A DNA stretch of 64,000 nt from Flavobacteriales bacterium (GTDB taxonomy: Bacteria > Bacteroidota > Bacteroidia > Flavobacteriales > Flavobacteriaceae). Both the position numbers and the translations under genes were made by a program. This document shows positions 1 to 64,000 of this stretch, in pieces. Positions within the stretch are counted from its first letter, which is position 1. Each line of letters opens with the position of its first letter. The notes beneath the pieces are model-generated. The model was not told the origin of the DNA and did no database searches. It saw only the letters and a list, made by a program, of their open reading frames with translations. The stretch is taken from assembly GCA_026996605.1 (NCBI GenBank), contig JALWLE010000141.1:3086-67085 (forward strand). The letters are read 5' to 3'.

Positions 1-1
1 T

Positions 2-838
2 ACGGCAGAATCCGGAAGATTAAATATTCCTGTTGGAACCGATACCAATATGGATGGCGTATTGGAAGGTGATGTTGGTGTTAATGGTATTGTAGATGAA
101 TTAGAAACCACACCGGATAGTGGCGTATTATTATATAATGTATTAGATACCGATACTGATGGTAATATCAATGCTTTAGATGACGATGATGATAATGACC
201 ATGTGTTAACTAATGATGAACATCCTGATGATAATACCAATGCCTATCCCGACGACGCACTAGATACCGATACTGATGGAATTCCCGATTATTTAGACAG
301 GGACGATGACGGTGACGGACTCTATACAGATTTTGAAGATGTCGATATCAACAACAACTATCCACAAGACGGTAACCCCATGAATGATGATACCGATGGT
401 GACGGTATTCCCAATTATCTTGATAATGATGATGATAACGACGGTATTTTAACCATTGATGAGCAACCTGATAATAACGGGAACTACGAACCCGATGATG
501 CAGTAGATACAGATAACGACGGTATTCCCGATTATCTCGATGATTATGATGATCGTGAATTGGAAATATTTACCGCCATATCACCTAATGGTAATGGTAA
601 AAATGATTTTATGTACATAAAGAGTGTTGAAAAATTTCCGGATAATAGCATGATTATTTTGAATCGTTGGCAAAATAAAGTTTGGGAAGGTAAAAATTAC
701 AATAATACGGATGTGAAGTTTGACGGTAAAGATATGAATGGAAACCCTTTACCTACCGGAACCTATTTTTATATTTTTGAATATCAAGAAGACGGCAAAA
801 CTAAAACCAAAGCCGGTTATCTCTATTTATTAAAATAA
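2..838 (+). CDS. 3' part of a large secreted adhesin-like protein: thrombospondin type-3-like Ca-binding repeats plus a T9SS type-B (gliding-motility-associated) C-terminal sorting domain. The 5' end lies outside the window.
   Basis: Frame is open from nt 2 to the stop at 836-838. Repeated [16 protein letters not shown] motifs. C-terminus [13 protein letters not shown]...GTYFYIFEY...GYLYLLK resembles CHU_C/type-B CTDs. Confidence 0.7.
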
Positions 839-842
839 CAAT

Positions 843-1754
843 ATGAAACGGATATATTACATATTAATTCTTAGCATTATCAGCATAACCGGAATACAAG
901 CCCAAGATTTTCCGTTACATACCCAATATATGTACAATAAAGCGGCGGTTAATCCCGGAGCAGTGGGTGTTAAAGGTAAAGTTAGTGTGTTGCTGATGCA
1001 TCGCCAACAATGGCTTAATGTTGATGGGGCGCCGGTTACGTCCGATTTGGCATTTGAGTATCCTTTAGAAAAAGCAGCATTCGGATTAGGAGTTAATTAT
1101 GACCAATTGGGACCATTGACTAAACTGACCGGTAATTTACAATTTTCTTACAATCTGGAATTATCATTTACGACCTTTTTATCTATGGGACTTAACGTAG
1201 GATTATATAATCAAAGGCTCAATATGGATAAATTACACATTTATGATCCAACAGAAGAAATTTTTAGTAATGATATAAATGTGATGGATTTTAATGTGGG
1301 GGTTGGCGCTTTTATATATTCAGAGACTTGGTACTTTGGCTTATCTATCCCTAATCTGAATATGCAAAAATATTATAAAGATTTAGAATTAAATGATAAG
1401 CATCCTTTACAAGCTTATGCTATGGGTGGATATAATATTGAACTTAATAGAAAAATGACTTTGCAACCATCAGTCATGCTACGTTATATAGATAAATTGC
1501 CGTTTTCTGCTGATGTAAGTGTAAACCTGCAATGGAATGAAACTTTAACTACCGGATTAGCATATCGTTTAAAAGCGGCATACTCTTTGCTTATAGGTAT
1601 TAATGTATCTAGACAATTTCATATCGGTTATGCTTTTGACTGGGATCAAAATCCCATATATAATGTAAATTATGGCTCTCATGAATTAGTATTACGCTAT
1701 TATTTAACTCGGGATGAAAATAGTTTAAGGTTTCAGTCGCCGCGATTTTTCTAA
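843..1754 (+). CDS. PorP/SprF-family T9SS outer-membrane protein (partner of type-B CTD cargo)
   Basis: Signal peptide. N-terminal QDFPLHTQYMYNKAAVNPGAVG motif and beta-barrel-like alternation typical of PorP/SprF. Lies 4 nt downstream of the type-B CTD gene. Confidence 0.8.
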   Translation: MKRIYYILILSIISITGIQAQDFPLHTQYMYNKAAVNPGAVGVKGKVSVLLMHRQQWLNVDGAPVTSDLAFEYPLEKAAFGLGVNYDQLGPLTKLTGNLQFSYNLELSFTTFLSMGLNVGLYNQRLNMDKLHIYDPTEEIFSNDINVMDFNVGVGAFIYSETWYFGLSIPNLNMQKYYKDLELNDKHPLQAYAMGGYNIELNRKMTLQPSVMLRYIDKLPFSADVSVNLQWNETLTTGLAYRLKAAYSLLIGINVSRQFHIGYAFDWDQNPIYNVNYGSHELVLRYYLTRDENSLRFQSPRFF

Positions 1755-1765
1755 TATATATTCTT

Positions 1766-3514
1766 ATGAAGAACAAATTTTCATTTTTCCTATTATTATT
1801 ATTATTATTATTTGGTTTAGAGATTCATGCTCAATTAGATGAAGGAGTAAAAAAAGCAGATCAGCTCTATAAAGGTTATGAATATATTAAAGCTCGAGAT
1901 ATATATTTAAAAGTAGCCAAACGTGGCTATGTTTCCGGCTACTTGTACAAAAAACTTGGTGATTCATATTTTAAAACAGCAGAATATAGAGAAGCAGTTA
2001 AATGGTATGAAAAGTTATTTAAACTTGGTGAAGACCCTGAACCGGAATATTATTTTAGATATGCTCAATGTTTAAAAGCCAGTGGTAAAAGGGCTGAAGG
2101 AGACAAATATTTACAAAGATATTATACATTGGTTGATGATAAATTCAGAAACAATGAAATAAAGAAGAAATCTTATATTTTATATGATAACGATATTCCT
2201 TTAGAATATAGTAGCTATAAGATAGACAGTCTTTCAATAAATACGGAATATTCTGATTTTGCTCCGGTAATATTTAAAAACAAATTAATTTTTGCATCAT
2301 CCGGTTATCATCCGGTCGGTTATAAAAAGAAATGGCAAAACGGGCAACCCTATTTTGATTTATATCAAGCAACAATTAATGCCCCCAATGATGTAACCGG
2401 AGTACATCCGCTTTCAGGCGATATTAATACTGAGTATCATGAATCTTCTGCCACTTTTACACCGGATGGTAAAACCATGTATTTTTCCAGAAATAGTTAT
2501 AAAGCCGATAAAGGTTCTAATGCCAATTTAAGTAAGTTAAAAATATATAGAGCAGAAAAAATTAACGGGGAATGGAAAACGGTTGAAGAGTTACCATTTA
2601 ACAGTGAGAATTTTACTTATACTCATCCTGCATTAAGCCCGGATGGTAAACGTTTGTATTTTTCATCAGATATGCCCGGAAGCTTTGGAAGTTCTGATAT
2701 TTGGTATGTCGAGATCTATGAGGATAATTCATATAGTTATCCACAAAACTTGGGACCAAAAGTGAATACTACAGAACGAGAAAATTTTCCATATATAAGT
2801 GATAATAATAAATTATATTTTGCATCAGACGGGCAATTAGGTTATGGAGGATTAGATATTTTTGTTGCTGATATAGATGAGAACGGTATGATTGGTGATA
2901 TTCTCAATTTAGGAAAACCAATTAATTCATCACAAGATGATTTTTCATTTTCAATTGATACTAAGAAAAAATACGGTTATTTTGCTTCCAGTCGAAATAA
3001 TGAAAAAATGCGAGATAATATTTATGTTTTTTATAAATCTAATGAAATCAAGAAAGGAGATGAAAAAGATCTTTTTTCTAAAATGCAAGATACTATCAAA
3101 GTGGCAATACCCAAAGAAGAAGCTATTGTTAAGGGAAAAGATTTAGGTAAAATATTAGAGTTAAAACCCATATATTTTGAATACGGCAGCTATGATATAG
3201 GACCTCGTGCAGCAATAGAATTAGAAAAGGTAATAACGGTACTTAGAAAATATCCACATCTAAAATTAGATATTCGTTCTCATACCGATTCGCGAAGTAG
3301 CGCCGCATTTAATATGAAACTATCTCAAAAAAGGGCAGATGCTACACGTCAATATATAATAGATAGTGGTATTGACCCTTCACGAATTACTGCCAAAGGA
3401 TATGGAGAAACACAATTGGTTAACCGTTGTAAAGATGGTGTAAAATGTACTGAAATGGAACATCGTCAAAATAGACGATCTGAATTTATAATTATTGACG
3501 ATACTAATAAATAA
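1766..3514 (+). CDS. OmpA-family protein with N-terminal TPR-like region, TolB/PD40-like beta-propeller repeats and C-terminal OmpA peptidoglycan-binding domain
   Basis: Signal peptide. Repeated FSPDGK..YFSS motifs. C-terminal IYFEYGSYDI...SHTDSRSS..FNMKLSQKRADA...GYGE OmpA_C signature. Confidence 0.8.
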   Translation: MKNKFSFFLLLLLLLFGLEIHAQLDEGVKKADQLYKGYEYIKARDIYLKVAKRGYVSGYLYKKLGDSYFKTAEYREAVKWYEKLFKLGEDPEPEYYFRYAQCLKASGKRAEGDKYLQRYYTLVDDKFRNNEIKKKSYILYDNDIPLEYSSYKIDSLSINTEYSDFAPVIFKNKLIFASSGYHPVGYKKKWQNGQPYFDLYQATINAPNDVTGVHPLSGDINTEYHESSATFTPDGKTMYFSRNSYKADKGSNANLSKLKIYRAEKINGEWKTVEELPFNSENFTYTHPALSPDGKRLYFSSDMPGSFGSSDIWYVEIYEDNSYSYPQNLGPKVNTTERENFPYISDNNKLYFASDGQLGYGGLDIFVADIDENGMIGDILNLGKPINSSQDDFSFSIDTKKKYGYFASSRNNEKMRDNIYVFYKSNEIKKGDEKDLFSKMQDTIKVAIPKEEAIVKGKDLGKILELKPIYFEYGSYDIGPRAAIELEKVITVLRKYPHLKLDIRSHTDSRSSAAFNMKLSQKRADATRQYIIDSGIDPSRITAKGYGETQLVNRCKDGVKCTEMEHRQNRRSEFIIIDDTNK

Positions 3515-3588
3515 CCCGTTAAAATATTGCTTTTTTTTACTTGTATTAAAAAAAGTTATATATTTGTATAACCTAAAACCACATTATT

Positions 3589-5979
3589 ATGAAAAGAAGC
3601 ATTTTTTTGGTTATGATTAGCTTTATAACCGTTTTTACTACAAAGGCTCAAGTAGCCATTAACACAACTAATTCAGCGCCCAACAACTTTTCAATGTTAG
3701 ACGTTTCCGGTTCTCAAAAAGGAATTTTAATCCCCCGTATTACAACAGCAGATAGAACAACTATGGCAGGCTCTATGGGAGTAACCGAAGAAGGTCTTAC
3801 AGTTTATGACACCGATACCAAATCCTTTTGGTTTTGGGATGGAACAGCATGGGTAGCTATCGGATCTGCTGCCATGTCTAATGATAAAGACTGGTTTAAA
3901 GAAGGAACTACAGATGCCCCGAATGATATTAATGATAAGATGTACCATATGGGACAAGTTGCTATTGGAAAGAATACCGCAACATCACAATTGGATATTT
4001 ATAGTGACACCCAAGAAACACTTCTTAACGCTAAATTAGCAAACCCTAATGATGTTACTTTACGCTTAGGTGCTTCTATTAATTTAGATGGAACGCCGAT
4101 AACAACGCATGGTAAGGTAGGTGTTTATACGACAGTTGGTGGAGATCCCGGATCGGCAAGTTATCCAATATTAGAAGGGTTCGAAGCTGCTGTTATAGGA
4201 CAGGATGGTGTTGATAAAGATCAATATGGTTTATATACCTATGTTACCGGAAATAATGCAGGTATTCATGTAGGACTTTCTACATATTTAGATGGTGGAA
4301 GTACAGGTGATAGATATGCCAACTATAACTATATTTCCGGATCAAGTAATGGAAAAAACTTTTTATATTATGGCTATAACAATAATAGTGGCGACGGTGT
4401 ACATTTTGGAAATTTTAATTTGATGACAGGCACTGGAAACGGAGTTCAATATGGTAGTTATAATAGAATTTGGAATTCCGGAACCGGAAAACAAGTAGGT
4501 GCATTTAATGAAATATATTCTAAAGGAGCATCAGCTCATACCGGTACTATAAATCTTATTGGTGCTAAAATTCAGCCTGAAAATCCTAATAACATTACTC
4601 CCGTTAGCGGGGATAGTGATGGTAAACGTATCGGTTCAATCAATACTATACTTGGAGATGGAGGAGGACTTCATGTAGGTGGAGTTAATGTTATTTTATC
4701 AACCGGAAACGGTTTTCATTTGGGTGCGAGCAATATTTTAGGGCATAACTACGTAACTAATTCTAATACATCAACAACAGGCTATCATTTAGGAACATTA
4801 AATATGCTAACTGACTTGGGTGCAACTGCACATGTAGGCACTTCTAACGTTTTAGGTATAGTTATTGATCCAAATGATCCCACTAATTATACACCTGTTA
4901 CGGGAGACAGCGATGCTAAAAGAATAGGTGAGTTAAATACCATTGGAGGAGATGGTAACGGGCAACATTTTGGTATTATTAACAGTTTGCTCTCTACAGG
5001 AACAGGAGAGTTAGTAGGTACCAGCAATATCATTGGTTATGATTTTTATACGCAACAAGCCACAAATGCATCAGGTGATGAAGTAGGAACGCTAAACTCT
5101 GTCAACTCTACCGGTGCCGGCTTACATTATGGTAATGTTAATTTTATAGGATATGATCATATCAATAAAACAGAAATTAATAGTGATGGAATACATATTG
5201 GTACAGGTAATTTATTAGCAGGGGGACAAACAGGGAATGCACTTCAAGGACTACAAATAGGAACCAGTAATGTGATTATTGCTAGGTCAGATGCAACCAG
5301 TGCTACCAGTTACGGATTACAATATGGCTCTATGAATATTATTGGACGTAATCCTTCAGAACCTTTAGCTGGTAATACGAATAATGGTGACGGAACACAT
5401 TATGCTACATACAATGAAGTTGCCGATTCCGGTGACGGATTACATATTGCATCATATAATAAAGTTACTGCAGATGGTGCAGGGCAACATATTGCGGTTT
5501 ACGGTGAAGTAGATTCTGCAGATAATACTGCTTTTGCAGGGGCTTTTAAAGGTGATGTTACAGCAAGAAATTATGTAACTACGATTCCTTTTTTGTCAGG
5601 AAGAAAATTAACTAATACAAATTCATCATATGCTGATTATCTTTATGTAGGATCTGCTCTTAACCCAACGATTTTTAACAAATTAGGACAAATAGAAGTA
5701 AAAATGATAGTAAGAGTTTTTTCAAAGAGTGGCTCAAACAGTTCTCATATTTTTAGATTACATGCTAAAAACAATACACAAGATATTTTTCCTATTGATC
5801 AAAATGATACTTGGACTTGGACATCTTTTCCAGATGGCAGATATATGGTAGAAAGTGAGTGGAAAGTTTGGAATGCGGGTACTGATAATTGGTATTTAAG
5901 TTTAAATACTAAAAATGTTGGTGGCAACAGCATTAGTATTGATCAAGTTTACATATTGGTAAGACCGTTTCAGTTTTAA
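3589..5979 (+). CDS. Large secreted repeat (beta-solenoid-like) surface protein of unknown function
   Basis: Signal peptide. N-terminal SMLDVSGSQKGILIPRITTADR...WFWDGTAWV module. About 20 degenerate G-x-x-N-x-I/L-x-S/G-x-G-x-G-x-H-x-G repeats, including an internal ~65-aa duplication. Distinct ~150-aa C-terminal domain. Confidence 0.55.
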   Translation: MKRSIFLVMISFITVFTTKAQVAINTTNSAPNNFSMLDVSGSQKGILIPRITTADRTTMAGSMGVTEEGLTVYDTDTKSFWFWDGTAWVAIGSAAMSNDKDWFKEGTTDAPNDINDKMYHMGQVAIGKNTATSQLDIYSDTQETLLNAKLANPNDVTLRLGASINLDGTPITTHGKVGVYTTVGGDPGSASYPILEGFEAAVIGQDGVDKDQYGLYTYVTGNNAGIHVGLSTYLDGGSTGDRYANYNYISGSSNGKNFLYYGYNNNSGDGVHFGNFNLMTGTGNGVQYGSYNRIWNSGTGKQVGAFNEIYSKGASAHTGTINLIGAKIQPENPNNITPVSGDSDGKRIGSINTILGDGGGLHVGGVNVILSTGNGFHLGASNILGHNYVTNSNTSTTGYHLGTLNMLTDLGATAHVGTSNVLGIVIDPNDPTNYTPVTGDSDAKRIGELNTIGGDGNGQHFGIINSLLSTGTGELVGTSNIIGYDFYTQQATNASGDEVGTLNSVNSTGAGLHYGNVNFIGYDHINKTEINSDGIHIGTGNLLAGGQTGNALQGLQIGTSNVIIARSDATSATSYGLQYGSMNIIGRNPSEPLAGNTNNGDGTHYATYNEVADSGDGLHIASYNKVTADGAGQHIAVYGEVDSADNTAFAGAFKGDVTARNYVTTIPFLSGRKLTNTNSSYADYLYVGSALNPTIFNKLGQIEVKMIVRVFSKSGSNSSHIFRLHAKNNTQDIFPIDQNDTWTWTSFPDGRYMVESEWKVWNAGTDNWYLSLNTKNVGGNSISIDQVYILVRPFQF

Positions 5980-5998
5980 AAATAACGACTAAACTTTT

Positions 5999-6025
5999 AA
6001 TGCCCGGCTATAATAGTCGGGCATT
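5999..6025. terminator. Hairpin between convergent genes (possible bidirectional terminator)
   Basis: aatgcccggct-ataat-agtcgggcatt forms an 11-bp stem including one G-U. It overlaps the last codons of the minus-strand gene. Only weak T-richness follows. Confidence 0.45.
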
Positions 6026-6814
6026 GTTTATTAAACTAAATAATAACCATAAAATAGGCATGCTTTCTAACCAAAATGCTGTATAATAAAAAGATTTTTC
6101 ACTATTGGAATGACAACTTATAACAATTGAAATCATAATAATGAGTTCGTTAATCCAATTATTCGGATTCTTGTATATAATAAAATTCAGTCCCGATAAA
6201 ATAAGAAAGAAAATCAAATAAATAACAAACATACTGTGAGGAAATAATTGCGGAAGTGTTTTTAGGTCGATTTGATCAATTAAAATATCCCTTTTGTCAA
6301 AGCCAAGTGTTAACATGACTATATACAAAAAAACCAAAAGTGTTTTTAATAAAATAACTGTATCAATATTATTAAAATGAGGAATTAATACCACTAGCCC
6401 GGCCCATACAAAACCGACAATTAAAATTTTAATAATACCATTATCACGAAATTTTGGAAGATTCTTATAGTCAAAATTATATAAAAACGTAATGATGAAT
6501 AATGGAATTATAGCAAGTTGAATAACCAAATGTAATTTAAGAAAAGCCAACAGGCTTACCGGTATTGTGAGTCCTAAAAATAATAGAATAACTTGTTTAT
6601 ACTTAGCGTAATATTTTTTTATAAAAAAGCGATTACTCCCAAAACTTAATAGGCGAATAAGATTATAGGAAACAATGGTAGAACTAAATAAAAAAATTAT
6701 ATAAGTAATATCCGCATCACGATTAAAAACCATATATAATGCGATAACCGCTACAGCCACATGAATATTTAAAATAAGGTATAAATCAAAAATATGTTTT
6801 AATAACTCTTTCAA
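6008..6814 (-). CDS. Polytopic integral membrane protein, function unknown
   Basis: 268-aa ORF with about 8 hydrophobic helices. No motif I can assign confidently. Confidence 0.5.
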   Translation of the reverse strand: MKELLKHIFDLYLILNIHVAVAVIALYMVFNRDADITYIIFLFSSTIVSYNLIRLLSFGSNRFFIKKYYAKYKQVILLFLGLTIPVSLLAFLKLHLVIQLAIIPLFIITFLYNFDYKNLPKFRDNGIIKILIVGFVWAGLVVLIPHFNNIDTVILLKTLLVFLYIVMLTLGFDKRDILIDQIDLKTLPQLFPHSMFVIYLIFFLILSGLNFIIYKNPNNWINELIIMISIVISCHSNSEKSFYYTAFWLESMPILWLLFSLINNARLL

Positions 6815-6918
6815 ATGTTATACATTTACCATGCAAAAATATGAAATTAGAATTTAGTAAGGAATATTAAATTTGAAAGATGCAGACCTAATTCTAATTT
6901 CTAAAATCTAATTTATCA

Positions 6919-8118
6919 ATGAAATGGTATCGTAATTTGACTGAAGCAGTCATAATGGCTCTAGATGATATTTTTAATCGGCACAAACAAGCTGATAAAG
7001 TTATTAACACTTTATTAAAATCTAATAAGAAATGGGGGAGTCGTGACCGGAAATTTGTAGCAGGTTTGTTCTACGATATCGTTCGTTGGAAACGTTTATA
7101 TGAGTATTTGGCTGAAGTAGATGTTTTATCCGGTCAAGGGAAATGGCATATTATCGGTACATGGGCAGTTCTAAATCATATCGAATTACCTGATTGGGAA
7201 GAATTTGTAGATATAAATTCGGAAGTTATTTTAACAAAATATCAAAATATTACAAATGAAGCTGTCAAGCAATCTGTTCCCGATTGGCTTTTTGAGCTGG
7301 GTCAAATACAGTTAAAAGGGCAATGGATTGATATTTTAAAAGCCTTAAATGAAGAAGCGCCTATTAGCATTCGTGTCAATCGTTTAAAAACCAATCCGGA
7401 AGATTTAATGCAAATACTTTTAAAACAAGGTATTGAAACCTATCAAGCCCCGGATTACCCCGATGCTTTATTTTTAAAAACACGAAGAAAATTAACACAT
7501 CTAAAATGCTATAAACAGGGTTTGTTTGAAGTACAAGATGCCTCATCGCAATTAGTTGCCCCATTCACAGGTGCAGTTGCAAGAGATGTTGTTATAGATG
7601 CTTGTGCAGGTGCCGGTGGTAAAACTTTACATTTGGCAACCCAAATGCAAAACCTTGGGCAAATTTTAGCTTATGATATTTATCCGGCAAAAATTGAAGA
7701 ATTACGCAAACGGGCTAAGCGCAATGGTATCAAAAATTTGACTGAATCCGGTATAATTGATGCCGAAACAGTTAAAAAAAATCATGAAAAAGCAGATATT
7801 TTATTGCTCGATGCTCCTTGTAGCAGTTTGGGAACCCTTCGCAGAAATCCGAGATTAAAATGGGAACTCAATCCTGAAAAAATAAAACAAATCAATGTAA
7901 TTCAACGAGATATAATTGAATCGTATGAAAGTATGCTCAAACCGGGTGGTTACTTAATTTATGTAACTTGTTCAATTTTGCCATTGGAAAATCAAATAAT
8001 TGTAAAGAATTTTTTAAGCAAACATAAAAATTATACCTTTGTAGAGGATAAAACAATATTGCCGTCCAAATCAAAAGGGGACGGTTTTTATATGGCAAAA
8101 CTTAAAAAATTACAGTAA
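6919..8118 (+). CDS. RsmB/Sun (NOL1/NOP2) family rRNA cytosine-C5 SAM-dependent methyltransferase
   Basis: VIDACAGAGGKTLHLA SAM motif. LLDAPCSSLGTLRRNP and YVTCSILPLENQ catalytic Cys motifs. Confidence 0.8.
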   Translation: MKWYRNLTEAVIMALDDIFNRHKQADKVINTLLKSNKKWGSRDRKFVAGLFYDIVRWKRLYEYLAEVDVLSGQGKWHIIGTWAVLNHIELPDWEEFVDINSEVILTKYQNITNEAVKQSVPDWLFELGQIQLKGQWIDILKALNEEAPISIRVNRLKTNPEDLMQILLKQGIETYQAPDYPDALFLKTRRKLTHLKCYKQGLFEVQDASSQLVAPFTGAVARDVVIDACAGAGGKTLHLATQMQNLGQILAYDIYPAKIEELRKRAKRNGIKNLTESGIIDAETVKKNHEKADILLLDAPCSSLGTLRRNPRLKWELNPEKIKQINVIQRDIIESYESMLKPGGYLIYVTCSILPLENQIIVKNFLSKHKNYTFVEDKTILPSKSKGDGFYMAKLKKLQ

Positions 8119-9965
8119 TGAACAAACAATTAACTTTATTATTTCTTTTGTTTTTGGCAATTACCTATGGACAAGTCCCCGCAGGTTATTATGACAATGC
8201 ACAGGGATTAACAGGATATCAACTTAAAACAGCTTTAAAAAGCATTATTACCAACGGACATAATGTGCAATCATATAATGATCTATATAATGCATATGAG
8301 ACCACAGATACCGATCATTATTACGAAAATGACGGCACAGTTTTAGATATGTATTCTGAAAATCCTACCGGTGCTGATCCATATAATTATCAGCATCATC
8401 AACAAACTTGCGGAAACTATTCAGATGAAGGAGATTGTTATAATCGCGAACATTTAATGCCACAAAGTATATTTAATTCGGCGAGCCCAATGGTTAGCGA
8501 TGTACATTTTGTAGTTCCAACAGATGGATATGTAAATAATAGACGTAGTAATTATCCTTTCGGAGTTGTTAACAATCCGACTTGGACTTCTGATAATGGT
8601 TCTAAATTAGGATTAAATACCGTTTATGGTTATTCAGGAACCGTTTTTGAACCGATAGATGAATTTAAAGGCGATATTGCCCGAATGTTATTTTATATAG
8701 CAACACGCTATGAAGACCAAATTGCAAGTTGGAACAATAGCGATATGTTAGACGGTAGTAGCGATCAAGTTTTTACTGATTGGTTCTTGCATGTTTTATT
8801 AGATTGGTCAGCACAAGATCCGGTTAGTCAACGAGAAATTGACCGTAACAATGCCGTTTATACTTATCAAGGTAATCGTAACCCGTTCATTGATCATCCC
8901 GAATGGGTCAATGCTATTTGGAACCCCAATCCTGATACAATTCCGCCTAGTGTACCGACAGGCTTAAATGTAACTTCGGTGACTGACACGTCTTTTGAAG
9001 TTACATGGCAAGCATCAACTGATAATGTTATGATTGCAGGTTATGAAGTTTATCTCGATAGTAATTTGATTGCTACTGTTAACGATACGCAATATGTTTT
9101 TTCCGGTTTAACACCGGCAACGACTTATTATGTTTGTATTAAAGCCAAAGATACTTCCGGTAATGTATCGGTATGTAGTACACCATTGACTGTTACAACT
9201 ACCAATGCGGTTAATTATATTATTCAAGAAACATTTGACGATTGTAACAATATGATTTTCGATATTGTTAATGAAGCTAGTGATAAAGATTGGCATTGCA
9301 TTACACAATATGGTGAGAACAATTCTCCCGCTGTTCAAATCAATGGTTATCAAGAAGATGTACCGAGTAAAGATTGGTTGATTACACATAATAAAATTGA
9401 TTTTGACAGTTATACCAATGAAAAATTTTCTGTTTTCTTGGCTTATGCCTATGGTACGACGCCGCTGGAATTGGTGTATTCTGCAGATTATGATGGTAAC
9501 GGTTTACCACAAAATTTTGTATGGACAGCAGTCCCCAACGTCAATATACCGGTACCTACCGGTTCATCATCGCCTACAGAAATTACATTATCTGATATTG
9601 ATATTAGTAGTATTTCAGGTCAAGTGTATTTAGCTTTCAAATACTATTCTAATGGTAGTCCTACCCGTTGGACTGTTGATAGTGTGATAATAACCGGAGA
9701 TAATGCCGGAAGTATCAATCAATATATACAAACTAATACTAAAATATTTCCAAATCCTTTACATGGTGATACAAAGTTGTTTGTTACAGCTAATAAGCTT
9801 TCTATAATTAATATACAACTATTTAATGTAAGTGGACAACAAATCCCTATAACTTATAGTAAGCAAAAAAGATTGATTAATCTAAAGAATTTAACTTCAG
9901 GTATTTATCTAATAAAAATAGAAACGGATAAAGGTATATCTTATAAGCAATTAATTATTGAATAA
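8118..9965 (+). CDS. Secreted endonuclease I fused to a fibronectin type III domain, a further domain and a T9SS type-A C-terminal sorting domain
   Basis: Signal peptide. NREHLMPQS and GNRNPFIDHPEW endonuclease-I motifs. FN3-like PPSVPTGLNVTSVTDTSFEVTW. C-terminal IFPNPL...LFNVSGQ...SGIYLIKIETD...KQLIIE. Confidence 0.8.
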   Translation: MNKQLTLLFLLFLAITYGQVPAGYYDNAQGLTGYQLKTALKSIITNGHNVQSYNDLYNAYETTDTDHYYENDGTVLDMYSENPTGADPYNYQHHQQTCGNYSDEGDCYNREHLMPQSIFNSASPMVSDVHFVVPTDGYVNNRRSNYPFGVVNNPTWTSDNGSKLGLNTVYGYSGTVFEPIDEFKGDIARMLFYIATRYEDQIASWNNSDMLDGSSDQVFTDWFLHVLLDWSAQDPVSQREIDRNNAVYTYQGNRNPFIDHPEWVNAIWNPNPDTIPPSVPTGLNVTSVTDTSFEVTWQASTDNVMIAGYEVYLDSNLIATVNDTQYVFSGLTPATTYYVCIKAKDTSGNVSVCSTPLTVTTTNAVNYIIQETFDDCNNMIFDIVNEASDKDWHCITQYGENNSPAVQINGYQEDVPSKDWLITHNKIDFDSYTNEKFSVFLAYAYGTTPLELVYSADYDGNGLPQNFVWTAVPNVNIPVPTGSSSPTEITLSDIDISSISGQVYLAFKYYSNGSPTRWTVDSVIITGDNAGSINQYIQTNTKIFPNPLHGDTKLFVTANKLSIINIQLFNVSGQQIPITYSKQKRLINLKNLTSGIYLIKIETDKGISYKQLIIE

Positions 9966-9986
9966 TGGTTTACATAGATTTTTTTT

Positions 9987-10015
9987 AAAAGCACCTTTAA
10001 AAAGGTGCTTTTTTG
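9987..10015 (+). terminator. Rho-independent terminator after the endonuclease gene
   Basis: A-tract, GC-containing stem gcacct/aggtgc, then a T-run (aaaagcacctttaaaaaggtgctttttt). Confidence 0.7.
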
Positions 10016-10122
10016 TTGTTAAAATATTAATAATATTTCATAAATAGCTTAAATTATACCCTTTGATTTTTTAAAGCCGTTTATTTTTGCTATTTTGTAA
10101 GCCAAAACCAAAACAAACAGCT

Positions 10123-11895
10123 ATGGATATTAAAAGACTATTCGATTTTGTTCAATATGAAAATGAAACCTACCCACGTGAAGACGCATTAGTAACTAAG
10201 ATGAATGGAAACTGGGTTAAAACATCATCTAAAGAATTTTTTGAAAAAGCTAATCAATTTAGTAGGGGGTTAATTAAATTAGGCGTTCAACCTAATGATA
10301 AAATTGCATTAATATCTCACAACAATCAAACTAAGTGGAATATTAGCGATATAGGTATTTTACAGGTAGGAGCACAGGACGTCCCGGTGTACCCAACTAT
10401 TTCCGAAGATGATTATGAATACATTTTTAATCATGCTGAAGTAAAATATATTATTGTTTCTAATGAAGAAATTTTAGAAAAAGTTAATCATATAAAAAAA
10501 AATATTCCTACATTAAAAGATGTTTTTACGTTTGAATCGATTGAAGGAGAAAGAGCATGGCAAGAGATTTTGGATTTGGGTGCAGATGATTCTTTACAAG
10601 CTGAATTAGATAAAAGAAAAGCTGAAGTAAAAGAAGATGACTTGGCAACAATAATATATACATCAGGAACCACAGGACGTCCAAAAGGGGTTATGTTGTC
10701 TCACAAAAATATTGTCTCGACAGTTATTTCATCATCAAAGCGTGTGCCTAAATTGCCTGATAATGCTCGTTTACTGAGCTTTTTGCCTGCTTGTCATATT
10801 TTTGAGCGTATGATTCAATATTTGTATTATTACAGAGGATTTGGAATTTATTTCGCTGAATCAATTGATAAAATAGGTGATAATATTCGTGAAGTTAAGC
10901 CGCATATGTTTACGGCGGTCCCTCGTTTGATAGAAAAAGTCTATGATAAAATTGTTGCCAAAGGACAAGAATTAACCGGTATCAAAAAAGCTCTCTTTTT
11001 CTGGGCTGTTAAGGTTGGTGAAGAATTTGACTTTAAAAAAGAACATAAATTTCCTTATAGTTTAAAATTAAAATTAGCTCGTAAACTTATTTTTAGTAAA
11101 TGGCGTGAAGCACTTGGTGGAGAATTAATGTATATTGTATCCGGAAGTGCTGCTTTGCAACCGCGTTTGCAAAGAGTGTTTAATGCGGCAACTTTATTTG
11201 TATTAGAGGGTTATGGTTTGACGGAAACATCAGGGGTTGTATCAGTAAATTCTCCAAATGATTTTTGGAAAATAGGTACTGTTGGTCGTCCTATTGATAT
11301 TGTTGAAGTTAAAATTGCTGATGATGGTGAAATTTTGGCAAAAGGACCTAATATGTTAATGGGGTATTATAAAGATCCTGAAAAAACTGCTGAAGTTTTT
11401 ACCGGAGAGTATTTTCATACCGGTGATATAGGCGAATTGGATGCAGATGGTGTTTTAAGAATTACTGATCGAAAAAAAGAAATGTTCAAAACTTCAGGTG
11501 GTAAATACGTAGCTCCGCAATTAATTGAGAATACTATGAAACAATCACCATTTATTGAGCAGATTATGGTTGTTGGTGAAGGACAAAAACTAGTTGCTGC
11601 TTTAATTCAACCGGCATTTCCTTTTATTAAGGAGTGGGCAAGGAGACATCATATTGATGTAGGTGAAACATATGAAGAAATTGCTAATAATCCTAAAGTG
11701 AAAGAACGTGTAATGGAAGAAGTAGAAAAATACAATCAGGGATTTGGTAAGTGGGAAAAAATTAAAATCATTGAACTAACTCCTGATGAGTGGTCTATCG
11801 AAGCAGGACATTTAACGCCTACTATGAAGCTGAAAAGACGTGTTGTCAAAGATATTTACAAAGATTTGTATAACAGAATATATAGTAATCTGTAA
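10123..11895 (+). CDS. Long-chain fatty-acid--CoA ligase (AMP-dependent synthetase)
   Basis: IIYTSGTTGRPKGVMLSH AMP-binding motif, GYGLTETS, TGDIGELD. ATG at 10123 preferred over the TTG at 10087 used by the ORF track. Confidence 0.85.
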   Translation: MDIKRLFDFVQYENETYPREDALVTKMNGNWVKTSSKEFFEKANQFSRGLIKLGVQPNDKIALISHNNQTKWNISDIGILQVGAQDVPVYPTISEDDYEYIFNHAEVKYIIVSNEEILEKVNHIKKNIPTLKDVFTFESIEGERAWQEILDLGADDSLQAELDKRKAEVKEDDLATIIYTSGTTGRPKGVMLSHKNIVSTVISSSKRVPKLPDNARLLSFLPACHIFERMIQYLYYYRGFGIYFAESIDKIGDNIREVKPHMFTAVPRLIEKVYDKIVAKGQELTGIKKALFFWAVKVGEEFDFKKEHKFPYSLKLKLARKLIFSKWREALGGELMYIVSGSAALQPRLQRVFNAATLFVLEGYGLTETSGVVSVNSPNDFWKIGTVGRPIDIVEVKIADDGEILAKGPNMLMGYYKDPEKTAEVFTGEYFHTGDIGELDADGVLRITDRKKEMFKTSGGKYVAPQLIENTMKQSPFIEQIMVVGEGQKLVAALIQPAFPFIKEWARRHHIDVGETYEEIANNPKVKERVMEEVEKYNQGFGKWEKIKIIELTPDEWSIEAGHLTPTMKLKRRVVKDIYKDLYNRIYSNL

Positions 11896-11916
11896 AAATA
11901 AAAAGTACTTTTTACT

Positions 11917-11948
11917 AAAAAACCGTCTCATTACAAGACGGTTTTTTT
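11917..11948. terminator. Bidirectional rho-independent terminator between convergent genes
   Basis: A-run, 8-bp stem aaccgtct/agacggtt with a 7-nt loop, then T7 run. Confidence 0.75.
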
Positions 11949-11963
11949 GTTGAACCTAAAAAT

Positions 11964-12164
11964 TTATTTGACTTCAAAAGTAACTTTTAAATTAACGCGA
12001 TATTCAACAACCGCACCATCTTTTACAACAACACTTTGGTCTTGAACATAAGCTGACTTAATCTCTTTAATAGATTTACTGGCTTTTTTTACTGCTTTGG
12101 CAGTAGCATCTTCCCAAGATTTTTTTGAACTTGACATAAGTTCTACAACTTTTAATACTGACAT
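11964..12164 (-). CDS. Dodecin-family (DUF1458-type) small flavin-binding protein
   Basis: 66 aa. KVVELMSSSKKSWEDA...VEYRVNLKVTFEV matches the dodecin pattern. Confidence 0.7.
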   Translation of the reverse strand: MSVLKVVELMSSSKKSWEDATAKAVKKASKSIKEIKSAYVQDQSVVVKDGAVVEYRVNLKVTFEVK

Positions 12165-12246
12165 AATATTTGTTTTTAGTTTATAAAATCAAATATAAAG
12201 TATTTTTTTTAAATTTGTGAAAATTGATTAAAAATTAATAATTTTT

Positions 12247-13053
12247 TTACAACTTTTCACCACAATTGTAACAAAATTTAGCGTTATCTTTATGGTCGGA
12301 AGCATTACAATTTGAACAAACTTGGGTGTTTAAATCTATTTTCTTTTTGTTAAATTCCGAAGTGACGATTCCGGTTGGAACAGCTATAATACCATAACCG
12401 AGAATCATTAAAACACTTGCTATAAATTGTCCAAATGGTGTGACTGGATGAATGTCGCCATAACCTACTGTCGTCAGGGTAACAATACTCCAATAAACAC
12501 TTACAGGGATGTTATTAAAACCACTGTCTTTTCCTTCTACTATATACATTAATGAACCAAAGATGATGGTAATAAGGATTACTGCAAAAATAAATACCGA
12601 AATTTTAACCCTACTGTTTTTTAATGCTTTTAAGAGTTTGTTAGATTCACCTACATACCTTGAAACTTCTAAAATTTTAAAAACTCTAAGCAATCTAAGT
12701 GAACGTAGAACTATAAGTATATGCGAACCGGCAATTATAAAAGATAAATAAAGAGGTATGGTTGATAAAAAATCTATTATCCCGTAAAAACTAAAAATAT
12801 ATTTTGAAGGGTTTTTGACCGTAATGATTCTGGCTATATATTCTATGGTGAAAAGAATCGTGATAACCCATTCCGTAATATAAAAAAAAGTATGATATTG
12901 GGCATTAATATTATCAACACTTTCCAACATTACCGTTATAACACTGGTTGTGATAAGTATTAAGAGAATAATATCAAAAAGTTTGCCTTCAAAAGTATCA
13001 GCTTCATATATTATTTCATGTAGCTTGACTTTCCAATTCTTTTTTGCTTTCAT
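12247..13053 (-). CDS. Voltage-gated-type K+ channel (ion transport protein) with C-terminal zinc-ribbon
   Basis: TTVGYGD selectivity filter. S4-like LRSLRLLRVFK. C-terminal CSNC...CYNCG. ATG at 13051-13053, because the upstream part of the tracked ORF is antisense to tRNA-Val. Confidence 0.8.
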   Translation of the reverse strand: MKAKKNWKVKLHEIIYEADTFEGKLFDIILLILITTSVITVMLESVDNINAQYHTFFYITEWVITILFTIEYIARIITVKNPSKYIFSFYGIIDFLSTIPLYLSFIIAGSHILIVLRSLRLLRVFKILEVSRYVGESNKLLKALKNSRVKISVFIFAVILITIIFGSLMYIVEGKDSGFNNIPVSVYWSIVTLTTVGYGDIHPVTPFGQFIASVLMILGYGIIAVPTGIVTSEFNKKKIDLNTQVCSNCNASDHKDNAKFCYNCGEKL

Positions 13054-13103
13054 AGTGTAAAAATAAAAAAAATATTTAGTATATTTGCACTTACAAAAAT
13101 AAA

Positions 13104-13178
13104 GGGTTCTTAGCTCAGCTGGTTTAGAGTATCGCCTTGACAGGGCGGGGGTCGCCGGTTCGAACCCGGCAGAACCCA
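13104..13178 (+). tRNA. tRNA-Val (anticodon GAC)
   Basis: 75-nt cloverleaf read by eye. Acceptor GGGTTCT/AGAACCC, D-arm GCTC..GAGT, anticodon stem TCGCC/GGCGG with loop TTGACAG, T-arm GCCGG-TTCGAAC-CCGGC. Confidence 0.9.
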
Positions 13179-13192
13179 CTAAGGAAGTATTT

Positions 13193-14758
13193 TTATAAAA
13201 TGCTTCCTTTTTTTATGACTTCAACAATCCGTTCACCGTCCATAGCTGCCGATACAATGCCACCGGCATACCCGGCACCTTCACCGGCAGGGTATAAATT
13301 GGTTATCTGCGGATGATGTAGTTTCTCAGTTCTTGGAATCTTTATAGGCGATGAAGTCCGTGATTCCACGCCTATAACATTAGCTAGTTCCGTATAAAAA
13401 CCGGGCATTTTTTGTCCGTATGCTTTAAAAGCTTTTCGTAGTTTTTTACCAATTATTTTAGGCAAAATAGAATGTAGCGGCGCCGGTTTTAATCCGGGCT
13501 GATAGGAAGTTTCGTTCAAGCTGTCAGATAAACGTCCTTCAACAAAATCGGTTAAGCGCTGTGCAGGTGCTTGCAGGTTTTTACCTCCGGCTACAAAAGC
13601 CAAGTATTCTAAGTCTTTTTGAAAAGCCAAACCTTTAAATACACCGTATTTCGCATATTTTCCTAAATCTTTATCAACATTAATTTCGACGACTATGCCC
13701 GAATTGGCAAATTTGTTATTGCGTTTCGATGGTGACATACCATTGACAACCACTTCCGATTTTCCGGTTGCAGACGGCACAATAAATCCCCCCGGACACA
13801 TACAAAACGAATAAACACCGCGATCACCGACTTGTTGTACTAAACTGTAAGATGCGGGTGGTAGTAGTTCATCTTTTTGACCGATAGGGCAGTGGTATTG
13901 AATGCTGTCAATCAACTCTTGCGGATGCTCTACTCTTACTCCCATTGCAAAAGATTTAGCTTCCATATAGATTTGTTGTCGGTCAAGTAATTCATAAATA
14001 TCTCTTGCAGAATGACCGGTGGCTAAAATTAGATTATTTACCGGCATTTCCTTATCATCATTGATAATAATTGATTTAATTCGTTGATTTTTAATAGTAA
14101 AGTCAGTCAGTCGGCTATTGAAATGAACTTCACCACCGTATTTTAAGATGGTTTCCCTGATATTTTGCACAACCTTAGGCAGTTTGTCTGTGCCGATATG
14201 CGGGTGTGCATCAATCAATATTTGTGCTTTGGCACCATGATAAACCAAATTTTCGAATATCCGGCGTACATCGCCGCGTTTAAGGCTGCGCGTATAGAGT
14301 TTACCATCCGAATAGGTGCCGGCACCGCCTTCACCAAAACAATAATTGGAATTTTCATCAACAATACGCTCTTGATTAATTAATCTTAAATCTCTGCGTC
14401 GGCTTCTGACATCTTTACCTCGTTCGAAAACAATGGGTTTCAGTCCCAATTCAATAGCGCGCAAAGCGGCAAACATACCAGCCGGACCGAAACCAATAAT
14501 GTGAATGGGTGGGGCATTGGATGCATCATGATAATCAAACCTATAGGTCGATGATTCCGGTGGGATTTCATCGATATAAACAGACACTTTATAATCAAAC
14601 CATATTTGTGGTTTTCGAGCATCGATAGATTTTTTTAAAATTTTGACAGCACTTATTTTTTCTTCCGGTAAAGATAAAAATGCAGCTGCTTTTTGTTGCA
14701 AAATATCCGGTTGACGTGCTTCTTTCAAACTAATCCGTAATCGTATTTCTTGAGCCAT
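13193..14758 (-). CDS. FAD/NAD(P)-binding oxidoreductase (COG2509-like uncharacterised FAD-dependent dehydrogenase)
   Basis: IIGFGPAGMFAA dinucleotide-binding motif. C-terminal LYPAGEGAGYAGGI motif. Confidence 0.75.
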   Translation of the reverse strand: MAQEIRLRISLKEARQPDILQQKAAAFLSLPEEKISAVKILKKSIDARKPQIWFDYKVSVYIDEIPPESSTYRFDYHDASNAPPIHIIGFGPAGMFAALRAIELGLKPIVFERGKDVRSRRRDLRLINQERIVDENSNYCFGEGGAGTYSDGKLYTRSLKRGDVRRIFENLVYHGAKAQILIDAHPHIGTDKLPKVVQNIRETILKYGGEVHFNSRLTDFTIKNQRIKSIIINDDKEMPVNNLILATGHSARDIYELLDRQQIYMEAKSFAMGVRVEHPQELIDSIQYHCPIGQKDELLPPASYSLVQQVGDRGVYSFCMCPGGFIVPSATGKSEVVVNGMSPSKRNNKFANSGIVVEINVDKDLGKYAKYGVFKGLAFQKDLEYLAFVAGGKNLQAPAQRLTDFVEGRLSDSLNETSYQPGLKPAPLHSILPKIIGKKLRKAFKAYGQKMPGFYTELANVIGVESRTSSPIKIPRTEKLHHPQITNLYPAGEGAGYAGGIVSAAMDGERIVEVIKKGSIL

Positions 14759-14763
14759 AATGT

Positions 14764-15513
14764 TTAAAATGTAAGTCGGTAACTGATAAAATATTGCATG
14801 CCGAAACCAAAACTGCTGTATGTATTTCTGTTGAAAAAACCTGGAATATATGTCACCGTAAAATTGTCGATGTCGGAATAATTTATCAAAAATTTGACAC
14901 TGATGTTATAGCCTAAATAGATGTGTTTAAGCGTTTCAACCTGTATTTGTGTAAAAAATTCAAGCCACTGTGCCGTATTGTTGTTAAACGCTTGCTCTAC
15001 AACAACAGGTTCCGGAACAAAGACGGCGCCGGGCTGATTAATCCGGTAGGAGTGAAGCAAGTAGTCAAAACGAGCAAAACCATAATTAATTCCAACGTCA
15101 ATATCATTATCCATGTTTAGCCAATTGTCATATAAATTATACATTAGGCCTATTTTATAATAGTTACCTGATGTATGATAATTGAGCAAATTATTATCTG
15201 TCAAATGTTTTTCATGTCCGTATGAAAGCATCAAATAGTACGTTTTGTAAAAATTGGCATCGATAAAAAAATCATATGATTCGGATTGGTTTAGTTTTGC
15301 CCAAGTATATTTGCCTATGTCAAATCCAAAACGGATTTTGATAGGTTGTTTAGGTTTAATGATGCTATCCTTGATAATACTATCCCTTTTTTGTTGTGCG
15401 GAAAGGGGAGACGAAAACAGCAAAAATATCATTAAAAAAATGATTATTTTAATAAAAATACCGATTTTTAATTCTAAATTTTTAAAAAATTGATATGAAA
15501 AGTTTTTTGTCAT
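14764..15513 (-). CDS. Hypothetical secreted / outer-membrane beta-barrel-like protein
   Basis: Signal peptide, aromatic-rich alternating pattern, terminal F. No assignable family. Confidence 0.45.
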   Translation of the reverse strand: MTKNFSYQFFKNLELKIGIFIKIIIFLMIFLLFSSPLSAQQKRDSIIKDSIIKPKQPIKIRFGFDIGKYTWAKLNQSESYDFFIDANFYKTYYLMLSYGHEKHLTDNNLLNYHTSGNYYKIGLMYNLYDNWLNMDNDIDVGINYGFARFDYLLHSYRINQPGAVFVPEPVVVEQAFNNNTAQWLEFFTQIQVETLKHIYLGYNISVKFLINYSDIDNFTVTYIPGFFNRNTYSSFGFGMQYFISYRLTF

Positions 15514-15534
15514 TAATCGATTTGTTATAAGTAT

Positions 15535-16014
15535 CTAGTGATAAATTTTTAGATGAGTTGTATCATTGACCACATCGTGATTGATAATGTCTATTTGTTT
15601 AATCCAATTGTCGCTGTCATGTTGTAAGTCAACGTCTAAGTTGTGAAAAAGGATTTTGTAGCCACAAGTTTTGGACACAAAAATAGTTTCGCGTGAATAA
15701 TGAAAAATTAAAGTGTCATTGTTGTGTTGTGTTGTAAAAATAAACTCTGATATATCGGCATTGACATTTAAGGGAATTGACAAACCGGCCACTTCCGTTT
15801 CACCTGTCGCCAAAGTGTCTTGTCCGGGTAATGCTATTACATATAATGTATCAACTGATTTTTCAGTAGCATGATTTCCGGCATCAAAAAACTTGATTTG
15901 CAAATCGGGGGTGCCTTCATCAGTGCAAACATCATCTTTACGACATGCGGTTATGCTTATCAAAAGTAAGGATAAAATTAGTATGAAATTTCGAAAAATA
16001 TTTTTTTGATTCAT
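15535..16014 (-). CDS. Hypothetical lipoprotein
   Basis: Signal peptide with lipobox-like SITAC. No assignable family. Confidence 0.5.
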   Translation of the reverse strand: MNQKNIFRNFILILSLLLISITACRKDDVCTDEGTPDLQIKFFDAGNHATEKSVDTLYVIALPGQDTLATGETEVAGLSIPLNVNADISEFIFTTQHNNDTLIFHYSRETIFVSKTCGYKILFHNLDVDLQHDSDNWIKQIDIINHDVVNDTTHLKIYH

Positions 16015-16098
16015 ACGACAAAGATAATCATATTAGATTTAAGGTAAAAGTTGTATTTATCAATTGAACTTATGCTTGCCCAAAAGAAGTTTACTTTA

Positions 16099-16998
16099 TC
16101 AATTCCTTTTTCCAATATATTTTAATATTTTATCCAAGTCATACGCCATATCAAACCACTTGATATCCTGATTTTTCCTAAACCAAGTTAATTGCCTTTT
16201 GGCAAAACGACGCGTGTTTTTTTTTATTTCTGATATAGCAAAATCTAAATCGTATTGACCGTCAAAATATTGAAACAATTCTCGATACCCAACGGTTTGT
16301 AAGGCATTTTGTTCTCTGTAAGGATATAGTTTTTTAGCTTCGTCAATCAGCCCTTGTGCTACCATAACATCAACACGACGGTTGATACGGTTGTATAAAG
16401 TCGTTCTCTCTCCGGTTAGTCCTATATAGATGGTTTTAAAATCACGTGTGGTTTTTTGTTGATATAAATCAGCCATCTTTTTGCCGTTGGCTTGCCGTAA
16501 AATTTCTATGGCTCTAATCAAACGGTGTGGATTAAGTATATCAATTTTTTGATAATAATCAGAGTCAAGAGCTTGTAATTGTTTTTGTAAACTTTCAATA
16601 CCGTTTTTTTTTAAATCAATGGCTAATTCTTGTCTGATTTTTTCGTTTTTATTCGGTAATTTATCTAGTCCTTTACAAGCTGCATCAATATATAACCCAC
16701 TACCACCTACCAGTATTAAAGTATCTTTGGTTTGAAAAAGTTTTTTAGTCAGTTTTAAGAAATCATCTTCATAGTCGCCTACGTTATAATCTTCAAAAAT
16801 AGATTTGTTTTGAATAAAATAATGTTTTGCAACAGCTAGTTCGTCCGGTTCCGGCACAGCGGTTCCTATGCGCATCTCTTTATAAAATTGTCGTGAGTCA
16901 GCCGAAATAATTTCGGTATTAAGTGCTTGTGCCAGTTTGATACTCAGTGCGGTTTTTCCCGATGCAGTCGGTCCTATAATAGCGATAATACGTTTCAT
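16099..16998 (-). CDS. miaA: tRNA dimethylallyltransferase
   Basis: IIGPTASGKT P-loop, DSRQFYKEMRIGTA, and RRFAKRQLTWFR near the C-terminus. Confidence 0.9.
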   Translation of the reverse strand: MKRIIAIIGPTASGKTALSIKLAQALNTEIISADSRQFYKEMRIGTAVPEPDELAVAKHYFIQNKSIFEDYNVGDYEDDFLKLTKKLFQTKDTLILVGGSGLYIDAACKGLDKLPNKNEKIRQELAIDLKKNGIESLQKQLQALDSDYYQKIDILNPHRLIRAIEILRQANGKKMADLYQQKTTRDFKTIYIGLTGERTTLYNRINRRVDVMVAQGLIDEAKKLYPYREQNALQTVGYRELFQYFDGQYDLDFAISEIKKNTRRFAKRQLTWFRKNQDIKWFDMAYDLDKILKYIGKRN

Positions 16999-17407
16999 AT
17001 TAACCGTTTGTTTTTCCCTTTATATTTTCTTACTTATTAGTCCTTGTTATAGATTAATGAGATTAGCTAATTAAGTGATAAAATATATATTATTTTGTTG
17101 TTTTCTTGTTGTCGTTGATATTCAGAGCTTTAAGTTTTTCTATTCTTGCTTTTTCCCTAACTTATTGATAGATAATATTAAAATTTCCTTATGATTTAAG
17201 ATTTATTTAGTAAAATATAAGTATAAAAAGTTTTGTAAACAGGCGATAAAAATACGGTTTTTTAATTAAATAAATTCTTTTTACTTTATCAACTAATTAC
17301 GAAACAATTGTTACATTATTTTTATTTAGAATGAATATAATTTATAAATTTGTTAACAATCTTCTAAAAACCTGATATTTTTCATAAAAATAACTTTCTC
17401 TATCTGG

Positions 17408-17415
17408 TATTTTTG
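17408..17415 (+). promoter_or_regulatory. Candidate Bacteroidota -7 box (TAnnTTTG) for the 13-gene cluster
   Basis: tatttttg lies 20 nt upstream of ATG 17435, within a 436-bp AT-rich divergent region. No clear -33 TTTG seen. Confidence 0.25.
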
Positions 17416-17434
17416 AGATGAAAATATTGCAAAT

Positions 17435-17953
17435 ATGTCAGCAAAAACTATTTCTCCAAGTCGTTATTTTTATACATTTTTTATAGTTTTTTTGATTTGG
17501 TATGCCTTTACGACTTCGTTACAACCTGCTGAAATCATAACCGGCATAGTTTTGAGTTTGGTGGTGGCATACATCACGGTAGTTAATTTTGATTGTTGCG
17601 ACCCGATTTTGATAACGCCGTCACACATTATATATTTTATCCAATACTTTTTAGTGTTTTTGGTAGCTTTGGTCAAAGCAAACTTTGATGTTGCCAAACG
17701 AGTTATTAATCCGAAATTACCAATCAATCCGGGTATTGTAAGCTTTGAGACTAAATTAAAAAATAATTTTGCAAAAATGGTTTTAGCTAATAGTATCACC
17801 TTAACCCCCGGAACCTTAACAATTGATGTAGTGGATGATAAATTTTATATACATTGGATAGACGTAACAACCGAAAATAAAGACGAAATTTATAAAGAAA
17901 TAGCCGAACCTTTTGAAAAGGTTTTGTTGAAGATATATGGCAGTAGCAAGTAG
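17435..17953 (+). CDS. MrpE/MnhE (MbxA-position) subunit of Mrp-type cation:proton antiporter module
   Basis: ANFDVAKRVINP...PGIV...LANSITLTPGTLTIDV...YIHWIDV matches the MnhE signature. The stop TAG lies inside a repeat. Confidence 0.8.
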   Translation: MSAKTISPSRYFYTFFIVFLIWYAFTTSLQPAEIITGIVLSLVVAYITVVNFDCCDPILITPSHIIYFIQYFLVFLVALVKANFDVAKRVINPKLPINPGIVSFETKLKNNFAKMVLANSITLTPGTLTIDVVDDKFYIHWIDVTTENKDEIYKEIAEPFEKVLLKIYGSSK

Positions 17954-18200
17954 AGACTAATTGTAATTCGTCTCTGTGAAAAGTGCAAATGTAGAGACGC
18001 ACGGTTGTGCGTCTGATGCGGAAAATTTGAAGAGACGTTTTGGCAAAACGTCTGAATTGAAAAATGAAAATGAAAAATTGACAATGTAGAGACGTTGCAC
18101 CGCAACGTCTGAAAAATCTAAAATCTGAAATGAATAATACATCGGACATCCGACATCAGATAACCAGTATCATCAGATAACCAAGTAACCAAATAATCAA
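17950..18200 (+). repeat. REP/BIME-like mosaic at junction 1
   Basis: Four GTAG(or GAAG)AGACG...CGTCT hairpins at 17950-17975, 17991-18018, 18029-18056 and 18086-18114. These are followed by AAATTGA/AAATCTG/ACATCSG heptamer tracts and a CA-rich AAATAACC-type tract (18158-18200) that ends at ATG 18201. Confidence 0.9.
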
Positions 18201-18458
18201 ATGAACATAGTAATATACATAGCAATTGTTTTAATCAGCATAGGTAGTTTTTTAGCTTTTATGCGTTTTGTAAAAGGACCTACGGCAGCCGACAGGGCTA
18301 TTGCCCTCGATACACTTTCGGTTATTGGAATAGCCGGATTGGTCTTATTGGGCTATTTATTTCAACGATACATTTATATCGATTTAGCACTAGTATATGC
18401 CGTTTTGGGATTTATTGGCACTATCGTGATTGCACGTTATATCGAAAAAGCATTGTAA
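18201..18458 (+). CDS. MrpF/MnhF-like subunit
   Basis: 85 aa, 3 TM. RFVKGPTAADRAIALDT motif. Confidence 0.8.
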   Translation: MNIVIYIAIVLISIGSFLAFMRFVKGPTAADRAIALDTLSVIGIAGLVLLGYLFQRYIYIDLALVYAVLGFIGTIVIARYIEKAL

Positions 18459-18823
18459 TGGATACATTAAATAATATATTGGAATACATCGGACTGTTTT
18501 TTGTGCTACTGGGCAGTATTTTTCTGTTTCTCGGTGCATTGGGAATTTATCGTATGCCCGATTTGTACAACCGCCTGCAAGCCGGCACCAAAGCATCTAC
18601 ATTAGGTGCGATGAGTATGGTTTTGGGAATAGGACTGATGCAACCCGGTTGGCTGATTAAACTTATCGTGATAATTCTGTTTATCGGGATATCCAATCCT
18701 TTGAGTTCACATGCCTTGGCAAGAGCATCGTACAAGAGTGGTATTCGTCCGTTTTTTAAGAAGAAGGTAGATGATTATGAGGAAGAAGTTGAAAGTGAGA
18801 AGGGAAAAATGGAAAGTGTGTAG
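18458..18823 (+). CDS. MrpG/MnhG-like subunit
   Basis: GALGIYRMPDLYNRLQAGTKASTLG motif. ATGA overlap with the preceding gene. Confidence 0.8.
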   Translation: MDTLNNILEYIGLFFVLLGSIFLFLGALGIYRMPDLYNRLQAGTKASTLGAMSMVLGIGLMQPGWLIKLIVIILFIGISNPLSSHALARASYKSGIRPFFKKKVDDYEEEVESEKGKMESV

Positions 18824-18845
18824 AGACGAATTGCAATTCGTCTCT
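18820..18845 (+). repeat. Single GTAG-footed REP-like hairpin (class 1) at junction 2
   Basis: gTAGagacgaattgcaattcgtctct. Its TAG is the stop codon of the MrpG-like gene. Confidence 0.85.
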
Positions 18846-18895
18846 TGTGAAAAGTGACAAAATGTAAATAGGAAGAAAAAGTAGTAAGCATTGCT

Positions 18896-18990
18896 GTCAT
18901 TTCGACAGAGCGACGTTAGGAGCGACGAGAAATCTCAAAATTATAAATTTGAAATAAACAAATAGATTTCTCACTGTGTTCGAAATGACA
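18896..18990. repeat. Second repeat family ('X' element): inverted half-sites GTCATTYCGA...GAGRAATCTC / AGATTTCTCAC...TCGAAATGAC
   Basis: The two arms are separated by 27 nt. Copies also occur at 24545-24618 and 28995-29066. Confidence 0.8.
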
Positions 18991-19018
18991 AAAAAATCAA
19001 TTAACAAAAAATAATAAA

Positions 19019-19294
19019 ATGGCTTTAATCTTATTTTTAATAGTAATGGCAATCATATTAATCGCAGCGGCAATCTATGCAGTGATGCAAAAAGATTTAT
19101 TGTATGCCGTTTTGGCAACGGGTATTATCAGCGTGGTACTATCCGTGTTTTTTTATCTGTTGCAGGCACCTGATGTGGCTATCACCGAAGCTGCAATAGG
19201 CATTGCTTTAACAACGATAATTTTTATCATTACCATACGAAATACATCACGAAATGAAGAGGAATACAGTGAGGATCATATCAAGAAGTTTTAA
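19019..19294 (+). CDS. MbhD/MrpB-N-terminal-like (DUF4040-type) small membrane subunit
   Basis: 91 aa, 3 TM. LQAPDVAITEAAIG motif typical of MbhD/MnhB N-terminal domain. Confidence 0.7.
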   Translation: MALILFLIVMAIILIAAAIYAVMQKDLLYAVLATGIISVVLSVFFYLLQAPDVAITEAAIGIALTTIIFIITIRNTSRNEEEYSEDHIKKF

Positions 19295-19309
19295 GTGGAA
19301 AATGCGAAC

Positions 19310-19528
19310 GTAGAGATGCACAATTGTGCGTCTGATGTAGAGACGAATTGCAATTCGTCTCTGTGAAAAATGCGAATGTAGAGACGCACGGTCGTGCGTC
19401 TGATGCGGAAAATTCGTAGAGACGTTTTGGTAAAACGTCTGAATAAAAAATTGTAAATGTAAAATTGATAATGTAGAGACGTTGCACCGCAACGTCTAAA
19501 ATCGAAAATCTGAAATCTGAAATCTGAA
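19310..19528 (+). repeat. REP/BIME-like mosaic at junction 3
   Basis: Five hairpins at 19310-19337, 19337-19362, 19378-19405, 19416-19444 and 19473-19497. An (AAATCTG)n tract then runs directly into ATG 19529. Confidence 0.9.
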
Positions 19529-20248
19529 ATGAAAAAATACATCATATTCATATTAATTGCCATATTGGGTTTGACATTAGCGCAGACCTTTAAAGCCATT
19601 CCTTTTGGAGCGGATAGACGTGGCGATTTGGAAAATCCGGATAAAGTAGCAGCATATTATTTAAAAGAATCACCGGAAACTTTGCAAACGGCTAATTCCA
19701 TTACGGCTATCGTTGTGAATTTCAGGGGGTTTGACACATTAGGCGAAGTAACCGTTTTGTTTTTAGCAGCAACTGGATTAGCAAGTATTTTATATCGAAA
19801 AGAAGAAGAAGATGAAGAGGAAGTAGAACGCGTTCGTTTGCCATCATCAAGTTTGGTACGAACAGGTGCCAAAATCTTATTTCCGTTGATGTTATTGTTG
19901 GGAATTTACGTGTTTGTACACGGACATTTAACACCGGGTGGAGGATTTCAAGGAGGCGCCATTATTGCTACCGGATTTTTGTTGATGCTGATAACCTATA
20001 AGCATTTTGAAACCAATCACAAGGTAATGGTTTGGCTTGAAAGTTTGGCCGGCTTGGCATTTGTAGCAGTCGGGCTTTACGGTTTGTTTGCCTATGGGTC
20101 GTTTTTGCAAAATACACATTCCGTCGGCACGCTGAACGATTTAATCAGTGGAGGCTTAATTCCTTTAATTTATATTTTTATCGGAATTAAAGTCGGCACG
20201 GAATTGACGAATATTTTGGATATTTTGTTGAAGATTAAAAAAAGCTGA
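19529..20248 (+). CDS. MrpB/MnhB-like subunit
   Basis: NSITAIVVNFRGFDTLGEVTVLF signature, followed by TM helices. Confidence 0.8.
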   Translation: MKKYIIFILIAILGLTLAQTFKAIPFGADRRGDLENPDKVAAYYLKESPETLQTANSITAIVVNFRGFDTLGEVTVLFLAATGLASILYRKEEEDEEEVERVRLPSSSLVRTGAKILFPLMLLLGIYVFVHGHLTPGGGFQGGAIIATGFLLMLITYKHFETNHKVMVWLESLAGLAFVAVGLYGLFAYGSFLQNTHSVGTLNDLISGGLIPLIYIFIGIKVGTELTNILDILLKIKKS

Positions 20249-20291
20249 CGCTTTTTTAGTGCGAAGTGGAAAGCGATAAAGTGGAAAGTGC

Positions 20292-20579
20292 GTAGAGACG
20301 AATTGCAATTCGTCTCTATGAAAAATACGAATGTAGAGACACACAATTGTGCGTCTGATATAGGAAGCGCGTAGAGACGTTTTGGTAAAACGTCTGAATT
20401 GAAAATTGAAAATGAAAAATTGAAAATTAATAACGTAGAGACGTTGCACCGCAATGTCTGAAAATCAAAAATCGAAAATCTGAAATGAATAATACATCGG
20501 ACATCCGACATCGCTCATCGGACAAATCATCCGACATCAATTAACCAAATAACCGGTATAACCAAATAACCAAAAATAA
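20292..20579 (+). repeat. REP/BIME-like mosaic at junction 4
   Basis: Four hairpins at 20292-20317, 20333-20359, 20371-20398 and 20435-20463. These are followed by heptamer tracts and a CA-rich tract ending at ATG 20580. Confidence 0.9.
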
Positions 20580-20972
20580 ATGACAGAATTTAACGACTTG
20601 TTCATCAAATATAAAGATCTGATAACCATTGCGGTTTACGGGACGGCTATAATGTTGATTTTGATTGGCTTATATGCCGTATTGCTCAAAAAACATTTGG
20701 TAAAAATAGTCATCGGCTTATCTATTATTGATGCCGGTGTGCATTTGCTTTTTGTAGCGGTGGGCTATATTCAAAATGGTACGGCACCCATCTTTTCACC
20801 CGGCAATGAACATGCTGCGAGTAAAATGGTTGACCCTGTTCCGCAAGCATTGGTATTGACGGCAATCGTTATTGGTTTTGCCGTAACGGCTTTGGCTTTG
20901 TCCTTGGTTATTCGATTATACAAGCATCATCATACAGCAAATATTGATCAAATAAAATCATTGAAATGGTAA
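20580..20972 (+). CDS. MrpC/MnhC (NuoK-like) subunit
   Basis: 130 aa, 3 TM. DPVPQALVLTAIVIGFAVTA motif. Confidence 0.8.
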   Translation: MTEFNDLFIKYKDLITIAVYGTAIMLILIGLYAVLLKKHLVKIVIGLSIIDAGVHLLFVAVGYIQNGTAPIFSPGNEHAASKMVDPVPQALVLTAIVIGFAVTALALSLVIRLYKHHHTANIDQIKSLKW

Positions 20973-22447
20973 TTAGTCCGGTTCATTATATCGTAGCGCC
21001 TTTGTTGGCGGCTTTTGCAATTCCGTTGCTCACCAAGCTTTATAAAGATGCGGCGCGTGTGGTGCCGGGAATTGTCTTGTTTTACAATGTCATAATTTCC
21101 TTTGTGTTGATGCAGCAAGTATCGCAAACCGGAATGATTAGCGAAGTGCTTGCCGGTTGGCGTCCGCCTTGGGGCATCAATTTGGTTTTGACACCTTTTA
21201 CGGCATTTTTGGCGACAATGATATCGGTTTTGGGTTTTATCATTTGGCTTTACGGCTTCCGCTTTAAGCGAACATTGAAGGGTGGGGTTGTCAAGCATTA
21301 CGAAATACTGCAAATGATGATGGTTGCCGGTTCTATTGGGGTGATTATTACCGGTGACTTGTTCAATATGTTTGTGTTTATCGAAATTGTCGGTATTACA
21401 GCCTATTCACTTACAGCATTTTACCGGGAGAGAAACGGTGCCGAAGCAGGTTTTAAATATTTATTAATCGGAAGTTTGGCTTCTACATTTCTGTTATTAG
21501 CTATTTTGATTATTTATACACAAACCGGCACGCTTAATATGGCGCAAATTGCTGAAAGAATGGCTTTTGTTCCGCATACAATGAAAGTAACCGCCTTAAT
21601 ATTTTTCTTAATAGCCTTGGGTATTGAAGCTGAAATGTTTCCGCTCAATGCTTGGGCACCGGATGCTTACGAGCAAGCACCTTCGCCAACAAGTGCCACC
21701 TTTGCTGCAGTGGTTTCCATAGCAGGCGTGTATGCTTTGGTTCGGGTATTGTTTACTTTGTTTGACGTATCAGGCGTGCATAATTATTTGATTGTAATGG
21801 GGTTTGTAACGATGTTGGTAGCGGAAATTACCGCTATTGCACAAAAAAATCTCAAACGAATGTTGGCTTATTCCAGTATCGGTCAAGTGGGCTTGGTATT
21901 GATTGCCTTTGGTATCGGTAGCAAGTTGGCGGTGTTTGGTGCAATATTTTTGATGCTCAATCATGCAGTTATTAAGTCCTTACTGTTTATGACAGGTAGT
22001 TATTTTATCTATAATGCTGATGACAAACGTTTGATTGGCTTAAACGGTATGCACAAACAGTTGCCTTATGTATCCGCTTTGTTTTCATTGGCTGCCTTTG
22101 CCATAGTGGGCTTTCCGCCTTTTTCAGGATTTTGGAGTAAATTTTATATCCTGATTTCGGCATCCGACCAAAAAATGATGTATCTGATTATTGGTATTTT
22201 GTTGGTAACGATTATCGAATTGGTTTACTATTTACGGGCAGTCGGACGTATTTATTTTGCCAAAGAAGAAATGGAAGACGTTGCACATCGTCCGTCTGTC
22301 AATGCTTTGGTGGCGATGTCATTATTAGCTTTGTTTATCATTGTAGTCGGTGTTTATCCCGATATTGTTACCGGCTATCTCAATGATGCCGCTAGTGCGT
22401 TATTAGATAAAGCGCATTATATTCAACAAATTTTAGGAAGTAAATAA
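20966..22447 (+). CDS. MrpD/NuoM/N-like proton/sodium-translocating antiporter-type subunit (MbxH position)
   Basis: 493 aa, about 14 TM. Conserved AYSSIGQVG and LNHAVIKSLLFM motifs. Overlaps the upstream gene by 7 nt. Confidence 0.8.
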   Translation: MVISPVHYIVAPLLAAFAIPLLTKLYKDAARVVPGIVLFYNVIISFVLMQQVSQTGMISEVLAGWRPPWGINLVLTPFTAFLATMISVLGFIIWLYGFRFKRTLKGGVVKHYEILQMMMVAGSIGVIITGDLFNMFVFIEIVGITAYSLTAFYRERNGAEAGFKYLLIGSLASTFLLLAILIIYTQTGTLNMAQIAERMAFVPHTMKVTALIFFLIALGIEAEMFPLNAWAPDAYEQAPSPTSATFAAVVSIAGVYALVRVLFTLFDVSGVHNYLIVMGFVTMLVAEITAIAQKNLKRMLAYSSIGQVGLVLIAFGIGSKLAVFGAIFLMLNHAVIKSLLFMTGSYFIYNADDKRLIGLNGMHKQLPYVSALFSLAAFAIVGFPPFSGFWSKFYILISASDQKMMYLIIGILLVTIIELVYYLRAVGRIYFAKEEMEDVAHRPSVNALVAMSLLALFIIVVGVYPDIVTGYLNDAASALLDKAHYIQQILGSK

Positions 22448-22451
22448 GATT

Positions 22452-24302
22452 ATGGAAATGAACAGTTTAGCTATCATATTAGGCGTACTTTTTACCGGCA
22501 GTATTTTGACGTTCAGCATTGATACATTCAATCGAAAACTCACCGGATGGACAGCATTTGCAACGCTTCTTATTGCTACAATATATTTTTATACCACTGG
22601 AAATGATGCTGATTTTAGTTTACAAATTGGTGGGATAACCTTAAAATGGGGACTATCGGCATTTCGCCTATTTTTCATAAATATCGTATTGATATTGGGT
22701 GTTTTAGCACTACTTTATTCCATCGGATATATGAAAGGAAAAGCCCGTTTGGGCTATTTTTACGCATCCTTTGTAATGACGATTTTAGGAATGTTCGGTG
22801 TAGTTATCAGTAAAGATTTCGTGTCCCTATTTATCTTTTGGGAAATTATGACTTGGTCGTCCTTCCTATTGATTATTTACAATGCCTATTACAAGATTAA
22901 AACAGAAGGACTGAAATATATGGTTTTTAGCGCTATCGGTGCGTATGCAATGCTGACAGCTATCGTTTTTATTTATCATTTTTACGGCACATTTGATATA
23001 GCCGAAGCGATGCAGAAAGGTGTCTTTTCGTTTGAAAATCACGCTTTTATACCCATATTTTTGGCATTGGGATTTGCCATAAAAGCCGCCGTGATGCCCT
23101 TTCACGTATGGGCACCTTCGGGTTATGCTAACAGTCCGATGTCATTTACATCAGTATTTTCTGGTGCAATGTCCAAAATGGGCGTGTTTGGACTCTTGTT
23201 GATTTTTGCAACTTATTACACATCTCATACACCGGGTGCTTATGTGTTCACGCAAATTCTGGCGTGGATGGGTGGTATTACCGCTGTGATGGGGACTATT
23301 TACGCACTCATACAAAACGATGCCAAAAAATTGTTGGCATATTCATCTATTGCACAATTAGGATACATTGTAGTGGCACTGTCCACAGGAACCAAATTGG
23401 GCGTAATGGCAGCCCTGTTTTTAGCGGTATTACACGCTGCCTTTAAAGGCGCCTTGTTTATGGTAGCAGGTGCGGTCGAAAAGCAAGCCGGCACTACGGA
23501 TATGACCAAAATTTCGGGTTTAATCAGAAAAATGCCATGGACGTTTTTTGTTGCCTTGGTTTCTGTTATTTCATTGGCTGGTGTGCCACCACTTGGGGGA
23601 TTTATCGGAAAATGGCTCTTATATGAAGCTTTGATTACCGAAAGTCATAACTATTTCTTGGTCATTGTGATATTTTTTTCATCGACAGCGGCATTTTTGT
23701 ATGCTTACCGATTTTTATTCGGATTATTTTTAGGACAAGAGGAAAAAGAAACAGAAAATGTAAAAGAAGCCCCTTTGACGATGCTCGTTCCGATGATTGT
23801 TTTGGCATTGGTTTCTATCATTACAGGTGCGATGCCCGGATTGATTTTTAAACCGGCAGCCGTAGCGATGCGAGATATCGGCTTTTCATCTATGGATTGG
23901 CAAATGTCCACATTATCAAATGTTTGGGGTAATAATGTAGATGTCAGTTTGATTGGTGCATTTATAGGTATTGTTTTCGTTTTGATTTTTGCATTTTTGA
24001 CATTAAAAGGACGTAAAACAACCCGTAAAGTTGGCACCAAAGAAATTTCCAGTTCAGGAGAATTGTGGAAAGAAGGCGAGAATTGGACCTTTCAACAAGA
24101 TTTTTTCAAACCCTTTGAACGCGCCGCATCGCCTTTATACAAGTTGAAAATGAACAAAATATGGGAAGATTTGGGTAATGCATTAGAAGCATTCTTTAAT
24201 TTTTTCAGACGCATATATACCGGCAATGGACAGACGTATGCGATGTATGTTGTGGGATTTCTTGTTTTGTTGATTTTGTTTAGAGATTATATATTTAAGT
24301 AG
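22452..24302 (+). CDS. Second antiporter-type subunit, NuoL/MrpA/MrpD-like with C-terminal extension (MbxH' position)
   Basis: 616 aa. FWEIMTWSSF, AYSSIAQLGY and LHAAFKGALFM motifs. An extra ~130-aa tail ends in a TM helix. Confidence 0.8.
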   Translation: MEMNSLAIILGVLFTGSILTFSIDTFNRKLTGWTAFATLLIATIYFYTTGNDADFSLQIGGITLKWGLSAFRLFFINIVLILGVLALLYSIGYMKGKARLGYFYASFVMTILGMFGVVISKDFVSLFIFWEIMTWSSFLLIIYNAYYKIKTEGLKYMVFSAIGAYAMLTAIVFIYHFYGTFDIAEAMQKGVFSFENHAFIPIFLALGFAIKAAVMPFHVWAPSGYANSPMSFTSVFSGAMSKMGVFGLLLIFATYYTSHTPGAYVFTQILAWMGGITAVMGTIYALIQNDAKKLLAYSSIAQLGYIVVALSTGTKLGVMAALFLAVLHAAFKGALFMVAGAVEKQAGTTDMTKISGLIRKMPWTFFVALVSVISLAGVPPLGGFIGKWLLYEALITESHNYFLVIVIFFSSTAAFLYAYRFLFGLFLGQEEKETENVKEAPLTMLVPMIVLALVSIITGAMPGLIFKPAAVAMRDIGFSSMDWQMSTLSNVWGNNVDVSLIGAFIGIVFVLIFAFLTLKGRKTTRKVGTKEISSSGELWKEGENWTFQQDFFKPFERAASPLYKLKMNKIWEDLGNALEAFFNFFRRIYTGNGQTYAMYVVGFLVLLILFRDYIFK

Positions 24303-24305
24303 CAA

Positions 24306-24654
24306 GTAGAGACGTACGGTCGTGCGTCTGATGAGGGATAAGAGATAAATTAGTGGAAAGTGGAAAGCGTAGAGACGAATTGCAATTCGTCTCTGTGGAA
24401 AAAGAAAAATATGTAGAGACGCACGGTCGTGCGTCTGATGTAGAAATTGTGTAGAGATGTTTTGGTAAAACGTCTAAATAGAAATTTAAAATTGATAATG
24501 TAGAAACGTTGCACGCAACGTCTGAAAAATATGCAATGAATAGTGAGATTTCTCACTACGTTCGAAATGACAGGCGTTGTCATTCCGACAGAGCGACGAA
24601 GGAGCGACGAGGAATCTCAAATAACCAAATAACCGATTAACCAAATAACCAGAA
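24306..24654 (+). repeat. REP/BIME-like mosaic at junction 7, including an X element
   Basis: Five hairpins at 24306-24333, 24369-24394, 24413-24440, 24451-24475 and 24500-24527. X element at 24545-24618. CA-rich tract at 24619-24654 abuts ATG 24655. Confidence 0.9.
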
Positions 24655-25608
24655 ATGATATTAACAATCAAAATATTAGGCGCATTACTAACCGCAATCT
24701 TGGCTTTTACAGTCGGGATGTTTTACGGTGGTTTACGACGTAAGATTACGGCGCGTGTACAAAATCGTGTAGGACCGCCGGTTTACCAGAATTTTTTAGA
24801 TTTAATGAAATTGCAAGCCAAAGAAACCAATATTGCGCACGGTTTTATGGGGCATATGGCACCAATGTGGATTATCATAGCGGCGATGACTGTTTTGATG
24901 TTTATTCCCGTCTTGCACAACGGTTTATGGTTTGACAATTTAACCTTTAAAGGCGATTTGATTTTCATCCTTTATATGATGGTCTTTGGGTCATTGGGAA
25001 TGGCATTAGGTGCCGGACAATCCGGTAATCCCAATTCGGCAATTGGTGTAACTAGGGGTTTGGCAATGATGGTGGGTTATGAAATTCCGTTTGTGTTGTC
25101 ACTGGTAGCCATTATGATACAATTTCATACGACATCCTTGCAAGATTTAATGCAATACCAACAAGAAACCGGTAGATGGATTATTATGGAGAATCCCTTT
25201 GCATTTCTAGCGGCATTATTATCTTCCTTGGGAATGTTTCGCTATTCGCCTTTTGATATTGTAGGCGCACCGGCAGAATTGGCATCGGGACCGGTATCGG
25301 AATTCGGTGGCAAATATCTCGGAACAATGATGAGTGGTGGTGCTGTGTTTGCCTTTATCAAATTGGTTTTGTTTGTCGATATTTTCTTGGGAGGCGCCGG
25401 TAATACGGAATTAGAAGGTATTCTAGGCACATTAGCAGGATTAGGTGAATTGTTATTAAAAACATTTTTGTTTTATATGATTCCCGTTTTTATCGGATTA
25501 GTTAGTCCCAGATTTAGAACCGAACAAGCCATTCGATTTTTTTGGAAATGGCCAACGTTTTTAGGGATTTTAGCAATTGTTTGGGCGTTGTATCATCCTA
25601 TTCGTTAA
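24655..25608 (+). CDS. NuoH/MbhM/HyfC-like membrane subunit
   Basis: RKITARVQNRVGPP motif and about 8 TM helices. Confidence 0.8.
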   Translation: MILTIKILGALLTAILAFTVGMFYGGLRRKITARVQNRVGPPVYQNFLDLMKLQAKETNIAHGFMGHMAPMWIIIAAMTVLMFIPVLHNGLWFDNLTFKGDLIFILYMMVFGSLGMALGAGQSGNPNSAIGVTRGLAMMVGYEIPFVLSLVAIMIQFHTTSLQDLMQYQQETGRWIIMENPFAFLAALLSSLGMFRYSPFDIVGAPAELASGPVSEFGGKYLGTMMSGGAVFAFIKLVLFVDIFLGGAGNTELEGILGTLAGLGELLLKTFLFYMIPVFIGLVSPRFRTEQAIRFFWKWPTFLGILAIVWALYHPIR

Positions 25609-25621
25609 AAATTAAAAGTGT

Positions 25622-25826
25622 GTAGAGACGAATTGAAATTCGTCTCTGTGGAAAGTTAAAAGTTGAATGTAGAGACGTTTTGGTAAAACGTCTGAATTGA
25701 AAATTGAAAATGGATAATTAATAAATAACATCCGACATCGGTCATCCGACAATCAATAAACCAGTATCATCAAATAACCCCTGATGAGAATCGGGGTAAG
25801 CAAATAACCACATAACCGAAAATAAA
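25622..25826 (+). repeat. REP/BIME-like mosaic at junction 8
   Basis: Hairpins at 25622-25647 and 25669-25696. ACATCSG-like tract. CA-rich tract with embedded hairpin cccctgatgagaatcgggg, ending at ATG 25827. Confidence 0.85.
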
Positions 25827-26480
25827 ATGACAAATAATCCGGACAAAAATATCAAAACACTCGGCATACCAACCGAAGATGAAATTCGTCAAGCGCAGAT
25901 TGAATTTGCGCCGCGTTGCACATCAGCCGGGCGGGTCAATGATAAGGAAACGCAAAAAATGGTGCAATATATTTTGAACTTTGCTCGTAAGCATTCATTG
26001 TTTGTCTTAGCTTATGGCACTGGTTGTGGCGCTATTGAAATTCCGGCAACGATGACATCCCGTTACGATGCGGAACGCTTTGGAATTCGCGGGGCGGCAA
26101 CCCCTAGGCAAGCAGATGTCTTGCTGATTACCGGTTACCTATCCACCAAAACCTTAAAAAGAGTTATCCGCGTGTATGAGCAAATGCAAGACCCTAAATA
26201 TGTCATTGCTTTTGGTTCGTGTACCATTAACGGTGGGATGTATTTTGACAGTTATAATACTATCAAAGCGCTCGACCGGTATTTACCGGTAGATGTATAT
26301 ATCGCAGGATGTATGCCGCGTCCCGAAAGTGTGATTAAGGGCTTTATCAAATTACAAGAATTAATACAAAACGGCAATGCCGGCGGTGGCAAATGTTATC
26401 GCGATAATTTGGAATGGTATCGTGCCAATCAACAAAAAGTAATCAAAAATTGGGATTTTCCCGATGAGTATAATTGGTAA
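25827..26480 (+). CDS. NuoB/MbhJ-like [4Fe-4S] small subunit
   Basis: GTGCGAIE...RQADVLLITG...GSCTINGG...GCMPRPE. The first motif has a single Cys where NuoB has CC. Confidence 0.8.
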   Translation: MTNNPDKNIKTLGIPTEDEIRQAQIEFAPRCTSAGRVNDKETQKMVQYILNFARKHSLFVLAYGTGCGAIEIPATMTSRYDAERFGIRGAATPRQADVLLITGYLSTKTLKRVIRVYEQMQDPKYVIAFGSCTINGGMYFDSYNTIKALDRYLPVDVYIAGCMPRPESVIKGFIKLQELIQNGNAGGGKCYRDNLEWYRANQQKVIKNWDFPDEYNW

Positions 26481-26487
26481 GTGAAAC

Positions 26488-26522
26488 GATGATATGGTTA
26501 TTTGTTGATATGGTTATATGAT
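26488..26522. repeat. TG-rich tract, the inverted counterpart of the AAATAACC/ATATCATC tracts
   Basis: gatgatatggttatttgttgatatggttatatgat is complementary to 26920-26965 downstream of the four-helix-bundle gene. Confidence 0.7.
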
Positions 26523-26547
26523 AGTTGAACAGAAAAAAGGATATTGA

Positions 26548-26913
26548 ATGAAACGACAATTTTCTTTTGAAAAATTAGAAGTTTGGCAAAATGCAATTGA
26601 TTTATCGATTGATGTTTATCAATTGACGAAAGATTTTCCGGATGAAGAAAAATTTGTTTTAGTTAATCAAATGAGGAGAGCAGCCTTATCCATTTCGTCA
26701 AATATTGCAGAAGGAAACGGTAGAGAAACAAATAACGATCAAGCCAGATTTACAACAATGGCATACGGCAGTCTGATGGAATTATTAAACCAATTGATTT
26801 TTTCCTATAAATTAGGATATATATCAGAAAATCAATTAGACGAATTAAGAGATAAGATTAATCTTATTTCAAACCAATTAAACAGATTAAGAAAATATCA
26901 AAAAAACAGATAA
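26548..26913 (+). CDS. Four-helix-bundle protein (23S rRNA intervening-sequence / Avd-like family) inserted inside the operon
   Basis: 121 aa. FEKLEVWQNAIDL...QMRRAALSISSNIAEGNGR...SLMELLNQL pattern of the S23-IVS family. Confidence 0.8.
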   Translation: MKRQFSFEKLEVWQNAIDLSIDVYQLTKDFPDEEKFVLVNQMRRAALSISSNIAEGNGRETNNDQARFTTMAYGSLMELLNQLIFSYKLGYISENQLDELRDKINLISNQLNRLRKYQKNR

Positions 26914-26919
26914 CCTATT

Positions 26920-27044
26920 AACCAATATCATCAAATAACCAGTTAACCAATATCATCAAATAACCCCCGACAATAGTTGGGGTAAGCAGATAATCAAATA
27001 ATCAGTATAACCAGTTAACCGATTAACCAAATAACCAATAAGAA
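26920..27044 (+). repeat. CA-rich AAATAACC/ATATCATC tract array with embedded small hairpin, abutting ATG 27045
   Basis: aaccaatatcatcaaataacc occurs twice, then cccccgacaatagttgggg, then ataaccagttaaccgattaaccaaataacc. Confidence 0.85.
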
Positions 27045-27602
27045 ATGCAAGAAAACATATTAAATCAACTCAAAAAAGTCTTTAAAATTGATGGCGAGAT
27101 AAAAACGCCAATGCGAATAAAAATCGTAGCAGACAAGGACTTGGTGTCGAGTATTTTGCTTTATTTAAAAAATCAGATGGGTTTTATCCACTTGAATCAT
27201 ATGTCTTGTGTGGATTGGATTGAGGACAATAAATTTGAGTTGGTGTATATCGTTTGGCATCCGGAACAAAAGCAAACCGTTTTGGTGCATACGTTTATCG
27301 ACAGGAATAATCCGGTAATGGAAAATATAGATACGATATGGGATCAAGCCAATACCTACGAAAGGGAAATGCGAGAGATGTATGGAATAGAATTTCCCGG
27401 ATTGATAGGCGCTAAAGAATTTATTTTAGAAGATTGGCAAGAAATGCCCCCGATGCGACGTGATTTTGATACGAAAAAATATGCACAAGAAACCTATGAA
27501 ACGCGTCCCGGAAGAGAAAACGCCCGTGATGTAAGAGAAGAATTGATGAAACGAAGCGGCGAAGAATTACCGGATTTTGCGAAAAAGTATTCTAGGGATT
27601 GA
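27045..27602 (+). CDS. NuoC/MbhK-like subunit
   Basis: ANTYEREMREMYGIEFPG signature (ERE..D/E.GI.F). Confidence 0.8.
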   Translation: MQENILNQLKKVFKIDGEIKTPMRIKIVADKDLVSSILLYLKNQMGFIHLNHMSCVDWIEDNKFELVYIVWHPEQKQTVLVHTFIDRNNPVMENIDTIWDQANTYEREMREMYGIEFPGLIGAKEFILEDWQEMPPMRRDFDTKKYAQETYETRPGRENARDVREELMKRSGEELPDFAKKYSRD

Positions 27603-27642
27603 GTGTTTAGTGGAAACCGGAAAAGTGCTAAGTGGAAAGTGC

Positions 27643-27792
27643 GTAGAGACGTTTTGGCAAAACGTCTGAATTGAAAATTGAAAATGGATAATTGACAACG
27701 TAGAGACATTGCAAGCAACGTCTAAAAAATCTGAAATCTGAAATCGCAAATCTGAAATATAAAATCAAATAACCGATTAACCAAATAACCAA
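27643..27792 (+). repeat. REP/BIME-like mosaic at junction 11
   Basis: Hairpins at 27643-27670 and 27700-27727. AAATCTG heptamers. CA-rich tract ending at ATG 27793. Confidence 0.85.
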
Positions 27793-28896
27793 ATGTTAGA
27801 AAAAGAAACAACCTTATATTTAGGACCACAGCACCCGGGGATTACCGGAAATATGATGATAAAGCTCAAAGTCAAAGGCGATGTGGTAACACAAGCCGAA
27901 ACGCACGTTGGGTATTTGCATCGGGCTTTTGAGAAACTGATTGAAGGACGCAATTGGTTACAATCCTTTACGTTATTGTGCCGTTTTTGTGTACCGGAGC
28001 CGGACCCTATGGAACTGACATATGCACGTGCCGTAGAGCAAATCGAAGGGCGTGAAGTACCGCCACGTGCTAAATATATCCGGACTATCGTTGCGGAATT
28101 AGCTCGTATTCAATCGTTTTTGTTGTGGTATGGCGGTCAATCCGGTTCGAGTGGTTTATACACATTGGGACAATGGAGTGTCGGAGACAGAAACTATATT
28201 CTCGACTTATTTGAAGATCTGACCGGTGCACGAATTTATCATATGTATATGTGGCCCGGTGGTGTGCGTCGCGATTTGCCGGAAGGTTGGGTTGATAAGG
28301 CATATAAGACGATGGATTATCTGGAAAAACGATTAGATGATTACAATAAATTATTATTTGACAATGCCATTTTTCAAAAACGGGCACAAGGTGTCGGCAT
28401 TATCCCCAAAGATAAAGCCATAGAATGGGGCGTTGTAGGCGCACCGTTGCGTGGCACCGGTATTAAGCACGATGTGCGTATCGATGAACCTTACGAAGCT
28501 TACTCCGATTTGGATTTTGTTGTGCCAACTTACGAAGGAGGTGACGTGTGGGCAAGAGCACTCGTTCGTAGAGATGAGATTAAGCAATCTATAAGTATTA
28601 TCAGACAAGCTCTGGATAAAATGCCGGGCGGTAGTTATTACAATCGTATTCCAAACCCGATGAAATGGACGGTTCCGGCAGGAGAAGCTTGGGTAAAAAC
28701 CGAAAGTGTCCGTGGCGAAATAGGATTTTATGTGGTCAGTGATGGTAGCAACAAACCAAGACGGGTACATTTGAAAGGTGCTGCTTATACACACGGTGTT
28801 AGTGTGTTGGAAAAAATATTGCCCGGACAGAATATTGCCGATGTATCATTTATTTTGAATTCGTTAGGCGTTTGTCCCCCGGAGATTGAGAGGTAG
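27793..28896 (+). CDS. NuoD / group-4 [NiFe]-hydrogenase-large-subunit-like protein with an incomplete Ni-Fe ligand signature (MbxL/MbsL-like)
   Basis: GPQHPGITG start. HVGYLHRAFEKL. LLCRFCVPEPDP where hydrogenases have RxCGxCxxxH. C-terminus LGVCPPEIER where hydrogenases have DPCxxCxxR. Confidence 0.8.
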   Translation: MLEKETTLYLGPQHPGITGNMMIKLKVKGDVVTQAETHVGYLHRAFEKLIEGRNWLQSFTLLCRFCVPEPDPMELTYARAVEQIEGREVPPRAKYIRTIVAELARIQSFLLWYGGQSGSSGLYTLGQWSVGDRNYILDLFEDLTGARIYHMYMWPGGVRRDLPEGWVDKAYKTMDYLEKRLDDYNKLLFDNAIFQKRAQGVGIIPKDKAIEWGVVGAPLRGTGIKHDVRIDEPYEAYSDLDFVVPTYEGGDVWARALVRRDEIKQSISIIRQALDKMPGGSYYNRIPNPMKWTVPAGEAWVKTESVRGEIGFYVVSDGSNKPRRVHLKGAAYTHGVSVLEKILPGQNIADVSFILNSLGVCPPEIER

Positions 28897-28926
28897 CTAG
28901 CGCGAGTTAAAAGTTGATAGTTGGAA

Positions 28927-29066
28927 GTAGAAACGCACGATCGTGCATCTGATGTAGAAAGCGCAGATGAATTGAAAATTGAAAATGGAGAATTAGATTT
29001 CTCACTGCGTTCGAAATGACAGCAATTGTCATTCCGACAGAGCGAGGGACGAGCGACGAGGAATCT
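28927..29066 (+). repeat. Degenerate REP-like hairpin plus X element at junction 12
   Basis: gtagaaacgcacgatcgtgcatctgatg at 28927-28954. X element agatttctcactgcgttcgaaatgaca-gcaat-tgtcattccgacagagcg...gaggaatct at 28995-29066. Confidence 0.8.
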
Positions 29067-29173
29067 AATCTAAAAATTTGATATGTAATAATAAGTTTTA
29101 AGAAGATGTCATTTAAAAAGTAGAATTTTGGTTTGTATTTCTGCAAGGCACTTCACACTAAAAAATATAGACA

Positions 29174-30964
29174 ATGAGTATAATAGATTTGAAAGGCATA
29201 TTAACACCAATGACGGCGCTGAAGCAAATTGGAAAACAACCGCATACCATAAGTTTTCCAGATGAGCAGAAAGATATTTCGCCGCGTTATAGAGGTTTTC
29301 ATTACAACGATTTGGAGCAATGTATCGGTTGTGGCAACTGTGCGACTATTTGTATGAATGAAGCCATTGATATGATTGCATTGGCGGGCATTGAGGGACA
29401 AGCCGGTGATAGTGGCTTACGCCCGCAGATAGACTATGGGCGTTGTTGTTATTGTGCCTTGTGTGTCGATGTATGTCCGTCAGGCTCGCTCAATATGACA
29501 CAAGATTTTATCAAAGTCAGCCCTGATCCTTTTGATTTCTTGATGGTGCCGGGTAAGGACAATCCCGAGGCAAAAGAAAAATTGAGTTTTACGGCAGATC
29601 TAGATACATCGCTCAATGTATTTGACCGTGTGCCAATGCGTGAACTCGACCCGGAAGAACGGGTAAAATCTTTTGCCGAAGTATTTTTGGGCTATAACGA
29701 AGAAGAAGCCCGTATTGAAGCCAGTCGTTGTATCAGTTGCGGACTTTGTACTGAAAATTGTCCGGTGCATATGCACATACCGGAATATATCAATGCCATT
29801 GCCAAAGCTGATGATGAAGCGGCAATTAAGATCATTTATGACAATAACGATTTACCCGAAATGTGTGGTAAAGTTTGTACTCGTCGTTGTGAAGATGTTT
29901 GTGCGTTGCAGGTAAGAGGAGAAGCCGTTGCGATTCGTTGGCTTAAACGCTATGCAACCGAACGGGCTGAAAATGCCGATATGATTGCCGAAATTGTCAA
30001 TCCTGAAATCAGAGAACCGAATCAATATAAAGTTGGTATTATTGGTGCCGGTCCGGGTGGATTAACCGCTGCATATTATTTGGCATTACGCGGTTACAAT
30101 GTAACGGTTTACGAAGCGCATAAAGATCCGGGCGGTATGATAATGTATGGTATTCCAAAATACCGTTTGCCGTATGAAAGTATCCAAAAACAGGTGGATT
30201 ATATGAAAAAAGTTGGTGTAAAAATACATTTCAATACGGTGGTTGGAAAAGATATAAGTTTTGATGAAATTTATAACAACAGCGATGCCGTTTTTATGGC
30301 GGTTGGACTGCAAGATGCATGGAATTTGGGCATAGAAAATGACGATGCCAAAGGTGTATGGTCTGCTATTAATTTTCTAGGAAAAGTCAATTCCGGCGAA
30401 CCGGTTGATATTGGAAAACGCGTCGTTGTAGTAGGCGGTGGTGATGTGTCTATTGACTGTTCTCGTGTATCGCGCCGTTTGGGTGCCGAAGTTTATCAAT
30501 CTTACAGACGTCGTATTCAAGATATGCCTGCGGATTTAGAAGAAATTGAAGGTGCAGAAGCCGAAGGTGTACATATTATGCCACAAACCATTCCGACACG
30601 TGTGATTAAAGACGAAAACGGTAAAGTCAAAGGATTGGAATACGTCAGAGCCGAAATGATTTCGGAAGGCGGTGGACGTCCGCGACCAAAACCTATTGAG
30701 GGCAGCGAAACCATAATCGAATGTGATGCCGTGATTGCCGCAATCGGACAAAAAGCTGATTACAGCTTACTACCGGAACATATTTTAGCCAAATTGGAAA
30801 TGCAAAAAAATAAAATTGTGGTGGATGAGAATAGGAAAACATCTATTCCTAAATTATTTGCCGGTGGTGATGCCGTTGTTTCCGGTCGTAATGATGCCAT
30901 TTCGGCAATTGCAGATGGCTACGCTGCTACAAAAGCGATTGATGCGATGTTGATGGGGAGTTAA
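29174..30964 (+). CDS. Fusion protein: NuoI/MbhN-like 2x[4Fe-4S] ferredoxin domain plus GltD/SudA/NfnB-like NAD(P)H-dependent FAD oxidoreductase
   Basis: N-terminal CIGCGNCATIC and CCYCALCVDVCP. Then RCISCGLCTENCP...MCGKVCTRRCEDVC, and GIIGAGPGGLTAAYYL...GGMIMYGIPKYRLP plus a second Rossmann VVVVGGGDVSID. Confidence 0.85.
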   Translation: MSIIDLKGILTPMTALKQIGKQPHTISFPDEQKDISPRYRGFHYNDLEQCIGCGNCATICMNEAIDMIALAGIEGQAGDSGLRPQIDYGRCCYCALCVDVCPSGSLNMTQDFIKVSPDPFDFLMVPGKDNPEAKEKLSFTADLDTSLNVFDRVPMRELDPEERVKSFAEVFLGYNEEEARIEASRCISCGLCTENCPVHMHIPEYINAIAKADDEAAIKIIYDNNDLPEMCGKVCTRRCEDVCALQVRGEAVAIRWLKRYATERAENADMIAEIVNPEIREPNQYKVGIIGAGPGGLTAAYYLALRGYNVTVYEAHKDPGGMIMYGIPKYRLPYESIQKQVDYMKKVGVKIHFNTVVGKDISFDEIYNNSDAVFMAVGLQDAWNLGIENDDAKGVWSAINFLGKVNSGEPVDIGKRVVVVGGGDVSIDCSRVSRRLGAEVYQSYRRRIQDMPADLEEIEGAEAEGVHIMPQTIPTRVIKDENGKVKGLEYVRAEMISEGGGRPRPKPIEGSETIIECDAVIAAIGQKADYSLLPEHILAKLEMQKNKIVVDENRKTSIPKLFAGGDAVVSGRNDAISAIADGYAATKAIDAMLMGS

Positions 30965-31504
30965 TAAGTGGAATGTATTTAGTGCCAAGTGAAAAGAGGT
31001 AAAGTTTAAAGAGACAAAGTAGGACATTTAAAATAATACCAATTCCAAATATAAAATAGTCCAAAAGGATTTGGGGTATTCCCGATTTATAGAGACAGAT
31101 TATACCGATATTCATAAAAATAGTTCAATTTTCCGGAAATTATCATGATTTTGATTATGATAATCAAAAAAATGAGAACCGTAAATAGGATGTGAAACGA
31201 ACCTACAATAACAATCAGATTAAGAGGTTTATTTATCGTTTTATAGCAATTGCAAGAAAATGGATGCATCAATGGCGGTAATGGGTGTTAAAACTCTACA
31301 CTAATCGACCGTATTATACAGGTTGATTGATCGAAAAACATATCTTAAATGTTAAATACAGGGAAGGGAATATTTGGTTTTTAAATAGATAATTGTTGAT
31401 AACCGGACTGTTATGTTTTATTTGTAAAATTATGCTCTTTATTTGTTTAAAAGTATAACTAGTCTTTTCAAAATTATCTATTGATAAGCTAAAAAAATAT
31501 TAGC

Positions 31505-31836
31505 TCTATGTCGTTTTGTGTGGGTAATAATAAATTAGGTTCAAGAATCATTTAATCATGGTGATTATCTTTTTAAATAATTTCACCCCTACGGGGTTTA
31601 TGTTCTTAATGATATAAATTTTCTATAATTATGTCACTTCCTTCAGGGTTCAATAGTGTTTTTTTATTGTTTAATCTATAAATATATCACCTCTACGGGG
31701 TTCTTTATATGAAGCCCGAAGGGCTGACATTATTATAATAAAACAATGTCTTTGACCCCGACAAATGCGGGGGGCATTATTATTTGAGATATTATATATT
31801 TTACCCACTTAAATCGATATAAGACCAAAATATTTT
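31505..31836 (+). mobile_element. MITE-like ~330-bp non-coding repeat, copy 1
   Basis: Roughly 85-90% identical by eye to 38754-39098. Imperfect ~30-bp terminal inverted repeats (tctatgtcgttttgtgtgggtaa...ttacccacttaaatcgatataaga). Internal ~50-bp sub-repeats each carry a CCCC-TACG-GGGG-type hairpin. Confidence 0.7.
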
Positions 31837-31937
31837 TAACTCTTTTTACGTTAAATTTTAGATAATAAATACGGAAAAAATTCTATTTTTAAAATTTTTA
31901 TATCTTGTTTCGGATTGATAGCATATTAACTATGATT

Positions 31938-33119
31938 TTATATTTTTGATAATGCCTGATCTAAATCGTTAATAATATCTTCTACGTTTTCGATACCAAC
32001 AGCAAAACGAACAAGTTCGTCAGTAATACCTGCTTCTTCACGAGCTTCCTTACTCATGGAAGCATGTGTCATTGATGCCGGGTGTTGAATTAAAGTTTCA
32101 ACACCACCTAATGAAACTGCCAGAAGTGCGAGTTTAACATTATCCATTAATATTTTTCCGGCATTAAAACCACCTTTAACTCCAAAACTAATCATAGCAC
32201 CTGGTAATGCCATTTGTTTTTGTGCCAGTTCATATTGTGGGTAAGATTTAAGTCCGGGATATTTAATCCAAGCTATTTTAGGATGATTTTCTAAGAATTC
32301 AGCTATTTTCATTGCATTTTTGCTAGCACGTTCTATACGAAGCGAGAGAGTTTTTACACCACGAATAACCATATATGCCTGATGCGGATCCATATTGGCA
32401 CCAAAATATGCCATAGTTTTACGTAATCTTGCATAAAGAGTTTCATTATTTGCAATTAAAGCACCACCAACTATATCAGCATGTCCGTTAATAAATTTAG
32501 TTAAAGAATGTAAAACTATATCAGCACCTAAATCTATAGGTTTTTGTATATACGGACTTGAAAAAGTATTATCCACCGCCATAAGAATATTATGCCTGTG
32601 TGCTAAATCGGAAACTGCTTTAATGTCAGTTAAAACCATAGTCGGATTAGTAGGCGACTCAACATAGATTAATTTAGTATTGGGTTTAATTGCCGCTTCA
32701 ATATCTTTTATTTTAGCGGTATCGACAAAAGTTGATTGTACACCAAAATCTTTAAAAAAACTTTCCATTATTGCTCTTGATGGTCCATACATCGCTTCGG
32801 AGCCAATCATATGATCGCCTGACTTGAGTGTTGCCGCATACAAAGCGCTAACGGCTCCCATTCCTGATGCAAATACGACAGCTTTATAACCGTTTTCCAA
32901 GGCAGCTAACTTGTCTTCCAGTGCTGTAATAGTCGGATTACCGATACGGGTATAAATATAACCGGGTTCTTTACCTGCAAAACGGGCGGCGCCTTGATCG
33001 GCATTTTTAAATGCAAATGTTGATGTTTGGTAAATAGGAGTCACTGCTGAGCCAAAAGCATCATCAAAGTCTCCGGCATGGATTAACTTGGTATCAAAAC
33101 CTTTATTTTTTGTGTTCAT
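31938..33119 (-). CDS. Methionine gamma-lyase / Cys-Met-metabolism PLP-dependent enzyme
   Basis: FDTKLIHAG, YTRIGNPT and SLTKFINGHAD (PLP-Lys) motifs. Confidence 0.8.
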   Translation of the reverse strand: MNTKNKGFDTKLIHAGDFDDAFGSAVTPIYQTSTFAFKNADQGAARFAGKEPGYIYTRIGNPTITALEDKLAALENGYKAVVFASGMGAVSALYAATLKSGDHMIGSEAMYGPSRAIMESFFKDFGVQSTFVDTAKIKDIEAAIKPNTKLIYVESPTNPTMVLTDIKAVSDLAHRHNILMAVDNTFSSPYIQKPIDLGADIVLHSLTKFINGHADIVGGALIANNETLYARLRKTMAYFGANMDPHQAYMVIRGVKTLSLRIERASKNAMKIAEFLENHPKIAWIKYPGLKSYPQYELAQKQMALPGAMISFGVKGGFNAGKILMDNVKLALLAVSLGGVETLIQHPASMTHASMSKEAREEAGITDELVRFAVGIENVEDIINDLDQALSKI

Positions 33120-33166
33120 TATAGTTGTTTTTTGCTTTCAAATTTACGGACTAATTTTGTAAAAAA

Positions 33167-33916
33167 CTAATGATTTTTCTTATTAAAAACTGTTGCGTTG
33201 GCTTGAGCAGTTGGTAAAATTAACATATCTGCTATGTTGACATGTGCCGGACGTGTTGCCATATATAATACTGCATCAGCTATATCGTCAGCAGTAAGTG
33301 GTTGATAACCTGCATAAACCTTTTGATTGGCATTGTTATCTTTTAGTCTGACAATCGAGAATTCAGTTTTAACAGCACCCGGCGAGACACTTCCAACCTT
33401 AATATTATATGGGTTTAAATCAATACGCATAGCTTTGGTTAAGGCTTCAACAGCATGTTTTGTAGCACAATAAACAGCACCTTTTCCATAGGCTTCCTTT
33501 CCGGCTATTGAGCTGACATTAATTATTTGTCCCATCTGTCGTTTTACCATTTTTTGTGATATAATTTTGGTTACATATAACAAACCTTTGATATTAGTAT
33601 CTATCATTTGTTCCCAATCTTCGATACTATTTTTATGTATTGGTTCTAATCCTGCTGCTAATCCGGCATTATTTACCAGTAAATCAATTTTTTTCCAATT
33701 TTCCGGTAAACTTTCTAGGGCTTTTTGAACCTGATAATTGTCTTTAATATCAAAATTTAAAGGATAGATTTGATCCCCCAATTCGTATGATATTTTTTTT
33801 AAGCGATCTTTACGCCGTCCGGTAATAATAACTTTAAAGCCATTTTGTGATAATAGTTTTGCAGTTGCTTTACCAATTCCTGATGTCGCACCTGTTATTA
33901 GAGCTGTCTTTTTCAT
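33167..33916 (-). CDS. Short-chain dehydrogenase/reductase (YdfG-like, NADP-dependent)
   Basis: TGATSGIGKA, NNAG and YCATKHAV catalytic motifs. Confidence 0.85.
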   Translation of the reverse strand: MKKTALITGATSGIGKATAKLLSQNGFKVIITGRRKDRLKKISYELGDQIYPLNFDIKDNYQVQKALESLPENWKKIDLLVNNAGLAAGLEPIHKNSIEDWEQMIDTNIKGLLYVTKIISQKMVKRQMGQIINVSSIAGKEAYGKGAVYCATKHAVEALTKAMRIDLNPYNIKVGSVSPGAVKTEFSIVRLKDNNANQKVYAGYQPLTADDIADAVLYMATRPAHVNIADMLILPTAQANATVFNKKNH

Positions 33917-34021
33917 AGAATAACTATTAATTTAAAAAATAGAATAACTATTAATTTAAAAATAATATATTTTAAAAAATATTTATAATTTTAACATAAA
34001 CTAAAAACTTAGATCATAAAT

Positions 34022-35344
34022 TTATTTTGTAAAAATAAGCTTACGCATTTTTATAGATAAAGTATGCCCTGTCAAGTCTGTCCAAATCGGGATAACTATC
34101 CCTTTGTAAGCATCAATATTATTATAATCACCTATAAAGACTTGTTTTACCGGCTTAAAAGGTTTTTCAGAAATATTCAACGACTTAAATGTTTCACCAC
34201 CATCAGTGCTGTATGAGAGTGTTACATCTGTCTTTTCATCAGTATAACGACTTCGGTCATAATAGACTATATAGATGTATCCGGTATCTGGGTCTATCGC
34301 CATCCAAGTCAAGTATTGATGTGTTTTTGTTGAGTCGGTATTGACACGCTTAGGTTTAGACCAAGTTTTACCACCATCGGTGCTTTTGGCAATAAAAATA
34401 TCAGTATCATCGGTGCCGTGACGTTGGTCAGACCAATTTATATATAATGTACCACTATAAAAATTATTACTGTTATCAATACCTAAAACAGGCATCCCAT
34501 TTGCTCTGAACACACCGGGAATTTCATAATCCCAACCATGGGGCTGGTCTGCGACCACTATATCATCATCTAACCAAGTTTTGCCACCATCGGTACTTTT
34601 GTCAAAATAAATTTTGTTATGATATGCCCATGCAACGTAAATATTACCTTGTTTATCGAACACTGGCACAGCTCCTTCAACCGTATTGTCACTGTCTAAA
34701 CAATCTCCATCCAATTGGTTAATTTTAAGCGGTTTGGTCCATGTTTTACCAAAATCTGTAGATTTTGAAAACAGAATTCGCGAATGATCATTAGGTTTTT
34801 TACTATTATACTTATCAAATTCGGTCCAAGTAACTGCTAATTCACCGGTAATTGGATGAATACCTATCCAATGCTTGTCTTGTTCGTGTTGGTTATTGTA
34901 ACCGATAGCTATATCATCAGTCCATGTTTTGCCTTTATCGGTTGATTTCTGAATAACTATACTACTTAAAAATTCTTTACTATTGCGGTTATTATTCGGA
35001 TTAGCCAAATGTAAATAATAAATATTGCCAAAACTATCTGAAGCCAAACAGGGATCTCCAAAAACACCATGGCGTGAACGTAATTTACTGTTTTTCCAAG
35101 TTTGACCGCCATCATTAGTTACATGAACATTATCATAAATACTACCGGCTACTATATTAGTTGTATCGGTTTTGTTAATACAAATACCGGGTTCAGACAA
35201 AGCTGAAAAAGGATTAGGATTTTTCATAATAGTTACTACCTTTGACATAGAAATATGAATCGGTTTTCGGTATGCTTTTTGAGATGATTTACAAGCATTA
35301 AGCAATAAAACACTCAAAATAGTGATAAAAAAATATTTCTTCAT
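34022..35344 (-). CDS. BNR/Asp-box repeat (sialidase-fold) beta-propeller lipoprotein
   Basis: Lipobox LLNAC. At least six S-x-D-x-G-x-T-W Asp-box motifs (STDKGKTW, STDFGKTW, STDGGKTW x2, STDGGETF, and others). Confidence 0.7.
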   Translation of the reverse strand: MKKYFFITILSVLLLNACKSSQKAYRKPIHISMSKVVTIMKNPNPFSALSEPGICINKTDTTNIVAGSIYDNVHVTNDGGQTWKNSKLRSRHGVFGDPCLASDSFGNIYYLHLANPNNNRNSKEFLSSIVIQKSTDKGKTWTDDIAIGYNNQHEQDKHWIGIHPITGELAVTWTEFDKYNSKKPNDHSRILFSKSTDFGKTWTKPLKINQLDGDCLDSDNTVEGAVPVFDKQGNIYVAWAYHNKIYFDKSTDGGKTWLDDDIVVADQPHGWDYEIPGVFRANGMPVLGIDNSNNFYSGTLYINWSDQRHGTDDTDIFIAKSTDGGKTWSKPKRVNTDSTKTHQYLTWMAIDPDTGYIYIVYYDRSRYTDEKTDVTLSYSTDGGETFKSLNISEKPFKPVKQVFIGDYNNIDAYKGIVIPIWTDLTGHTLSIKMRKLIFTK

Positions 35345-35367
35345 AAACTAAAATTTGTTTCAAAGAT

Positions 35368-35847
35368 ATGAAAAAGCTTTTTTATACATTTATCTTTTTA
35401 AGCCTAACTGCTTTTAGCATGCATAAATATTATGTCAGCGTAACCGAAATTTATATTAAACCTAACAAACTTGAAATCATCATCCGGACTTTTCCTGATG
35501 ATATTGAAAATATTTTAAAAGATATCTATCATATTAATTCGGATTTATCTAAAAAAAAAACGAGAGAGTTGTTAAAAGAATATATTAATTCTCATTTTTT
35601 AGTTAACATTGACAATCAGCCTATTAACTATCAATATTACGGCATAACCATGGAAGATGAATTTTTAGTAATTTTACTTCAAGCTAATATTGATAGAACG
35701 TCTAAAAAAATAAGTGTTAGAAACATCATTTTACAAGATTTATATGACGAACAAAAAAATATCATTCATTTTTTCTACCAAGACGACAAAGCAAGTTTTA
35801 TTTTGATTAAACAAGATCCTATAGCAGAATATGAATTAAAAAAATAA
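35368..35847 (+). CDS. Hypothetical secreted protein (HKYYVSVTEI N-terminal motif)
   Basis: Signal peptide. 159-aa ORF. Family assignment not secure from memory. Confidence 0.45.
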   Translation: MKKLFYTFIFLSLTAFSMHKYYVSVTEIYIKPNKLEIIIRTFPDDIENILKDIYHINSDLSKKKTRELLKEYINSHFLVNIDNQPINYQYYGITMEDEFLVILLQANIDRTSKKISVRNIILQDLYDEQKNIIHFFYQDDKASFILIKQDPIAEYELKK

Positions 35848-35893
35848 GCCGCCAAAAAAATTGACGGCTTTTTCAGTAAAAAATTATGTTATT

Positions 35894-37405
35894 TTAATTC
35901 GTCGGTAAAATATCAAAAGTAGGATAATTTGCAGGGATGACTTTAGCTAATTTTGCACCATAAGTGCGTTCAATCACATCGATAAATTTATTGGCAATAA
36001 CTGCATAGCCTCTTGGTGTGGGATGCACGCCGTCTAAACCGAATAATAAATTGTCTAAATTAGTACCATTAAAATAGTCTGCTGTATAAAATGAGCCATC
36101 TTCAATAACCAAACCATTTTTCATTTGTTCCATTAAAGCAGCCATATCAGCAACCGCCAAATGTTTGTTAGTTGCGATGTCATTTATTATTTGATTATAT
36201 CCGGCTGTAGCAGCTCTAACTTCTGAAATTTCATTTTTAGACAATATCCATTCATCTTCCAAAGGAATAGTTATTCCATGTATCAATTGCGGATTACTTG
36301 GATCCGGTACACCAATAATTGATTTTGCCGTTAAAACTACCAAATCATCAGCAGTTGCTTGTCTTATAGACGGTAAACTCAAACCGGATAAATCCGTTAA
36401 ATACTCATCTTCTATAACCAATGCATTTGCACCTAGATCAAAACTGATTGTTCTGGCATCAGCTTCAGCTTGTGTAATTAAGTTATTTTGAAGTGCAGCT
36501 TGAATACCTGCATTATATTGGGCATAAGCAGTATTTAAAGCATCTACTGTAGCTTGATCAGTTAACGGAATCGGATTATAAGGAATAGTTGTGAAATAAG
36601 GGACGGATGCTACATCCGGAATGGTTGCCAATACTCCTTTGGCTCCATTGGCAGTTAAAGCATCAACTATTTGTTGATAAGCAAAGCCAAACACATTGAC
36701 GTGTGTTATATCATCGGGTCCGTAAGTTGTCGGATTGGTATTGCCGGCGACGTTTTGATCAACACCGGTTCCGCCACTGGTTGCATACCATAATACATCA
36801 TTATTTCCTATCCATAATGTAAAAAATGTAGGATTAGCTGCAACTGCATCTTCCACAATAGACTTATTAGGCGCTGAAGCCATTCTAACAAAGTACGGGT
36901 TAGCTGTTCCTGTTGGTAAGTTAGCAATATTCCCATAACCCTGAAAGCCCAAATGATAAATTTTAGCACCGGGAACTCCCATATTATTATAAGGACCGGG
37001 ATGAATATTTGTGACATCTATGGTGGGTATCTGACTGATTCTCTCCGGTCCACCTTGAGATGCATCAATCACGAGTTTAGTAGGCAAAATAGGAGTTGTA
37101 CCCAGCACCATTCCACCTACATTATTGGTATCATCATCTAAAAACGGTTGCGTAAATTCACCGCCTCCTGCTAATTTTAATTGTTCTGCTAAAATAGCAG
37201 GAAATGAGTTTTCTTGAGCACTTTTATAAAGCGTACCATTGGTATATCCGGCTGTTAATGAATTACCAACAGCAACATAGTTGGAAAAGTCGGCATCGCC
37301 GGATGTATAAGAGTTATCACCCACAGGATTGGAAAACTCAGGTTCACAAGCTGTAAAACTCGAAGCTACTAATAAACCTACAAGAATATATATTATTTTT
37401 TTCAT
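35894..37405 (-). CDS. SGNH/GDSL-type hydrolase lipoprotein
   Basis: Lipobox SSFTAC. VAVGNSLTAGY block I. LDGVHPTPRGYA block V. Confidence 0.65.
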   Translation of the reverse strand: MKKIIYILVGLLVASSFTACEPEFSNPVGDNSYTSGDADFSNYVAVGNSLTAGYTNGTLYKSAQENSFPAILAEQLKLAGGGEFTQPFLDDDTNNVGGMVLGTTPILPTKLVIDASQGGPERISQIPTIDVTNIHPGPYNNMGVPGAKIYHLGFQGYGNIANLPTGTANPYFVRMASAPNKSIVEDAVAANPTFFTLWIGNNDVLWYATSGGTGVDQNVAGNTNPTTYGPDDITHVNVFGFAYQQIVDALTANGAKGVLATIPDVASVPYFTTIPYNPIPLTDQATVDALNTAYAQYNAGIQAALQNNLITQAEADARTISFDLGANALVIEDEYLTDLSGLSLPSIRQATADDLVVLTAKSIIGVPDPSNPQLIHGITIPLEDEWILSKNEISEVRAATAGYNQIINDIATNKHLAVADMAALMEQMKNGLVIEDGSFYTADYFNGTNLDNLLFGLDGVHPTPRGYAVIANKFIDVIERTYGAKLAKVIPANYPTFDILPTN

Positions 37406-37421
37406 GATTTAAATGTTTTTA

Positions 37422-38663
37422 TTAATTAATAGAATAACTGAATCCGATACCGGGAATAATAGCATTACTAACATATGTGCCACCAAACTTGTGTGCACTG
37501 GGTCCTTCACCTTTAACAAAAGTGTAGTCTGTACGTTCTTGTCCATCAACATATAATAATGAAATATCTACCGCCCATTTTTTCATTTGATAACCAAACC
37601 CGAAGGTATAATTGTTTGAATCTAAACTCGGTGTTTCCGGGGAAAAATGTCCTTCGGTTAAAGGGGATTGGTCATAGTAATAACCTGCTCTAACAAACAT
37701 TTTGTCATTTAATTGGTACTCGGCACCAAAGCGAATGGTACTGGTATTTTTATAACTTTTGTTTGCAACACTTGGTGGTAAGCCGTTTTTAAATTCAATG
37801 CGTAGCTCTTCATATATACTCCAGTAAGTGTAATTATAATCTAATGCCAATAGTAATTTATCCGTTGGTTTCACAGAAAAACCAATTCCTAATTCAGCCG
37901 GCATTGGTAGTTTGGCAGAGAAAGCCGTAGTTTTTAATTTATTAGATAAAATAGCAGGTACATTATTAAACTCTGCTTTACCATATTTAGCATCTAAGGT
38001 AACCGACGAACGATAGTTTAGACCAAAAGAAATCTTATCGGACGGACGAAAAGCTAAACTAAAGTCATAACCGGCTGCACCGGTAATACCGGAATCTAAT
38101 TGAGCGTTGGTTTTTTCACCATTATCACCGGTTAAATATCGGTTAATATTCTTGTTATACGAAACTCCTCCATAAACCATAATCAAAGAAGCAGACATAC
38201 TTAACATATCGGAAAATTTATAGGTCAATGAAGGCTGAATAAAGAACACTTTCATAGAAATTTCATTAACAATATCAGAGCCGGTCCAATTATTCCATAC
38301 GGTAGAACTTCCAAAAGGTGTATAAACGGCCAAACCCAAACTGACATTCTTATCAACTTGATAAGCGGCATACAAGTAGAAAGGCGTACCGATAGGATTA
38401 TCGGTTTCATAAGCCCAATTATAACGTTCATTTTGAAATTTGACATGAGACATAATACCACTTACCCCAAACGAAAAATTAAATTTATTGTCTAAAAAAG
38501 CGATTCCCGCCGGATTAAAAAAAGCCGTCTCTGCATTATTAAACACTGACAAACCGGCATGTGCCATACCTAGCATCCGTTGTCCTTGCAAGGCAACTCT
38601 ATAGCCTCCGGCATACATACTGCCAAAGCTGATGAATACAAATACTATTAATATTTTTTTCAT
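37422..38663 (-). CDS. FadL/TodX-family outer-membrane hydrophobic-compound transport protein
   Basis: Signal peptide. N-terminal GGYRVALQGQRMLGMAHAG hatch motif. Beta-barrel pattern with terminal aromatic region. Confidence 0.75.
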   Translation of the reverse strand: MKKILIVFVFISFGSMYAGGYRVALQGQRMLGMAHAGLSVFNNAETAFFNPAGIAFLDNKFNFSFGVSGIMSHVKFQNERYNWAYETDNPIGTPFYLYAAYQVDKNVSLGLAVYTPFGSSTVWNNWTGSDIVNEISMKVFFIQPSLTYKFSDMLSMSASLIMVYGGVSYNKNINRYLTGDNGEKTNAQLDSGITGAAGYDFSLAFRPSDKISFGLNYRSSVTLDAKYGKAEFNNVPAILSNKLKTTAFSAKLPMPAELGIGFSVKPTDKLLLALDYNYTYWSIYEELRIEFKNGLPPSVANKSYKNTSTIRFGAEYQLNDKMFVRAGYYYDQSPLTEGHFSPETPSLDSNNYTFGFGYQMKKWAVDISLLYVDGQERTDYTFVKGEGPSAHKFGGTYVSNAIIPGIGFSYSIN

Positions 38664-38753
38664 AGTTATTAAGTTTAAATTAATTTTTTATAAAATTACA
38701 TTAAATAAATTTTACTTGCAAATTTTTTTTTAAAATTATCCCATAAATATGGG

Positions 38754-39098
38754 TCTATGTCGTTTTGTGTGGGTAATAATAAATTAGGTTTAAGAATCAT
38801 ATAATCATGGTTATTATTTTTTATATAATTTCACCCCCTACGGGGTTTATGTTATTAACGTCATAAATTTTCTATAAATATATCACCCCTACGGTGTTCA
38901 ATGGTGTGTTTATTATTGTTTTGTCTATAAATAAATCACTCTTTCGGGGTTATTATATAATCCAGACGATTGTCGGGAGACATTATTATAATAAAGCAAT
39001 TAAACAAAGTTTTTGCCCCCGACGACTGTCGGGATACATTATTTTTTGAGATATTATATATATTACCCACCTAAATCGATACAGAACCATAAATATTT
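38754..39098 (+). mobile_element. MITE-like ~340-bp non-coding repeat, copy 2 (direct orientation relative to copy 1)
   Basis: Collinear with 31505-31836, including both termini and the internal hairpin sub-repeats. Confidence 0.7.
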
Positions 39099-39127
39099 TA
39101 TAAAGTCTAATAAAATAAAATAAATTC

Positions 39128-39898
39128 TTATTGGTTTAAGAATGCTAGTGTCTTTTCAAAAAACACAACCGGTTGTTCCGCATGTACCCAATGACCACTA
39201 TTGGGAATTGTAGTGATTTCAGCATTTGGAAAATGGGCTTTAATTTGAGAAAAGTCATTTGGTAAGATATAAGGTGATTTAGCACCTTTTAAAAATAACG
39301 CCGGTACATGACTTTCTTGCAATGGCGGTAAGGCTTCACCTAATTCTTCTAACGATGCCGCTAACACAGGCATATTTGCTTTCCATATAAAAGTGCCGTC
39401 TTGTTGACGTCCTAAATTTTTCAAGATAAATTTTACAATCGCCTGTGAATCAATAAATTGAGACACAAATTTGTCAACTTCACGGCGTGTTTTAAAACGA
39501 CTTAAATCAATCTTATCAATCGTATCAAAGATAAAATGGTGATGTGGCGGATAATACTTGGGGGCAATATCCACTACAATGAGTTTATGCAGTAATTCCG
39601 GATATTGTAAAGCAAAAAACATGGCGGTCTTTCCCCCCAATGAATGTCCCAATAAATCAAATGATTCAATTTGATGCGCTTTTACATATTTATATAGGTC
39701 ATCGGTTAATGCTTCATAAGTCATCTCATCATCATGAAAACTTTTGCCGTGATTACGCTGATCTATCAAATGTACTTCAAAGCCCTGTTCGGCATATTGG
39801 CGTCCGAGAGTTATCCAATTATCGCCCATACCTAATAAGCCGTGCAAAATCAATAGTGGCTTGCCTTTACCAATAATTTTTGAATGTAAAATATTCAT
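39128..39898 (-). CDS. Alpha/beta-fold hydrolase
   Basis: LILHGLLG, nucleophile elbow GHSLGG, C-terminal GHWVHAE. ATG at 39896-39898 preferred over the TTG at 39922. Confidence 0.8.
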   Translation of the reverse strand: MNILHSKIIGKGKPLLILHGLLGMGDNWITLGRQYAEQGFEVHLIDQRNHGKSFHDDEMTYEALTDDLYKYVKAHQIESFDLLGHSLGGKTAMFFALQYPELLHKLIVVDIAPKYYPPHHHFIFDTIDKIDLSRFKTRREVDKFVSQFIDSQAIVKFILKNLGRQQDGTFIWKANMPVLAASLEELGEALPPLQESHVPALFLKGAKSPYILPNDFSQIKAHFPNAEITTIPNSGHWVHAEQPVVFFEKTLAFLNQ

Positions 39899-39918
39899 CT
39901 TAAAATCAACAGTTATTA

Positions 39919-40644
39919 TCAATTTCCACCGGCTAATTTATGTTGATACATGCCAATAACGTTTTCCATACCGTAAATCAAAGATTCGACCACCAAGGCG
40001 TGACCTATGGAAACTTCATCGAGATAAGGCACTTTTTGTTTGAAATAAGCAATGTTTTGCAAATTCAAATCATGTCCGGCATTGATGCCTAAACCTAACC
40101 GGTTTGCCAGTTTAGCCGCCAATGCAAATTTTTCAACTTCCTTTAAATTGCCTTTGGCAAATTCGGAAGCATAAGATTCGGTATAGAGTTCTATCCGGTC
40201 GGTTCCGGTGGCTACAGCGCCTTCAACCATTTTCAAATCCGGATCAACAAAAATAGACGTGCGGATGCCATTTCGTTTAAATTCACTGATGATGTCTTTT
40301 AAATAATCACGATGGGTTATCGTATCCCAACCGTGATCAGAAGTCAACTGATTGGGATCATCAGGTACCAATGTAACCTGTTCAGGTTTAACCGATAAGA
40401 CTAAGTCTATAAATTTAGAAATCGGATTACCTTCGATATTAAATTCGGTCGTTACCACCGGGCGCAATGCATAGGCATCGGCATAACGGATATGGCGCTC
40501 ATCAGGGCGCGGATGAATAGTGATGCCATCGGCACCATAATCTTGAGCTTTTTGAGCAAATTCTATTACATTGGGGTAATTACCACCGCGTGCATTGCGC
40601 AAAGTGGCTATTTTATTGATATTGACGCTTAATTTGGTTTTCAT
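39919..40644 (-). CDS. pdxJ: Pyridoxine 5'-phosphate synthase
   Basis: LSVNINKIATLRNARGG, HPRPDERH and GHDLN motifs. Confidence 0.9.
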   Translation of the reverse strand: MKTKLSVNINKIATLRNARGGNYPNVIEFAQKAQDYGADGITIHPRPDERHIRYADAYALRPVVTTEFNIEGNPISKFIDLVLSVKPEQVTLVPDDPNQLTSDHGWDTITHRDYLKDIISEFKRNGIRTSIFVDPDLKMVEGAVATGTDRIELYTESYASEFAKGNLKEVEKFALAAKLANRLGLGINAGHDLNLQNIAYFKQKVPYLDEVSIGHALVVESLIYGMENVIGMYQHKLAGGN

Positions 40645-40647
40645 TTG

Positions 40648-40695
40648 TTGGTTAATTGGTGATATGATTATCTGGTTATTTGATGAATTGATGAA
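40648..40695 (-). repeat. AAATAACC/CATCAAT-type CA-rich tract (read on the minus strand) immediately upstream of the pdxJ start
   Basis: The reverse complement reads ttcatcaattcatcaaataaccagataatcatatcaccaattaacc, followed by aacaaATG. Confidence 0.75.
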
Positions 40696-40810
40696 TTTTT
40701 GATTTTATCTGTTTCATAGAATGTTATGTTCTTCGATGTTTACTCGCTACTTGTTACTTGATACTTGCTACTTGCCACTTTATAAACATTACAAACTTTT
40801 AACTAATAGG

Positions 40811-41218
40811 CTATAACAAACTTTTTATTTTATCAACAAATATTTTAGGCGGACGAATAGGCTTTCCGTCTGTTCCGGCAAACACCAAAACCACTTCGCC
40901 TTCGGTGGCTTTTTGTCCGGCTTCATTATAAATTTCGTAACCGAATGCCAAACGAACACCTTTCAAATATTTTACACGCGTTTTGAGTGTAATCAATTCA
41001 TCAAAAGTCAAGGGCAAATAATATTTGGTTTGTAAGGTATAAACCGGCAAAATATAGCCGTCTTTTTCCATTTGTTTATAAGATATACCTATTTGATGCA
41101 TCAATGCAATCCGCCCCATTTCATAGTATTGAGCATAAATACTATGGTGAATATACCCCATTTGGTCTGTCTCGGCATAACGGGTTTTAAATTTTAATTC
41201 ATGAATTTTTTCAGACAT
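40811..41218 (-). CDS. Acyl-CoA thioesterase, YbgC/4HBT family
   Basis: RYAETDQMGYIHHSIY hot-dog-fold catalytic motif. Confidence 0.8.
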   Translation of the reverse strand: MSEKIHELKFKTRYAETDQMGYIHHSIYAQYYEMGRIALMHQIGISYKQMEKDGYILPVYTLQTKYYLPLTFDELITLKTRVKYLKGVRLAFGYEIYNEAGQKATEGEVVLVFAGTDGKPIRPPKIFVDKIKSLL

Positions 41219-41428
41219 TTTTTTCTTTACATTATCTTTAATAATCTACGACAAATGTATAATAATTTTTTTTAAAAAATCCATTTTTTTTAAGACATAA
41301 ATAATAATGAAAAAAAAGTTAAAAAACAAGCAAAAAAAATTTTTTTAATAGAAAATTTTATCCCAATTTTGCAGTTACAAAAAGGAAAGAAAATTAATTT
41401 TTTTTACCCGTTAACCTAATAACTAATT

Positions 41429-42850
41429 ATGAATCAAGCACTTAACATTTGGAATAAATGTTTATCCTTTATTAAGGACAATATTGATGAAACGGCATTT
41501 GAGACTTGGTTCAAACCTTTAGTTCCTATTGATTTTAAAGAAAACATTTTAAAAATTCAGGTTCCCAGTAAGTTTTATTATGAGTGGATTGAGGAACATT
41601 ATTTACAGCTTTTAAAAGTTGCTTTAACCAAATATATTGGTTCGGATGCCAAATTGATATACAGCATCAAAATGAGTGCCGATGCTGACAAAAAAAAGAC
41701 AAATTTAATGGACGTTCCCAGTTCGAATCGTCCACCGGTTGAAACTCGTAATCGTAAAACAACTAAAAACTTTGCACCGGAAATCAAAAATCCTTTTGCA
41801 TTTCCCGGAATTAAAAAAATTCACATCGATTCACAACTGAATCCTCATTATACATTTGATAATTTTGTCGAAGGCAATTCCAATCGTTTGGCACGCAATG
41901 CCGCTATGGCTGTTGCTAAAAAACCCGGTGCAACATCTTTTAATCCTTTATTGATATACGGTGATGTAGGACTTGGTAAAACACACTTGGCTAATGCTGT
42001 AGGTGTGGAAGTCAAAAGTCGTTTTCCGGACAAAACCGTTTTGTATGTATCTACCGAAAAATTTATTCAACAATATTCAACTGCTGCCCAACGCAACAAT
42101 CGCAATGATTTTATTCATTTTTATCAAATGATTGATGTTTTAATTGTTGATGATATACAATTTTTATCGGGTAAACCCGGTACGCAAGACGTATTTTTCC
42201 ATATCTTTAACCATTTGCATCAAAACAAAAAACAAATCGTTTTAACGGCAGACAAAACGCCGGTTGATATGCAAGATATAGAGCAACGGCTTTTATCTCG
42301 TTTTAAATGGGGACTTTCGGCAGAACTGCAAAAACCGGATTATGAAATGCGTAAGCAAATTATACTCAATAAATTATATCATGACGGTGTCAAGTTACCC
42401 GAAGATGTTATTGAATATATTGCCCAAAGTATAAAAACCAACATTAGAGAACTGGAAGGCATCATCATATCATTGATAGCACATGCTTCTTTTGATCATA
42501 AAGAAATTAATTTGGATTTGGCTCAAAAAATAGTTCAAAATTATGTCAAGCAAACCAAAAAGAACTACTCGCTTGATATGATTCAAGAAGTGGTGGCTAA
42601 ATATTTCGGTGTTGATATCGAAGCTATTCAATCCAAGTCGCGCAAACGTGATATTGTACAAGCCCGTCAATTTGTTATGTACTTTGCCAAAAAAATTACC
42701 AATAAACCCTATGCCGAAATCGGTAAACATATTGGTAATAGGAATCATGCTACCGTATTACATGCTTGCAAAACTATTGACGGCTTAAAAAAAGTCAATA
42801 AAGAATTTGGAAAATTCCACAAAGATTTAGAAATCAGATTTTCCTTATAA
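41429..42850 (+). CDS. dnaA: Chromosomal replication initiator protein DnaA
   Basis: GDVGLGKTHL Walker A, IVDDIQFL Walker B, C-terminal DNA-binding HATVLHACK. Confidence 0.95.
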   Translation: MNQALNIWNKCLSFIKDNIDETAFETWFKPLVPIDFKENILKIQVPSKFYYEWIEEHYLQLLKVALTKYIGSDAKLIYSIKMSADADKKKTNLMDVPSSNRPPVETRNRKTTKNFAPEIKNPFAFPGIKKIHIDSQLNPHYTFDNFVEGNSNRLARNAAMAVAKKPGATSFNPLLIYGDVGLGKTHLANAVGVEVKSRFPDKTVLYVSTEKFIQQYSTAAQRNNRNDFIHFYQMIDVLIVDDIQFLSGKPGTQDVFFHIFNHLHQNKKQIVLTADKTPVDMQDIEQRLLSRFKWGLSAELQKPDYEMRKQIILNKLYHDGVKLPEDVIEYIAQSIKTNIRELEGIIISLIAHASFDHKEINLDLAQKIVQNYVKQTKKNYSLDMIQEVVAKYFGVDIEAIQSKSRKRDIVQARQFVMYFAKKITNKPYAEIGKHIGNRNHATVLHACKTIDGLKKVNKEFGKFHKDLEIRFSL

Positions 42851-42900
42851 CCGTTTATTTTTTTGTAATTTTGCAGTCGTATTCACAAATCTATTTGTTT

Positions 42901-43365
42901 ATGTCTGACAAAAGACGAATTTTAATGGTCTGTTTGGGTAATATTTGTCGTTCACCTTTGGCGGAAGCTTTGCTACGTCATAAAGTTAATCCTAAAAAAG
43001 TTGAAGTTGATTCTGCCGGACTGGACAGCTATCATATAGGTGAAGCACCATGTAAAACATCTCAAGAAGTTGCCGGCGAACACGGACTGGACATTTCCGG
43101 ATTGCGCGCCAGAGCTTTTAAGACTTCCGACTTTGACCGTTTTGATAAAATTTATATCATGGACGATTATAATTGGCAGTTGATACAATCCCGTGCAAGG
43201 AATAAAGCCGACTTGCAAAAAGTAGATTTTATTCTCAATGAAATTTTTCCCGGTGAAAATATGGCGGTTCCCGATTCATACGGTAAAGGCAAAAATGCCG
43301 CCAAACTGGTCTATGATATGCTCGATAAAGCGACTACAGCTATCGCTCAAAAACTACAATCTTGA
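42901..43365 (+). CDS. Low-molecular-weight protein-tyrosine phosphatase
   Basis: CLGNICRSP P-loop and DPY-like DSYG. ATG at 42901 preferred over the TTG at 42871. Confidence 0.85.
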   Translation: MSDKRRILMVCLGNICRSPLAEALLRHKVNPKKVEVDSAGLDSYHIGEAPCKTSQEVAGEHGLDISGLRARAFKTSDFDRFDKIYIMDDYNWQLIQSRARNKADLQKVDFILNEIFPGENMAVPDSYGKGKNAAKLVYDMLDKATTAIAQKLQS

Positions 43366-44072
43366 AAAAAGCGACACTATTTTTGATTCCCGCTCCACTG
43401 GGTGATACGCCACTCAATGAAATTATGCCGGAGATTGTCAAACGGACTATTTCTAGTTTGACTTATTTTATTGTTGAAAATGAAAAAACCGCCCGTCGTT
43501 TTATCAAGCGTATTTGTCCTGAAAAAAAACAATCGGAAATCATTGTGTATCAGCTTGATAAGCATCAAAAATCGGCCTTTTTACAAGACTATATTCAAGC
43601 TTTACTGCAAGGCTCGGATATGGGATTATTATCTGAAGCCGGTTTGCCTGCCGTAGCTGACCCTGGTAGTTTGGTAGTTGCTTTGGCACATCAAAAAAAT
43701 ATTCCGGTCAAACCTTTAACCGGTCCGTCGTCGTTGATGTTAGCACTGATGGGGTCCGGTTTAAACGGACAAAAATTTTCATTTGAAGGTTATTTACCTA
43801 AAGAATCCTCTGAACTCAAACGTAAAATCAAGCATTTGGAACAAGTTTCCGCAAAAAATAATTGTACAAAAATCTGTATCGAAACCCCATATCGCAATCA
43901 AAAACTACTGCAAAGTTTCTTAAAATACTTACATCCCGATACGCAACTATGTATTGCTTGCGATTTGACCCTCTCTACCGAATTTATTAAAACCATGCCG
44001 GTAAAAAAATGGTCAAAACATTTACCCGATTTACACAAACGCCCTACGGTTTTCTTATTTCAAGCCCGATAA
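43362..44072 (+). CDS. SAM-dependent methyltransferase of the tetrapyrrole-methylase/RsmI-like fold
   Basis: LFLIPAPLGD and LLSEAGLPAVADPG motifs. TTG start overlaps the upstream TGA. Confidence 0.65.
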   Translation: MKKATLFLIPAPLGDTPLNEIMPEIVKRTISSLTYFIVENEKTARRFIKRICPEKKQSEIIVYQLDKHQKSAFLQDYIQALLQGSDMGLLSEAGLPAVADPGSLVVALAHQKNIPVKPLTGPSSLMLALMGSGLNGQKFSFEGYLPKESSELKRKIKHLEQVSAKNNCTKICIETPYRNQKLLQSFLKYLHPDTQLCIACDLTLSTEFIKTMPVKKWSKHLPDLHKRPTVFLFQAR

Positions 44073-44122
44073 TATAATTTGGAATGATTTTTGTTTAATT
44101 TTAATAACAAAATTCTATTAAA

Positions 44123-44602
44123 ATGAAATTCAAATTAATTATTCCGGCAATTCTTTTTACATTATTAATAACCTCATGTTCGTCCACCAAAATAGAATAT
44201 GATAAATCCATTGACTTCACGCAATATAAAACCTATGCATTCTTTAAAAAAGGTTTAGATCACTTAAAAATACCTACCAAAAAGAAACGTTTTGTCGTAA
44301 AAACCATTTCCGAAGTTATGTTGCAAAAAGGCTTTACCAAATCAAGTCATCCGGATTTGATTATCAATATTTTTACCGATTTACATGATAGAATAGATGT
44401 TTATCCGCAATATTATTCTCCTTTCTATAGTCGTGCCTATATTGAAAAATCAAAAGAAGGCACTTTATTTATAGACATTGTCGATTTAAAACAAAAAAAA
44501 GTAATTTGGTCCGGTAGAAAATATATTAACTTAAGCGGTAATGACTATAAGCAGTTTAAAAAAGCTATTTATAAACTTTTAGAAAATTTTCCTCCTAAAT
44601 AG
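44123..44602 (+). CDS. Small lipoprotein (DUF4136-like)
   Basis: Lipobox LITSCSS. 159 aa. Confidence 0.5.
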   Translation: MKFKLIIPAILFTLLITSCSSTKIEYDKSIDFTQYKTYAFFKKGLDHLKIPTKKKRFVVKTISEVMLQKGFTKSSHPDLIINIFTDLHDRIDVYPQYYSPFYSRAYIEKSKEGTLFIDIVDLKQKKVIWSGRKYINLSGNDYKQFKKAIYKLLENFPPK

Positions 44603-44978
44603 AAACCTGTGTCTTAGTTTTTCAAAAAAAGAAAAAAAAAAATTCACTTTTTTAATAGTAGCAAGCGCTTTGTTTATTGAAACTTAAAATGCTTCAATAA
44701 TTGATGTCGGGTATGGATTTGAAAAATCGGATTTTTTAAAATTCATTGATAATAATGGACACTACCTTTTACAAAGTACGAAATTAGAAATAGAATAATA
44801 TGAATATGTCCTGAAATAGCTATATTAAATCTTATTCCCGTTATAAAAGTTTTAATAATAGTTAAGTATGATTCTTCATTTAAATTTATCTTATCAAACC
44901 CACTTACTAACAATATTGCCCTAAAAATAAAAAACTGATATGACTAACAAATATGTTTTCATTTTTAATAATATATTT

Positions 44979-45860
44979 TTATTTGGTGTCATTTTTTTTG
45001 TTTTTTGCTTGATTTTTTAATAATAATTTTTTTTCTAAATTATCAATGCTTCCTATTGAATTATCATAATCAAGAATAATATTTTGAATACCCAAACTTA
45101 ATACAGTATTTATATTATTAGCATCTACGCCGTAAGTAATTTTATTTTTTATTAAGTTATGTTTTTTTAGAAATGCAATATGTTTTTCGTTTACTTCTGA
45201 TAAAAAACTAGAATAATAATCTGGTTTATAATTGACAGGAATAATGTAATATATCCACTCCTTTCCTTTGTTGAAGCCCTCTAATGCCACTTTTATATTT
45301 GGTGCCTTCATTTTTATATATATTAAAAACAAGAGATTTTCGTCAGCGATAATAATATTTTCTTTTTTTCTATTTTTTTTAAGAATAAAAAGCAAAGAAT
45401 CTGCGATTGATTTTGATGTTTCTTTTATATCAAGGTATAATATCTTTGAAAAATTAGTTTGTTCTAAAAACTCATCCAAAGAAAGTACTTTGTTTTTAGT
45501 TTGTTTTCCATTATATACTAATTTTCTTTGTTTAATATCATTCCATTTCATTTCGTTAATATTAGTATCAATTCCTAACAAACGCTTAGCAGACTTATCA
45601 TGAAAAATAATTAGTTTGCCATCTTTAGTACAACTAATGTCTGTTTCAATTGCATTAAAACCAATACTATCACTTTTTGAAAAAGATTCTTTGCTATTCT
45701 CTACATTTAAGTTTACATAACCTCTATGAGCAAATATTATTGGTTTACCTTGATTAATTAATTCATAATCATATCTATCCCCAAGTCCTCCGCCCAAAAT
45801 TATAATTAAACTAATTATTAAGATAATACCGATCGAAATATATTTTATTGTTCTTATCAT
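44979..45860 (-). CDS. Glycerophosphodiester phosphodiesterase family protein with N-terminal TM anchor
   Basis: IFAHRGY...ENS..SF...GF.AIETDI..TKDGKLIIFHD GDPD motifs. Confidence 0.7.
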   Translation of the reverse strand: MIRTIKYISIGIILIISLIIILGGGLGDRYDYELINQGKPIIFAHRGYVNLNVENSKESFSKSDSIGFNAIETDISCTKDGKLIIFHDKSAKRLLGIDTNINEMKWNDIKQRKLVYNGKQTKNKVLSLDEFLEQTNFSKILYLDIKETSKSIADSLLFILKKNRKKENIIIADENLLFLIYIKMKAPNIKVALEGFNKGKEWIYYIIPVNYKPDYYSSFLSEVNEKHIAFLKKHNLIKNKITYGVDANNINTVLSLGIQNIILDYDNSIGSIDNLEKKLLLKNQAKNKKNDTK

Positions 45861-47039
45861 TTAATTGTGTAATTTATATTTGCCATAATATTGCACAAAG
45901 GTTTATATATGACGTCGTAGTCTGTTTAAAATTTGCTAACTTTACCTTATGCAACAAAGATAGAAAAATTCTATGAATTTTCCGGTGTAAATACTCATAA
46001 ACATTGTAGTAGACGAAAATTCCGCCACGGACATATATAGTGTTAGCATTATTTATTAATAATTTCGAATTAATTCTTCACTTGGAATATTCGATTGTTA
46101 ACTTAAATTTTTAATCATTTTAAGTGTCAATTTCTTTTTTTATTAAGTATTTTACTTACTCTGCTTTTAAATCTTACAATTTCAGCTAAGCTTTTGATAT
46201 AATCCTAAACAATATTCGTAATTTTTTACCTTTAATTAGTTTGAAAGGAATTTTGCCACGTTCTTGGTTTCACTCATATATTTACTTACGGTACTAACCA
46301 AAAATATATCTACGTTTTTAGTTGTTCAACTACTTCGTCATGCGAATGTTTTTCCTCATCATCATGATGATGAGGAAAAGCTTACCCGTATTCAAGTCCA
46401 CATCCCGTCCTAATCCGTGTCCGTGTCGTTCTTGACGGTGATTGCCTTCACTTCTGTCATGGTCGTGGTGTTCGTGCTGATTTTTTTAAAAAGATAAGTT
46501 GACAATTTCATTGTCTTTTGTCTTAAAAAAATGCAAAGGCAGCCGCTCTGCCTGTTCGTCTGTCAATGGTTTATCTATCGTTTGTAGAAATGGCGATGAG
46601 CATAGTTCTTTAATTTTGATATTTTTGTATTTTAATTGGTTTTGAGAAAATGATCTACACAGGTTTATTTAGAACAATTTTAAATTACAGCAATAAATGT
46701 TACGATAAAAAAATAGAGTCTTAGAAACAAAGTTGTCGTCTCAATGAGACTTATTGTATTTACCTAAATTAAGAAGTTTTACAAAGGTTTCGCTCCTATG
46801 GTTCTTTATTTGTATATTTATAAAATGTCATTTGGTGACGTATGCACGACAACTTTATAGTTTTTAATTATTTATCTTTGAGAAAGATAACAATCAAAAT
46901 TCATACTATATTTATGATATTTTTATTATTTTTACTGATATAAAATTTATTGGTCGTTATTAACAAAACTAATTAGTACCAAACATGCAGTAGTAATCTA
47001 ATTTTAAGAAAGGAAAAATTAATCAAAAATATAAGAGAT
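45861..47039. other. 1.18-kb AT-rich stretch without any intact ORF of 60 aa or more. It holds probable decayed gene remnants and a perfect 30-nt palindrome.
   Basis: No track ORF. A minus-strand His-rich reading frame fragment (46330-46486) is interrupted by a stop upstream. Palindrome ttttcctcatcatcatgatgatgaggaaaa at 46350-46379. Confidence 0.5.
46330..46486 (-). pseudogene. Possible remnant of a His-rich (metal-binding?) protein gene
   Basis: Minus-strand translation NQHEHHHDHDRSEGNHRQERHGHGLGRDVDL... has no start codon and is preceded by an in-frame TAA next to an A/T homopolymer run. Confidence 0.25.
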
Positions 47040-48083
47040 ATGAAAAAAATATTGATTTTTGTGTTTATAGTATTATTTTTTATTGGTTGTGGAAATAACA
47101 ATCAGAAAGAGCAAAACAAGACACTGACAAATGTTGAAAAAAAGACAGATACATTCAAGAAACTGAACGCAAAAGCCAGACAAATGTTTGGTGTTTTGCC
47201 AAAAGTGGCAGAAAATCCGGATAATCCTGTAACCGATGAAAAAGTAGCATTGGGTAAAAAACTGTATTTTGACAAGCGATTATCAAAAGACAATGTTCAA
47301 AGTTGTAACACTTGTCATAATTTAAATACGTTTGGTGTTGATAATCAACCTTTTTCAAAAGGAAATGATGGTAAATTAGGTGATAGAAATTCGCCTACAA
47401 CGCTTAATGCCGCTTTACATATTGCACAATTTTGGGATGGTAGAGAACCTGATGTAGAAGCACAAGCAGGCGGACCGATTTTAAATCCGGTAGAAATGGC
47501 AATGCCTAGTGAAAAAGCGGTAATTGATAGATTGTCAAAAATTGACGAATACGTTACAATGTTTGCAAAAGTTTTTCCCGAAAAACCGTCTCTTACATAC
47601 GAAAATTTGAAAAAAGCCATTGGTGCCTTTGAAAGAAAATTGATAACGCCTTCAAAATTTGATGACTATATTGCAGGTAATGATGATGCTTTAAACACCA
47701 AGGAGAAAAAAGGGCTTCAAACCTTTATCAATGCAGGTTGCACGGCTTGTCATTCCGGTAATTTATTTGGAGGAAACAGTTATCAGAAATTCGGTATTTT
47801 TGGCAATTATTGGGATTTTACTAAAAGTAAAAAAATAGATAACGGAAGATATGATGTAACAAAAAATGAAGCAGATAAATATGTATTTAAAGTGCCTTCT
47901 TTGAGAAATATAGAAAAAACAGCACCATATTTTCACGATGGGAGTGTACAAGATTTGGCACAAGCCGTCAAGATTATGGGTAAAACACAATCAAATAAGG
48001 ATTTAACAGATGAGGAAGTCAATCAGATTATTGATTTCTTAAAAACGCTTACAGGTGAAGTTCCGGCATCGTTAAAAGAATGA
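47040..48083 (+). CDS. Di-haem cytochrome c peroxidase (CCP/MauG family)
   Basis: Lipobox-like FIGC. Haem motifs CNTCHN and CTACHS. FWDGRE and PYFHDGS motifs. Confidence 0.85.
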   Translation: MKKILIFVFIVLFFIGCGNNNQKEQNKTLTNVEKKTDTFKKLNAKARQMFGVLPKVAENPDNPVTDEKVALGKKLYFDKRLSKDNVQSCNTCHNLNTFGVDNQPFSKGNDGKLGDRNSPTTLNAALHIAQFWDGREPDVEAQAGGPILNPVEMAMPSEKAVIDRLSKIDEYVTMFAKVFPEKPSLTYENLKKAIGAFERKLITPSKFDDYIAGNDDALNTKEKKGLQTFINAGCTACHSGNLFGGNSYQKFGIFGNYWDFTKSKKIDNGRYDVTKNEADKYVFKVPSLRNIEKTAPYFHDGSVQDLAQAVKIMGKTQSNKDLTDEEVNQIIDFLKTLTGEVPASLKE

Positions 48084-48114
48084 TATAGAAAGAATTGATT
48101 AAATAATTTTATAG

Positions 48115-48181
48115 GACTGCTAAAAAGTCAACGACACTTATATTACAACTGTGTTTATGGCTTTTTTAGCAGTTTTTTTTT
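48115..48181. terminator. Possible bidirectional terminator between convergent genes
   Basis: Arms ggactgctaaaaag / cttttttagcagt with a long (~32 nt) loop, followed by a T9 run. Confidence 0.4.
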
Positions 48182-48861
48182 TAATTAATATAAATCCAAT
48201 ATATACCAATGGCAAAAGCAAATATGGCGCCAATATATTGTAGCCAAATGATTTTTTGGCTATGGTAATCATGTTTTGAACCGGAAATCTTATCGATAAA
48301 TAAGGCATAAATGGTCATTGCACTGACAATACCCAATCCAAAACCAATCATATATTGAATAGAATCAGTAGCAGATTTATAGCCCAATACCGGTAGCATC
48401 AAGATAAAGTGAGAAATCCCTGCAAATCCATGAATAATACCGATAAAAAAAGATAAAACGGTATTGTGTTTTTTGATATTAGTGTGTTGGTGCTTTCCTG
48501 TTGTTTTATGAACATGAGTGTATGTGCTGTTTTCTTGCGAATGTGTATGTGGATATGCCAGACTTTTTTTTCTTTGCTGTGTTCGATATAAAGCCCAAAT
48601 ACCGATACCGATTAACATAAAGCCGACAAATTTTTCACTGTTTTTAGAAATGTTTTCAACCGGAATTTGATTTTTTAAAAAATAAAACAATAAACCGATG
48701 AGTAACATACCTAAAACATGTCCCAATCCCCAACCCAAACCAATTTTCCACGACTTTGATTTCTTTTCCAATACTAAGGGTGTAACCGCCGCCAAATGAT
48801 CCGGACCGGTTAAAACGTGAACCAGTGCCGCTGTAAATCCGATGAATAATGGTAGTGTCAT
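48181..48861 (-). CDS. Putative Ni2+/Co2+ permease (HupE/UreJ- or UreH-like) with His-rich cytoplasmic loop
   Basis: 6 TM. N-terminal HVLTGPDHLAAV motif. Central loop YPHTHSQENSTYTHVHKTTGKHQHTNIKKH. Adjacent to hyp genes. Confidence 0.55.
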   Translation of the reverse strand: MTLPLFIGFTAALVHVLTGPDHLAAVTPLVLEKKSKSWKIGLGWGLGHVLGMLLIGLLFYFLKNQIPVENISKNSEKFVGFMLIGIGIWALYRTQQRKKSLAYPHTHSQENSTYTHVHKTTGKHQHTNIKKHNTVLSFFIGIIHGFAGISHFILMLPVLGYKSATDSIQYMIGFGLGIVSAMTIYALFIDKISGSKHDYHSQKIIWLQYIGAIFAFAIGIYWIYIN

Positions 48862-49056
48862 GGTTGTGGAGTTAAAAGTTGAAAGTTAAAAGTTTCGGTT
48901 CATAGATTATTTACGTGTTTAAAGAATGATTTTCGTTTCATAATATATGTGCTTTGAGATTGATGAATTGATGACTTTATCTGCTTCATAGATTATTTCG
49001 TTTTTTGATGATTATTTATTATTTTATACCATATTATTCGTTTCATAAATTGAGGA

Positions 49057-49130
49057 ATTGATGAAAGGTCATTGAGTGATTTTGTGAGGTAACGAACAAA
49101 ATTGTATCGAAGTGACCGGTTTCATTGATG
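49057..49130. repeat. ~75-bp repeat, left copy (inverted relative to 63931-64000)
   Basis: attgatgaaaggtcattgagtgattttgtgaggtaacgaacaaaattgtatcgaagtgaccggtttcattgatg matches the reverse complement of the window's last 70 nt at roughly 90% identity. Confidence 0.75.
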
Positions 49131-49225
49131 AAATGATGATTTTTTTATAACTTTATAAGTTTTCATCAGCTCATCAATTCATCAACTCATCAATAATTGC
49201 TCCACTTGTTACATGTTACTATATC

Positions 49226-50278
49226 CTAACATATCCGCGGTAATTGTTCTCCGATAGGCATATGCACTACTCGTTTGCCGCCCATCGGATTGGTTATTAA
49301 TACTTTACCATTAGGTTTTTCGCTGACTTCACCTATAATTGATGCATATTTTGATTCGGGATATTGTTGTAATGTTTTTACAACTTCATCGGCAATTCCG
49401 GCATCGACAAAACTCATAAAAACACCTTCGTTTGCCGTATATAACGGGTCTAATCCGAGAATTTCACATGCCGCTTTGACTTGCGGTAAAACAGGGATTT
49501 TGTTATCGTGTAAAATAATACCTTTATTGATTTCGGAAGCAATCTCGTTTAAAGTCGCCGCTACACCACCGCGGGTCGGATCACGGAATAGGTGGATTTT
49601 CTCACCAAATTTATCCAACAATTCATTGGTTAAATGATTGAGATTGGTTGTGTCGCTTTCAATTTGCGATTCAAATTGTAAACCTTCTCTTACAGATAAT
49701 ATGGCAATGCCATGGGTAGCAAGACTATTGCTAACAATTACTTTATCGCCAGATTTTATTCTGGACGAATCAATTTGTGCTTTCGGGTGCAATTTACCAA
49801 TGCCGGTTGTGTTGATAAAAATTTTGTCGCCTTTACCTTTATCAACTACTTTGGTATCACCGGTTACGATTTTTACTCCTGATTTTTCCGCCGCATATTT
49901 TATCGAGACAATAATGTCCCAAAATTTGCTGATTTCCAATCCTTCTTCAATGATAAAACTTAACGATAAATATTGTGGAATGGCGCCACACATGGCTATA
50001 TCGTTAACTGTGCCGTTGACAGCCAATTCGCCTATATCACCGCCCGGAAACTCGATAGGGGAGATAACAAAACTATCGGTTGAAAAAGCTATTTGTCCAT
50101 TCATTTCCAAAAAAGCACCGTCGTGATGTTTATCGAGAATATCATTTTTGAGTAAGTCAAAAACACCGGTTTCCAATAATTGATTGGTTAATTTACCACC
50201 GCTTCCGTGTGCCAAAGTAATGATATCAAAATCAAATTTGGGTGCGGGACATTGTGATTTTAATAAGCTTTTTTTCAT
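49226..50278 (-). CDS. hypE: Hydrogenase maturation protein HypE (carbamoyl dehydratase)
   Basis: AIR-synthase-like fold motifs. Diagnostic C-terminal PRIC. Confidence 0.9.
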   Translation of the reverse strand: MKKSLLKSQCPAPKFDFDIITLAHGSGGKLTNQLLETGVFDLLKNDILDKHHDGAFLEMNGQIAFSTDSFVISPIEFPGGDIGELAVNGTVNDIAMCGAIPQYLSLSFIIEEGLEISKFWDIIVSIKYAAEKSGVKIVTGDTKVVDKGKGDKIFINTTGIGKLHPKAQIDSSRIKSGDKVIVSNSLATHGIAILSVREGLQFESQIESDTTNLNHLTNELLDKFGEKIHLFRDPTRGGVAATLNEIASEINKGIILHDNKIPVLPQVKAACEILGLDPLYTANEGVFMSFVDAGIADEVVKTLQQYPESKYASIIGEVSEKPNGKVLITNPMGGKRVVHMPIGEQLPRIC

Positions 50279-50443
50279 ATCAATCCGTTGTCATTTTCTA
50301 CAAAATAGTTATTTTTCTAAACCAAATATACACTTTTTCATTAGAAAAAATGTTTTTTCAATCACTTAGTTCCAAAGGTATGACGGAATATACCTTTGTA
50401 ACGTTACAATAAGATACTACCATTGAGCACCGTAGGTACTACA

Positions 50444-52714
50444 CTATGCATGTATCAAACCATAAACCAACTGCCCTAAAACAATCCCTTCATCATTGGG
50501 CGATAATTCTTTATGAAAATACAATTTTTTCCGGTTATTATTTTTTTCAATCATTAAGTCCACCAATAGCGCATTTTGAAATACACCACCGCTAAACGCT
50601 AGATGTTCATATCCGTATTGATCGGCTATTTGCCAAATATAATTAACTAATGTTAAATGAAATTTAGCTGCAATCTTTTGAAAATCAATGTTTTTATTTA
50701 AGTCATCAATAATTTGTTCAAATATAAAACCGCTAAAATTTTCATAAGCATATGCCGTTAGGTTATAGCCGTCGGTTTGATTTTTTTCGAGAAATTGTGT
50801 GGCTTGCCATTCGAGTTTCATACTTACTTCTGCTTCATAGCTGTGTATATCAAAATTGAAAACTAAGGAAGCCACAGCGTCAAATAAGCGTCCCATACTT
50901 GTGCTTTTGAGTTGCGTATTTGATAAGAGTTTTTGATAAATTTTCCACTCCGTTTCGTTGAATTTCGGTTGTAAATATTTTTGCGCTTTTTCAAACTTAT
51001 GTCCGATTGCCAAAGCAGATATACGAGGTTCTTTAACCATTTTATCTGCCAGAATAAAATCAAATTCACCAATATGATGTAAGCGTTCAATTTTATACTT
51101 TTGATAATGAAAAAATTCACCACCCCAAATATTACCGTCGTCACCCAATCCGGTGCCATCCCAAACTATACCCAAAATTTTGTCTTGGCTATCGAGCAAA
51201 TTATTTTCTGCTAAAACACTTAATAAATGCGCTTTATGATGTTGAATTTCAACGTGTTTGATTTTGTTCTTTTGAGCATACTTTTTGCCGAATTCCGTTG
51301 CAAAATAGGCGGAGTGTTTATCTGTAACGACAGTTTCTATATCGGGTTTTAAGATATTTGTAAGGTGTTTAAAAGTTTTTTCATAATTATTTTGCGCTTC
51401 GTAACTTTCGGTATTACCCAGATATTGACTGATAAAAATATTATTTTGATGTGTAAATGCAAATACACTTTTCAACATACTACCTGTGGCCAAAATACTT
51501 TTTTTATGAAAGTTTAATTTAGGATTGATATAAATAGGCGCCTTGCCCCGCGAACGACGCAGAACAATTTTTTGCCGGTATTTAGTCGAAAATTGCACCA
51601 GTCCGTCATCTTGCGGAATGACGATGTTACGGTTGTTCATCAAGAGAACATCGGCGATATGTGTTAAATAATCAATAGCCGTTTGGTCATCGTATATAAT
51701 GGTAGAACCCGTAATATTGCCACTGGTAGCGATGATAGGTTTACCGAATTTGGCAAGCAACAAATCATATAAGGGAGTATAAGGCAACATCACACCAATA
51801 CGTCCCAAGTCTTTGATAATCTTATCGATAGCTATTTTTGAAGCAGGTTGTTTTTTTAATTGTAATAAGACAATAGGAGCGCTAATGCTTTTCAATTCAT
51901 TTTTTTCATCGCTGTTGATAAATGTATCTTTTTCAATGCTTGGTATATCGGGATACATTAATGCAAAAGGTTTAGCAGGACGTTGTTTGCGTTTTCGTAA
52001 TGTATTTACGGCATCTATATTGGTAGCGTCGCAAGTCAGCAAATACCCGCCGATTCCTTTAATAGCGATGATTTTTCCGTCGTTCCAATATTGGATTACC
52101 TTTTCTAAATCGGTAAAATGTTCCGTTAGTTTTCCGTTTTCATACCATTGCATTTCTACCGGACATTCGGGGCAAGAGTTGGTTTGTGAAAAATGCCGGC
52201 GTTCCAGCGGATTGTTGTATTCGGCTTGACAGACCGGACACATTTCAAATTTGTGCATAGTTGTAAAAGGACGGTCGTAGGGTAGGGCGGTGATGATAGA
52301 GTAACGTGGTCCGCAATTGGTACAGGTTATAAACGGATATTGGTAACGTCTGTCTTCGGGATTATAAAGTTCGCGTCGGCAATCCGGACACATGGCGACA
52401 TCGGGTGTTACTAATACATTGGTGGTCGCATTACTTTCACTTTTGATAATTTTAAAACTTTTAAAATATTGATTATCAACTTTTTTAATAGAGTAATCGG
52501 TAATCACAGCCAAAGGTGGCAGGTTGTCTAAAATTTTTTTTAAAAACAGATTAGCTTCTCTTTCATCGGCATTGATTTGGATATGTACGCCGTCAGTTGT
52601 GTTGTTAACCCAACCTTTAAGATGTTTTTGCATGGCCATTTGATAGACAAATGGTCTAAAACCAACGCCTTGCACAATTCCTTTTATATGTATATGATAA
52701 GTTTCCACACACAA
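50444..52714 (-). CDS. hypF: Carbamoyltransferase HypF
   Basis: Acylphosphatase domain GIVQGVGFRPFVY, two CxxC-x18-CxxC zinc fingers, YrdC-like and Kae1-like domains. Start is TTG (52714) or GTG (52708). Confidence 0.9.
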   Translation of the reverse strand: MCVETYHIHIKGIVQGVGFRPFVYQMAMQKHLKGWVNNTTDGVHIQINADEREANLFLKKILDNLPPLAVITDYSIKKVDNQYFKSFKIIKSESNATTNVLVTPDVAMCPDCRRELYNPEDRRYQYPFITCTNCGPRYSIITALPYDRPFTTMHKFEMCPVCQAEYNNPLERRHFSQTNSCPECPVEMQWYENGKLTEHFTDLEKVIQYWNDGKIIAIKGIGGYLLTCDATNIDAVNTLRKRKQRPAKPFALMYPDIPSIEKDTFINSDEKNELKSISAPIVLLQLKKQPASKIAIDKIIKDLGRIGVMLPYTPLYDLLLAKFGKPIIATSGNITGSTIIYDDQTAIDYLTHIADVLLMNNRNIVIPQDDGLVQFSTKYRQKIVLRRSRGKAPIYINPKLNFHKKSILATGSMLKSVFAFTHQNNIFISQYLGNTESYEAQNNYEKTFKHLTNILKPDIETVVTDKHSAYFATEFGKKYAQKNKIKHVEIQHHKAHLLSVLAENNLLDSQDKILGIVWDGTGLGDDGNIWGGEFFHYQKYKIERLHHIGEFDFILADKMVKEPRISALAIGHKFEKAQKYLQPKFNETEWKIYQKLLSNTQLKSTSMGRLFDAVASLVFNFDIHSYEAEVSMKLEWQATQFLEKNQTDGYNLTAYAYENFSGFIFEQIIDDLNKNIDFQKIAAKFHLTLVNYIWQIADQYGYEHLAFSGGVFQNALLVDLMIEKNNNRKKLYFHKELSPNDEGIVLGQLVYGLIHA

Positions 52715-52792
52715 AAAAATATGTGTAAAAATAAAAAAATCAATGTAATTTATGTTACCAAAAAGATTTTTTTTTTACTTTTACATTGACTT

Positions 52793-53437
52793 ATGCCAAT
52801 ATTTTCATTAAATACTAATCCGATTCAATTTCCACCACCGGATTTTGCCGGTCCGGATGGGCTTTTAGCTGAGGGAGGACTTTGCACAAGTGATTGGCTT
52901 TTCAAGGCTTATTATTCCGGTTTTTTCTGTTGGTCACATCCTATGCGTTATCCCAAGTGGTGGACACCGGATCCTAGAAAAGTAATCTTGCCACAAGATT
53001 ATAAGCTTAACTTTGAAACAGATAAAAATTTTACTACCGGTTTTAATAATGACTTAGATAGTAGTTTAAAGTTTATTCAAGGTATTGAAAATCAAGGTGA
53101 AATGAATGATTTTTGGCTCACGGGAATCATGATGAACGCTTTTAAAGATTTTCACAAAACCGATAATTTAATTTGGATAACGGTAAAAAAAGCGCAAGAA
53201 ATTGTTGCTGTTGCACTGGGAGTAGCTATCAATAATTTGTTTTTCGGTGAGTATATTTCCGGTAAAGATGAGAATGTGATGCGTCATGCCGGTTATCATC
53301 TATTAGAATATTTAAAACAACAGAATTTTATTCTGTTTGATGTTCATAAACCAACCAATCGAGGCGATGAAATTTTTAAAGTATCACTAATTGGCAGAAG
53401 AGATTATTTAACTATTTTAGAAAACAATTTAACATGA
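52793..53437 (+). CDS. aat: Leucyl/phenylalanyl-tRNA--protein transferase
   Basis: FPPPDFAGPDGLLAEGG...AYYSGFFCW...WWTPDPR N-terminal signature. Confidence 0.8.
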   Translation: MPIFSLNTNPIQFPPPDFAGPDGLLAEGGLCTSDWLFKAYYSGFFCWSHPMRYPKWWTPDPRKVILPQDYKLNFETDKNFTTGFNNDLDSSLKFIQGIENQGEMNDFWLTGIMMNAFKDFHKTDNLIWITVKKAQEIVAVALGVAINNLFFGEYISGKDENVMRHAGYHLLEYLKQQNFILFDVHKPTNRGDEIFKVSLIGRRDYLTILENNLT

Positions 53438-55296
53438 CTGAAATCAAAACAGATTTAAAAAAATTATTAGAAAAAGCACAACAGTTTATCGAACTGAAAC
53501 ACTATGATGATGCGGTTGAAACTTACCGGAACGCTTTACATTTAACCAATAGTTTGCCTTTGAAAATAGATATTTTTAATACTTTGGGGCGCTTATCACT
53601 TTTTTTAGAGAACAACAAGGAAGCCGAACAATATTTTTTCAAATCGTTGAGCTTGCATGAAGAATTGCCCGAATCACAAAAAAATCAATTGAATCTCAAT
53701 AAAGCGATGGTTTTGAGTAATTTGGCAATGTTAGCCCGTATGCGTCAAGACCGTTTGCAAGCCATTACTTTGTATCAAAAAGCTTTGAAACTTCTAAATT
53801 CTATGGAAAAACAAAGTCCTATTCAAGAACAGAATAAAGCTGAAATTCAATACAATTTGGCAGATTTACTATATCAAGCCGGACAATTACGTCAAGCTAA
53901 AAATGCTTATTTAGAAGCTTTGAAATTTTATGAAAAGAATGAAAATTTTGATGAATTAACCGCTCGTATTTACTTTCAATTGGCTAACGTTTATATGGAC
54001 CAACACAATATGTATGATTCGCAACGTTATTTTATCAAAGCTATGCGTATTTTTGATGCTTTAAGCCAAGAAAATCCTACATATTATTTACCGTTATTAG
54101 CTTCGGTTTACAATAATTTGGCTGTGGTTGCCAAAACAATGTATAAATATGACGATGCAGCAGGATATTATAAAAGGACATTAAAGGTTTATGAACAACT
54201 GTTGGATATTGACCGCAAGACTTATTTACCTTTTTACGCCAATACACTCAACGGGTTAGGGATTGTTTACACTGAACAAATGGAAGTCAGAGATGATTAT
54301 GACAGCGGCGGTTTATCGGGGTTTTCCGGCGTTGGAATCTTTTCGACAAATGCAATTAAAGAAGAAGAAAAAGAAAAAAACAGACAATATCGATTACAAC
54401 AAGCAGAAACTTATTTTAAACGAGCATTGCTTTTATATCGGGAAATGGCGGTAGATGACCCCGAAAAATACAAACATTATATTGCTAATGTTTTGCATAA
54501 TTTGGCTGTTTTGTATGATGAAAATAAAAAATTTGAAATGGCACAAGTTTATTATAAAGATGCCATTGATTTGCGTGAAAAACTATCCCGTCAAGCAGAT
54601 GTTTTCATTCCGGATTTGATAGCCAGTATGATGAATTTAATCACGATGAATCAATATTTGCTCGAAGCTACCGGCGATATCAATTATAAAAAACAAAGTA
54701 TTGCGTTATTAGAAAAAGTCAACAAATATTTAGCACAAGTTGATCATAAATTACCGGTCATCGAAAGTATGAAAAGTGATTGGAGCTATTTTAATAAATA
54801 TTTTATTGAAGTTGATGCAGCTTATGTCGATATTATAGTGCAAATCAATAAAACAAATGCGTTAAAAGAAAAAATAGCCGAGACTTTGGACCCACGGAAA
54901 AAAATGAATTGGCAAGAAAAAATTCTTGATATTTTAAATTCATTAAAAGAAAAATATCCCGATAACGATAAAGTAAATGAAAGTCTGGCACTTGCCCATA
55001 CCGATTATTCATGGTATGCTATGCGTGCCGGTGAATTTGAAAAAGCCGAACGATCTTTGAATCATGTGTTACCTTTGCCTTCCGTATTGTTGGCAAAATC
55101 TATTAATGAAGCACATTTACAATTGTTAAAAGGAAACAAAGAACTAGCTATGAAAACCTATAAGAATTTAAAAAACCAAAAGGATACGCAAAACGAACCG
55201 GCATATAAAATTATGAAAACCGATTGGCAAACATTGGAAAGAGACGGATTGATCGATGGGGATTTATTAAAAGTGTTATTTGATCTTGTTCAATAA
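53434..55296 (+). CDS. Tetratricopeptide-repeat protein
   Basis: 620 aa with many 34-aa A..Y..AL...-type repeats. ATGA overlap with aat. Confidence 0.7.
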   Translation: MTEIKTDLKKLLEKAQQFIELKHYDDAVETYRNALHLTNSLPLKIDIFNTLGRLSLFLENNKEAEQYFFKSLSLHEELPESQKNQLNLNKAMVLSNLAMLARMRQDRLQAITLYQKALKLLNSMEKQSPIQEQNKAEIQYNLADLLYQAGQLRQAKNAYLEALKFYEKNENFDELTARIYFQLANVYMDQHNMYDSQRYFIKAMRIFDALSQENPTYYLPLLASVYNNLAVVAKTMYKYDDAAGYYKRTLKVYEQLLDIDRKTYLPFYANTLNGLGIVYTEQMEVRDDYDSGGLSGFSGVGIFSTNAIKEEEKEKNRQYRLQQAETYFKRALLLYREMAVDDPEKYKHYIANVLHNLAVLYDENKKFEMAQVYYKDAIDLREKLSRQADVFIPDLIASMMNLITMNQYLLEATGDINYKKQSIALLEKVNKYLAQVDHKLPVIESMKSDWSYFNKYFIEVDAAYVDIIVQINKTNALKEKIAETLDPRKKMNWQEKILDILNSLKEKYPDNDKVNESLALAHTDYSWYAMRAGEFEKAERSLNHVLPLPSVLLAKSINEAHLQLLKGNKELAMKTYKNLKNQKDTQNEPAYKIMKTDWQTLERDGLIDGDLLKVLFDLVQ

Positions 55297-55340
55297 ATAG
55301 ATGGTTACGATACTTTCTACTTGTTACTAGTAACGTGTGA

Positions 55341-57074
55341 CTATTCTTCATAATCATACTTTTCCCACTTGCGTTTGCGGTATATTTCACGTCTGTTACG
55401 ATACAGATTTTCAAAAGTTTCCACACCGGTATCCGGTATTTTGTGGACAAAACAAAACCGTTTCCGGTTGTATTGCCAATTGTCTTCAAAGAAATTGCGG
55501 TGCATTTGTGCCAGTTCTTCTTTACGGTAACGTTCCAAGGGCTTGTTACGCTCATCTTTCATACGTTGAAAACGCTTGGCTTTCAACAGTTTGTCAAAAT
55601 ATTTCAGGTTTTTAACTTCGTTGGCTTTATCTTTGACATAGCTCATAAATTCGACAGGTGTTTGTCCGTAATAGCCGTCAATCATACCAATTTCAAAAGC
55701 AATTTGCACACCCCAAGGTAAGCAATCATTTGTAAAGCGTTCGGCTTTGTCAAATCCGATACGTTTGGGCAACAAGTAAGTCCAATATTCTGACCCGTAA
55801 AGTCCCATATTTTTGGTATGCGGATTTAAAACGATACCTTCACGGCACAATACTTTATCGGCAGCTAGTGCCAGAGAAACGCCGCCGGCGCCGGCATTGC
55901 CTTGTAAGGCGGAAATAATATAATGATCGGTTGATAAAATCAATTCCAAAATCAAATCGTCTATGGCTTGAATGTTTTCCCAAGAAGTTTGTGCGGGATT
56001 TTCCGAATGTTCAATAACGTTTAAGTGTATGCCGTTAGACCACAAATCCCTACCACCGGTTAATACGATGATTTGCGTTTGTTCTTTGAGTTCTTTCAGC
56101 GCTTCTGTCAACCGGCGACAGCGGTAAGTATCCATAGCACCATTATAAAAATCAAAATGCAGGTAACCGATATCATTTTCAATTTCGTAATAAATTTCTT
56201 GACGGGTAGGGTAATCCGCTTTATAAAATCCAATTATGGAATTTGAAATATTATCGGCTTTTGGGCCTAGACAGATAGTTGCCGGTAATTTGATTTGTTC
56301 TTTACCTTCTTTTTTGAGTTGCGCCAACCAAACAGCACCGTCTTTGCAGGCAATACATACGGCTTGTTCGCGTTGTGCTAAAATTTCGCCGGGTTGTCCT
56401 GTGAGTTTAGCTTCGTAAGTGGCACCATAGCAAAAATAATTTTCACCGAATAGCTCAATTTTTACGCCCGGTGTACTATCGGCTGCATTAATTTTTTTGA
56501 TGATGTCTTTGGCGGGTTCATTCCATGAAAAGGCGTAATCTTCTTGACGGGTCTTTCTGTTCCAAGTGCCTTTGATGTCGGGTGAGCCGGTCTGAGTAGT
56601 TTCGGGAATAAAATTTCCGGATTGATATTTTTCAACAGCTTCAAGTATGCCTTTGGCGGCAGCTTGGGTAACTTCACATCGGTATAGTTCGCTTTTACTT
56701 GCCGGTCGCATTGCAAATTCGTGACTTGCCCACACCGGACCGGCATCCATTTTTTCTACGGCTTGCAAAATCGTAACGCCCCATTGTTTGCAATCCCTTA
56801 AAATAGCCCAATCCAAAGACGATGCTCCACGGTCGCCTTTGACCCCCGGATGAACTATCAGACAAACGTGGTTTTGCCAAATTTCGGTCGGTATTTTACG
56901 GGTTAAGTATGGCGCAATGATTAAATCGGGCTGGTAATCATCAATTTTATCAAATAACTGTTTTTCATAACCGGTATAAACCAAAACTTGAACGTCGTGG
57001 TTCAGACGGTCCAGTTCAATCCACAAACGCTGCGACATACCGTTAAAAGCATCAGTGATAAATAAGATTTTCAT
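55341..57074 (-). CDS. hypX: Hydrogenase maturation factor HypX/HoxX (formyltransferase-like N-domain plus crotonase-like C-domain)
   Basis: N-terminal MKILFITDAFNGMSQR...HPG..GDRG formyl-transferase fold. C-terminal enoyl-CoA hydratase-like GNAGAGGV segment. Overlaps the hypD stop. Confidence 0.8.
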   Translation of the reverse strand: MKILFITDAFNGMSQRLWIELDRLNHDVQVLVYTGYEKQLFDKIDDYQPDLIIAPYLTRKIPTEIWQNHVCLIVHPGVKGDRGASSLDWAILRDCKQWGVTILQAVEKMDAGPVWASHEFAMRPASKSELYRCEVTQAAAKGILEAVEKYQSGNFIPETTQTGSPDIKGTWNRKTRQEDYAFSWNEPAKDIIKKINAADSTPGVKIELFGENYFCYGATYEAKLTGQPGEILAQREQAVCIACKDGAVWLAQLKKEGKEQIKLPATICLGPKADNISNSIIGFYKADYPTRQEIYYEIENDIGYLHFDFYNGAMDTYRCRRLTEALKELKEQTQIIVLTGGRDLWSNGIHLNVIEHSENPAQTSWENIQAIDDLILELILSTDHYIISALQGNAGAGGVSLALAADKVLCREGIVLNPHTKNMGLYGSEYWTYLLPKRIGFDKAERFTNDCLPWGVQIAFEIGMIDGYYGQTPVEFMSYVKDKANEVKNLKYFDKLLKAKRFQRMKDERNKPLERYRKEELAQMHRNFFEDNWQYNRKRFCFVHKIPDTGVETFENLYRNRREIYRKRKWEKYDYEE

Positions 57075-58174
57075 TTTTTTGGACTACTAAAAACATTTGA
57101 ATAATGGTAATAAGCCGCACAAGCGCCTTCACTACTGACCATTGGGGCACCCAAAGGATTTTCGGGTGTACATTTTTTGCCAAATGCCGGACATTGGAAG
57201 GGTTTGATGATACCTTTCATTATTTCGCCCGCTAAACATTCGGGATTTTCTTTGACTTCTTCAAGTTGTATATCAAATTTTTTAATGGCATCGAATTCTG
57301 CATATTCGTCTTTGATTCTGTAACCGCTATTAGGGATATTTTCCATACCGCGCCAAACCCTGTCAGATATTTCAAATACTTGAAAAATAACGTCTTGTGC
57401 GGGTTGATTGCCTTCTTCGGTTACATAGCGGGTATATTGATTTTCCACTTCATAACGACCTTCTTCCAATTGCTTAACAACCATTAAAATACCTTGTAAA
57501 ATATCAACAGGTTCAAATCCGGTAACGACAATGGGAATTTTGAATTTTTCGACCAAAGGATAATATTCCCAATAACCCATAATGGTGCAGACATGTCCGG
57601 CGGCTAAAAATCCGTCAATATGCGCATCGACATCTTCCATAATGTTTTCAATGGCAGGCGGTACTAAAACGTGAGACGTCAGGATAGAATAATTTTTTAA
57701 GCCGAGTTTTTTGGTATGGATAACTGACAAAGCATTTGCCGGTGCGGTGGTTTCAAAGCCAACAGCAAAAAAGACCACTTCTTTATCAGGATTTTGTTGG
57801 GCTATTTGTACGGCTTCGAGTGGTGAATATAATATTCTGATATCGGCACCTTGTGCTTTGGCTTCTAGCAAACTTTCTTTGGAGCCGGGTACTCGTAGCA
57901 TGTCGCCAAAACTACATAAAATAACACCTTTTTCTTTGGCAAGATAAATGGCTTTGTCTATGAGATGTAAAGGCGTAACACAAACCGGACAGCCGGGACC
58001 ATGCACCATGGTGATTTCTTTGGGTAATACGTCTAAAATGCCGTTTTTGACTAACGAATGGGTTTGTCCGCCACAAACTTCCATGATAGTCCAAGGTTTA
58101 GTAACCGTTTTTTTGATTTCTTCCAGTATTTTTTTGGCTAATTCCGGATTTCTGTAATCTGTTAAGTACTTCAT
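57071..58174 (-). CDS. hypD: Hydrogenase maturation protein HypD
   Basis: MEVCGGQTH, GPGCPVCV, FFAVGFETT and C-terminal CxxxxxxxPxGxxMVSxEGxC motifs. Confidence 0.9.
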   Translation of the reverse strand: MKYLTDYRNPELAKKILEEIKKTVTKPWTIMEVCGGQTHSLVKNGILDVLPKEITMVHGPGCPVCVTPLHLIDKAIYLAKEKGVILCSFGDMLRVPGSKESLLEAKAQGADIRILYSPLEAVQIAQQNPDKEVVFFAVGFETTAPANALSVIHTKKLGLKNYSILTSHVLVPPAIENIMEDVDAHIDGFLAAGHVCTIMGYWEYYPLVEKFKIPIVVTGFEPVDILQGILMVVKQLEEGRYEVENQYTRYVTEEGNQPAQDVIFQVFEISDRVWRGMENIPNSGYRIKDEYAEFDAIKKFDIQLEEVKENPECLAGEIMKGIIKPFQCPAFGKKCTPENPLGAPMVSSEGACAAYYHYSNVFSSPKK

Positions 58175-58470
58175 TTGTTCAACTCTTGATATCGTTTTCC
58201 GAATTGTTCTATTTTTTTGGGTGTAAAGTCTTTTAAGATGTCCAAAAGAATTTTTTGCGGGTCGGTTGCTTTATTATTAATTCTTTTTATAAAGGTATTG
58301 AAAATATACCAAAATTCATCATCGGTTAAGTCGGCATCCAAATCAGTTTTTTCTTCCGCTTTGTTTTGAACGGCTTTATTTTGTTCTTTGTGAGCGGATT
58401 TGTTTTTTAGTTCCCGCTCACGAGCCAAACCGGCGGCACGCCGTTCAAAAAATTCTCGTATTTTACTCAT
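58171..58470 (-). CDS. Uncharacterised 99-aa protein translationally coupled between hyaD and hypD
   Basis: 4-nt overlaps at both ends. Lys/Glu-rich N-half. C-half DDEFWYIFNTFIKR...ILLDILKDFTPKKIEQF. Not HypC-like (no MC...PG N-terminus). Confidence 0.5.
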   Translation of the reverse strand: MSKIREFFERRAAGLARERELKNKSAHKEQNKAVQNKAEEKTDLDADLTDDEFWYIFNTFIKRINNKATDPQKILLDILKDFTPKKIEQFGKRYQELNK

Positions 58471-58985
58471 TTTGATTGAATTTTTTCTGCCAATTCCAAT
58501 ATGGTTTTAACCGCTTCGGGGACACATTTTTCTATTTCAGGAGTCATACCTACAACCATTGGTTGGATACCTTTAACGGAAATAGTAACCAGATGAATTT
58601 CAGGGAGATTATCTTGAAGATAAAGTGCTTCAATCATATCACGTAAACCCACATCATGAACGCTTAATGCAGTAGGGTAATCGGCTGCAAAGCGCGGTTT
58701 TATAACTGAAATAGTTCCTGCCGGTTTGCCGTCCATTGTGGCATCAACCAAAATAATTCTACCGTACTCATCAAATACGTTCATTAAAAAAAAACCGCCT
58801 GTTCCACCGTCTAAAACATCAATATAATCAGGTAATTTAGTTTTTTCCAATCGGTGGGCAATATGTACCCCGACACCTTCATCTCCCATCAAATAATTGC
58901 CTATGCCAAGTACCAGTGTTTTTCCTTTTTTATCGGCAAATAAATCTGTAAAACCTTCTTTTTGTGCAATATTTTTTTCTTCCAT
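58467..58985 (-). CDS. hyaD: Hydrogenase maturation endopeptidase (HyaD/HybD family)
   Basis: LVLGIGNYLMGDEGVG...DGGT...ILVDA...SVHD motifs (Ni-binding E, D, H). Confidence 0.85.
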   Translation of the reverse strand: MEEKNIAQKEGFTDLFADKKGKTLVLGIGNYLMGDEGVGVHIAHRLEKTKLPDYIDVLDGGTGGFFLMNVFDEYGRIILVDATMDGKPAGTISVIKPRFAADYPTALSVHDVGLRDMIEALYLQDNLPEIHLVTISVKGIQPMVVGMTPEIEKCVPEAVKTILELAEKIQSK

Positions 58986-59002
58986 TTTTTATTAATTAAA
59001 AA

Positions 59003-59029
59003 GTACCTTTACGCTCAAAGTAAAGGTAC
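59003..59029 (-). other. Stem-loop between hyaC and hyaD
   Basis: gtacctttac-gctcaaa-gtaaaggtac, a perfect 10-bp stem. Confidence 0.6.
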
Positions 59030-59055
59030 ATTAATTTTGATATATCAAGCCAAAC

Positions 59056-59742
59056 TTATTTATTTGGTTCAAATTTGTGTCCGTTTATCATTGAAGATAC
59101 TTCTCCGTCTTTATCTTTGACATCATGAAATATCACAAAGTAAATATGAATAAAAATCAAAAATAACATTAACCACATTGTGATGTGATGAATTAATCGG
59201 GCTGTAAAATCACCCCCAAGATAGACAGGAACCCAACTAAATAATTTTGGTAGCCACCACGAAGTGTTCTGAGCATAAAGTCCGAAACCGGTAAAAACCA
59301 TGATTAATGCCAGAATAAACATTATTAGATATGTAAATGATGCTAAACTGTTGTGTCCAACTTTAATATGTAATAGTTTGGATTTTTTTTCATTATAGGG
59401 CAAAAGAAACACATCGTGCTTAATAACATAAAACAAATTACTAAACCATTTTTTTGTAAAAGGCACAAAGGATTTCCAATGAGCAAACTTATTACCGACA
59501 AAAGCCCAGTATATACGTAACAACATAGCTGCTACAAAAAAATAAGCGGCTATAAAGTGCGTTACGCGAACATATCCCATATAGTAAGTTTCATAAGCTT
59601 CGTGATTGCTCTGTAATGCAGGCGGATCGGCTATAATAATTCCGGTTATAGCCAATACGACTATGGAAAAAGCATTTACCCAATGAAAAATCCTAACCGG
59701 TAATTGCCAGACATATATACGTTTAAATTCTTTTTCTTTCAT
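59056..59742 (-). CDS. hyaC: Ni/Fe-hydrogenase b-type cytochrome subunit
   Basis: RIYVWQLPVRIFHW N-terminus. 4 TM with conserved His. Confidence 0.8.
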   Translation of the reverse strand: MKEKEFKRIYVWQLPVRIFHWVNAFSIVVLAITGIIIADPPALQSNHEAYETYYMGYVRVTHFIAAYFFVAAMLLRIYWAFVGNKFAHWKSFVPFTKKWFSNLFYVIKHDVFLLPYNEKKSKLLHIKVGHNSLASFTYLIMFILALIMVFTGFGLYAQNTSWWLPKLFSWVPVYLGGDFTARLIHHITMWLMLFLIFIHIYFVIFHDVKDKDGEVSSMINGHKFEPNK

Positions 59743-59761
59743 AATAAATTAATTTTAAAAT

Positions 59762-59795
59762 TCCGGCGAAATTTATTGGCAAAAATTTCGCCGGA
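59762..59795 (-). other. Strong stem-loop between hyaB and hyaC
   Basis: tccggcgaaattt-attggcaa-aaatttcgccgga, a perfect 13-bp stem followed (on the minus strand) by an A/U-rich run. Confidence 0.6.
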
Positions 59796-59801
59796 TTAAA
59801 A

Positions 59802-61529
59802 TTATACTGTACAAACCGAAACGGTATTAACACCGGTTATATGTTTACCATGTTCGTCATACAAATGAACGGAACATGCAATACAAGGATCAAACGAATG
59901 AATGGTTCTTATGATTTCCAAAGGTAATTTTTCATCTGCTACCGGAGTATCAAGCAATGTTGATTCATAGGCGGATCGTTGCCCTTTGGGATCTCTTGGC
60001 GAAGCATTCCAAGTTGAAGGAACCACTTGTTGATAATTGGCTACTTTTTTATCTTTTATGACAATCCAGTGTGCCAGAGCACCACGTGGTGCTTCCATAA
60101 ATCCGACTCCTTTGGCTTCCTTAGGCCATTTATCTGGATCACGCATTTCTGACGATGCCATTCGGGTATCACCGTTCTTGATATTTTCCATCAATCTGTT
60201 ATAGAATTCAATTCCCCAGCCGGCAGCTTGTTTGGCACAGAGTGCTCTTGCAGCAGTTCTACCAAGTGTTGAGAACATGGCATCAATTGGTACATCTAGA
60301 TAAGAAAGAACCGCATTGACTTGTTCTTGGGTTTCTTTATCACCGCGAGCATAGTTGACCAAAATTCGAGCCAATGGTCCTACTTCCATAGGTTTGCCAC
60401 GCCAACGAGGTGTTTTGATGAAGCTGTATTTTTCATTTATGTTCAGATGTTTGTATGGAGGTTTTGGTCCTGAATATTTGATGTTGGTTTCACCTTTCCA
60501 AGGATGTTTACCTTTGTCGTCTCCGTCTGAATAATTATACCATGAATTATTAATAAATTCTTGAATATCTTCGTTGCGGTGGTTAACATCATAAACTTTG
60601 GATAAATCGCGGTTTAAAATAACACCTTGTTGGTATTTGAATTCTTTACCGTTATAGCCGTTAACGGGGAATTCTCCATAACTCATATAGTTACCGAATC
60701 CTTTACCGATCGCTCCCCAATCTTTATAGAATGATGCGATAGCCAATAAATCAGGAACATATACTTGTTCTACAAATTGTTTACCTTCTTCAAGTAATCG
60801 GCCTACATAAGCCAATCTTTCGGCATTAAGTCCACCAATATGATCTTCGCTGATGGCACATGCCATACCACCTACCAAATAATTGGGGTGTGGATTTTTA
60901 CCACCGAATATGGTGTGCACCTTAACGATTTCTTTTTGCCATTCTAATGCTTCCAGATAATGAGCCACAGCCATTAAGTTAGCTTCGGGCGGTAATTTCA
61001 TTTGAGGGTGTCCCCAATAACCGTTTGCAAAAATGCCAAGTTGTCCGCTTTCTACAAATCTTGTTAAACGTTTTTGAATATCTGAAAAATATCCGGGCGA
61101 ACTTTTTGGCCAACTGGAAATACTTTGAGCTAATTTCGAGGTTTGATTCGGGTCGGCTTTCAAAGCACTGACGACGTCCACCCAATCTAATGCGTGTAAA
61201 TGATAGAAATGTACTACATGATCATGCATGTATAAGGCGGCAGCCATGATATTTCTTACTAAATCTGCATTAGGGGGTATAACAATTCTTAGAGCATCTT
61301 CAACTGCTCGCACTGAAGTTAATGCATGTGCTGTTGTACAAACCCCACAAGTTCTTTGTACAAACGCCCAAACATCTCTCGGATCTCTTCCTTTAACCAC
61401 ATTTTCCAATCCACGAACCATTGTGCTAGAGCTCCAAGCATCTACAATTTTACCGTCTTTAACTTCGGCTTCAATTCTTAAATGACCTTCAATCCGCGTT
61501 ACCGGATCTACTACTATTCTTTCAGCCAT
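59802..61529 (-). CDS. hyaB: [NiFe] uptake hydrogenase large subunit, group 1 (membrane-bound, respiratory)
   Basis: N-terminal RIEGH...RTCGVCTTAH (L1). C-terminal DPCIACSVH followed by a 20-aa cleavable extension. Confidence 0.95.
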   Translation of the reverse strand: MAERIVVDPVTRIEGHLRIEAEVKDGKIVDAWSSSTMVRGLENVVKGRDPRDVWAFVQRTCGVCTTAHALTSVRAVEDALRIVIPPNADLVRNIMAAALYMHDHVVHFYHLHALDWVDVVSALKADPNQTSKLAQSISSWPKSSPGYFSDIQKRLTRFVESGQLGIFANGYWGHPQMKLPPEANLMAVAHYLEALEWQKEIVKVHTIFGGKNPHPNYLVGGMACAISEDHIGGLNAERLAYVGRLLEEGKQFVEQVYVPDLLAIASFYKDWGAIGKGFGNYMSYGEFPVNGYNGKEFKYQQGVILNRDLSKVYDVNHRNEDIQEFINNSWYNYSDGDDKGKHPWKGETNIKYSGPKPPYKHLNINEKYSFIKTPRWRGKPMEVGPLARILVNYARGDKETQEQVNAVLSYLDVPIDAMFSTLGRTAARALCAKQAAGWGIEFYNRLMENIKNGDTRMASSEMRDPDKWPKEAKGVGFMEAPRGALAHWIVIKDKKVANYQQVVPSTWNASPRDPKGQRSAYESTLLDTPVADEKLPLEIIRTIHSFDPCIACSVHLYDEHGKHITGVNTVSVCTV

Positions 61530-61544
61530 AATATGATAGTTTTA

Positions 61545-62627
61545 TTAGTTTTCTGATTTTTTTAGTTTACTTTTAATAGTGCTGGCAATAGCATGCGCAC
61601 CGATACCTACGGCAATTGCGCCTGTTACTGCTTTACCTATACTGTCTGCAGTATGTTCAATGCCAAAACCGGGAACTGCGGTTAATCTTTCGTAGATTGG
61701 TCCATTGTCCCAGAAATTGTCTTCACTACAACCGAAACAACCGTGACCGGACTGAATCGGGAAACTAACTCCATTATTCCATTTTATGGTGCCACAAGCA
61801 TTGTATGTCATAGGGCCTTTACAACCTACTTTGTATAAACAATAGCCTTTTTTGGCGTTTTCATCATCAAATGATTCTACAAACAAACCGGCATCATAAT
61901 AAGCCCTTCTGTAGCAGCTATCGTGTACGCGTTTAGCATAAAAAGCTTTGGGTCTTTTGGCACCGTCAAGCTCGGGCAATCTTCCAAATGCCACAACGTG
62001 AACTATGACACCTGCCATAACTTCACCTATAGGGGGACATCCCGGAACTCTAATGAGCGGTTTGTCTGAAACTAATTTATGAATAGGCGTAGCATCAGTT
62101 GGATTGGGTTTTGCCGATTGGACACAACCATTGGAAGCACAACTACCCCAAGCTATAATGGCTTTGGCACCTTCGGCGGCTTCTTTAAATTGTTCTATGG
62201 CTGTTTTTCCGGCAATACAACAATAATTACCGTCGTCACCAAGTGGAATGGAGCCTTCTACACACAAAATATATTCGCCATGATATTTTTTCATAGTATC
62301 GTGTTTGGCAGCTTCTGCTTGTTCACCGGCGGCAGCCATTAAAGTTTCGGTATAGTCTAGTGAAATTTTATCCAGAATGATGTCTGCTACAATAGGGTGG
62401 TCGGAACGGATAAAAGACTCACTGCAACAGGTACACTCTTGATAATGTTCCCAAATCACCGGTAAACGCGGTGTTTTTTCCAAGGCATGCGCAATCTGAC
62501 CGACTGCGGAGTTCTCCAAGCCCATATATGCAGCCATATATGTGGCAAATTTCATGAAATCCCGGCGGGTATAGCCCATTTTTAAGATGGATTCCAAATA
62601 AGTTTCTCGCTTAGAAGTTACTGCCAT
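61545..62627 (-). CDS. hyaA: [NiFe] uptake hydrogenase small subunit with Tat signal and C-terminal membrane anchor
   Basis: TRRDFMKF twin-arginine motif. ECTCCSESFIRS and AWGSCASNGCVQSAKPNPT. Distal-cluster motifs. Strong resemblance to E. coli HyaA as recalled. Confidence 0.95.
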   Translation of the reverse strand: MAVTSKRETYLESILKMGYTRRDFMKFATYMAAYMGLENSAVGQIAHALEKTPRLPVIWEHYQECTCCSESFIRSDHPIVADIILDKISLDYTETLMAAAGEQAEAAKHDTMKKYHGEYILCVEGSIPLGDDGNYCCIAGKTAIEQFKEAAEGAKAIIAWGSCASNGCVQSAKPNPTDATPIHKLVSDKPLIRVPGCPPIGEVMAGVIVHVVAFGRLPELDGAKRPKAFYAKRVHDSCYRRAYYDAGLFVESFDDENAKKGYCLYKVGCKGPMTYNACGTIKWNNGVSFPIQSGHGCFGCSEDNFWDNGPIYERLTAVPGFGIEHTADSIGKAVTGAIAVGIGAHAIASTIKSKLKKSEN

Positions 62628-62708
62628 AATAAAAATTGTTTTATATTTGCAACAAATGTAACAAAAAAAAATTATTGTAACAAATATTACAAAGAAAAAT
62701 CAGATATA
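62628..62708. promoter_or_regulatory. Divergent hyaA / hypA control region
   Basis: Candidate -7 boxes TAnnTTTG on plus (tatatttg, 62642-62649) and on minus (caaatgta, 62653-62660). Three TG(C/T)AACAAA repeats at 62648-62656, 62657-62665 and 62676-62684. Confidence 0.3.
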
Positions 62709-63053
62709 ATGCATGAAATGTCGATAGCTTTGGGGATCGTGCAATTAGCAGAAAAGAAAGCAAAGGAATCTAATGCTCGGTATATCAGTAAGATAAATAT
62801 TCAGATAGGAACTTTGTCAGGTATTGAGATTGATTCGTTTGAATTTGCTTGGCCATTAGCTGTAAAGGAAACATTGTTAGAAAAAGCAGTAAAAATTTTA
62901 GATGTTGTGCCAGCCAAAGCCAAATGTTCCGATTGTAATCATGATTTTGATATACATAATATTTATGATGCTTGTCCTAAATGTGGTAGTTATTTTAAAC
63001 ATATATATCAAGGTAAAGAATTGAAAGTGAAATATATTGAAATAGAAAAATAA
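62709..63053 (+). CDS. hypA: Hydrogenase nickel-insertion protein HypA
   Basis: MHE N-terminus. CSDC...CPKCG zinc site. Confidence 0.9.
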   Translation: MHEMSIALGIVQLAEKKAKESNARYISKINIQIGTLSGIEIDSFEFAWPLAVKETLLEKAVKILDVVPAKAKCSDCNHDFDIHNIYDACPKCGSYFKHIYQGKELKVKYIEIEK

Positions 63054-63069
63054 TATAAAACAATTAATT

Positions 63070-63870
63070 ATGTGTACAACTTGCGGATGTAGTTCGACAG
63101 ATCAAATCAGTATTCAAAAACCCGGTGATATTATTCGTGAGCACAATCATGAACATGATTCGCATCACCACCATCATAATCATTCACACGGTCATGATGC
63201 GCATCATCACCATCATCATCATGGTGAAAGGACTATAATCGATATAGAACAAGATATTTTGCAAGCCAATCAGTTGTTGGCGGAACGGAATAGGGGATAT
63301 TTTATGGCAAAAAATATTTTTGCAGTCAATTTGGTGAGTTCACCCGGTTCAGGCAAAACGACTTTGTTAGAAAAAACACTGGCAGATAATAAAGATAAAA
63401 AGAAGTTTTACGTTATTGAAGGCGATCAACAAACCATGAATGATGCCGACCGGATAGATGCTTTAAATATACCCGTAGTGCAAATCAATACCGGAAAAGC
63501 TTGTCATTTAGACAGCGATATGGTCAATCAGGCAATTGCCAAACTAAATCCGGAACCTGATTCTATTGTGATTATTGAAAATGTTGGAAATTTAGTTTGT
63601 CCGTCTGCTTTTGATTTGGGTGAGAATATCCGTGTAGTTATCATTAGCACAACCGAAGGCGATGATAAGCCCATCAAATATCCGGACATGTTTGAAGGTT
63701 CTGATGTTTGTATCATTAATAAAATTGATTTACTACCTTATGTAAACTTTGATGTAGAAAAAGTCAAGGATTATGCCAGACAAGTCAACCCGAATTTGAT
63801 ATTTTTTGAAGTCTCTGCCACCACCGGAGAAGGAATGAATGAATGGTATGAGTGGTTGTTGAGTCGTTAG
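63070..63870 (+). CDS. hypB: Hydrogenase nickel-incorporation GTPase HypB with His-rich N-terminal region
   Basis: MCTTCGC high-affinity Ni motif. HNHEHDSHHHHHNHSHGHDAHHHHHHH tract. GSGKTTLL P-loop. ENVGNLVCP and NKIDL motifs. Confidence 0.9.
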   Translation: MCTTCGCSSTDQISIQKPGDIIREHNHEHDSHHHHHNHSHGHDAHHHHHHHGERTIIDIEQDILQANQLLAERNRGYFMAKNIFAVNLVSSPGSGKTTLLEKTLADNKDKKKFYVIEGDQQTMNDADRIDALNIPVVQINTGKACHLDSDMVNQAIAKLNPEPDSIVIIENVGNLVCPSAFDLGENIRVVIISTTEGDDKPIKYPDMFEGSDVCIINKIDLLPYVNFDVEKVKDYARQVNPNLIFFEVSATTGEGMNEWYEWLLSR

Positions 63871-63930
63871 GAATTGATGAGATGATGAATTGATGAAAAA
63901 TTTCGACTTAAAAAAAATTTCTCAATTTCT

Positions 63931-64000
63931 CAATAAAACCGGTCACTACGATACAATTTTGTTAGTTACCTCACAAAACACTCAGTGACCTTTCATCAAT
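63931..64000. repeat. ~75-bp repeat, right copy (inverted relative to 49057-49130), truncated by the window end
   Basis: caataaaaccggtcactacgatacaattttgttagttacctcacaaaacactcagtgacctttcatcaat. Confidence 0.75.

Follow-up and report, generated by a model that had tools for sequence, protein, structure and literature searches.

A cluster of 13 plus-strand genes in a low-GC Flavobacteriales bacterium most likely encodes, to judge from its sequence, a bacterial representative of the MBS/MBX family, an Mrp-linked oxidoreductase that resembles complex I and translocates ions. Its main difference from archaeal MBS is the fusion of an NfnB/GltD-type flavoprotein to the last subunit, which appears to point to NAD(P)H as redox partner. 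A related variant has been described from other bacteria (PMC4758237), and in the open-access literature we found no paper describing the cluster in Bacteroidota.

Gene content and conservation

The cluster occupies positions 17435-30964 of the window, the whole 64,000-nucleotide stretch of DNA analyzed here, in the order MbsA-B-C-D-E-G-H-H'-M-J-K-L-N, with one inserted 14th ORF (Table 1). The 13 ORFs carry the Pfam domains MNHE, MrpF, MrpG, MbhD, MbhE plus MnhB, NuoK-like, two Proton_antipo_M (493 and 616 aa), and NuoH-, NuoB-, NuoC- and NuoD-like, with a NuoI-like N terminus on the last gene; no NuoEFG, NuoA, NuoJ or NuoN was found within the cluster. A preliminary description of this DNA had placed thirteen ORFs here in MBX/MBS order. 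All 13 are present with agreeing Pfam identities, and both the order and the terminal fusion are kept in every sufficiently long locus among 64 related loci compared. In the compact relative Ca. Sulfidibacterium hydrothermale, the cluster genes overlap or abut. Given this and the conserved order, the Mrp-like and Nuo-like halves are not independent units, a possibility that the preliminary description had raised against its own reading. Invariance counts for the cluster-ligand, NiFe-site and quinone-site residues come from 56 to 60 orthologous loci in Bacteroidota and Ignavibacteriota MAGs. The isolate labels of the relatives include SulCav_, ZodW_ and Sulfidibacterium hydrothermale; such names alone suggest sulfidic or hydrothermal habitats.

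Overlooked earlier was the 14th ORF, between the NuoB- and NuoC-like genes. It is bounded by inverted repeats, missing from compact relatives and found in different spacers in close relatives, and it is not a subunit of the complex. The spacers contain sense-strand hairpin repeats (GTAGAGACG...CGTCT), whose 20 copies in the window are all confined to the operon, together with a second, long palindromic repeat type and runs of the octamer (A/G)ATAACC leading up to start codons.

Table 1. Features of the gene cluster (positions in the window)
Feature	Position	Strand	Evidence or remark
MbsA-like (MnhE/MrpE) membrane subunit	17435..17953	+	PF01899 MNHE, E=3e-42; first in conserved order
Intergenic spacers of operon	17954..29173	+	Hairpin, palindromic and octamer repeats
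MbsB-like (MrpF)	18201..18458	+	PF04066, E=5e-19
MbsC-like (MrpG)	18458..18823	+	PF03334, E=4e-25
MbsD-like (MbhD)	19019..19294	+	PF13244 MbhD, E=7e-20
MbsE-like, MbhE and MnhB fused as in MBS	19529..20248	+	PF20501 + PF04039
MbsG-like (NuoK/MrpC)	20580..20972	+	PF00420, E=5e-28
MbsH-like antiporter-type subunit, 493 aa	20966..22447	+	Top PDB match 6u8y_H, E=2e-93
MbsH'-like antiporter-type subunit, 616 aa	22452..24302	+	Top PDB match 6u8y_X, E=5e-87
MbsM-like (NuoH-type), membrane anchor of peripheral arm	24655..25608	+	Top PDB match 6u8y_M, E=1e-52
MbsJ-like (NuoB-type), three-Cys proximal [4Fe-4S] cluster	25827..26480	+	Top PDB match 6u8y_J, E=2e-66
23S-rRNA-IVS-type four-helix-bundle protein	26548..26913	+	PF05635 23S_rRNA_IVP, E=8e-39; TIGR02436
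MbsK-like (NuoC-type)	27045..27602	+	PF00329, E=9e-26; PDB 6u8y_K second-best match, E=1e-11
MbsL-like (NuoD/NiFe-large-subunit-type), vestigial NiFe site	27793..28896	+	Top PDB match 6u8y_L, E=1.4e-106
Fusion: MbsN-like 2x[4Fe-4S] + NfnB/SudA/GltD-like module	29174..30964	+	PDB matches

Family assignment

Eight subunits were compared with solved structures. Seven (MbsE, H, H', M, J, L and the N terminus of the last gene) find their best match in the membrane-bound sulfane reductase (MBS) of Pyrococcus furiosus (PDB 6U8Y), and MbsK its second-best. The MbsE-like subunit matches 6u8y_E at E=1e-54 and MbhF only at 2.5e-16, while weaker matches are MbhM (8e-25) and Nqo8 (3e-11) for the MbsM-like subunit and Nqo4 (3e-74) and MbhL (1.5e-38) for the MbsL-like subunit. 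Identity to P. furiosus MBS is 47% for L, 59% for J, 37% for H and 33% for H'. This ranking and the conserved order support the earlier view of an Mrp-linked complex in MBX/MBS style, distinct from hydrogenases and from canonical complex I.

The MbsH'-like subunit aligns end to end with 6u8y_X (3-608 versus 1-614), its C-terminal extension falling on the part of Pf MbsH' that carries TMH15-16 and Loop 1, and the Pf E128 and K248 columns are retained in 45/45 sequences. The MbsH-like subunit retains the TM5 Glu and has Ile252 in place of the TM7 Lys; among 44 aligned relatives, this column (Pf K250) is K in 30 and I or V in 14, the latter all from MAGs labelled Flavobacteriales.

The last gene encodes a 596-aa protein that the preliminary description called NuoI-like. 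The label fits the MbsN-like part, residues ~9-113 (top PDB match 6u8y_N, E=3e-23), and misses the fused NfnB/SudA/GltD-like part, residues ~150-596, which aligns full length with NfnB of T. maritima and P. furiosus (PDB 4ylf_B, 1e-92, and 5jca_L, 2e-90, over residues 150-595). Sixteen Cys (for four clusters) and the motifs GAGPxG, GGG and YRRR are invariant in 40 homologues, and Y444-R-R-R aligns to the YRR of NADPH-binding NfnB proteins; the module is predicted to hold two [4Fe-4S] clusters, FAD and an NAD(P)H site. NCBIfam NF010590 (611 aa) matches the fusion end to end but under its cutoff (639 versus 946 bits), and the Bacteroidota fusion proteins therefore form a separate subfamily.

Cluster ligands and the vestigial NiFe site

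The MbsJ-like product (25827-26480), which contains the motif GTGCGAIE, has exactly three cluster cysteines, C67, C132 and C162, invariant in 60/60 sequences, with Gly in the MbsJ C25 column and likewise in the complex-I tandem-Cys column (60/60 each). Its start codon is doubtful, the first ~40 aa being unconserved and the Ca. Sulfidibacterium orthologue having 181 aa; the true start may lie near Met45. The MbsL-like product (27793-28896) contains both LLCRFCVPEPDP and the C-terminal LGVCPPEIER. Exactly three of its four NiFe Cys columns are filled (C63, C66, C361), the fourth being Glu364, a pattern invariant in 56 aligned relatives (E364 in 55/55 non-gap). Pro70 takes the signature His position (Pro in 56/56), and T18 and V67 the Nqo4 H38 and Y87 columns (Thr and Val in 56/56).

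These residues agree with what the preliminary description had read from the sequence: at most three Ni-Fe Cys and no signature His on one subunit, and a single Cys in GTGCGAIE with three cluster ligands on the other. Column scoring found neither all four Ni-Fe cysteines nor the full NuoD quinone residues, the two outcomes that it had named as pointing elsewhere. Its sense that the incomplete signatures were puzzling did not hold up; the features are real, but published work on MBS counts them among its defining hallmarks, namely a NuoB-like subunit with three Cys and an incomplete NiFe motif (PMC7684303). The MBS proximal cluster is coordinated by C28, C93 and C123, ferricyanide treatment reversibly abolishes ~98% of activity, and the quinone residues H38/Y87 are lacking (PMC7684303).

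The same columns bear on two alternatives. For a functional group-4 [NiFe] hydrogenase, H2-evolving or -consuming, speak the three filled Cys columns, an MbsL-like protein whose C terminus falls at the Arg that closes mature hydrogenase large subunits, and hyp genes within the window. However, Glu and Pro replace the fourth ligand (55/55) and the L1 His (56/56), the match to MbhL is far weaker than to MbsL (1.5e-38 versus 1.4e-106), the NiFeSe_Hases Pfam match is below threshold (15.7 versus 25.8 bits), and the hyp genes adjoin a separate group-1-like [NiFe] hydrogenase locus (55341-63870, with small subunit, large subunit, cytochrome b, protease, HypD, HypA and HypB genes). This identity was rejected, and its probability is close to nil. 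In the second alternative, an NAD(P)H:menaquinone oxidoreductase, the NfnB-like module would replace NuoEFG, and the MbsL/J/M chamber would be the site of menaquinone reduction. In MBS, the opening of this chamber equals that of complex I in width and lets hydrophobic substrates in (PMC7684303), and the L subunit scores above the cutoff of the NCBIfam NuoD equivalog model (426 versus 360 bits). Yet the quinone head-group ligands are missing, the NuoB tandem Cys-Cys is C-G in 60/60, and all subunits are far nearer MBS than complex I (L, 1e-106 versus 3e-74; M, 1e-52 versus 3e-11); we consider menaquinone reduction very unlikely.

Proposed mechanism

We favor, with modest confidence, a bacterial MBS/MBX that passes electrons from NAD(P)H to sulfane sulfur by way of FAD and five Fe-S clusters, coupled to Na+/H+ export; we infer the electron donor and acceptor, the direction of the reaction and the ion stoichiometry. 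The peripheral arm would comprise the fusion protein and the MbsJ-, K- and L-like subunits, with the MbsM-like subunit as its membrane anchor. Electrons would enter at the NfnB/GltD-like module, which is covalently linked to the MbsN-like ferredoxin domain. There NAD(P)H, probably NADPH, would reduce FAD, and the electrons would continue by way of four clusters, two [4Fe-4S] clusters in the flavoprotein module and two in the MbsN-like domain, to the MbsJ-like proximal [4Fe-4S] cluster. With three Cys ligands only, that cluster would leave one iron open, which, by analogy with P. furiosus MBS, would reductively cleave the S-S bond of polysulfide or other sulfane sulfur in a hydrophobic chamber formed by MbsJ, MbsL and MbsM. 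Loops of MbsH' and MbsM would couple this reaction both to proton movement in the antiporter-like MbsH and MbsH' and to the export of Na+ by the Mrp-type module (MbsA-G). The acceptor chemistry, previously called unknown, is less open than described: sulfane sulfur is favored given the MBS hallmarks. T. maritima mbxA, from a 13-subunit MBX operon, is induced 4.4-fold by S0 (PMC9431562).

By textbook potentials, transfer from NAD(P)H (~-320 mV) to polysulfide (~-260 to -270 mV) yields only ~10-12 kJ per 2 e-, far below ferredoxin, so that the driving of three pump modules is uncertain. Ile252 in place of the canonical TM7 Lys of MbsH would also count against the proposed mechanism, as does the DHO_dh-like gene that adjoins the cluster in at least 16 relatives, though not in the window. 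The AF2 model of the fusion is unreliable at residues 1-148 (pLDDT <50), so that an unbroken chain of clusters is a prediction only.

In 2015, the one paper found to discuss the variant noted a gltD-type flavoprotein in mbx-like operons of bacteria (Thermotoga, some proteobacteria) and read it as an NAD(P)+ reduction (output) site (PMC4758237). Under this original "Mbx" idea, the complex would be an ion-pumping ferredoxin:NAD(P)+ oxidoreductase reducing NAD(P)+ at the GltD/NfnB-like flavoprotein, or would run in reverse, like Rnf. Published work reads those operons and Mesotoga Mbx (bioRxiv 10.1101/322537) in this way, NfnB-type modules can act on NADP(H) in both directions, and a separate NfnA/NfnB-like pair lies immediately downstream of the cluster in four relatives. 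A path from ferredoxin through MbsN and the NfnB clusters to FAD, however, would bypass the MbsJ/L/M chamber, whose subunits and three-Cys cluster are nonetheless invariantly conserved, and later work established that the archaeal prototype acts as a sulfane reductase rather than as a ferredoxin:NADP+ oxidoreductase (PMC7684303). We regard this reading as unlikely.

The same architecture and NAD(P)H link could instead serve another acceptor at the open iron or at the MbsL Cys3-Glu site, such as thiosulfate, organic tri- or polysulfides, or another chalcogen or metalloid oxyanion. In the bacterial clade, the four NiFe ligand positions are invariantly C63, C66, C361 and E364; Pf MBS retains only two of these Cys, and its DMTS reduction depends on neither (PMC7684303). 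In T. maritima, transcript changes in the tested genes, mbxA included, are larger with thiosulfate than with S0 (PMC9431562). However, the sequence indicates no specific alternative substrate, and the open-iron cluster is the family's one experimentally supported catalytic element; a different acceptor is distinctly unlikely.

Comparison with known systems

Complex I (Nuo/Nqo) and cyanobacterial NDH-1 share with the cluster the Q-module (B, C, D, I), the anchor H, antiporter-like pumps, and a dedicated nucleotide-oxidizing flavoprotein feeding an Fe-S chain. Here, however, NuoEFG, NuoA, NuoJ and NuoN are missing, the distal part is an Mrp-type module, the B subunit lacks the tandem Cys and the D subunit H38/Y87, and the flavoprotein is of the FAD/NfnB type rather than the FMN/NuoF type. 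MBH, the P. furiosus group 4d [NiFe] hydrogenase (PDB 6CFW), has the Mrp-linked architecture and homologous subunits, but similarity is far below that to MBS (L, 1.5e-38; M, 8e-25); MBH has one pump subunit where the window cluster has two (PMC7684303), and the NiFe site here is incomplete and the J motif shortened.

The large subunit NfnB/SudA of NfnAB/SudAB (NADH-dependent ferredoxin:NADP+ oxidoreductase; "sulfide dehydrogenase") aligns full length with the C-terminal 450 aa of the fusion and shares FAD, an NADPH site and two [4Fe-4S] clusters, but the module here is covalently attached to the NuoI/MbsN-type domain of a membrane complex. No NfnA/SudB partner gene was found in the window cluster, which makes electron bifurcation unlikely. 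Ehr is an umbrella term for group-4-hydrogenase-like complexes without NiFe ligands, with Mbx cited as one type (PMC6349859); this class is heterogeneous, and the cluster is placed more precisely in the MBS/MBX branch. The bacterial mbx-like operons are alike by description, with a gltD-related NAD(P)(H) flavoprotein at the NuoI position and vestigial NiFe Cys on the NuoD homologue (PMC4758237).

With MBS (formerly MBX) of the hyperthermophilic archaeon P. furiosus, the cluster shares the 13-subunit gene order, two antiporter-like pumps (H and H', the latter with a C-terminal extension), the fused MbhE/MnhB subunit E, the three-Cys proximal cluster on J, the lack of quinone-binding His/Tyr, and a vestigial NiFe site on L that keeps the C85 and C385 equivalents. 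It differs in that L retains a third NiFe-position Cys (CxxC) and has Glu instead of Asp in the fourth column, even the non-ligating C25 is absent from J, Leu or another non-His residue fills the Pf H330/H336 columns in all aligned relatives, and the MbsH TM7 Lys is missing in this lineage. The N subunit of P. furiosus MBS is a stand-alone, 208-aa ferredoxin-accepting protein, whereas the one here continues into an NfnB/GltD-type NAD(P)H flavoprotein.

Gene content and family assignment

The cluster at 17435-30964 comprises 13 same-strand ORFs whose Pfam domains give the order A-B-C-D-E-G-H-H'-M-J-K-L-N, lettered after Pyrococcus furiosus MBS (PDB 6U8Y). These are, in turn, MNHE, MrpF, MrpG, MbhD, MbhE+MnhB, and NuoK-like proteins, two Proton_antipo_M proteins (493 and 616 aa), a NuoH-like protein, NuoB-, NuoC-, and NuoD-like proteins, and a protein with a NuoI-like N-terminus. 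The flanking genes, miaA upstream and a Cys/Met-metabolism PLP enzyme downstream, lie on the opposite strand; the cluster thus stands alone. No NuoE/F/G-like ORF is present in it or adjoining it. The G+C content is 0.391 for the operon and 0.341 for the rest of the window.

Eight subunits were compared against all PDB sequences. A P. furiosus MBS chain was the top match for seven of them, by wide margins, and ranked second for MbsK. Amino acid identities to P. furiosus are 47% (L), 59% (J), 37% (H), and 33% (H'). Two pump subunits are among the traits of the MBS family (PMC7684303), and both antiporter-like subunits, H and H', are found here, the latter aligning with the C-terminal TMH15-16/lateral-helix extension. 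The preliminary description, of an Mrp-linked 13-gene complex in MBX/MBS order that is neither a hydrogenase nor a canonical complex I, is borne out by the Pfam order, the PDB ranking, and the ligand patterns; its gene list is correct for the 13 ORFs and overlooked a further one, the IVP ORF. Stand-alone Mrp, hydrogenase, and canonical complex I were each rejected on the ligand patterns and the PDB ranking. An exact-sequence look-up of the MbsL-like protein returned no matching record. Homologues found at E ≤ 1e-30 numbered 758 (protein representatives, listed without taxonomy), and the only member named by cluster look-up was from the archaeon Zestosphaera.

Features of the cluster, the window, and related loci (E values are for PDB matches unless a model is named)
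Feature	Position	Strand	Match or remark
MbsE-like protein (fused)		+	MBS, E=1e-54
MbsH-like protein	20966-22447	+	6u8y_H, E=2e-93
MbsH'-like protein	22452-24302	+	6u8y_X, E=5e-87, over 3-608 of 616 aa, C-terminal extension included
MbsM-like protein		+	MBS, E=1e-52; MbhM, 8e-25
MbsJ-like protein	25827-26480	+	MBS, E=2e-66
IVP ORF	26548-26913		Between MbsJ- and MbsK-like genes; PF05635 (E=8e-39)/TIGR02436, 23S-rRNA-IVS-type four-helix bundle
MbsK-like protein		+	MBS, E=1e-11 (second best); 7q5y_B, 1e-13
MbsL-like protein	27793-28896	+	MBS, E=1.4e-106; Nqo4, 3e-74; MbhL, 1.5e-38
Fusion protein	29174-30964	+	T. maritima NfnB 4ylf_B, 1e-92; P. furiosus 5jca_L, 2e-90
Hairpin spacers (examples)	17950-18200; 19296-19500; 20277-20580; 24292-24650; 25607-25826; 27606-27792	+	
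Second-repeat copies	18939-18990; 24526-24624; 28975-29073		Three operon spacers, nowhere else in the window
Formyltransferase/enoyl-CoA-hydratase fusion protein	55341-57074	-	Hydrogenase locus
HypD	57071-58174	-	
Hydrogenase maturation protease	58467-58985	-	
Hydrogenase cytochrome b	59056-59742	-	
Hydrogenase large subunit	59802-61529	-	
Hydrogenase small subunit	61545-62627	-	
HypA	62709-63053	+	
HypB-like	63070-63870	+	
DHO_dh-like gene in relatives	L065 1-932; L054 45-1100; L030 12895-13980; others		Upstream or downstream of the cluster

Catalytic-site ligands and the MbsH lysine

In MBS, the proximal [4Fe-4S] cluster is held by three MbsJ cysteines only (C28, C93, and C123), and its open iron reduces polysulfide; P. 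furiosus MbsL retains two leftover NiFe cysteines, C85 and C385, that are dispensable for activity, and the quinone ligands H38 and Y87 of Nqo4 are missing (PMC7684303). Orthologues from 56 to 60 related loci were aligned with P. furiosus, T. thermophilus, and T. elongatus references. The MbsJ-like protein has C67, C132, and C162 as its only cluster cysteines, conserved in 60/60, with Gly in both the MbsJ C25 column and the complex I tandem-Cys column (60/60). We infer from this alignment that its proximal [4Fe-4S] is coordinated by three cysteines.

In the MbsL-like protein, C66 and C361, equivalent to C85 and C385, are present in 56/56, as are the L1 motif CRFCVPEP, which has no His, and the L2 motif CPPEIER, in which the second Cys is replaced by Glu. 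Group 4 [NiFe] hydrogenases carry four cysteines, in RxCGxCxxxH and DPCxxCxxR/H, whereas here the NiFe site is incomplete, and Pfam NiFeSe_Hases scores 15.7 bits against a cutoff of 25.8. A true [NiFe] hydrogenase is hardly credible, since this ligand pattern excludes it. Complex I has tandem Cys-Cys on NuoB, H38/Y87 on NuoD, and NuoEFG, whereas the cluster has Cys-Gly and no NuoEFG, with Thr18 and Val67 in the quinone columns (56/56, the same residues as in P. furiosus MbsL). A menaquinone reductase is very doubtful, as both the quinone ligands and the tandem Cys are absent. The motifs first reported occur in the translated products, but they are not the anomalies they were taken for: because the published MBS traits are all present and invariant in relatives, they constitute an MBS signature.

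One difference from the archaeal enzyme is seen in MbsL. P. furiosus has two cysteines at NiFe positions, while the bacterial proteins have both L1 CxxC cysteines, one L2 cysteine, and a Glu; the additional C63 and the Glu in the fourth NiFe column are invariant in the 56 aligned relatives. These positions might still serve as a mononuclear metal site or as a redox-active thiol triad. A different acceptor, reacting at the open iron or at this Cys3-Glu site, is quite unlikely.

The TM7 Lys of MbsH (P. furiosus K250) is Ile252 in the window. This column holds Ile or Val in 14 of 44 aligned relatives, and these 14 all come from metagenome-assembled genomes (MAGs) with a Flavobacteriales or Flavobacteriaceae label. 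The remaining 30 have Lys. No variation is seen in the TM5 Glu residues or in the MbsH' Lys. To judge from the alignment, loss of the Lys may disable or alter this pump module and could, speculatively, reflect a lower pump stoichiometry in the lineage.

The NfnB/GltD-like fusion protein

The last gene had been described as NuoI-like, which holds for residues 9-113 of its 596-aa product (MbsN/NuoI-like; 6u8y_N, 3e-23) and not for the rest. Residues 150-596 align over the full length of the NfnAB/SudAB large subunit, with the Fer4_20, FAD, and NADPH domains of the NfnB-type layout. NCBIfam NF010590 (611-aa model) aligns end to end with a score below cutoff. The fusion is found in every related locus extending that far, with a constant 450-nt offset between the halves, and its homologues, at ≥64% identity, fall into more than 120 clusters of proteins about 596 aa long. 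Across 40 aligned homologues, 16 Cys are invariant, a number sufficient for four [4Fe-4S] clusters; the GAGPxG, GGG, and Y444-R-R-R motifs are invariant too, the last aligning with the YRR of NADPH-binding NfnB proteins. The AlphaFold2 model has a mean pLDDT of 68, with residues 1-148 below 50.

Archaeal MBS has a stand-alone, ferredoxin-fed N subunit, whereas the N-like domain is fused to a flavoprotein in all loci here. NfnAB and SudAB also differ in that their small subunit (NfnA/SudB, with FAD and [2Fe-2S]) is encoded alongside; tblastn with a relative's NfnA-like protein gave no match in the window.

Distribution in related genomes

When one genome per GTDB species was scanned, 64 loci were recovered, all in MAGs, with the labels Flavobacteriales/Flavobacteriaceae, Bacteroidales, Prolixibacteraceae, Draconibacterium, Saprospiraceae, Melioribacteraceae, and a few odd ones. 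The MBS gene order is kept in all sufficiently long loci. One Flavobacteriales MAG (L001) has a 99% identical MbsL and so probably represents the species of the window. In the complete genome of Ca. Sulfidibacterium hydrothermale (L065; CP083760), the cluster is compact, its genes abutting or overlapping one another.

None of the flanking genes is conserved throughout the related loci. At least 16 relatives have a gene for a dihydroorotate dehydrogenase-like (DHO_dh-like) protein (NCBIfam NF005741, 419 bits) immediately adjacent to the cluster and in the same orientation; this protein may serve the fused GltD-like module as an accessory redox partner. A second NfnB-like gene with an NfnA/PyrK-like gene lies downstream in four relatives only (L023, L027, L028, and L062). 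The window contains neither the DHO_dh-like gene nor the NfnA/NfnB-like pair.

Literature searches for Mbx in Bacteroidetes or Ignavibacteria gave nothing relevant, and no open-access paper on the cluster in Bacteroidota was found. In mbx-like operons of Thermotoga and proteobacteria, the NuoI position is occupied by a gltD-related flavoprotein, and the NiFe Cys are vestigial (PMC4758237, 2015), T. maritima mbxA is induced by S0 (PMC9431562), and MBS has been reported in several thermophilic bacterial phyla (PMC10356935). The window cluster therefore adds to an already known kind.

Spacer repeats and other window features

The operon spacers (17954-29173) contain arrays of one to four sense-strand hairpin repeats with the consensus GTAGAGACG-stem-loop-CGTCT(C/G), followed by AAATCTGAAATC-like runs and (A/G)ATAACC or GATTAACC octamers up to the next ATG. 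All 20 copies of GTAGA(G/A)AC(G/A) in the 64 kb are in operon spacers on the + strand, AGAGACG-N8-16-CGTCT has 21 matches versus 0.01 expected, and folding of a 251-nt spacer gives four strong local hairpins (z = -3.0). Rfam gave no match at E ≤ 0.1 in 16900-32000. None of the GTAGAGACG hairpins is terminator-like on the + strand in a terminator scan, and matches to sigma-70, terminator, and Bacteroidota-type promoter patterns were no commoner than chance. The hairpins are shared with the closest relatives, L001 and L057, partly in other spacers. A second family, a ~100-nt imperfect palindrome (GATTTCTCACTGCGTTCGAAATGACA ... TGTCATTCCGACAGAGCGA..GAGCGACGAGGAATC), is also present.

The IVP ORF region (26481-27038) has inverted repeats (26495-26511 versus 26925-26941 and 26950-26965, 94% complementary) that bracket the ORF in an arrangement like that of an rRNA intervening sequence (IVS). 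Divergent IVP ORFs (34 to 84% identity) occur at other spacers in six loci (L001, L003, L004, L016, L017, and L057), and even near-identical relatives have inserts in different spacers. Operons with spacer inserts are 12.8 to 13.05 kb long versus 10.2 to 10.9 kb in 29 complete compact relatives, none of which has an IVP ORF.

No ORF of ≥110 aa is found in the ~970 bp downstream of the operon (30965-31937), a stretch with several short, GC-rich stem-loops of type ACCCCTACGGGGT (31585-31597 and 31689-31701). A membrane-bound, group-1-like [NiFe] hydrogenase locus occupies 55341-63870; the top NCBIfam model for its large subunit is Hyd-1-type, with a score below cutoff.

Proposed mechanism and energetics

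From the observed homology, ligands, and conservation, we infer an electron donor, acceptor, direction, and stoichiometry in which reduction of polysulfide or DMTS would be coupled to Na+/H+ translocation. That the fused flavoprotein serves as an input module, like the complex I N-module, for NAD(P)H-driven sulfane reduction is the simplest reading and the one we somewhat favor. NAD(P)H would reduce the FAD of the NfnB-like module, and electrons would pass through two clusters of the NfnB part and two of the MbsN part to the three-Cys cluster, which would hand them on to sulfane sulfur within the J/L/M chamber. The H/H' pumps and the Mrp-type Na+ module would be coupled to this reaction in the way proposed for MBS.

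A ferredoxin:NAD(P)+ oxidoreductase, the older reading of Mbx (PMC4758237; Mesotoga preprint), is rather unlikely here, as its electron path would skip the coupling chamber despite the invariance of the catalytic elements there. Energetics is the weak point of the NAD(P)H-input reading, because electron transfer from NAD(P)H to polysulfide yields about 10 to 12 kJ per 2 e- by textbook potentials, close to the value for MBH and far below that for ferredoxin-driven MBS. The latter two are quoted at 12 and 42 kJ, respectively (PMC8165549). Losing the MbsH TM7 Lys may have lowered the pump stoichiometry in Flavobacteriales, which would fit a small driving force. Together with the NADPH module, the MbsL Cys3-Glu site might, for example, serve another sulfur or chalcogen substrate or a persulfide relay. 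The joint proposal, of an active Cys3-Glu site and NADPH module performing nonarchaeal chemistry with a pump trimmed in Flavobacteriales, is a long shot; if true, it would describe an independently evolved "NADPH-driven complex I for sulfur."

Comparison with known systems

In evolutionary terms, MBS is held to be intermediate between Mrp-linked hydrogenases and complex I, and to our knowledge the only characterized example comes from a hyperthermophilic archaeon. At least 64 species-level genomes of Bacteroidota and Ignavibacteriota contain an orthologous cluster of 13 genes with a predicted built-in NAD(P)H-oxidizing flavoprotein, and many of the host MAGs appear, from isolate labels, to come from sulfidic or hydrothermal sites. 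Ca. Sulfidibacterium hydrothermale is a genome-sequenced candidate for testing the role of NAD(P)H. If the proposed reaction is true, these bacteria would carry out pyridine-nucleotide-driven, ion-pumping sulfur respiration, heterotrophic Bacteroidota could contribute to sulfur cycling, and the fusion would be a counterpart of the step by which complex I gained its NADH module.

Follow-up and report, generated by a model that had tools for sequence, protein, structure and literature searches.

GTAG-footed hairpins in ordered blocks of a flavobacterial respiratory operon: probable REPs of the subclass 2.4 RAYT group

In Escherichia coli, BIMEs bind IHF and gyrase, the malE-malF mRNA is stabilized in a REP-dependent manner, and Liang, Rudd and Deutscher reportedly found in 2015 that REPs within ~15 nt of stop codons lower translation. 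Both RNase R and PNPase accept mRNAs containing REPs as substrates (PMC12320835). A 2013 survey by Di Nocera et al. (PMC3733652) recorded GTAG repeats in Proteobacteria, Cyanobacteria, Chloroflexi, and PVC bacteria and CGTC-tagged repeats only in Bacteroidetes; GTAGAGACG was absent when sought in its text and supplements. The GTAGAGACG...CGTCT(CTAC) foot and basal stem were catalogued as a REP adjoining subclass 2.4 TnpA_REP genes by Quentin et al. (2018, PMC6006769, Table S1), where the entries beside such genes include GTAGAGACGCACGGCCGTGCGTCTCTAC in Chloroflexus, GTAGAGACGTTGCATGCAACGTCTCTAC in Cyanothece, GTAGAGACGCGATTTATCGCGTCT in Flavobacterium branchiophilum, and GTAGAGACAAGGCATGCCTTGTCTCTAC in Aequorivita.

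The hairpin units of the present window (the whole 64-kb stretch of DNA that was analysed) are probably REPs of this GTAGAGACG...CGTCT(CTAC) group, of subclass 2.4 RAYT / TnpA_REP, seeded by a RAYT and most likely also acting in mRNA, a reading to which we assign a probability of about 0.75. The units follow the formula (G)TAGAGACG-palindromic core-CGTCT and comprise 24 copies, each of them on the + strand, and fall into four classes by their core, namely class 1 (AATTGCAATT type, six copies), class 2 (CACGGYYGTG / CACAATTGTG type, seven), class 3 (TTTTGGYAAAA, six), and class 4 (TTGCACCGCAA type, five). The exact pattern TAGAGACG-N6-20-CGTCT matched 16 times in the window, compared with 0 expected from 100 shuffles. 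A search that allowed one mismatch per foot half and required a palindrome returned exactly 24 units at 17950-28950, each with its foot on the + strand, and thereby bore out the 24 hairpins in four core classes described in an earlier note on this DNA. Neither a further, relaxed search nor the bare 8-mers GTAGAGAC and TAGAGACG gave a match on either strand of the 64-kb window outside 17.9-29.0 kb. The foot is GTAG in 23 of the 24 units, the exception being GAAG in the class 3 unit at ~18030, and class 1 is a near-perfect palindrome of 26-28 nt that also matches on the - strand ('double foot'). All 24 hairpins are located in the intercistronic spacers of one mrp/mbx-like respiratory operon of an uncultured flavobacterium. 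The operon, the first composite block, and the units are as follows.

17435-30964, + strand: host operon; MnhE-F-G, MbhD, MbhE/MnhB, MnhC, two antiporter-M, NuoH-/NuoB-/NuoC-/NuoD-like, then Fe-S/flavin oxidoreductase
17950-18114, + strand: composite 1-2-3-4 block with linkers
17950-17976, + strand: class 1, degenerate copy GTAGAGACTAATTGTAATTCGTCTCTG; its TAG (17951-17953) is the MnhE stop codon
17991-18014, + strand: class 2, CACGGTTGTG core
18029-18053, + strand: class 3, foot GAAG instead of GTAG
18086-18110, + strand: class 4, TTGCACCGCAA core
18820-18846, + strand: class 1; its TAG (18821-18823) is the MnhG stop codon
19310-19333, + strand: class 2, AATT-loop subtype, one G.T in stem
19337-19363, + strand: class 1 hairpin
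19378-19401, + strand: class 2 hairpin
19416-19440, + strand: class 3 hairpin
19473-19497, + strand: class 4 hairpin
20292-20319, + strand: class 1; 28-nt palindrome (GTAGAGACG..CGTCTCTAT), perfect except the last base, matching both strands
20333-20356, + strand: class 2, AATT-loop subtype, one A.C mismatch
20371-20395, + strand: class 3 hairpin
20435-20459, + strand: class 4, one G.T in stem
24306-24329, + strand: class 2, beginning 5 nt past the stop codon of the second antiporter-M gene
24369-24395, + strand: class 1 hairpin
24413-24436, + strand: class 2, also at the orthologous site in L005 and L013
24451-24475, + strand: class 3, orthologous copy in L005 and L013
24500-24523, + strand: class 4, shorter core TTGCACGCAA, orthologous copy in L005 and L013
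25622-25648, + strand: class 1, loop variant GAAA
25669-25693, + strand: class 3; the class 2 unit of L005/L013 is absent at this site
27643-27667, + strand: class 3 hairpin
27700-27723, + strand: class 4, degenerate, one A.C mismatch
28927-28950, + strand: class 2, decayed, two mismatches

The units are not independent of one another: the four classes are linked in one constant order, 1-2-3-4, through conserved linkers to form a block of ~165 nt. Further blocks are located at 19337-19501, 20292-20463, and 24369-24527, so that four spacers in all contain one, with pairwise identities of 85-91%, and a GTGGAAAGTG leader and a CAAATAAC tail are flanking modules common to every spacer. After the last class 2 unit, positions 28961-28974 (GCGCAGA directly followed by TGAATTG) represent the class-3 linker context without a hairpin. 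All units are sense-oriented and are positioned at, or 5-42 nt past, a stop codon; after four operon genes the hairpins begin 0-15 nt past the stop codon, and in two genes (MnhE and MnhG) the TAG of the foot doubles as the stop codon. Single-foot units are co-oriented with the upstream gene in 22 of 22 cases in the window and in all but one case in related loci.

Hairpin folding, implied for every unit in the earlier note, was recovered for the intact units, with RNA folding energies between -8.8 and -14.8 kcal/mol; 9 of the 24 have a stem with one or two mismatches. Spacer IG3 folded with z scores of -6.5 (RNA) and -6.9 (DNA). The stem mismatches consist of four G.T and five A.C pairs, showing no bias to sense-strand wobble and thus no direct signature of RNA-level selection. 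It is very unlikely that a dimeric protein instead binds the units as double-stranded DNA, with AGACG / CGTCT for half-sites, the units organising or regulating the operon as BIMEs do with IHF and gyrase: the outer inverted repeat is indeed invariant, with a fixed 10-11 bp spacing and a variable centre, but this centre is always self-complementary and has compensatory variants (TTGCACCGCAA vs TTGTACCACAA in L003), indicating hairpin formation, and both the orientation bias and the GTAG foot would be left unexplained. Still less credible are intrinsic terminators or attenuators subdividing the operon. Stable GC-based hairpins directly past stop codons would suit such a role, but no T-run (U-tract) follows any of the 24 hairpins, arrays of four to five hairpins separate genes of one obligate multi-subunit complex, and in the related loci L003 and L007 a separate canonical T-run terminator stands downstream of the array, which places these arrays in 3' UTRs. 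The earlier view that the units are not canonical intrinsic terminators is therefore upheld.

The GTAG foot and palindrome had been taken in that note as features of the RAYT type, and this is corroborated by the matching catalogued subclass 2.4 REPs, which include a core nearly identical to class 2 (PMC6006769), and by the class-3 hairpin, which was found inside or flanking six independent RAYT genes on metagenome contigs. These RAYT loci were drawn from 30 metagenome loci fetched by a class-3 24-mer alone. Four (L142, L151, L158, and L159) have HUH...YIxxNP ORFs containing an in-frame REP, in L172 a REP precedes the RAYT start by 10 nt and another lies within the gene, and L176 shows a REP-RAYT-REP arrangement with two further internal REPs. 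The metagenome RAYT ORFs matched Pfam Y1_Tnp above threshold and NCBIfam REP_Tyr_transpos with E values of 1e-13 to 1e-18, and a RAYT profile built without the E. coli sequence retrieved from PDB only 4ER8, the TnpA_REP structure (E = 8e-7). For the L158 RAYT, 2103 homologues were obtained, many of which carry the name RayT in the source. The link to RAYT was seen for class-3 (and hp4-like) cores, mostly double-foot; window classes 2-4 are single-foot. In other phyla, the same cores are present as free double-foot REPs and as copies within RAYT genes, and a scan of viral contigs yielded >120 loci at which the same foot is combined with many further palindromic cores, for the most part double-foot.

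The GTAGAGACG REP group goes with the subclass 2.4 RAYT / TnpA_REP of Bacteroidota, Cyanobacteria, and Chloroflexi, and the REP/RAYT reading is supported at the family level. For the GTAGAGACG type, catalogued in Chloroflexus, Cyanothece, Flavobacterium branchiophilum, and Aequorivita, the description of such repeats as a mainly proteobacterial feature no longer holds. A RAYT gene is absent from the 64-kb window, as previously stated, and none was found in the close-relative loci L001-L013. The strict head-to-tail, ordered, sense layout is contrary to the predictions of the RAYT/REPIN model; the REP type is a known one, and its one-direction, ordered layout is unusual.

The hairpin content differs markedly between relatives. 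A sister species contains 12 hairpins compared with 24 in the window, the differences consisting of both whole blocks and single hairpins. Relative to L013, the genes of which are 89.9% identical in nucleotide sequence, full blocks in spacers IG1, IG3, and IG4 are present only in the window, and spacer IG6 shows single-unit differences. In other Flavobacteriales MAGs, the same classes were found in the same order downstream of genes unrelated to one another, namely those for GcvP, an RNase J-like protein, UvrA, MutS, SpoU, and peptidases, and nuoN. The two-fold difference in content, the unrelated host genes, and the stem mismatches, with G.T and A.C alike as unselected transitions would give, are what might be expected of selfish REP debris without a host role, accumulating in this operon only since its long spacers tolerate insertions. 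We regard this as unlikely, because conservation of the shared spacer greatly exceeds that of synonymous sites (IG5, 230/242 identical, 95%, vs 73.9% at third codon positions, p = 3e-16; orthologous block, 95-96% vs 74%) and because, in the absence of selection or of a mechanism coupled to transcription, full co-orientation with transcription is difficult to achieve. Concerted evolution, instead of function, could be the source of the high spacer conservation.

According to the REP/RAYT reading, the unit would fold as a hairpin on single-stranded DNA, and a RAYT whose gene lies elsewhere in the genome would recognize and cut its 5' GTAG and stem base, thereby seeding the hairpin family. In this lineage, four variants of the stem may have been joined head-to-tail, together with the purine-rich linker 5' of each, into the ~165 nt block, and blocks may then have been gained or lost between spacers as units, spreading either in RAYT events that involved several units or through recombination or gene conversion via the shared flanking modules; direct foot repeats would allow order-preserving deletions of single hairpins. 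Because the hairpins are sense-oriented in the operon transcript and lie at or just past stop codons, they most likely also act in mRNA, where, like E. coli REPs, they may form barriers to 3'-5' exonucleases and obstacles to terminating ribosomes and so tune relative subunit output. Such an RNA role would explain the 95% conservation of the shared spacer.

It is also possible, at rather less than even odds, that the functional and evolutionary unit is the ~165 nt block and not the single hairpin, i.e. a selected intercistronic RNA module for operon-internal expression control, which recombination or gene conversion would copy from spacer to spacer with no RAYT active at present, and which would operate through 3'-end protection, processing sites in AU-rich linkers, and termination modulation. 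The constancy of order and linkers across spacers and species, the 85-91% identity of blocks within and between genomes together with the conservation of the orthologous block, and the strictly sense orientation of units adjoining stop codons are all consistent with such a module, and the spacer-wide leader and tail could guide recombination. However, single hairpins are gained and lost too, the mismatches lack a wobble bias, and the occurrence of the same cores outside the block, as free double-foot REPs and within RAYT genes of other phyla, implies that the hairpins were not invented by it. The module would be compatible with the REP/RAYT explanation and is not exclusive of it.

Compared with the subclass 2.4 REPs (Bertels group 4; e.g. 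GTAGAGACGCGATTTATCGCGTCT of F. branchiophilum and GTAGAGACGCACGGCCGTGCGTCTCTAC of Chloroflexus aggregans; PMC6006769), the 5' foot and basal stem (GTAGAGACG / CGTCT[CTAC]) of the window units are identical, the stems of 8-12 bp and loops of 3-4 nt are alike, class 2 is one loop base apart from the Chloroflexus core, an hp4-like core is present in Cyanothece, and, inside RAYT genes, REP copies are likewise in frame at the position that follows the HUH motif. Unlike those REPs, window classes 2-4 are single-foot, the units follow one another head-to-tail, their four classes in a set order and their linkers conserved, and they are confined to one operon, with RAYT absent from the 64-kb window. 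The combination of REP variants and conserved linkers in a repeated mosaic, the GTAG foot, and the extragenic, transcribed position in 3' UTRs or between cistrons are shared with the BIMEs of E. coli (Y/Z REP mosaics) and the REPINs of Pseudomonas, but these consist of alternating, inverted REPs, whereas all window units are direct. As in the E. coli REPs that act in mRNA, sense hairpins lie between cistrons. Translation initiation and the RNase set are not the same in Bacteroidota as in E. coli. Finally, as in the GTAG-tagged REP super-family (Di Nocera et al. 2013, PMC3733652), a terminal GTAG adjoins a short stem-loop, subfamilies differ by compensatory stem changes, and the repeats are located mainly downstream of coding regions, between co-directional genes.

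A pattern search (at most one mismatch per foot half, palindrome required) identified 24 units at 17951–28950, the foot always on the plus strand, and these were classified by their cores into class 1 (AATTGCAATT; n = 6), class 2 (CACGGYYGTG or CACAATTGTG; n = 7), class 3 (TTTTGGYAAAA; n = 6) and class 4 (TTGCACCGCAA; n = 5). Exact TAGAGACG-N6-20-CGTCT matches numbered 16 in the window vs 0 across 100 shuffles, and outside 17.9–29.0 kb neither the relaxed pattern nor the bare 8-mers GTAGAGAC and TAGAGACG had a match on either strand of the window. REPs of the GTAG type are defined by a 5' GT[AG]G directly at the foot of an imperfect palindrome, 20–40 nt long, able to fold into a stable stem-loop; here the foot is GTAG in 23 of the 24 units and GAAG in one, and the units are 23–28 nt long with stems of 8–12 bp. 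The pattern, class, foot and relaxed-search results therefore show that the earlier note, which had described a hairpin family of four core classes on one shared foot, was correct, and intact copies indeed form hairpins, with fold energies of −8.8 to −14.8 kcal/mol. Stem mismatches, one or two each, are found in 9 units (4 G.T vs 5 A.C, which is uninformative and gives no sense-strand wobble bias among the window units), and class 1 is a near-perfect palindrome of 26–28 nt that also matches the minus strand. ORF searches of the window bore out the note's statement that it contains no gene for a REP-associated tyrosine transposase (RAYT, or TnpA_REP).

All units are located in intercistronic spacers of a single co-directional operon, in which the genes are arranged in the order MnhE, MnhF, MnhG, MbhD, MbhE/MnhB, MnhC, two antiporter-M subunits, NuoH-, NuoB-, NuoC- and NuoD-like proteins and an Fe-S/flavin oxidoreductase, and about 20 other spacers of the window contain none. 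The class order is 1-2-3-4, sometimes 2-1-2-3-4, with members sometimes absent, and the hairpins are joined by conserved linkers (CTGTGAAAAATGCGAATG, GATGCGGAAAATTC and GAATTGAAAATTGAAAATG...) that form a mosaic of the kind known from REPIN/BIME elements. A related purine-rich motif (GTGGAAAGTGCG, GTGAAAAATGCGAATG or GCGGAAAATTCG) lies before every hairpin, and the start-to-start distances inside the block are 41, 38 and 57 nt. The four copies of the block share 85–91% pairwise identity:

17950–18114, plus strand, copy of the ~165-nt block
19337–19501, plus strand, copy of the ~165-nt block
20292–20463, plus strand, copy of the ~165-nt block
24369–24527, plus strand, copy of the ~165-nt block

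The single-foot units of the window all share the orientation of the upstream gene (22/22), and after four operon genes no more than 15 nt separate the stop codon from the hairpin start. In MnhE (17951–17953) and MnhG (18821–18823), the stop codon is itself the TAG of the foot. These are two of five independent cases in which the foot supplies the stop codon of the upstream gene; the others were found in the close-relative loci L004 (2261–2263) and L011 (3691–3693) and in L172 (6185–6187), where the gene concerned lies immediately upstream of a RAYT gene. After the last operon gene, the segment 30978–31028 contains a decayed GTGGAAAGTG-type leader and a remnant foot (AAAGAGACAAAGTAGGAC), 67% identical to 20255–20305.

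Spacer IG3 is strongly structured (z = −6.5 folded as RNA and −6.9 as DNA). The DNA fold is dominated by local hairpins; the minimum-energy RNA fold of an entire spacer can also pair arms between different units, because the AGACG/CGTCT arms are common to all of them. Intrinsic (Rho-independent) termination was considered and rejected, as the note had proposed: the 3' flanks of the units (CTGTGAAAA, GATGCGG, GAATTGAAAA and GAAAAATC) contain no U/T-run, and a terminator scan reports none of the units. Against Rfam 15 at gathering thresholds, the window gave no relevant match, the sole one being a tRNA gene (13104–13178, plus strand, 60.5 bits), and at E ≤ 1 the hairpin region gave one chance snoRNA match (24 bits vs a 70-bit threshold). 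A sigma-70 promoter scan, which does not model Bacteroidota promoters, returned 68 matches vs 54 ± 8 expected, i.e. background.

The units probably belong to the GTAGAGACG REP group of subclass 2.4 RAYTs, a reading to which we assign a probability of roughly three in four on the basis of sequence comparisons. Subclass 2.4 TnpA_REP proteins are abundant in Cyanobacteria and Bacteroidetes, and are associated with both canonical and 'double foot' REPs, including REP copies in frame within the transposase gene (Quentin et al. 2018, PMC6006769). In Table S1 of the same study, the REPs of Chloroflexus aggregans (GTAGAGACGCACGGCCGTGCGTCTCTAC), Cyanothece (GTAGAGACGTTGCATGCAACGTCTCTAC) and Flavobacterium branchiophilum (GTAGAGACGCGATTTATCGCGTCT) have the form GTAGAGACG...CGTCT(CTAC), and that of Aequorivita (GTAGAGACAAGGCATGCCTTGTCTCTAC) has the form GTAGAGAC...GTCTCTAC. 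The foot and basal stem of the window units thus match those of REPs recorded beside RAYT genes, and this, together with class-3 REPs lying within or next to RAYT genes, supports the note's reading of the hairpins as GTAG-type REPs. The pattern GTAGAGACG-N10/11-CGTCT was also matched at no fewer than 120 loci in viral contigs (≥120; GC 0.35–0.72), many of which, among the matches listed, are double-foot hairpins with other palindromic cores.

The class-3 variant provides the direct connection. Its 24-mer was found at 30 loci in a metagenome scan, and at four of these (L142, L151, L158 and L159) an ORF with PNHxH ... WQ ... YIxxNP motifs contains the hairpin in frame; Pfam Y1_Tnp scored above threshold for the ORFs of L158 and L159. 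The L158 protein has 2103 homologues, many of them named 'REP element-mobilizing transposase RayT' in their source, and the loci of three were looked up. L172 contains two REPs, one 10 nt ahead of the RAYT start codon and the other within the gene, L175 contains one REP within the gene, and L176 contains a complete REP-RAYT-REP arrangement with two further REP copies inside the gene. Alignment of 22 members revealed a site, following the HUH motif, that is hypervariable and carries REP-encoded peptides, e.g. GRDVLAKRLY from class 3, VETLHATS from GTAGAGACGTTGCATGCAACGTCT, and RDAMHCVS and VETHCNASL from other cores. A 354-aa RAYT homologue (protein P0104, L174 6001–7065) contains about five tandem repeats of the ~33-aa VETPRSNVSSDEYTxTPNHTHEIVGVNNASP at this site, which therefore appears able to expand greatly with the reading frame intact.

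The RAYT ORFs matched NCBIfam REP_Tyr_transpos with E values of 1e-13 to 1e-18, under the 80-bit equivalog cutoff. An earlier profile including the E. coli sequence also matched the TnpA_REP structure 4ER8 but was partly circular, and a profile without that protein was therefore used; its sole match in PDB was again 4ER8 (E 8e-7). A single RAYT searched by phmmer against PDB had no match, and E. coli RayT searched by phmmer had none in any ORF of the first 141 loci either, matches being obtained only once the class-3 metagenome loci were added. No RAYT was found in the window, which is part of a 79-kb MAG contig, or in the close-relative loci L001–L013.

A scan with the class-1 25-mer, using one genome per species, yielded 11 loci, every one from a Flavobacteriales or Flavobacteriaceae MAG and with all four classes in an unchanged order. 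The genes upstream of the units in these loci are unrelated to one another (GcvP, an RNase J-like beta-CASP protein, peptidases, tryptophanase-like lyases, UvrA, MutS, SpoU and nuoN), and when related MAGs and metagenome contigs are taken together, units of the same classes follow over 10 unrelated genes. In the related loci they are co-oriented with the upstream gene with one exception. A separate canonical terminator, a hairpin plus T-run, comes after the array at both L003 and L007, which means that the arrays belong to 3' UTRs and are distinct from the terminators. A 121-aa ORF between two hairpins in L004, suspected to be an intervening-sequence protein gene, encodes an ArsC-family protein.

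The orthologous operon of a sister species (L005, on contig JALWTX010000022.1, and L013) shares 93–98% amino-acid and 89.9% nucleotide identity with that of the window in its genes, and its spacers differ. The full block in IG1, IG3 and IG4 is found in the window only, IG5 contains two extra units in the window and IG6 lacks class 2 and class 4 there; in total, the operon contains 12 hairpins in L013 vs 24 in the window. Class-3 linker context without the hairpin was found in L013 IG1 (CGTAGA|TGAATTG, ~7500–7530) and in the window (GCGCAGA|TGAATTG, 28961–28974); both contexts share AGA|TGAATTGAAAATTG and lack the 19-nt palindrome GACGTTTTGGCAAAACGTC, which fits a palindrome that may have been precisely lost, gained or never inserted.

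Where a spacer is shared, conservation is striking: the IG5 stretch that runs from class 2 up to the start codon of NuoH is identical at 230 of 242 positions (95.0%) between the window and the sister species, vs 73.9% identity at third codon positions (Fisher p = 3e-16). A recombination tract was considered as the source of this conservation and is unsupported, since the flanking 100-nt bins vary between 79% and 96% and show no long tract. For lack of orthology between the window and L013, the non-repeat region that precedes the operon is unusable as a neutral control. The copies could also be kept alike by concerted evolution.

Other repeats and cassettes share these spacers. A gene for a 23S-rRNA-intervening-sequence protein (IVP; 121 aa, PF05635, with a weak bAvd-like match) lies within the operon at 26548–26913 between inverted-repeat arms (26495–26511 and 26925–26941; 17 nt, 94% complementary), and its counterpart in L013 (16994–17353) lies between longer arms (16913–16936 and 17464–17487; 24 nt, 96% complementary). 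The arms are made from whichever spacer module is downstream (CAAATAACC in the window and CCGACATC in L013), and the gene occupies nuoB-nuoC in the window and nuoC-nuoD in L013, and is absent from the nuoB|nuoC spacer of L005. Gene and arms resemble a small mobile cassette framed by a long stem, an arrangement also seen in rRNA intervening sequences. A second structured repeat (18895–18990, 24544–24619 and 28992–29069; no Rfam match) forms a long imperfect hairpin GAGATTTCTCACTnCGTTCGAAATGAC...GTCATTCCGACAGAGCGACG...GAGGAATCTC (−26 to −28 kcal/mol, z −3.1 to −4.5). Its copy at 18895 is circularly permuted, and in L005 and L013 it has extra internal insertions and takes the place of the hairpin block in IG4. 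A further intergenic repeat (~330 nt), unrelated to these, contains small hairpins of the form ATCACCCCTACGGGGTT; it is present in two copies (31505–31838 and 38754–39100; 82–93% identity), downstream of the operon and ahead of another gene block. The short tandem repeats of the spacers are as follows:

19495–19535 and 27727–27766, TCTGAAA tandem heptamer
20397–20428 and 27669–27695, AATTGAA tandem heptamer
20494–20524, ACATCGG tandem heptamer
20538–20574, 24618–24651, 27008–27039 and 27766–27794, CAAATAAC tandem repeat

CA-rich octamer runs stop 1–6 nt before the start codons of MnhC, NuoH, NuoC and NuoD and may be unstructured translation leaders in an organism not reliant on Shine-Dalgarno sites.

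The layout, with four variants in one direction joined by conserved linkers, is unusual for REPs of the RAYT group. Because a related purine-rich motif precedes each hairpin, it is suggested that a hairpin-plus-linker unit grew in tandem and that whole blocks were then copied; the direct repeats provided by the feet can explain how single units are deleted while the order is preserved. A putative further role of the hairpins, in the mRNA, is suggested by three features: their strictly sense orientation, their position at stop codons and the conservation of the spacer. The stem mismatches, with no wobble bias, carry no direct signature of selection at the RNA level. Like the REPs of E. coli, the hairpins might act as exonuclease barriers or interfere with terminating ribosomes; Liang, Rudd and Deutscher reportedly described a stop-codon proximity effect of REPs in 2015. 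The substrates of RNase R and PNPase include REP-containing mRNAs (PMC12320835).

A more specific and rather doubtful scheme would have the REPs built into an ordered, one-directional four-hairpin cassette that serves as intercistronic 'punctuation' of long operon mRNAs. In such a cassette, hairpins at stop codons or close to them would be combined with cleavable AU-rich linkers and followed by unstructured CA-rich leaders, suited to organisms without Shine-Dalgarno use; the cassette would be copied as a sense-oriented block between spacers, independently of classical inverted-pair RAYT transposition. If this scheme were true, the 95% spacer conservation would reflect function rather than homogenisation. 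Because it combines ordered sense-only arrays, stop codons supplied by the foot and spacer conservation far above that of synonymous sites, the operon is a good test case for deciding between mere tolerance of REPs and their use in setting the subunit ratios of a multi-subunit membrane complex.

With the units read as subclass 2.4 REPs, the range of the GTAGAGACG group is extended to uncultured Flavobacteriales, several stem variants can share one foot within one genome, and one variant is linked directly by sequence to RAYT genes, including in-frame insertions at a fixed protein site. Among other repeat types, a CRISPR was rejected, since the cores recur in four classes and the intervening 'spacers' are themselves repeated, as was a MITE, since the block consists of direct-orientation units only and a comparison of filled and empty spacers revealed no terminal inverted repeats or duplications at its borders. 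The short tandem heptamers and octamers of the spacers resemble the STRR repeats of cyanobacteria. REPIN/BIME elements consist of alternating (inverted) REPs, whereas 0 of the 24 window units are inverted. The classical alternating layout, absent from the window, was found in a different organism (L170 4370–5428, GC 0.44), in which a 1-kb array contains 12 class-3 copies in mostly alternating orientation with RAYT-like ORF fragments adjoining. Conserved linkers and a repeated mosaic are nevertheless features that the window block shares with REPIN/BIME. The element type has already been described, and these arrays open no new class; what is new here is an atypical ordered, one-directional array, in the window limited to one operon.

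Follow-up and report, generated by a model that had tools for sequence, protein, structure and literature searches.

GTAG-tagged REP hairpins and ordered repeat tracts occupy the gene junctions of an MBX/Mrp-type operon in an uncultured marine Flavobacteriaceae bacterium

GTAG REPs were surveyed by Di Nocera et al. 2013 (PMC3733652), and the TnpA-REP/RAYT transposases are treated by Nunvar et al. 2010 (PMC2817692). A GTAG REP is a short stem-loop with a 5' GTAG tag, and its sub-families differ by compensatory changes in the stem. The elements follow coding regions, where the neighbouring genes are co-directional or convergent, and form clusters "reiterated in tandem along with flanking DNA". 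They have a cognate Y1/HUH transposase gene that is physically tied to the REP, and the use of the TAG of the tag as a stop codon has been described (PMC3733652). The hairpins presented here share each of these traits. However, the survey reported GTAG REPs in Proteobacteria, Cyanobacteria, Chloroflexi and PVC, and only CGTC repeats in Bacteroidetes, while head-to-tail units were described as absent or under-represented (PMC3733652). Our elements belong to Bacteroidota and are all head-to-tail. Furthermore, their copy number is low (25-60), their foot, at 9 nt, is longer and does not vary across the phylum, many genomes have the REP in frame within the RAYT gene and not merely beside it, and the RAYT is dead in the source genome.

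The BIMEs of E. coli are also mosaics of several REP classes with conserved linkers, found at many intergenic sites including intercistronic ones, where the REPs are credited with stabilising upstream mRNA segments. BIMEs alternate the orientation of their REPs (PMC2817692). In our locus the REP orientation is uniform, and the hairpins are followed by ordered arrays of period-7/8 tracts that continue up to the next start codon.

The MIRUs of Mycobacterium tuberculosis are confined to intercistronic operon spacers and contain small ORFs that bridge the flanking genes. They resemble our repeats in being intercistronic and oriented with transcription, but every frame of every junction is here closed by 2-15 stops, and the longest open stretch in any junction is 156 nt, so they are not MIRU-type repeats. 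The STRR arrays of heterocystous cyanobacteria are intergenic tandem heptamers with a 7-nt period and several sequence classes per genome, similar to our tracts. The sequences are, however, unrelated, and the arrays here are transcription-oriented, mutually ordered and tied to REP hairpins.

The window, i.e. the whole stretch of 64 kb that was analysed, comes from an uncultured marine Flavobacteriaceae genus. At 17435-30964 (+) it contains an MBX/Mrp-type respiratory-complex operon of 13,530 nt, identified by Pfam matches, with 13 subunit genes and one inserted IVP gene. The genes are mrpE, F, G, mbhD, mnhB, mrpC, mrpD1, mrpD2, nuoH, nuoB, nuoC, nuoD and a nuoI-gltD fusion. This order is kept across 39 orthologous loci, the dN/dS compared with relatives is 0.04, and Pfam assigns 10 of the 13 products to integral membrane subunits.

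Ten junctions are occupied, as the earlier note on this DNA had stated, but out of 13 and not twelve when the inserted IVP gene is counted. The three empty ones measure -1, -7 and +4 nt. The spacer lengths given in that note (247, 195, 234, 331, 352, 218, 67, 131, 190 and 277 nt) were reproduced and cover 2,242 nt of the 13,530-nt cluster. The occupied junctions contain 24 GTAG-footed hairpins of four stem classes (H1 to H4), three X hairpins and period-7/8 tracts. In every junction the units follow a single order, H1-H2-H3-[AAATTGA]-H4-(X)-[AAATCTG]-[ACATCSG]-AAATAACC-ATG, with a leading extra H2 in two junctions. The linkers between the units are conserved; a 165-nt block is present in four copies that are 61-91% identical. 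Both the fixed order and the conserved linkers had been noticed in the earlier note.

The fullest copy is found between mnhB and mrpC (20249-20579, + strand, as are all features of the operon described here) and consists of an AAGTGGA tract, H1 (20292), H2 (20333), H3 (20371), an AAATTGA tract, H4 (20435), and AAATCTG, ACATCSG and AAATAACC tracts leading to the ATG. The mrpE>mrpF junction (17950-18200) contains H1' (17950), followed by H2 (17991), H3 (18029), an AAATTGA tract, H4 (18086) and the same three tracts before the ATG. Between mbhD and mnhB (19295-19528) we find H2 (19310), H1 (19337), H2 (19378), H3 (19416), an AAATTGA-like tract, H4 (19473) and an AAATCTG tract before the ATG; 19341-19519 of this junction is 91% identical to 17954-18134 of mrpE>mrpF over 181 nt. 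The mrpD2>nuoH junction (24303-24654) contains H2 (24306), an AGTGGAA tract, H1 (24369), H2 (24413), H3 (24451), a tract, H4 (24500), an X hairpin (24545-24621) and a AAATAACC tract before the ATG.

In mrpG>mbhD (18820-19018) H1 (18820) is followed by the X arms in B...A order (18895-18990) and an A-rich leader. The nuoH>nuoB junction (25609-25826) has H1 (25622), H3 (25669), AAATTGA and ACATCSG tracts, and a AAATAACC tract with a small CCCC...GGGG hairpin before the ATG, and nuoC>nuoD (27603-27792) has an AAGTGGA tract, H3 (27643), AAATTGA, H4 (27700), AAATCTG and AAATAACC before the ATG. Finally, nuoD>nuoI-gltD (28897-29173) contains a degenerate H2 (28927), an AAATTGA tract, an X hairpin (28994-29070) and about 100 nt of unique leader.

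The nuoB/nuoC junction (26481-27044) is occupied by a cassette with a left arm of inverted GGTTAT tracts (about 26488-26522), the IVP gene (26548-26913) and a right arm of AAATAACC tracts (26914-27044). The gene encodes 121 aa of the 23S-rRNA-IVP family (Pfam PF05635, E 8e-39) and is the sole IVP gene in the genome. As in a 23S rRNA IVS with an IVP gene, the gene is flanked by inverted arms, which form a long stem and pair in both the MFE and the centroid fold (z -3.98). In contrast to the IVS, this cassette resides in an mRNA operon and its arms are built from the local AAATAACC tract vocabulary.

The operon hairpins are GTAG-tagged REP elements of a patchy, phylum-wide Bacteroidota family with its own RAYT. 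All 24 units have the constant foot GTAG+AGACG, a variable inner stem and a closing CGTCT, with N8-13 between foot and CGTCT; the stems are 8-10 bp long, within the 6-13 bp of REP stem-loops, and the loops 0-4 nt. Allowing at most one mismatch, GTAGAGACG matches the window 28 times, compared with 3.3 matches expected by chance. The footed junction hairpins account for 24 of these matches, all on the + strand, in agreement with the earlier observation that the units are oriented with transcription. The match at 20311 (-) is a palindromic unit read in reverse, the one at 28568 is a chance match inside coding sequence, and those at 38526 and 43970 are chance matches without a hairpin.

Among the 31 distinct inner stems, 3.77 of four positions pair, whereas shuffled partners give 1.84 and never more than 2.52 in 1,000 shuffles; the sub-families thus differ by complementary stem changes. 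The units are extragenic and lie mainly downstream of ORFs whose neighbours are co-directional or convergent. The TAG of the foot is the stop codon of mrpE (17951-17953) and mrpG (18821-18823), and beyond the operon it supplies stops at C31:66640, C37:19108 and C53:6471. The hairpins form separate folds, in line with the prediction (z -2.7 and -3.3), and in the centroid fold the ~50-70 nt directly before the start codons stay unpaired. In decayed units, A·C mismatches are by our by-eye reading as frequent as G·U pairs, so an RNA-specific signature is absent.

Related element types fit less well. A REPIN moves as an inverted REP doublet, but the 24 operon units are all on the + strand, head-to-tail, and this uniform orientation also separates them from BIMEs despite the conserved linkers. 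Symmetric double-footed units are found elsewhere in the genome, on C37, C133 and C143. No REP is among the terminator-like sites, and the sequence downstream is A- or purine-rich, unlike that of Rho-independent terminators. A search of Rfam 15 returned only one chance-level match, to a snoRNA model (24 bits against a gathering score of 70 bits, E 0.25).

The REP family is present in 84 of 301 sampled Bacteroidota genomes and in 13 of 14 congeners, and it is linked to a RAYT gene physically as well as in abundance, as expected of a REPtron. In G198 the RAYT ORF carries a REP on both flanks, and a REP lies inside or beside the RAYT gene in six other genomes and four congeners (including G007, G008, G006, G011, G159, G151, G075, G247 and G105). 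The only family match of the RAYT is NCBIfam NF047646, at E 1e-14 to 1e-17 and under its 80-bit cut-off. Congeners with a RAYT, intact or fragmentary, have 5-64 REP strand hits, compared with 0-8 in those without (Mann-Whitney p 0.002). The source genome (G000) retains only broken pseudogenes, C133:8669-9203 and C83:12326-12656.

The earlier note saw the mosaics in one operon and nowhere else in the 64-kb window. This is correct for the window, where no similar elements were found elsewhere, but it does not hold for the genome. Of the 1,217 other co-directional junctions, 98 contain elements of this vocabulary (tracts, X element and some of the REPs) in the same order. The Bat operon of C100 provides an example, and the order was noted at C22, C31, C53, C100 and C142. 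Sense orientation is found in 88 of the 98 (p 1e-16), and for the TAACC tracts alone the sense to antisense ratio outside the operon is 61:1; the polarity is thus genome-wide. Equal density everywhere would have spoken against operon specificity, and here the picture is divided: the elements are widespread but not equally dense. Occupancy is 77% (10/13) in the operon and 8% (98/1,217) elsewhere (Fisher p 4e-9), in a test that used 12-mers drawn from the operon itself, a crude ORF-based gene call and a 149-contig MAG. The operon also holds 15 of the 25 distinct exact REP units of the genome in 0.57% of its sequence. The mosaics are not operon-specific, yet strongly enriched, conserved and persistent in the operon.

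The recurrence of hairpin clusters every 1-2 kb, in an operon where most products are membrane subunits, could point to a function in the DNA, similar to what has been proposed for the BIMEs of E. coli. Gyrase, IHF-like or other nucleoid proteins would be bound by the clusters, which would relieve the supercoiling caused by a long membrane-protein operon that is transcribed, translated and inserted simultaneously; such roles of REPs and BIMEs in DNA topology have been reviewed (PMC3733652). We regard this as improbable, as DNA binding needs no strict sense orientation of the kind seen genome-wide, the hairpins after stops and the CA tracts before starts are left unexplained, and no binding protein is identifiable here.

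Orthologous operons were compared, a check that the earlier note had named. The 39 operons are compact except within this clade, with junctions of -13 to +60 nt outside it, and the operons of the congener G006 and of ~30 other lineages lack the modules. The inflated junctions are therefore a derived state, and since orthologous operons without mosaics are the rule, the complex can do without the modules. Most junctions find their best match in a paralogous junction of this operon rather than in their orthologue from the closest relative, which shows that the blocks have spread locally, by block duplication or conversion. The local amplification suggested earlier is thus borne out, also by the operon's share of the exact REPs. 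A 99-nt stretch of the nuoD>nuoI-gltD junction matches the mrpE>mrpF junction of G001 with 96% identity.

Collapsing or mis-joining of repeats during the assembly of a short-read MAG could mimic such arrays; our genome is in 149 contigs, and contigs of several relatives break within these junctions. We give almost no credence to such an artefact, because gene order and junction positions agree over independent assemblies from different studies, G001 has the same kinds of modules on a 316-kb contig, and the copies differ by 9-39% and can be resolved by an assembler.

A purely selfish or neutral build-up has more in its favour. REPs, X MITEs and slippage-prone tracts would be tolerated in the junctions of long operons and do nothing useful, and their polarity and order would be the residue of purifying selection, e.g. 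against copies that terminate transcription or occlude starts. A mobilising RAYT family exists, most orthologous operons, that of a congener included, lack the modules, and the same vocabulary is seen in 8% of other junctions. Species whose proteins are 97% identical have had their junction content wholly replaced. Moreover, selfish genes occupy the same junctions in relatives: besides IVP there is plainly selfish cargo in G013, a PIN toxin pair and a RhuM/Fic-like gene. We nevertheless consider this explanation rather doubtful, because the junction sequence shows signs of constraint. The alignable part of the mrpD2>nuoH block is 91% identical to its G001 orthologue (242/266), compared with 66% at four-fold sites (932/1,421; p 3e-19). 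G001 and G013 lack a RAYT, and their exact REPs are found only in this operon (8/8 and 3/3); given an ancestor with the proportions of G000, the chance of the 8/8 in G001 is 0.006. Late independent insertion of consensus copies, and not selection, could explain part of the mrpD2>nuoH identity.

Concerning transcription, TAnnTTTG is the consensus of the Bacteroidetes -7 box. Two such boxes (17345 and 17408, within 17345-17416, + strand) are found upstream of mrpE, and this region is likely the single promoter of the operon, judged from its sequence. Separate transcription units, with modules carrying promoters or terminators that split the cluster, are very improbable. Spacers of 190-350 nt could hold a promoter, and a sigma-70-type scan gives many weak matches. 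However, the promoter-like count (65) does not exceed that of shuffled sequences (55.6 ± 9), all ten occupied junctions together contain one -7 box (18944), no REP of the operon is followed by a T run, and the compact orthologues with overlapping genes indicate that the cluster was ancestrally one operon.

We favour the interpretation, with a probability of about 0.6, that the REP/X/tract modules are transcribed intercistronic stem-loops followed by unstructured CA-rich leaders, which spread locally and whose RAYT has since decayed. It builds on the REP identity, the distribution, the derived state, the local spread and the constraint. In one clade of the genus, REPs would have filled nearly every non-overlapping junction of the MBX-type operon, and the MITE-like X hairpin and the period-7/8 tract arrays would have arrived together with them. 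The composite module of ~180-330 nt would then have been carried as a block into further junctions through duplication or gene conversion, before the RAYT decayed in the source genome. If one promoter upstream of mrpE transcribes the whole operon, every module would be part of the polycistronic mRNA, and the fixed polarity and order may reflect that the parts sit where the mRNA tolerates or needs them.

Stable stem-loops right after the upstream stop codon may act as barriers to 3'-to-5' decay, and where the stop codon is part of the foot or directly adjacent to it, the hairpin could be a brake on termination; a REP-near-stop effect has been described that is consistent with this placement (PMC12306157). 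The junction leaders contain only 5-7% G, and as unpaired G-poor leaders they fit the rules of initiation in Flavobacterium (PMC6847099). These CA-rich unstructured tracts, with stops in all three frames, would leave the following start codon accessible to the Shine-Dalgarno-blind ribosome of Bacteroidia. A possible role in mRNA stabilisation or processing, as the earlier note had suggested, gains indirect support, at the level of sequence, from conservation far above the neutral benchmark and from persistence in relatives without a RAYT. If the operon is co-transcribed, the modules may influence mRNA half-life or the ratios of the subunits.

The 13-gene cluster at 17435-30964 on the plus strand encodes an MBX/MBS-type complex, in the order mrpE, mrpF, mrpG, mbhD, mnhB, mrpC, two mrpD-type antiporter subunits, nuoH, nuoB, nuoC, nuoD and a nuoI-gltD fusion. 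Between nuoB and nuoC, within the operon, lies a gene of the 23S-rRNA-IVP family (121 aa). The 13 operon genes are under strong purifying selection, with a dN/dS of 0.04 and a dS of 0.54 against the congener G001. The source genome, G000, has 2.38 Mb in 149 contigs at 35% G+C, the window being C141:3086-67085. Judged by their isolate names, the MAGs of close relatives appear to originate from hydrothermal and cold-seep sediment.

The ten spacer lengths listed in the earlier note are exact and total 2,242 nt, while the other three operon junctions measure -1, -7 and +4 nt. The fixed unit order that it described also holds in all junctions: hairpins of the stem classes H1, H2 and H3, an AAATTGA tract, H4, (a MITE-like hairpin, X), AAATCTG, ACATCSG and AAATAACC tracts, and the ATG. 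Two junctions start with an additional H2 ahead of this order. The linkers are conserved, as it stated: a 165-nt block is present in four copies with 61-91% identity, and junctions 1 and 4 are 91% identical across 181 nt. The foot of the hairpins, GTAGAGACG, has 28 matches in the window with at most one mismatch, against 3.3 ± 1.8 expected. Of these, 24 are footed hairpins in operon junctions, without exception on the plus strand, and two beyond the operon have no hairpin. In the predicted folds the hairpins form independently (z -2.7 and -3.3), and the final stretch upstream of each start codon stays unpaired in the centroid structure. Of the four tract units, three (AAATTGA, AAATCTG and AAATAACC) include a stop codon and the period is 7 or 8, so an array shuts all three frames within ~24 nt, for example at 18054-18078, 19495-19530 and 24618-24651. 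At 31500-31840, 3' of the last gene of the operon, lies a repeat of another type, ACCCCTACGGGGT and its relatives, which has CCCC-TACG-GGGG mini-hairpins.

GTAG-REPs have been defined by a GTAG tag, a short stem-loop, sub-families with complementary stems and a site after an ORF, where the TAG can serve as stop codon (PMC3733652). The operon hairpins fit this definition of GTAG-tagged REPs. The TAG of a REP foot is the stop codon of mrpE (17951-17953) and of mrpG (18821-18823), and five genes end in this way, including those at C31:66640, C37:19108 and C53:6471 of G000. The mrpE of the congener G003 has the same ...AAGTAG ending without a REP; the foot thus overlaps a GTAG that was already there, which is what insertion or capture at GTAG would produce. 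Among 31 distinct inner stems, drawn from G000 and from loci of its relatives, 3.77 of 4 positions pair, compared with 1.84 for shuffled partners.

The exact pattern GTAGAGACG-N8-13-CGTCT is present in 13 of 14 congeners. In an even sample of 301 Bacteroidota genomes, 84 carry it, from 58 of 144 genera, and the reversed-pattern control is near zero. A survey from 2013 listed GTAG REPs for Proteobacteria, Cyanobacteria, Chloroflexi and the PVC group; for Bacteroidetes it listed CGTC repeats alone (PMC3733652). The GTAG-REP/RAYT system, i.e. REPs and their REP-associated tyrosine transposase, is now extended to Bacteroidota. In viral-classified contigs of IMG/VR (L081, L096, L158, L164, L190 and others), 42 of 164 pattern matches are true GTAGAGACG-footed hairpins, on contigs of 43-66% G+C. 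None of the 15 viral records examined carries a Y1 transposase gene, and these contigs indicate only that the GTAGAGACG hairpin family is broad. A search of the literature for the literal GTAGAGACG returned primer sequences alone, and an Rfam search gave no RNA family. GAGACG/CGTCTC is a type IIS restriction site; the idea that the foot serves as such a site was rejected, as its count ranks an unremarkable 19th of 60 among hexamers of the same composition.

Pfam Y1_Tnp scans of the genome and the genus identified no gene with a GTAGAGACG hairpin within 1.5 kb. The scans did pick up IS200-like genes, as well as a RAYT-like gene of 210 aa whose inverted flanks are GC-rich. This second, unrelated RAYT-like gene (C60:50190-50830 in G000) is flanked by GC-rich inverted repeats, not GTAG REPs, a context that matches the alternative RAYT setting of PMC3733652. 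The cognate RAYT came to light only after the phylum-wide search, in the most REP-rich genomes. One of these, G198, has a RAYT-like ORF with HUH and C-terminal Tyr motifs and a REP at both flanks, and G105, G159, G151, G075 and G247 each have a REP inside or adjoining the RAYT ORF (G247 at two loci). The congeners G007, G008, G006 and G011 have an intact RAYT gene (L246, L249, L250 and L252, respectively) with an internal in-frame REP directly after the HUH motif; an internal in-frame REP is also recorded for L226, L229, L231 and L233-L235. In the congeners the REP is translated as V-E-T...S/A-L, with short in-frame tandem repeats at both sides (e.g. GLHGLHGLH). We know of no previous description of a RAYT that carries its own REP in frame. 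The sole family match is NCBIfam NF047646 (REP-associated tyrosine transposase), with 54-63 bits, under the 80-bit cut-off; the weak Pfam scores probably reflect a domain split by the inserted REP.

In G000 this RAYT is present twice, broken in both cases. At C133:8669-9203 (locus C133:8669-9361) the HUH motif has become HIN, the internal REP foot supplies a stop and the frame differs in the C-terminal half, while the copy at C83:12326-12656 has an internal deletion. Across the genus, genomes with a RAYT have 5-64 REP strand hits versus 0-8 in RAYT-less genomes (p 0.002).

The claim that the repeats occur in a single operon only stands within the window and fails in the genome, where each tract type and X are found 22-90 times on many contigs. 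Using exact 12-mer probes from the operon junctions and a crude longest-ORF gene call on the fragmented MAG, 98 of 1,217 co-directional junctions elsewhere in G000 are occupied, a rough lower bound given operon-derived probes and a fragmented assembly. The units are in sense orientation in 88 of the 98 (binomial p 1e-16), and TAACC tracts alone show a sense:antisense ratio of 61:1, scored against transcription, with which the orientation of replication is confounded. The identical unit order recurs at C22:21000, C31:66640, C53:6471, C100:10150 and C142:1190. The second-best example in the genome is a Bat-type aerotolerance operon (C100:3700-11640; MoxR ATPase, DUF58, VWA proteins and a TPR protein), in which five inflated junctions of 161-381 nt use the same units, identically ordered. 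The operon is exceptional all the same, with 10 of 13 junctions occupied versus 8% at other junctions (p 4e-9, odds ratio 38), although the mosaics are not specific to it. Runs of more than three occupied junctions occur in G000 only in the operon, and 15 of its 25 distinct exact REP units sit there, in 0.57% of the genome. Four loci of relatives (L019, L021, L022 and L023, from G010, G012, G004 and G006) have contig ends in or near mrpD2>nuoH or a junction next to it. The junction repeats seem to interrupt short-read assembly, and the genome-wide counts from MAGs are therefore lower bounds.

For the orthologous operon, we compared eight relatives obtained by genome search and 39 loci from public genomes. 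Beyond the immediate clade, all junctions are between -13 and about +60 nt. In the congener G006 they are 29-54 nt, despite 62 REP strand hits elsewhere. Junctions of hundreds of nt are confined to the clade whose nuoH is at least about 85% identical, and there the pattern is species-specific; mrpE>mrpF has no REP in G001 (protein 97% identical) versus four in G000. In the operon of the congener G013 (L020/L051), junction DNA amounts to 5.7 kb. There, nuoH>nuoB and nuoC>nuoD contain a RhuM/Fic-like gene of 327 aa and a PIN-domain toxin preceded by a small partner, and mrpD1>mrpD2 is 366 nt instead of the usual 4 nt.

The local amplification proposed in the earlier note is supported, since most G000 junctions match another junction of the same operon best, not their orthologue. 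Further, nuoD>nuoI of G000 is 96% identical to mrpE>mrpF of G001 across 99 nt. The IVP cassette of G000 (26481-27044, in nuoB>nuoC) is 85% identical to that in mrpD2>nuoH of G003 across 433 nt. These matches show that blocks move between junctions. G000, G001 and G013 have a single IVP gene each, which lies in the operon in all three but at a different junction every time, and nine of about 21 IVP matches in the clade lie within it (L016, L017, L018, L019, L020 and L021). The cassettes have inverted copies of the genome-typical 7/8-mer tract at their flanks, and these pair into a long stem that encloses the ORF. The REP/RAYT identity and the local spread are well supported.

Between G000 and G001, four-fold sites of the operon genes are 65.6% identical (1,421 sites), and 68-69% in mrpD2 and nuoH. 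Where the orthologous mrpD2>nuoH junction can be aligned, it is 91% identical (242 of 266; p 3e-19 versus four-fold sites), with 93% in REP columns and 90% in the remaining ones, and nuoD>nuoI reaches 82% (p 1e-6). The RAYT-less G001 and G013 have eight and three exact REPs, every one in the operon and in sense; the G001 assembly has 20 contigs and is 99% complete. Junction identity and operon-only REPs after RAYT loss are hard to reconcile with the free decay of dead repeats. The conservation and persistence could alternatively come from a late insertion of consensus copies, before the RAYT was lost. Dating of the paralogous blocks by identity was abandoned, because the orthologous block is under constraint. 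A joint reading, which we hold tentatively and consider somewhat unlikely, is that the REP mosaics would be host-adopted intercistronic RNA modules under purifying selection that outlasts the RAYT, that the operon would be the last refuge of REPs in RAYT-less species, and that the tract arrays would make its junctions preferred landing sites for cassettes.

An RNA function of the modules may be proposed from their layout. None of the operon REPs is followed by a T run, and TAnnTTTG, which we take to be the Bacteroidetes -7 box, occurs twice upstream of mrpE versus once across all junctions; intrinsic terminators or internal promoters in the junctions are thus unsupported. The first terminator-like site on the plus strand, at 31585, is supplied by the ACCCCTACGGGGT-type repeats downstream of the operon. 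Overlapping genes in the compact orthologues show that the genes ancestrally formed one transcription unit. Together, the missing T runs, the -7 box distribution and the compact orthologues point to one polycistronic mRNA that would carry every module. Bridging ORFs of the MIRU type are ruled out, as all three frames are closed in the tracts, and mismatches in decayed units (G·U versus A·C, by eye) show no RNA-strand signature.

On such an mRNA, stable hairpins stand 0-43 nt 3' of the upstream stop. Intercistronic REPs of E. coli shield upstream segments from 3' exonucleases, and E. coli genes with a REP at a distance below 16 nt from their stop are translated less. The latter effect is documented in PMC12306157. 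The tracts 3' of the hairpins are A/C-rich and G-poor (5-7% G versus 11% in average leaders). Initiation can depend on low structure instead of Shine-Dalgarno pairing (PMC6847099), and these G-poor, A/C-rich, frame-closed tracts would suit ribosomes that rely on it. Overall, we consider it fairly probable (about 0.6) that the mosaics are REP/RAYT-derived, locally spread modules with an RNA function in one mRNA.

Few bacterial repeats have been known for longer than REPs, yet whether they are junk or a host tool is still disputed, mostly on the basis of E. coli and Pseudomonas. Here, another phylum provides a natural experiment, with the same 13-gene operon in three states: empty, as in most lineages; filled, with a live RAYT; and filled, with the RAYT and all other exact REPs lost. 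The rules of intercistronic design differ in Bacteroidota, whose ribosomes ignore Shine-Dalgarno sequences. The case also reveals RAYT genes with an in-frame REP of their own. Should the modules be neutral, it would still be a clean example of local block conversion saturating one operon with repeats. As conservation of the filled junctions exceeds that of synonymous sites, whether intercistronic REP arrays tune a multi-subunit operon becomes a directly testable question.
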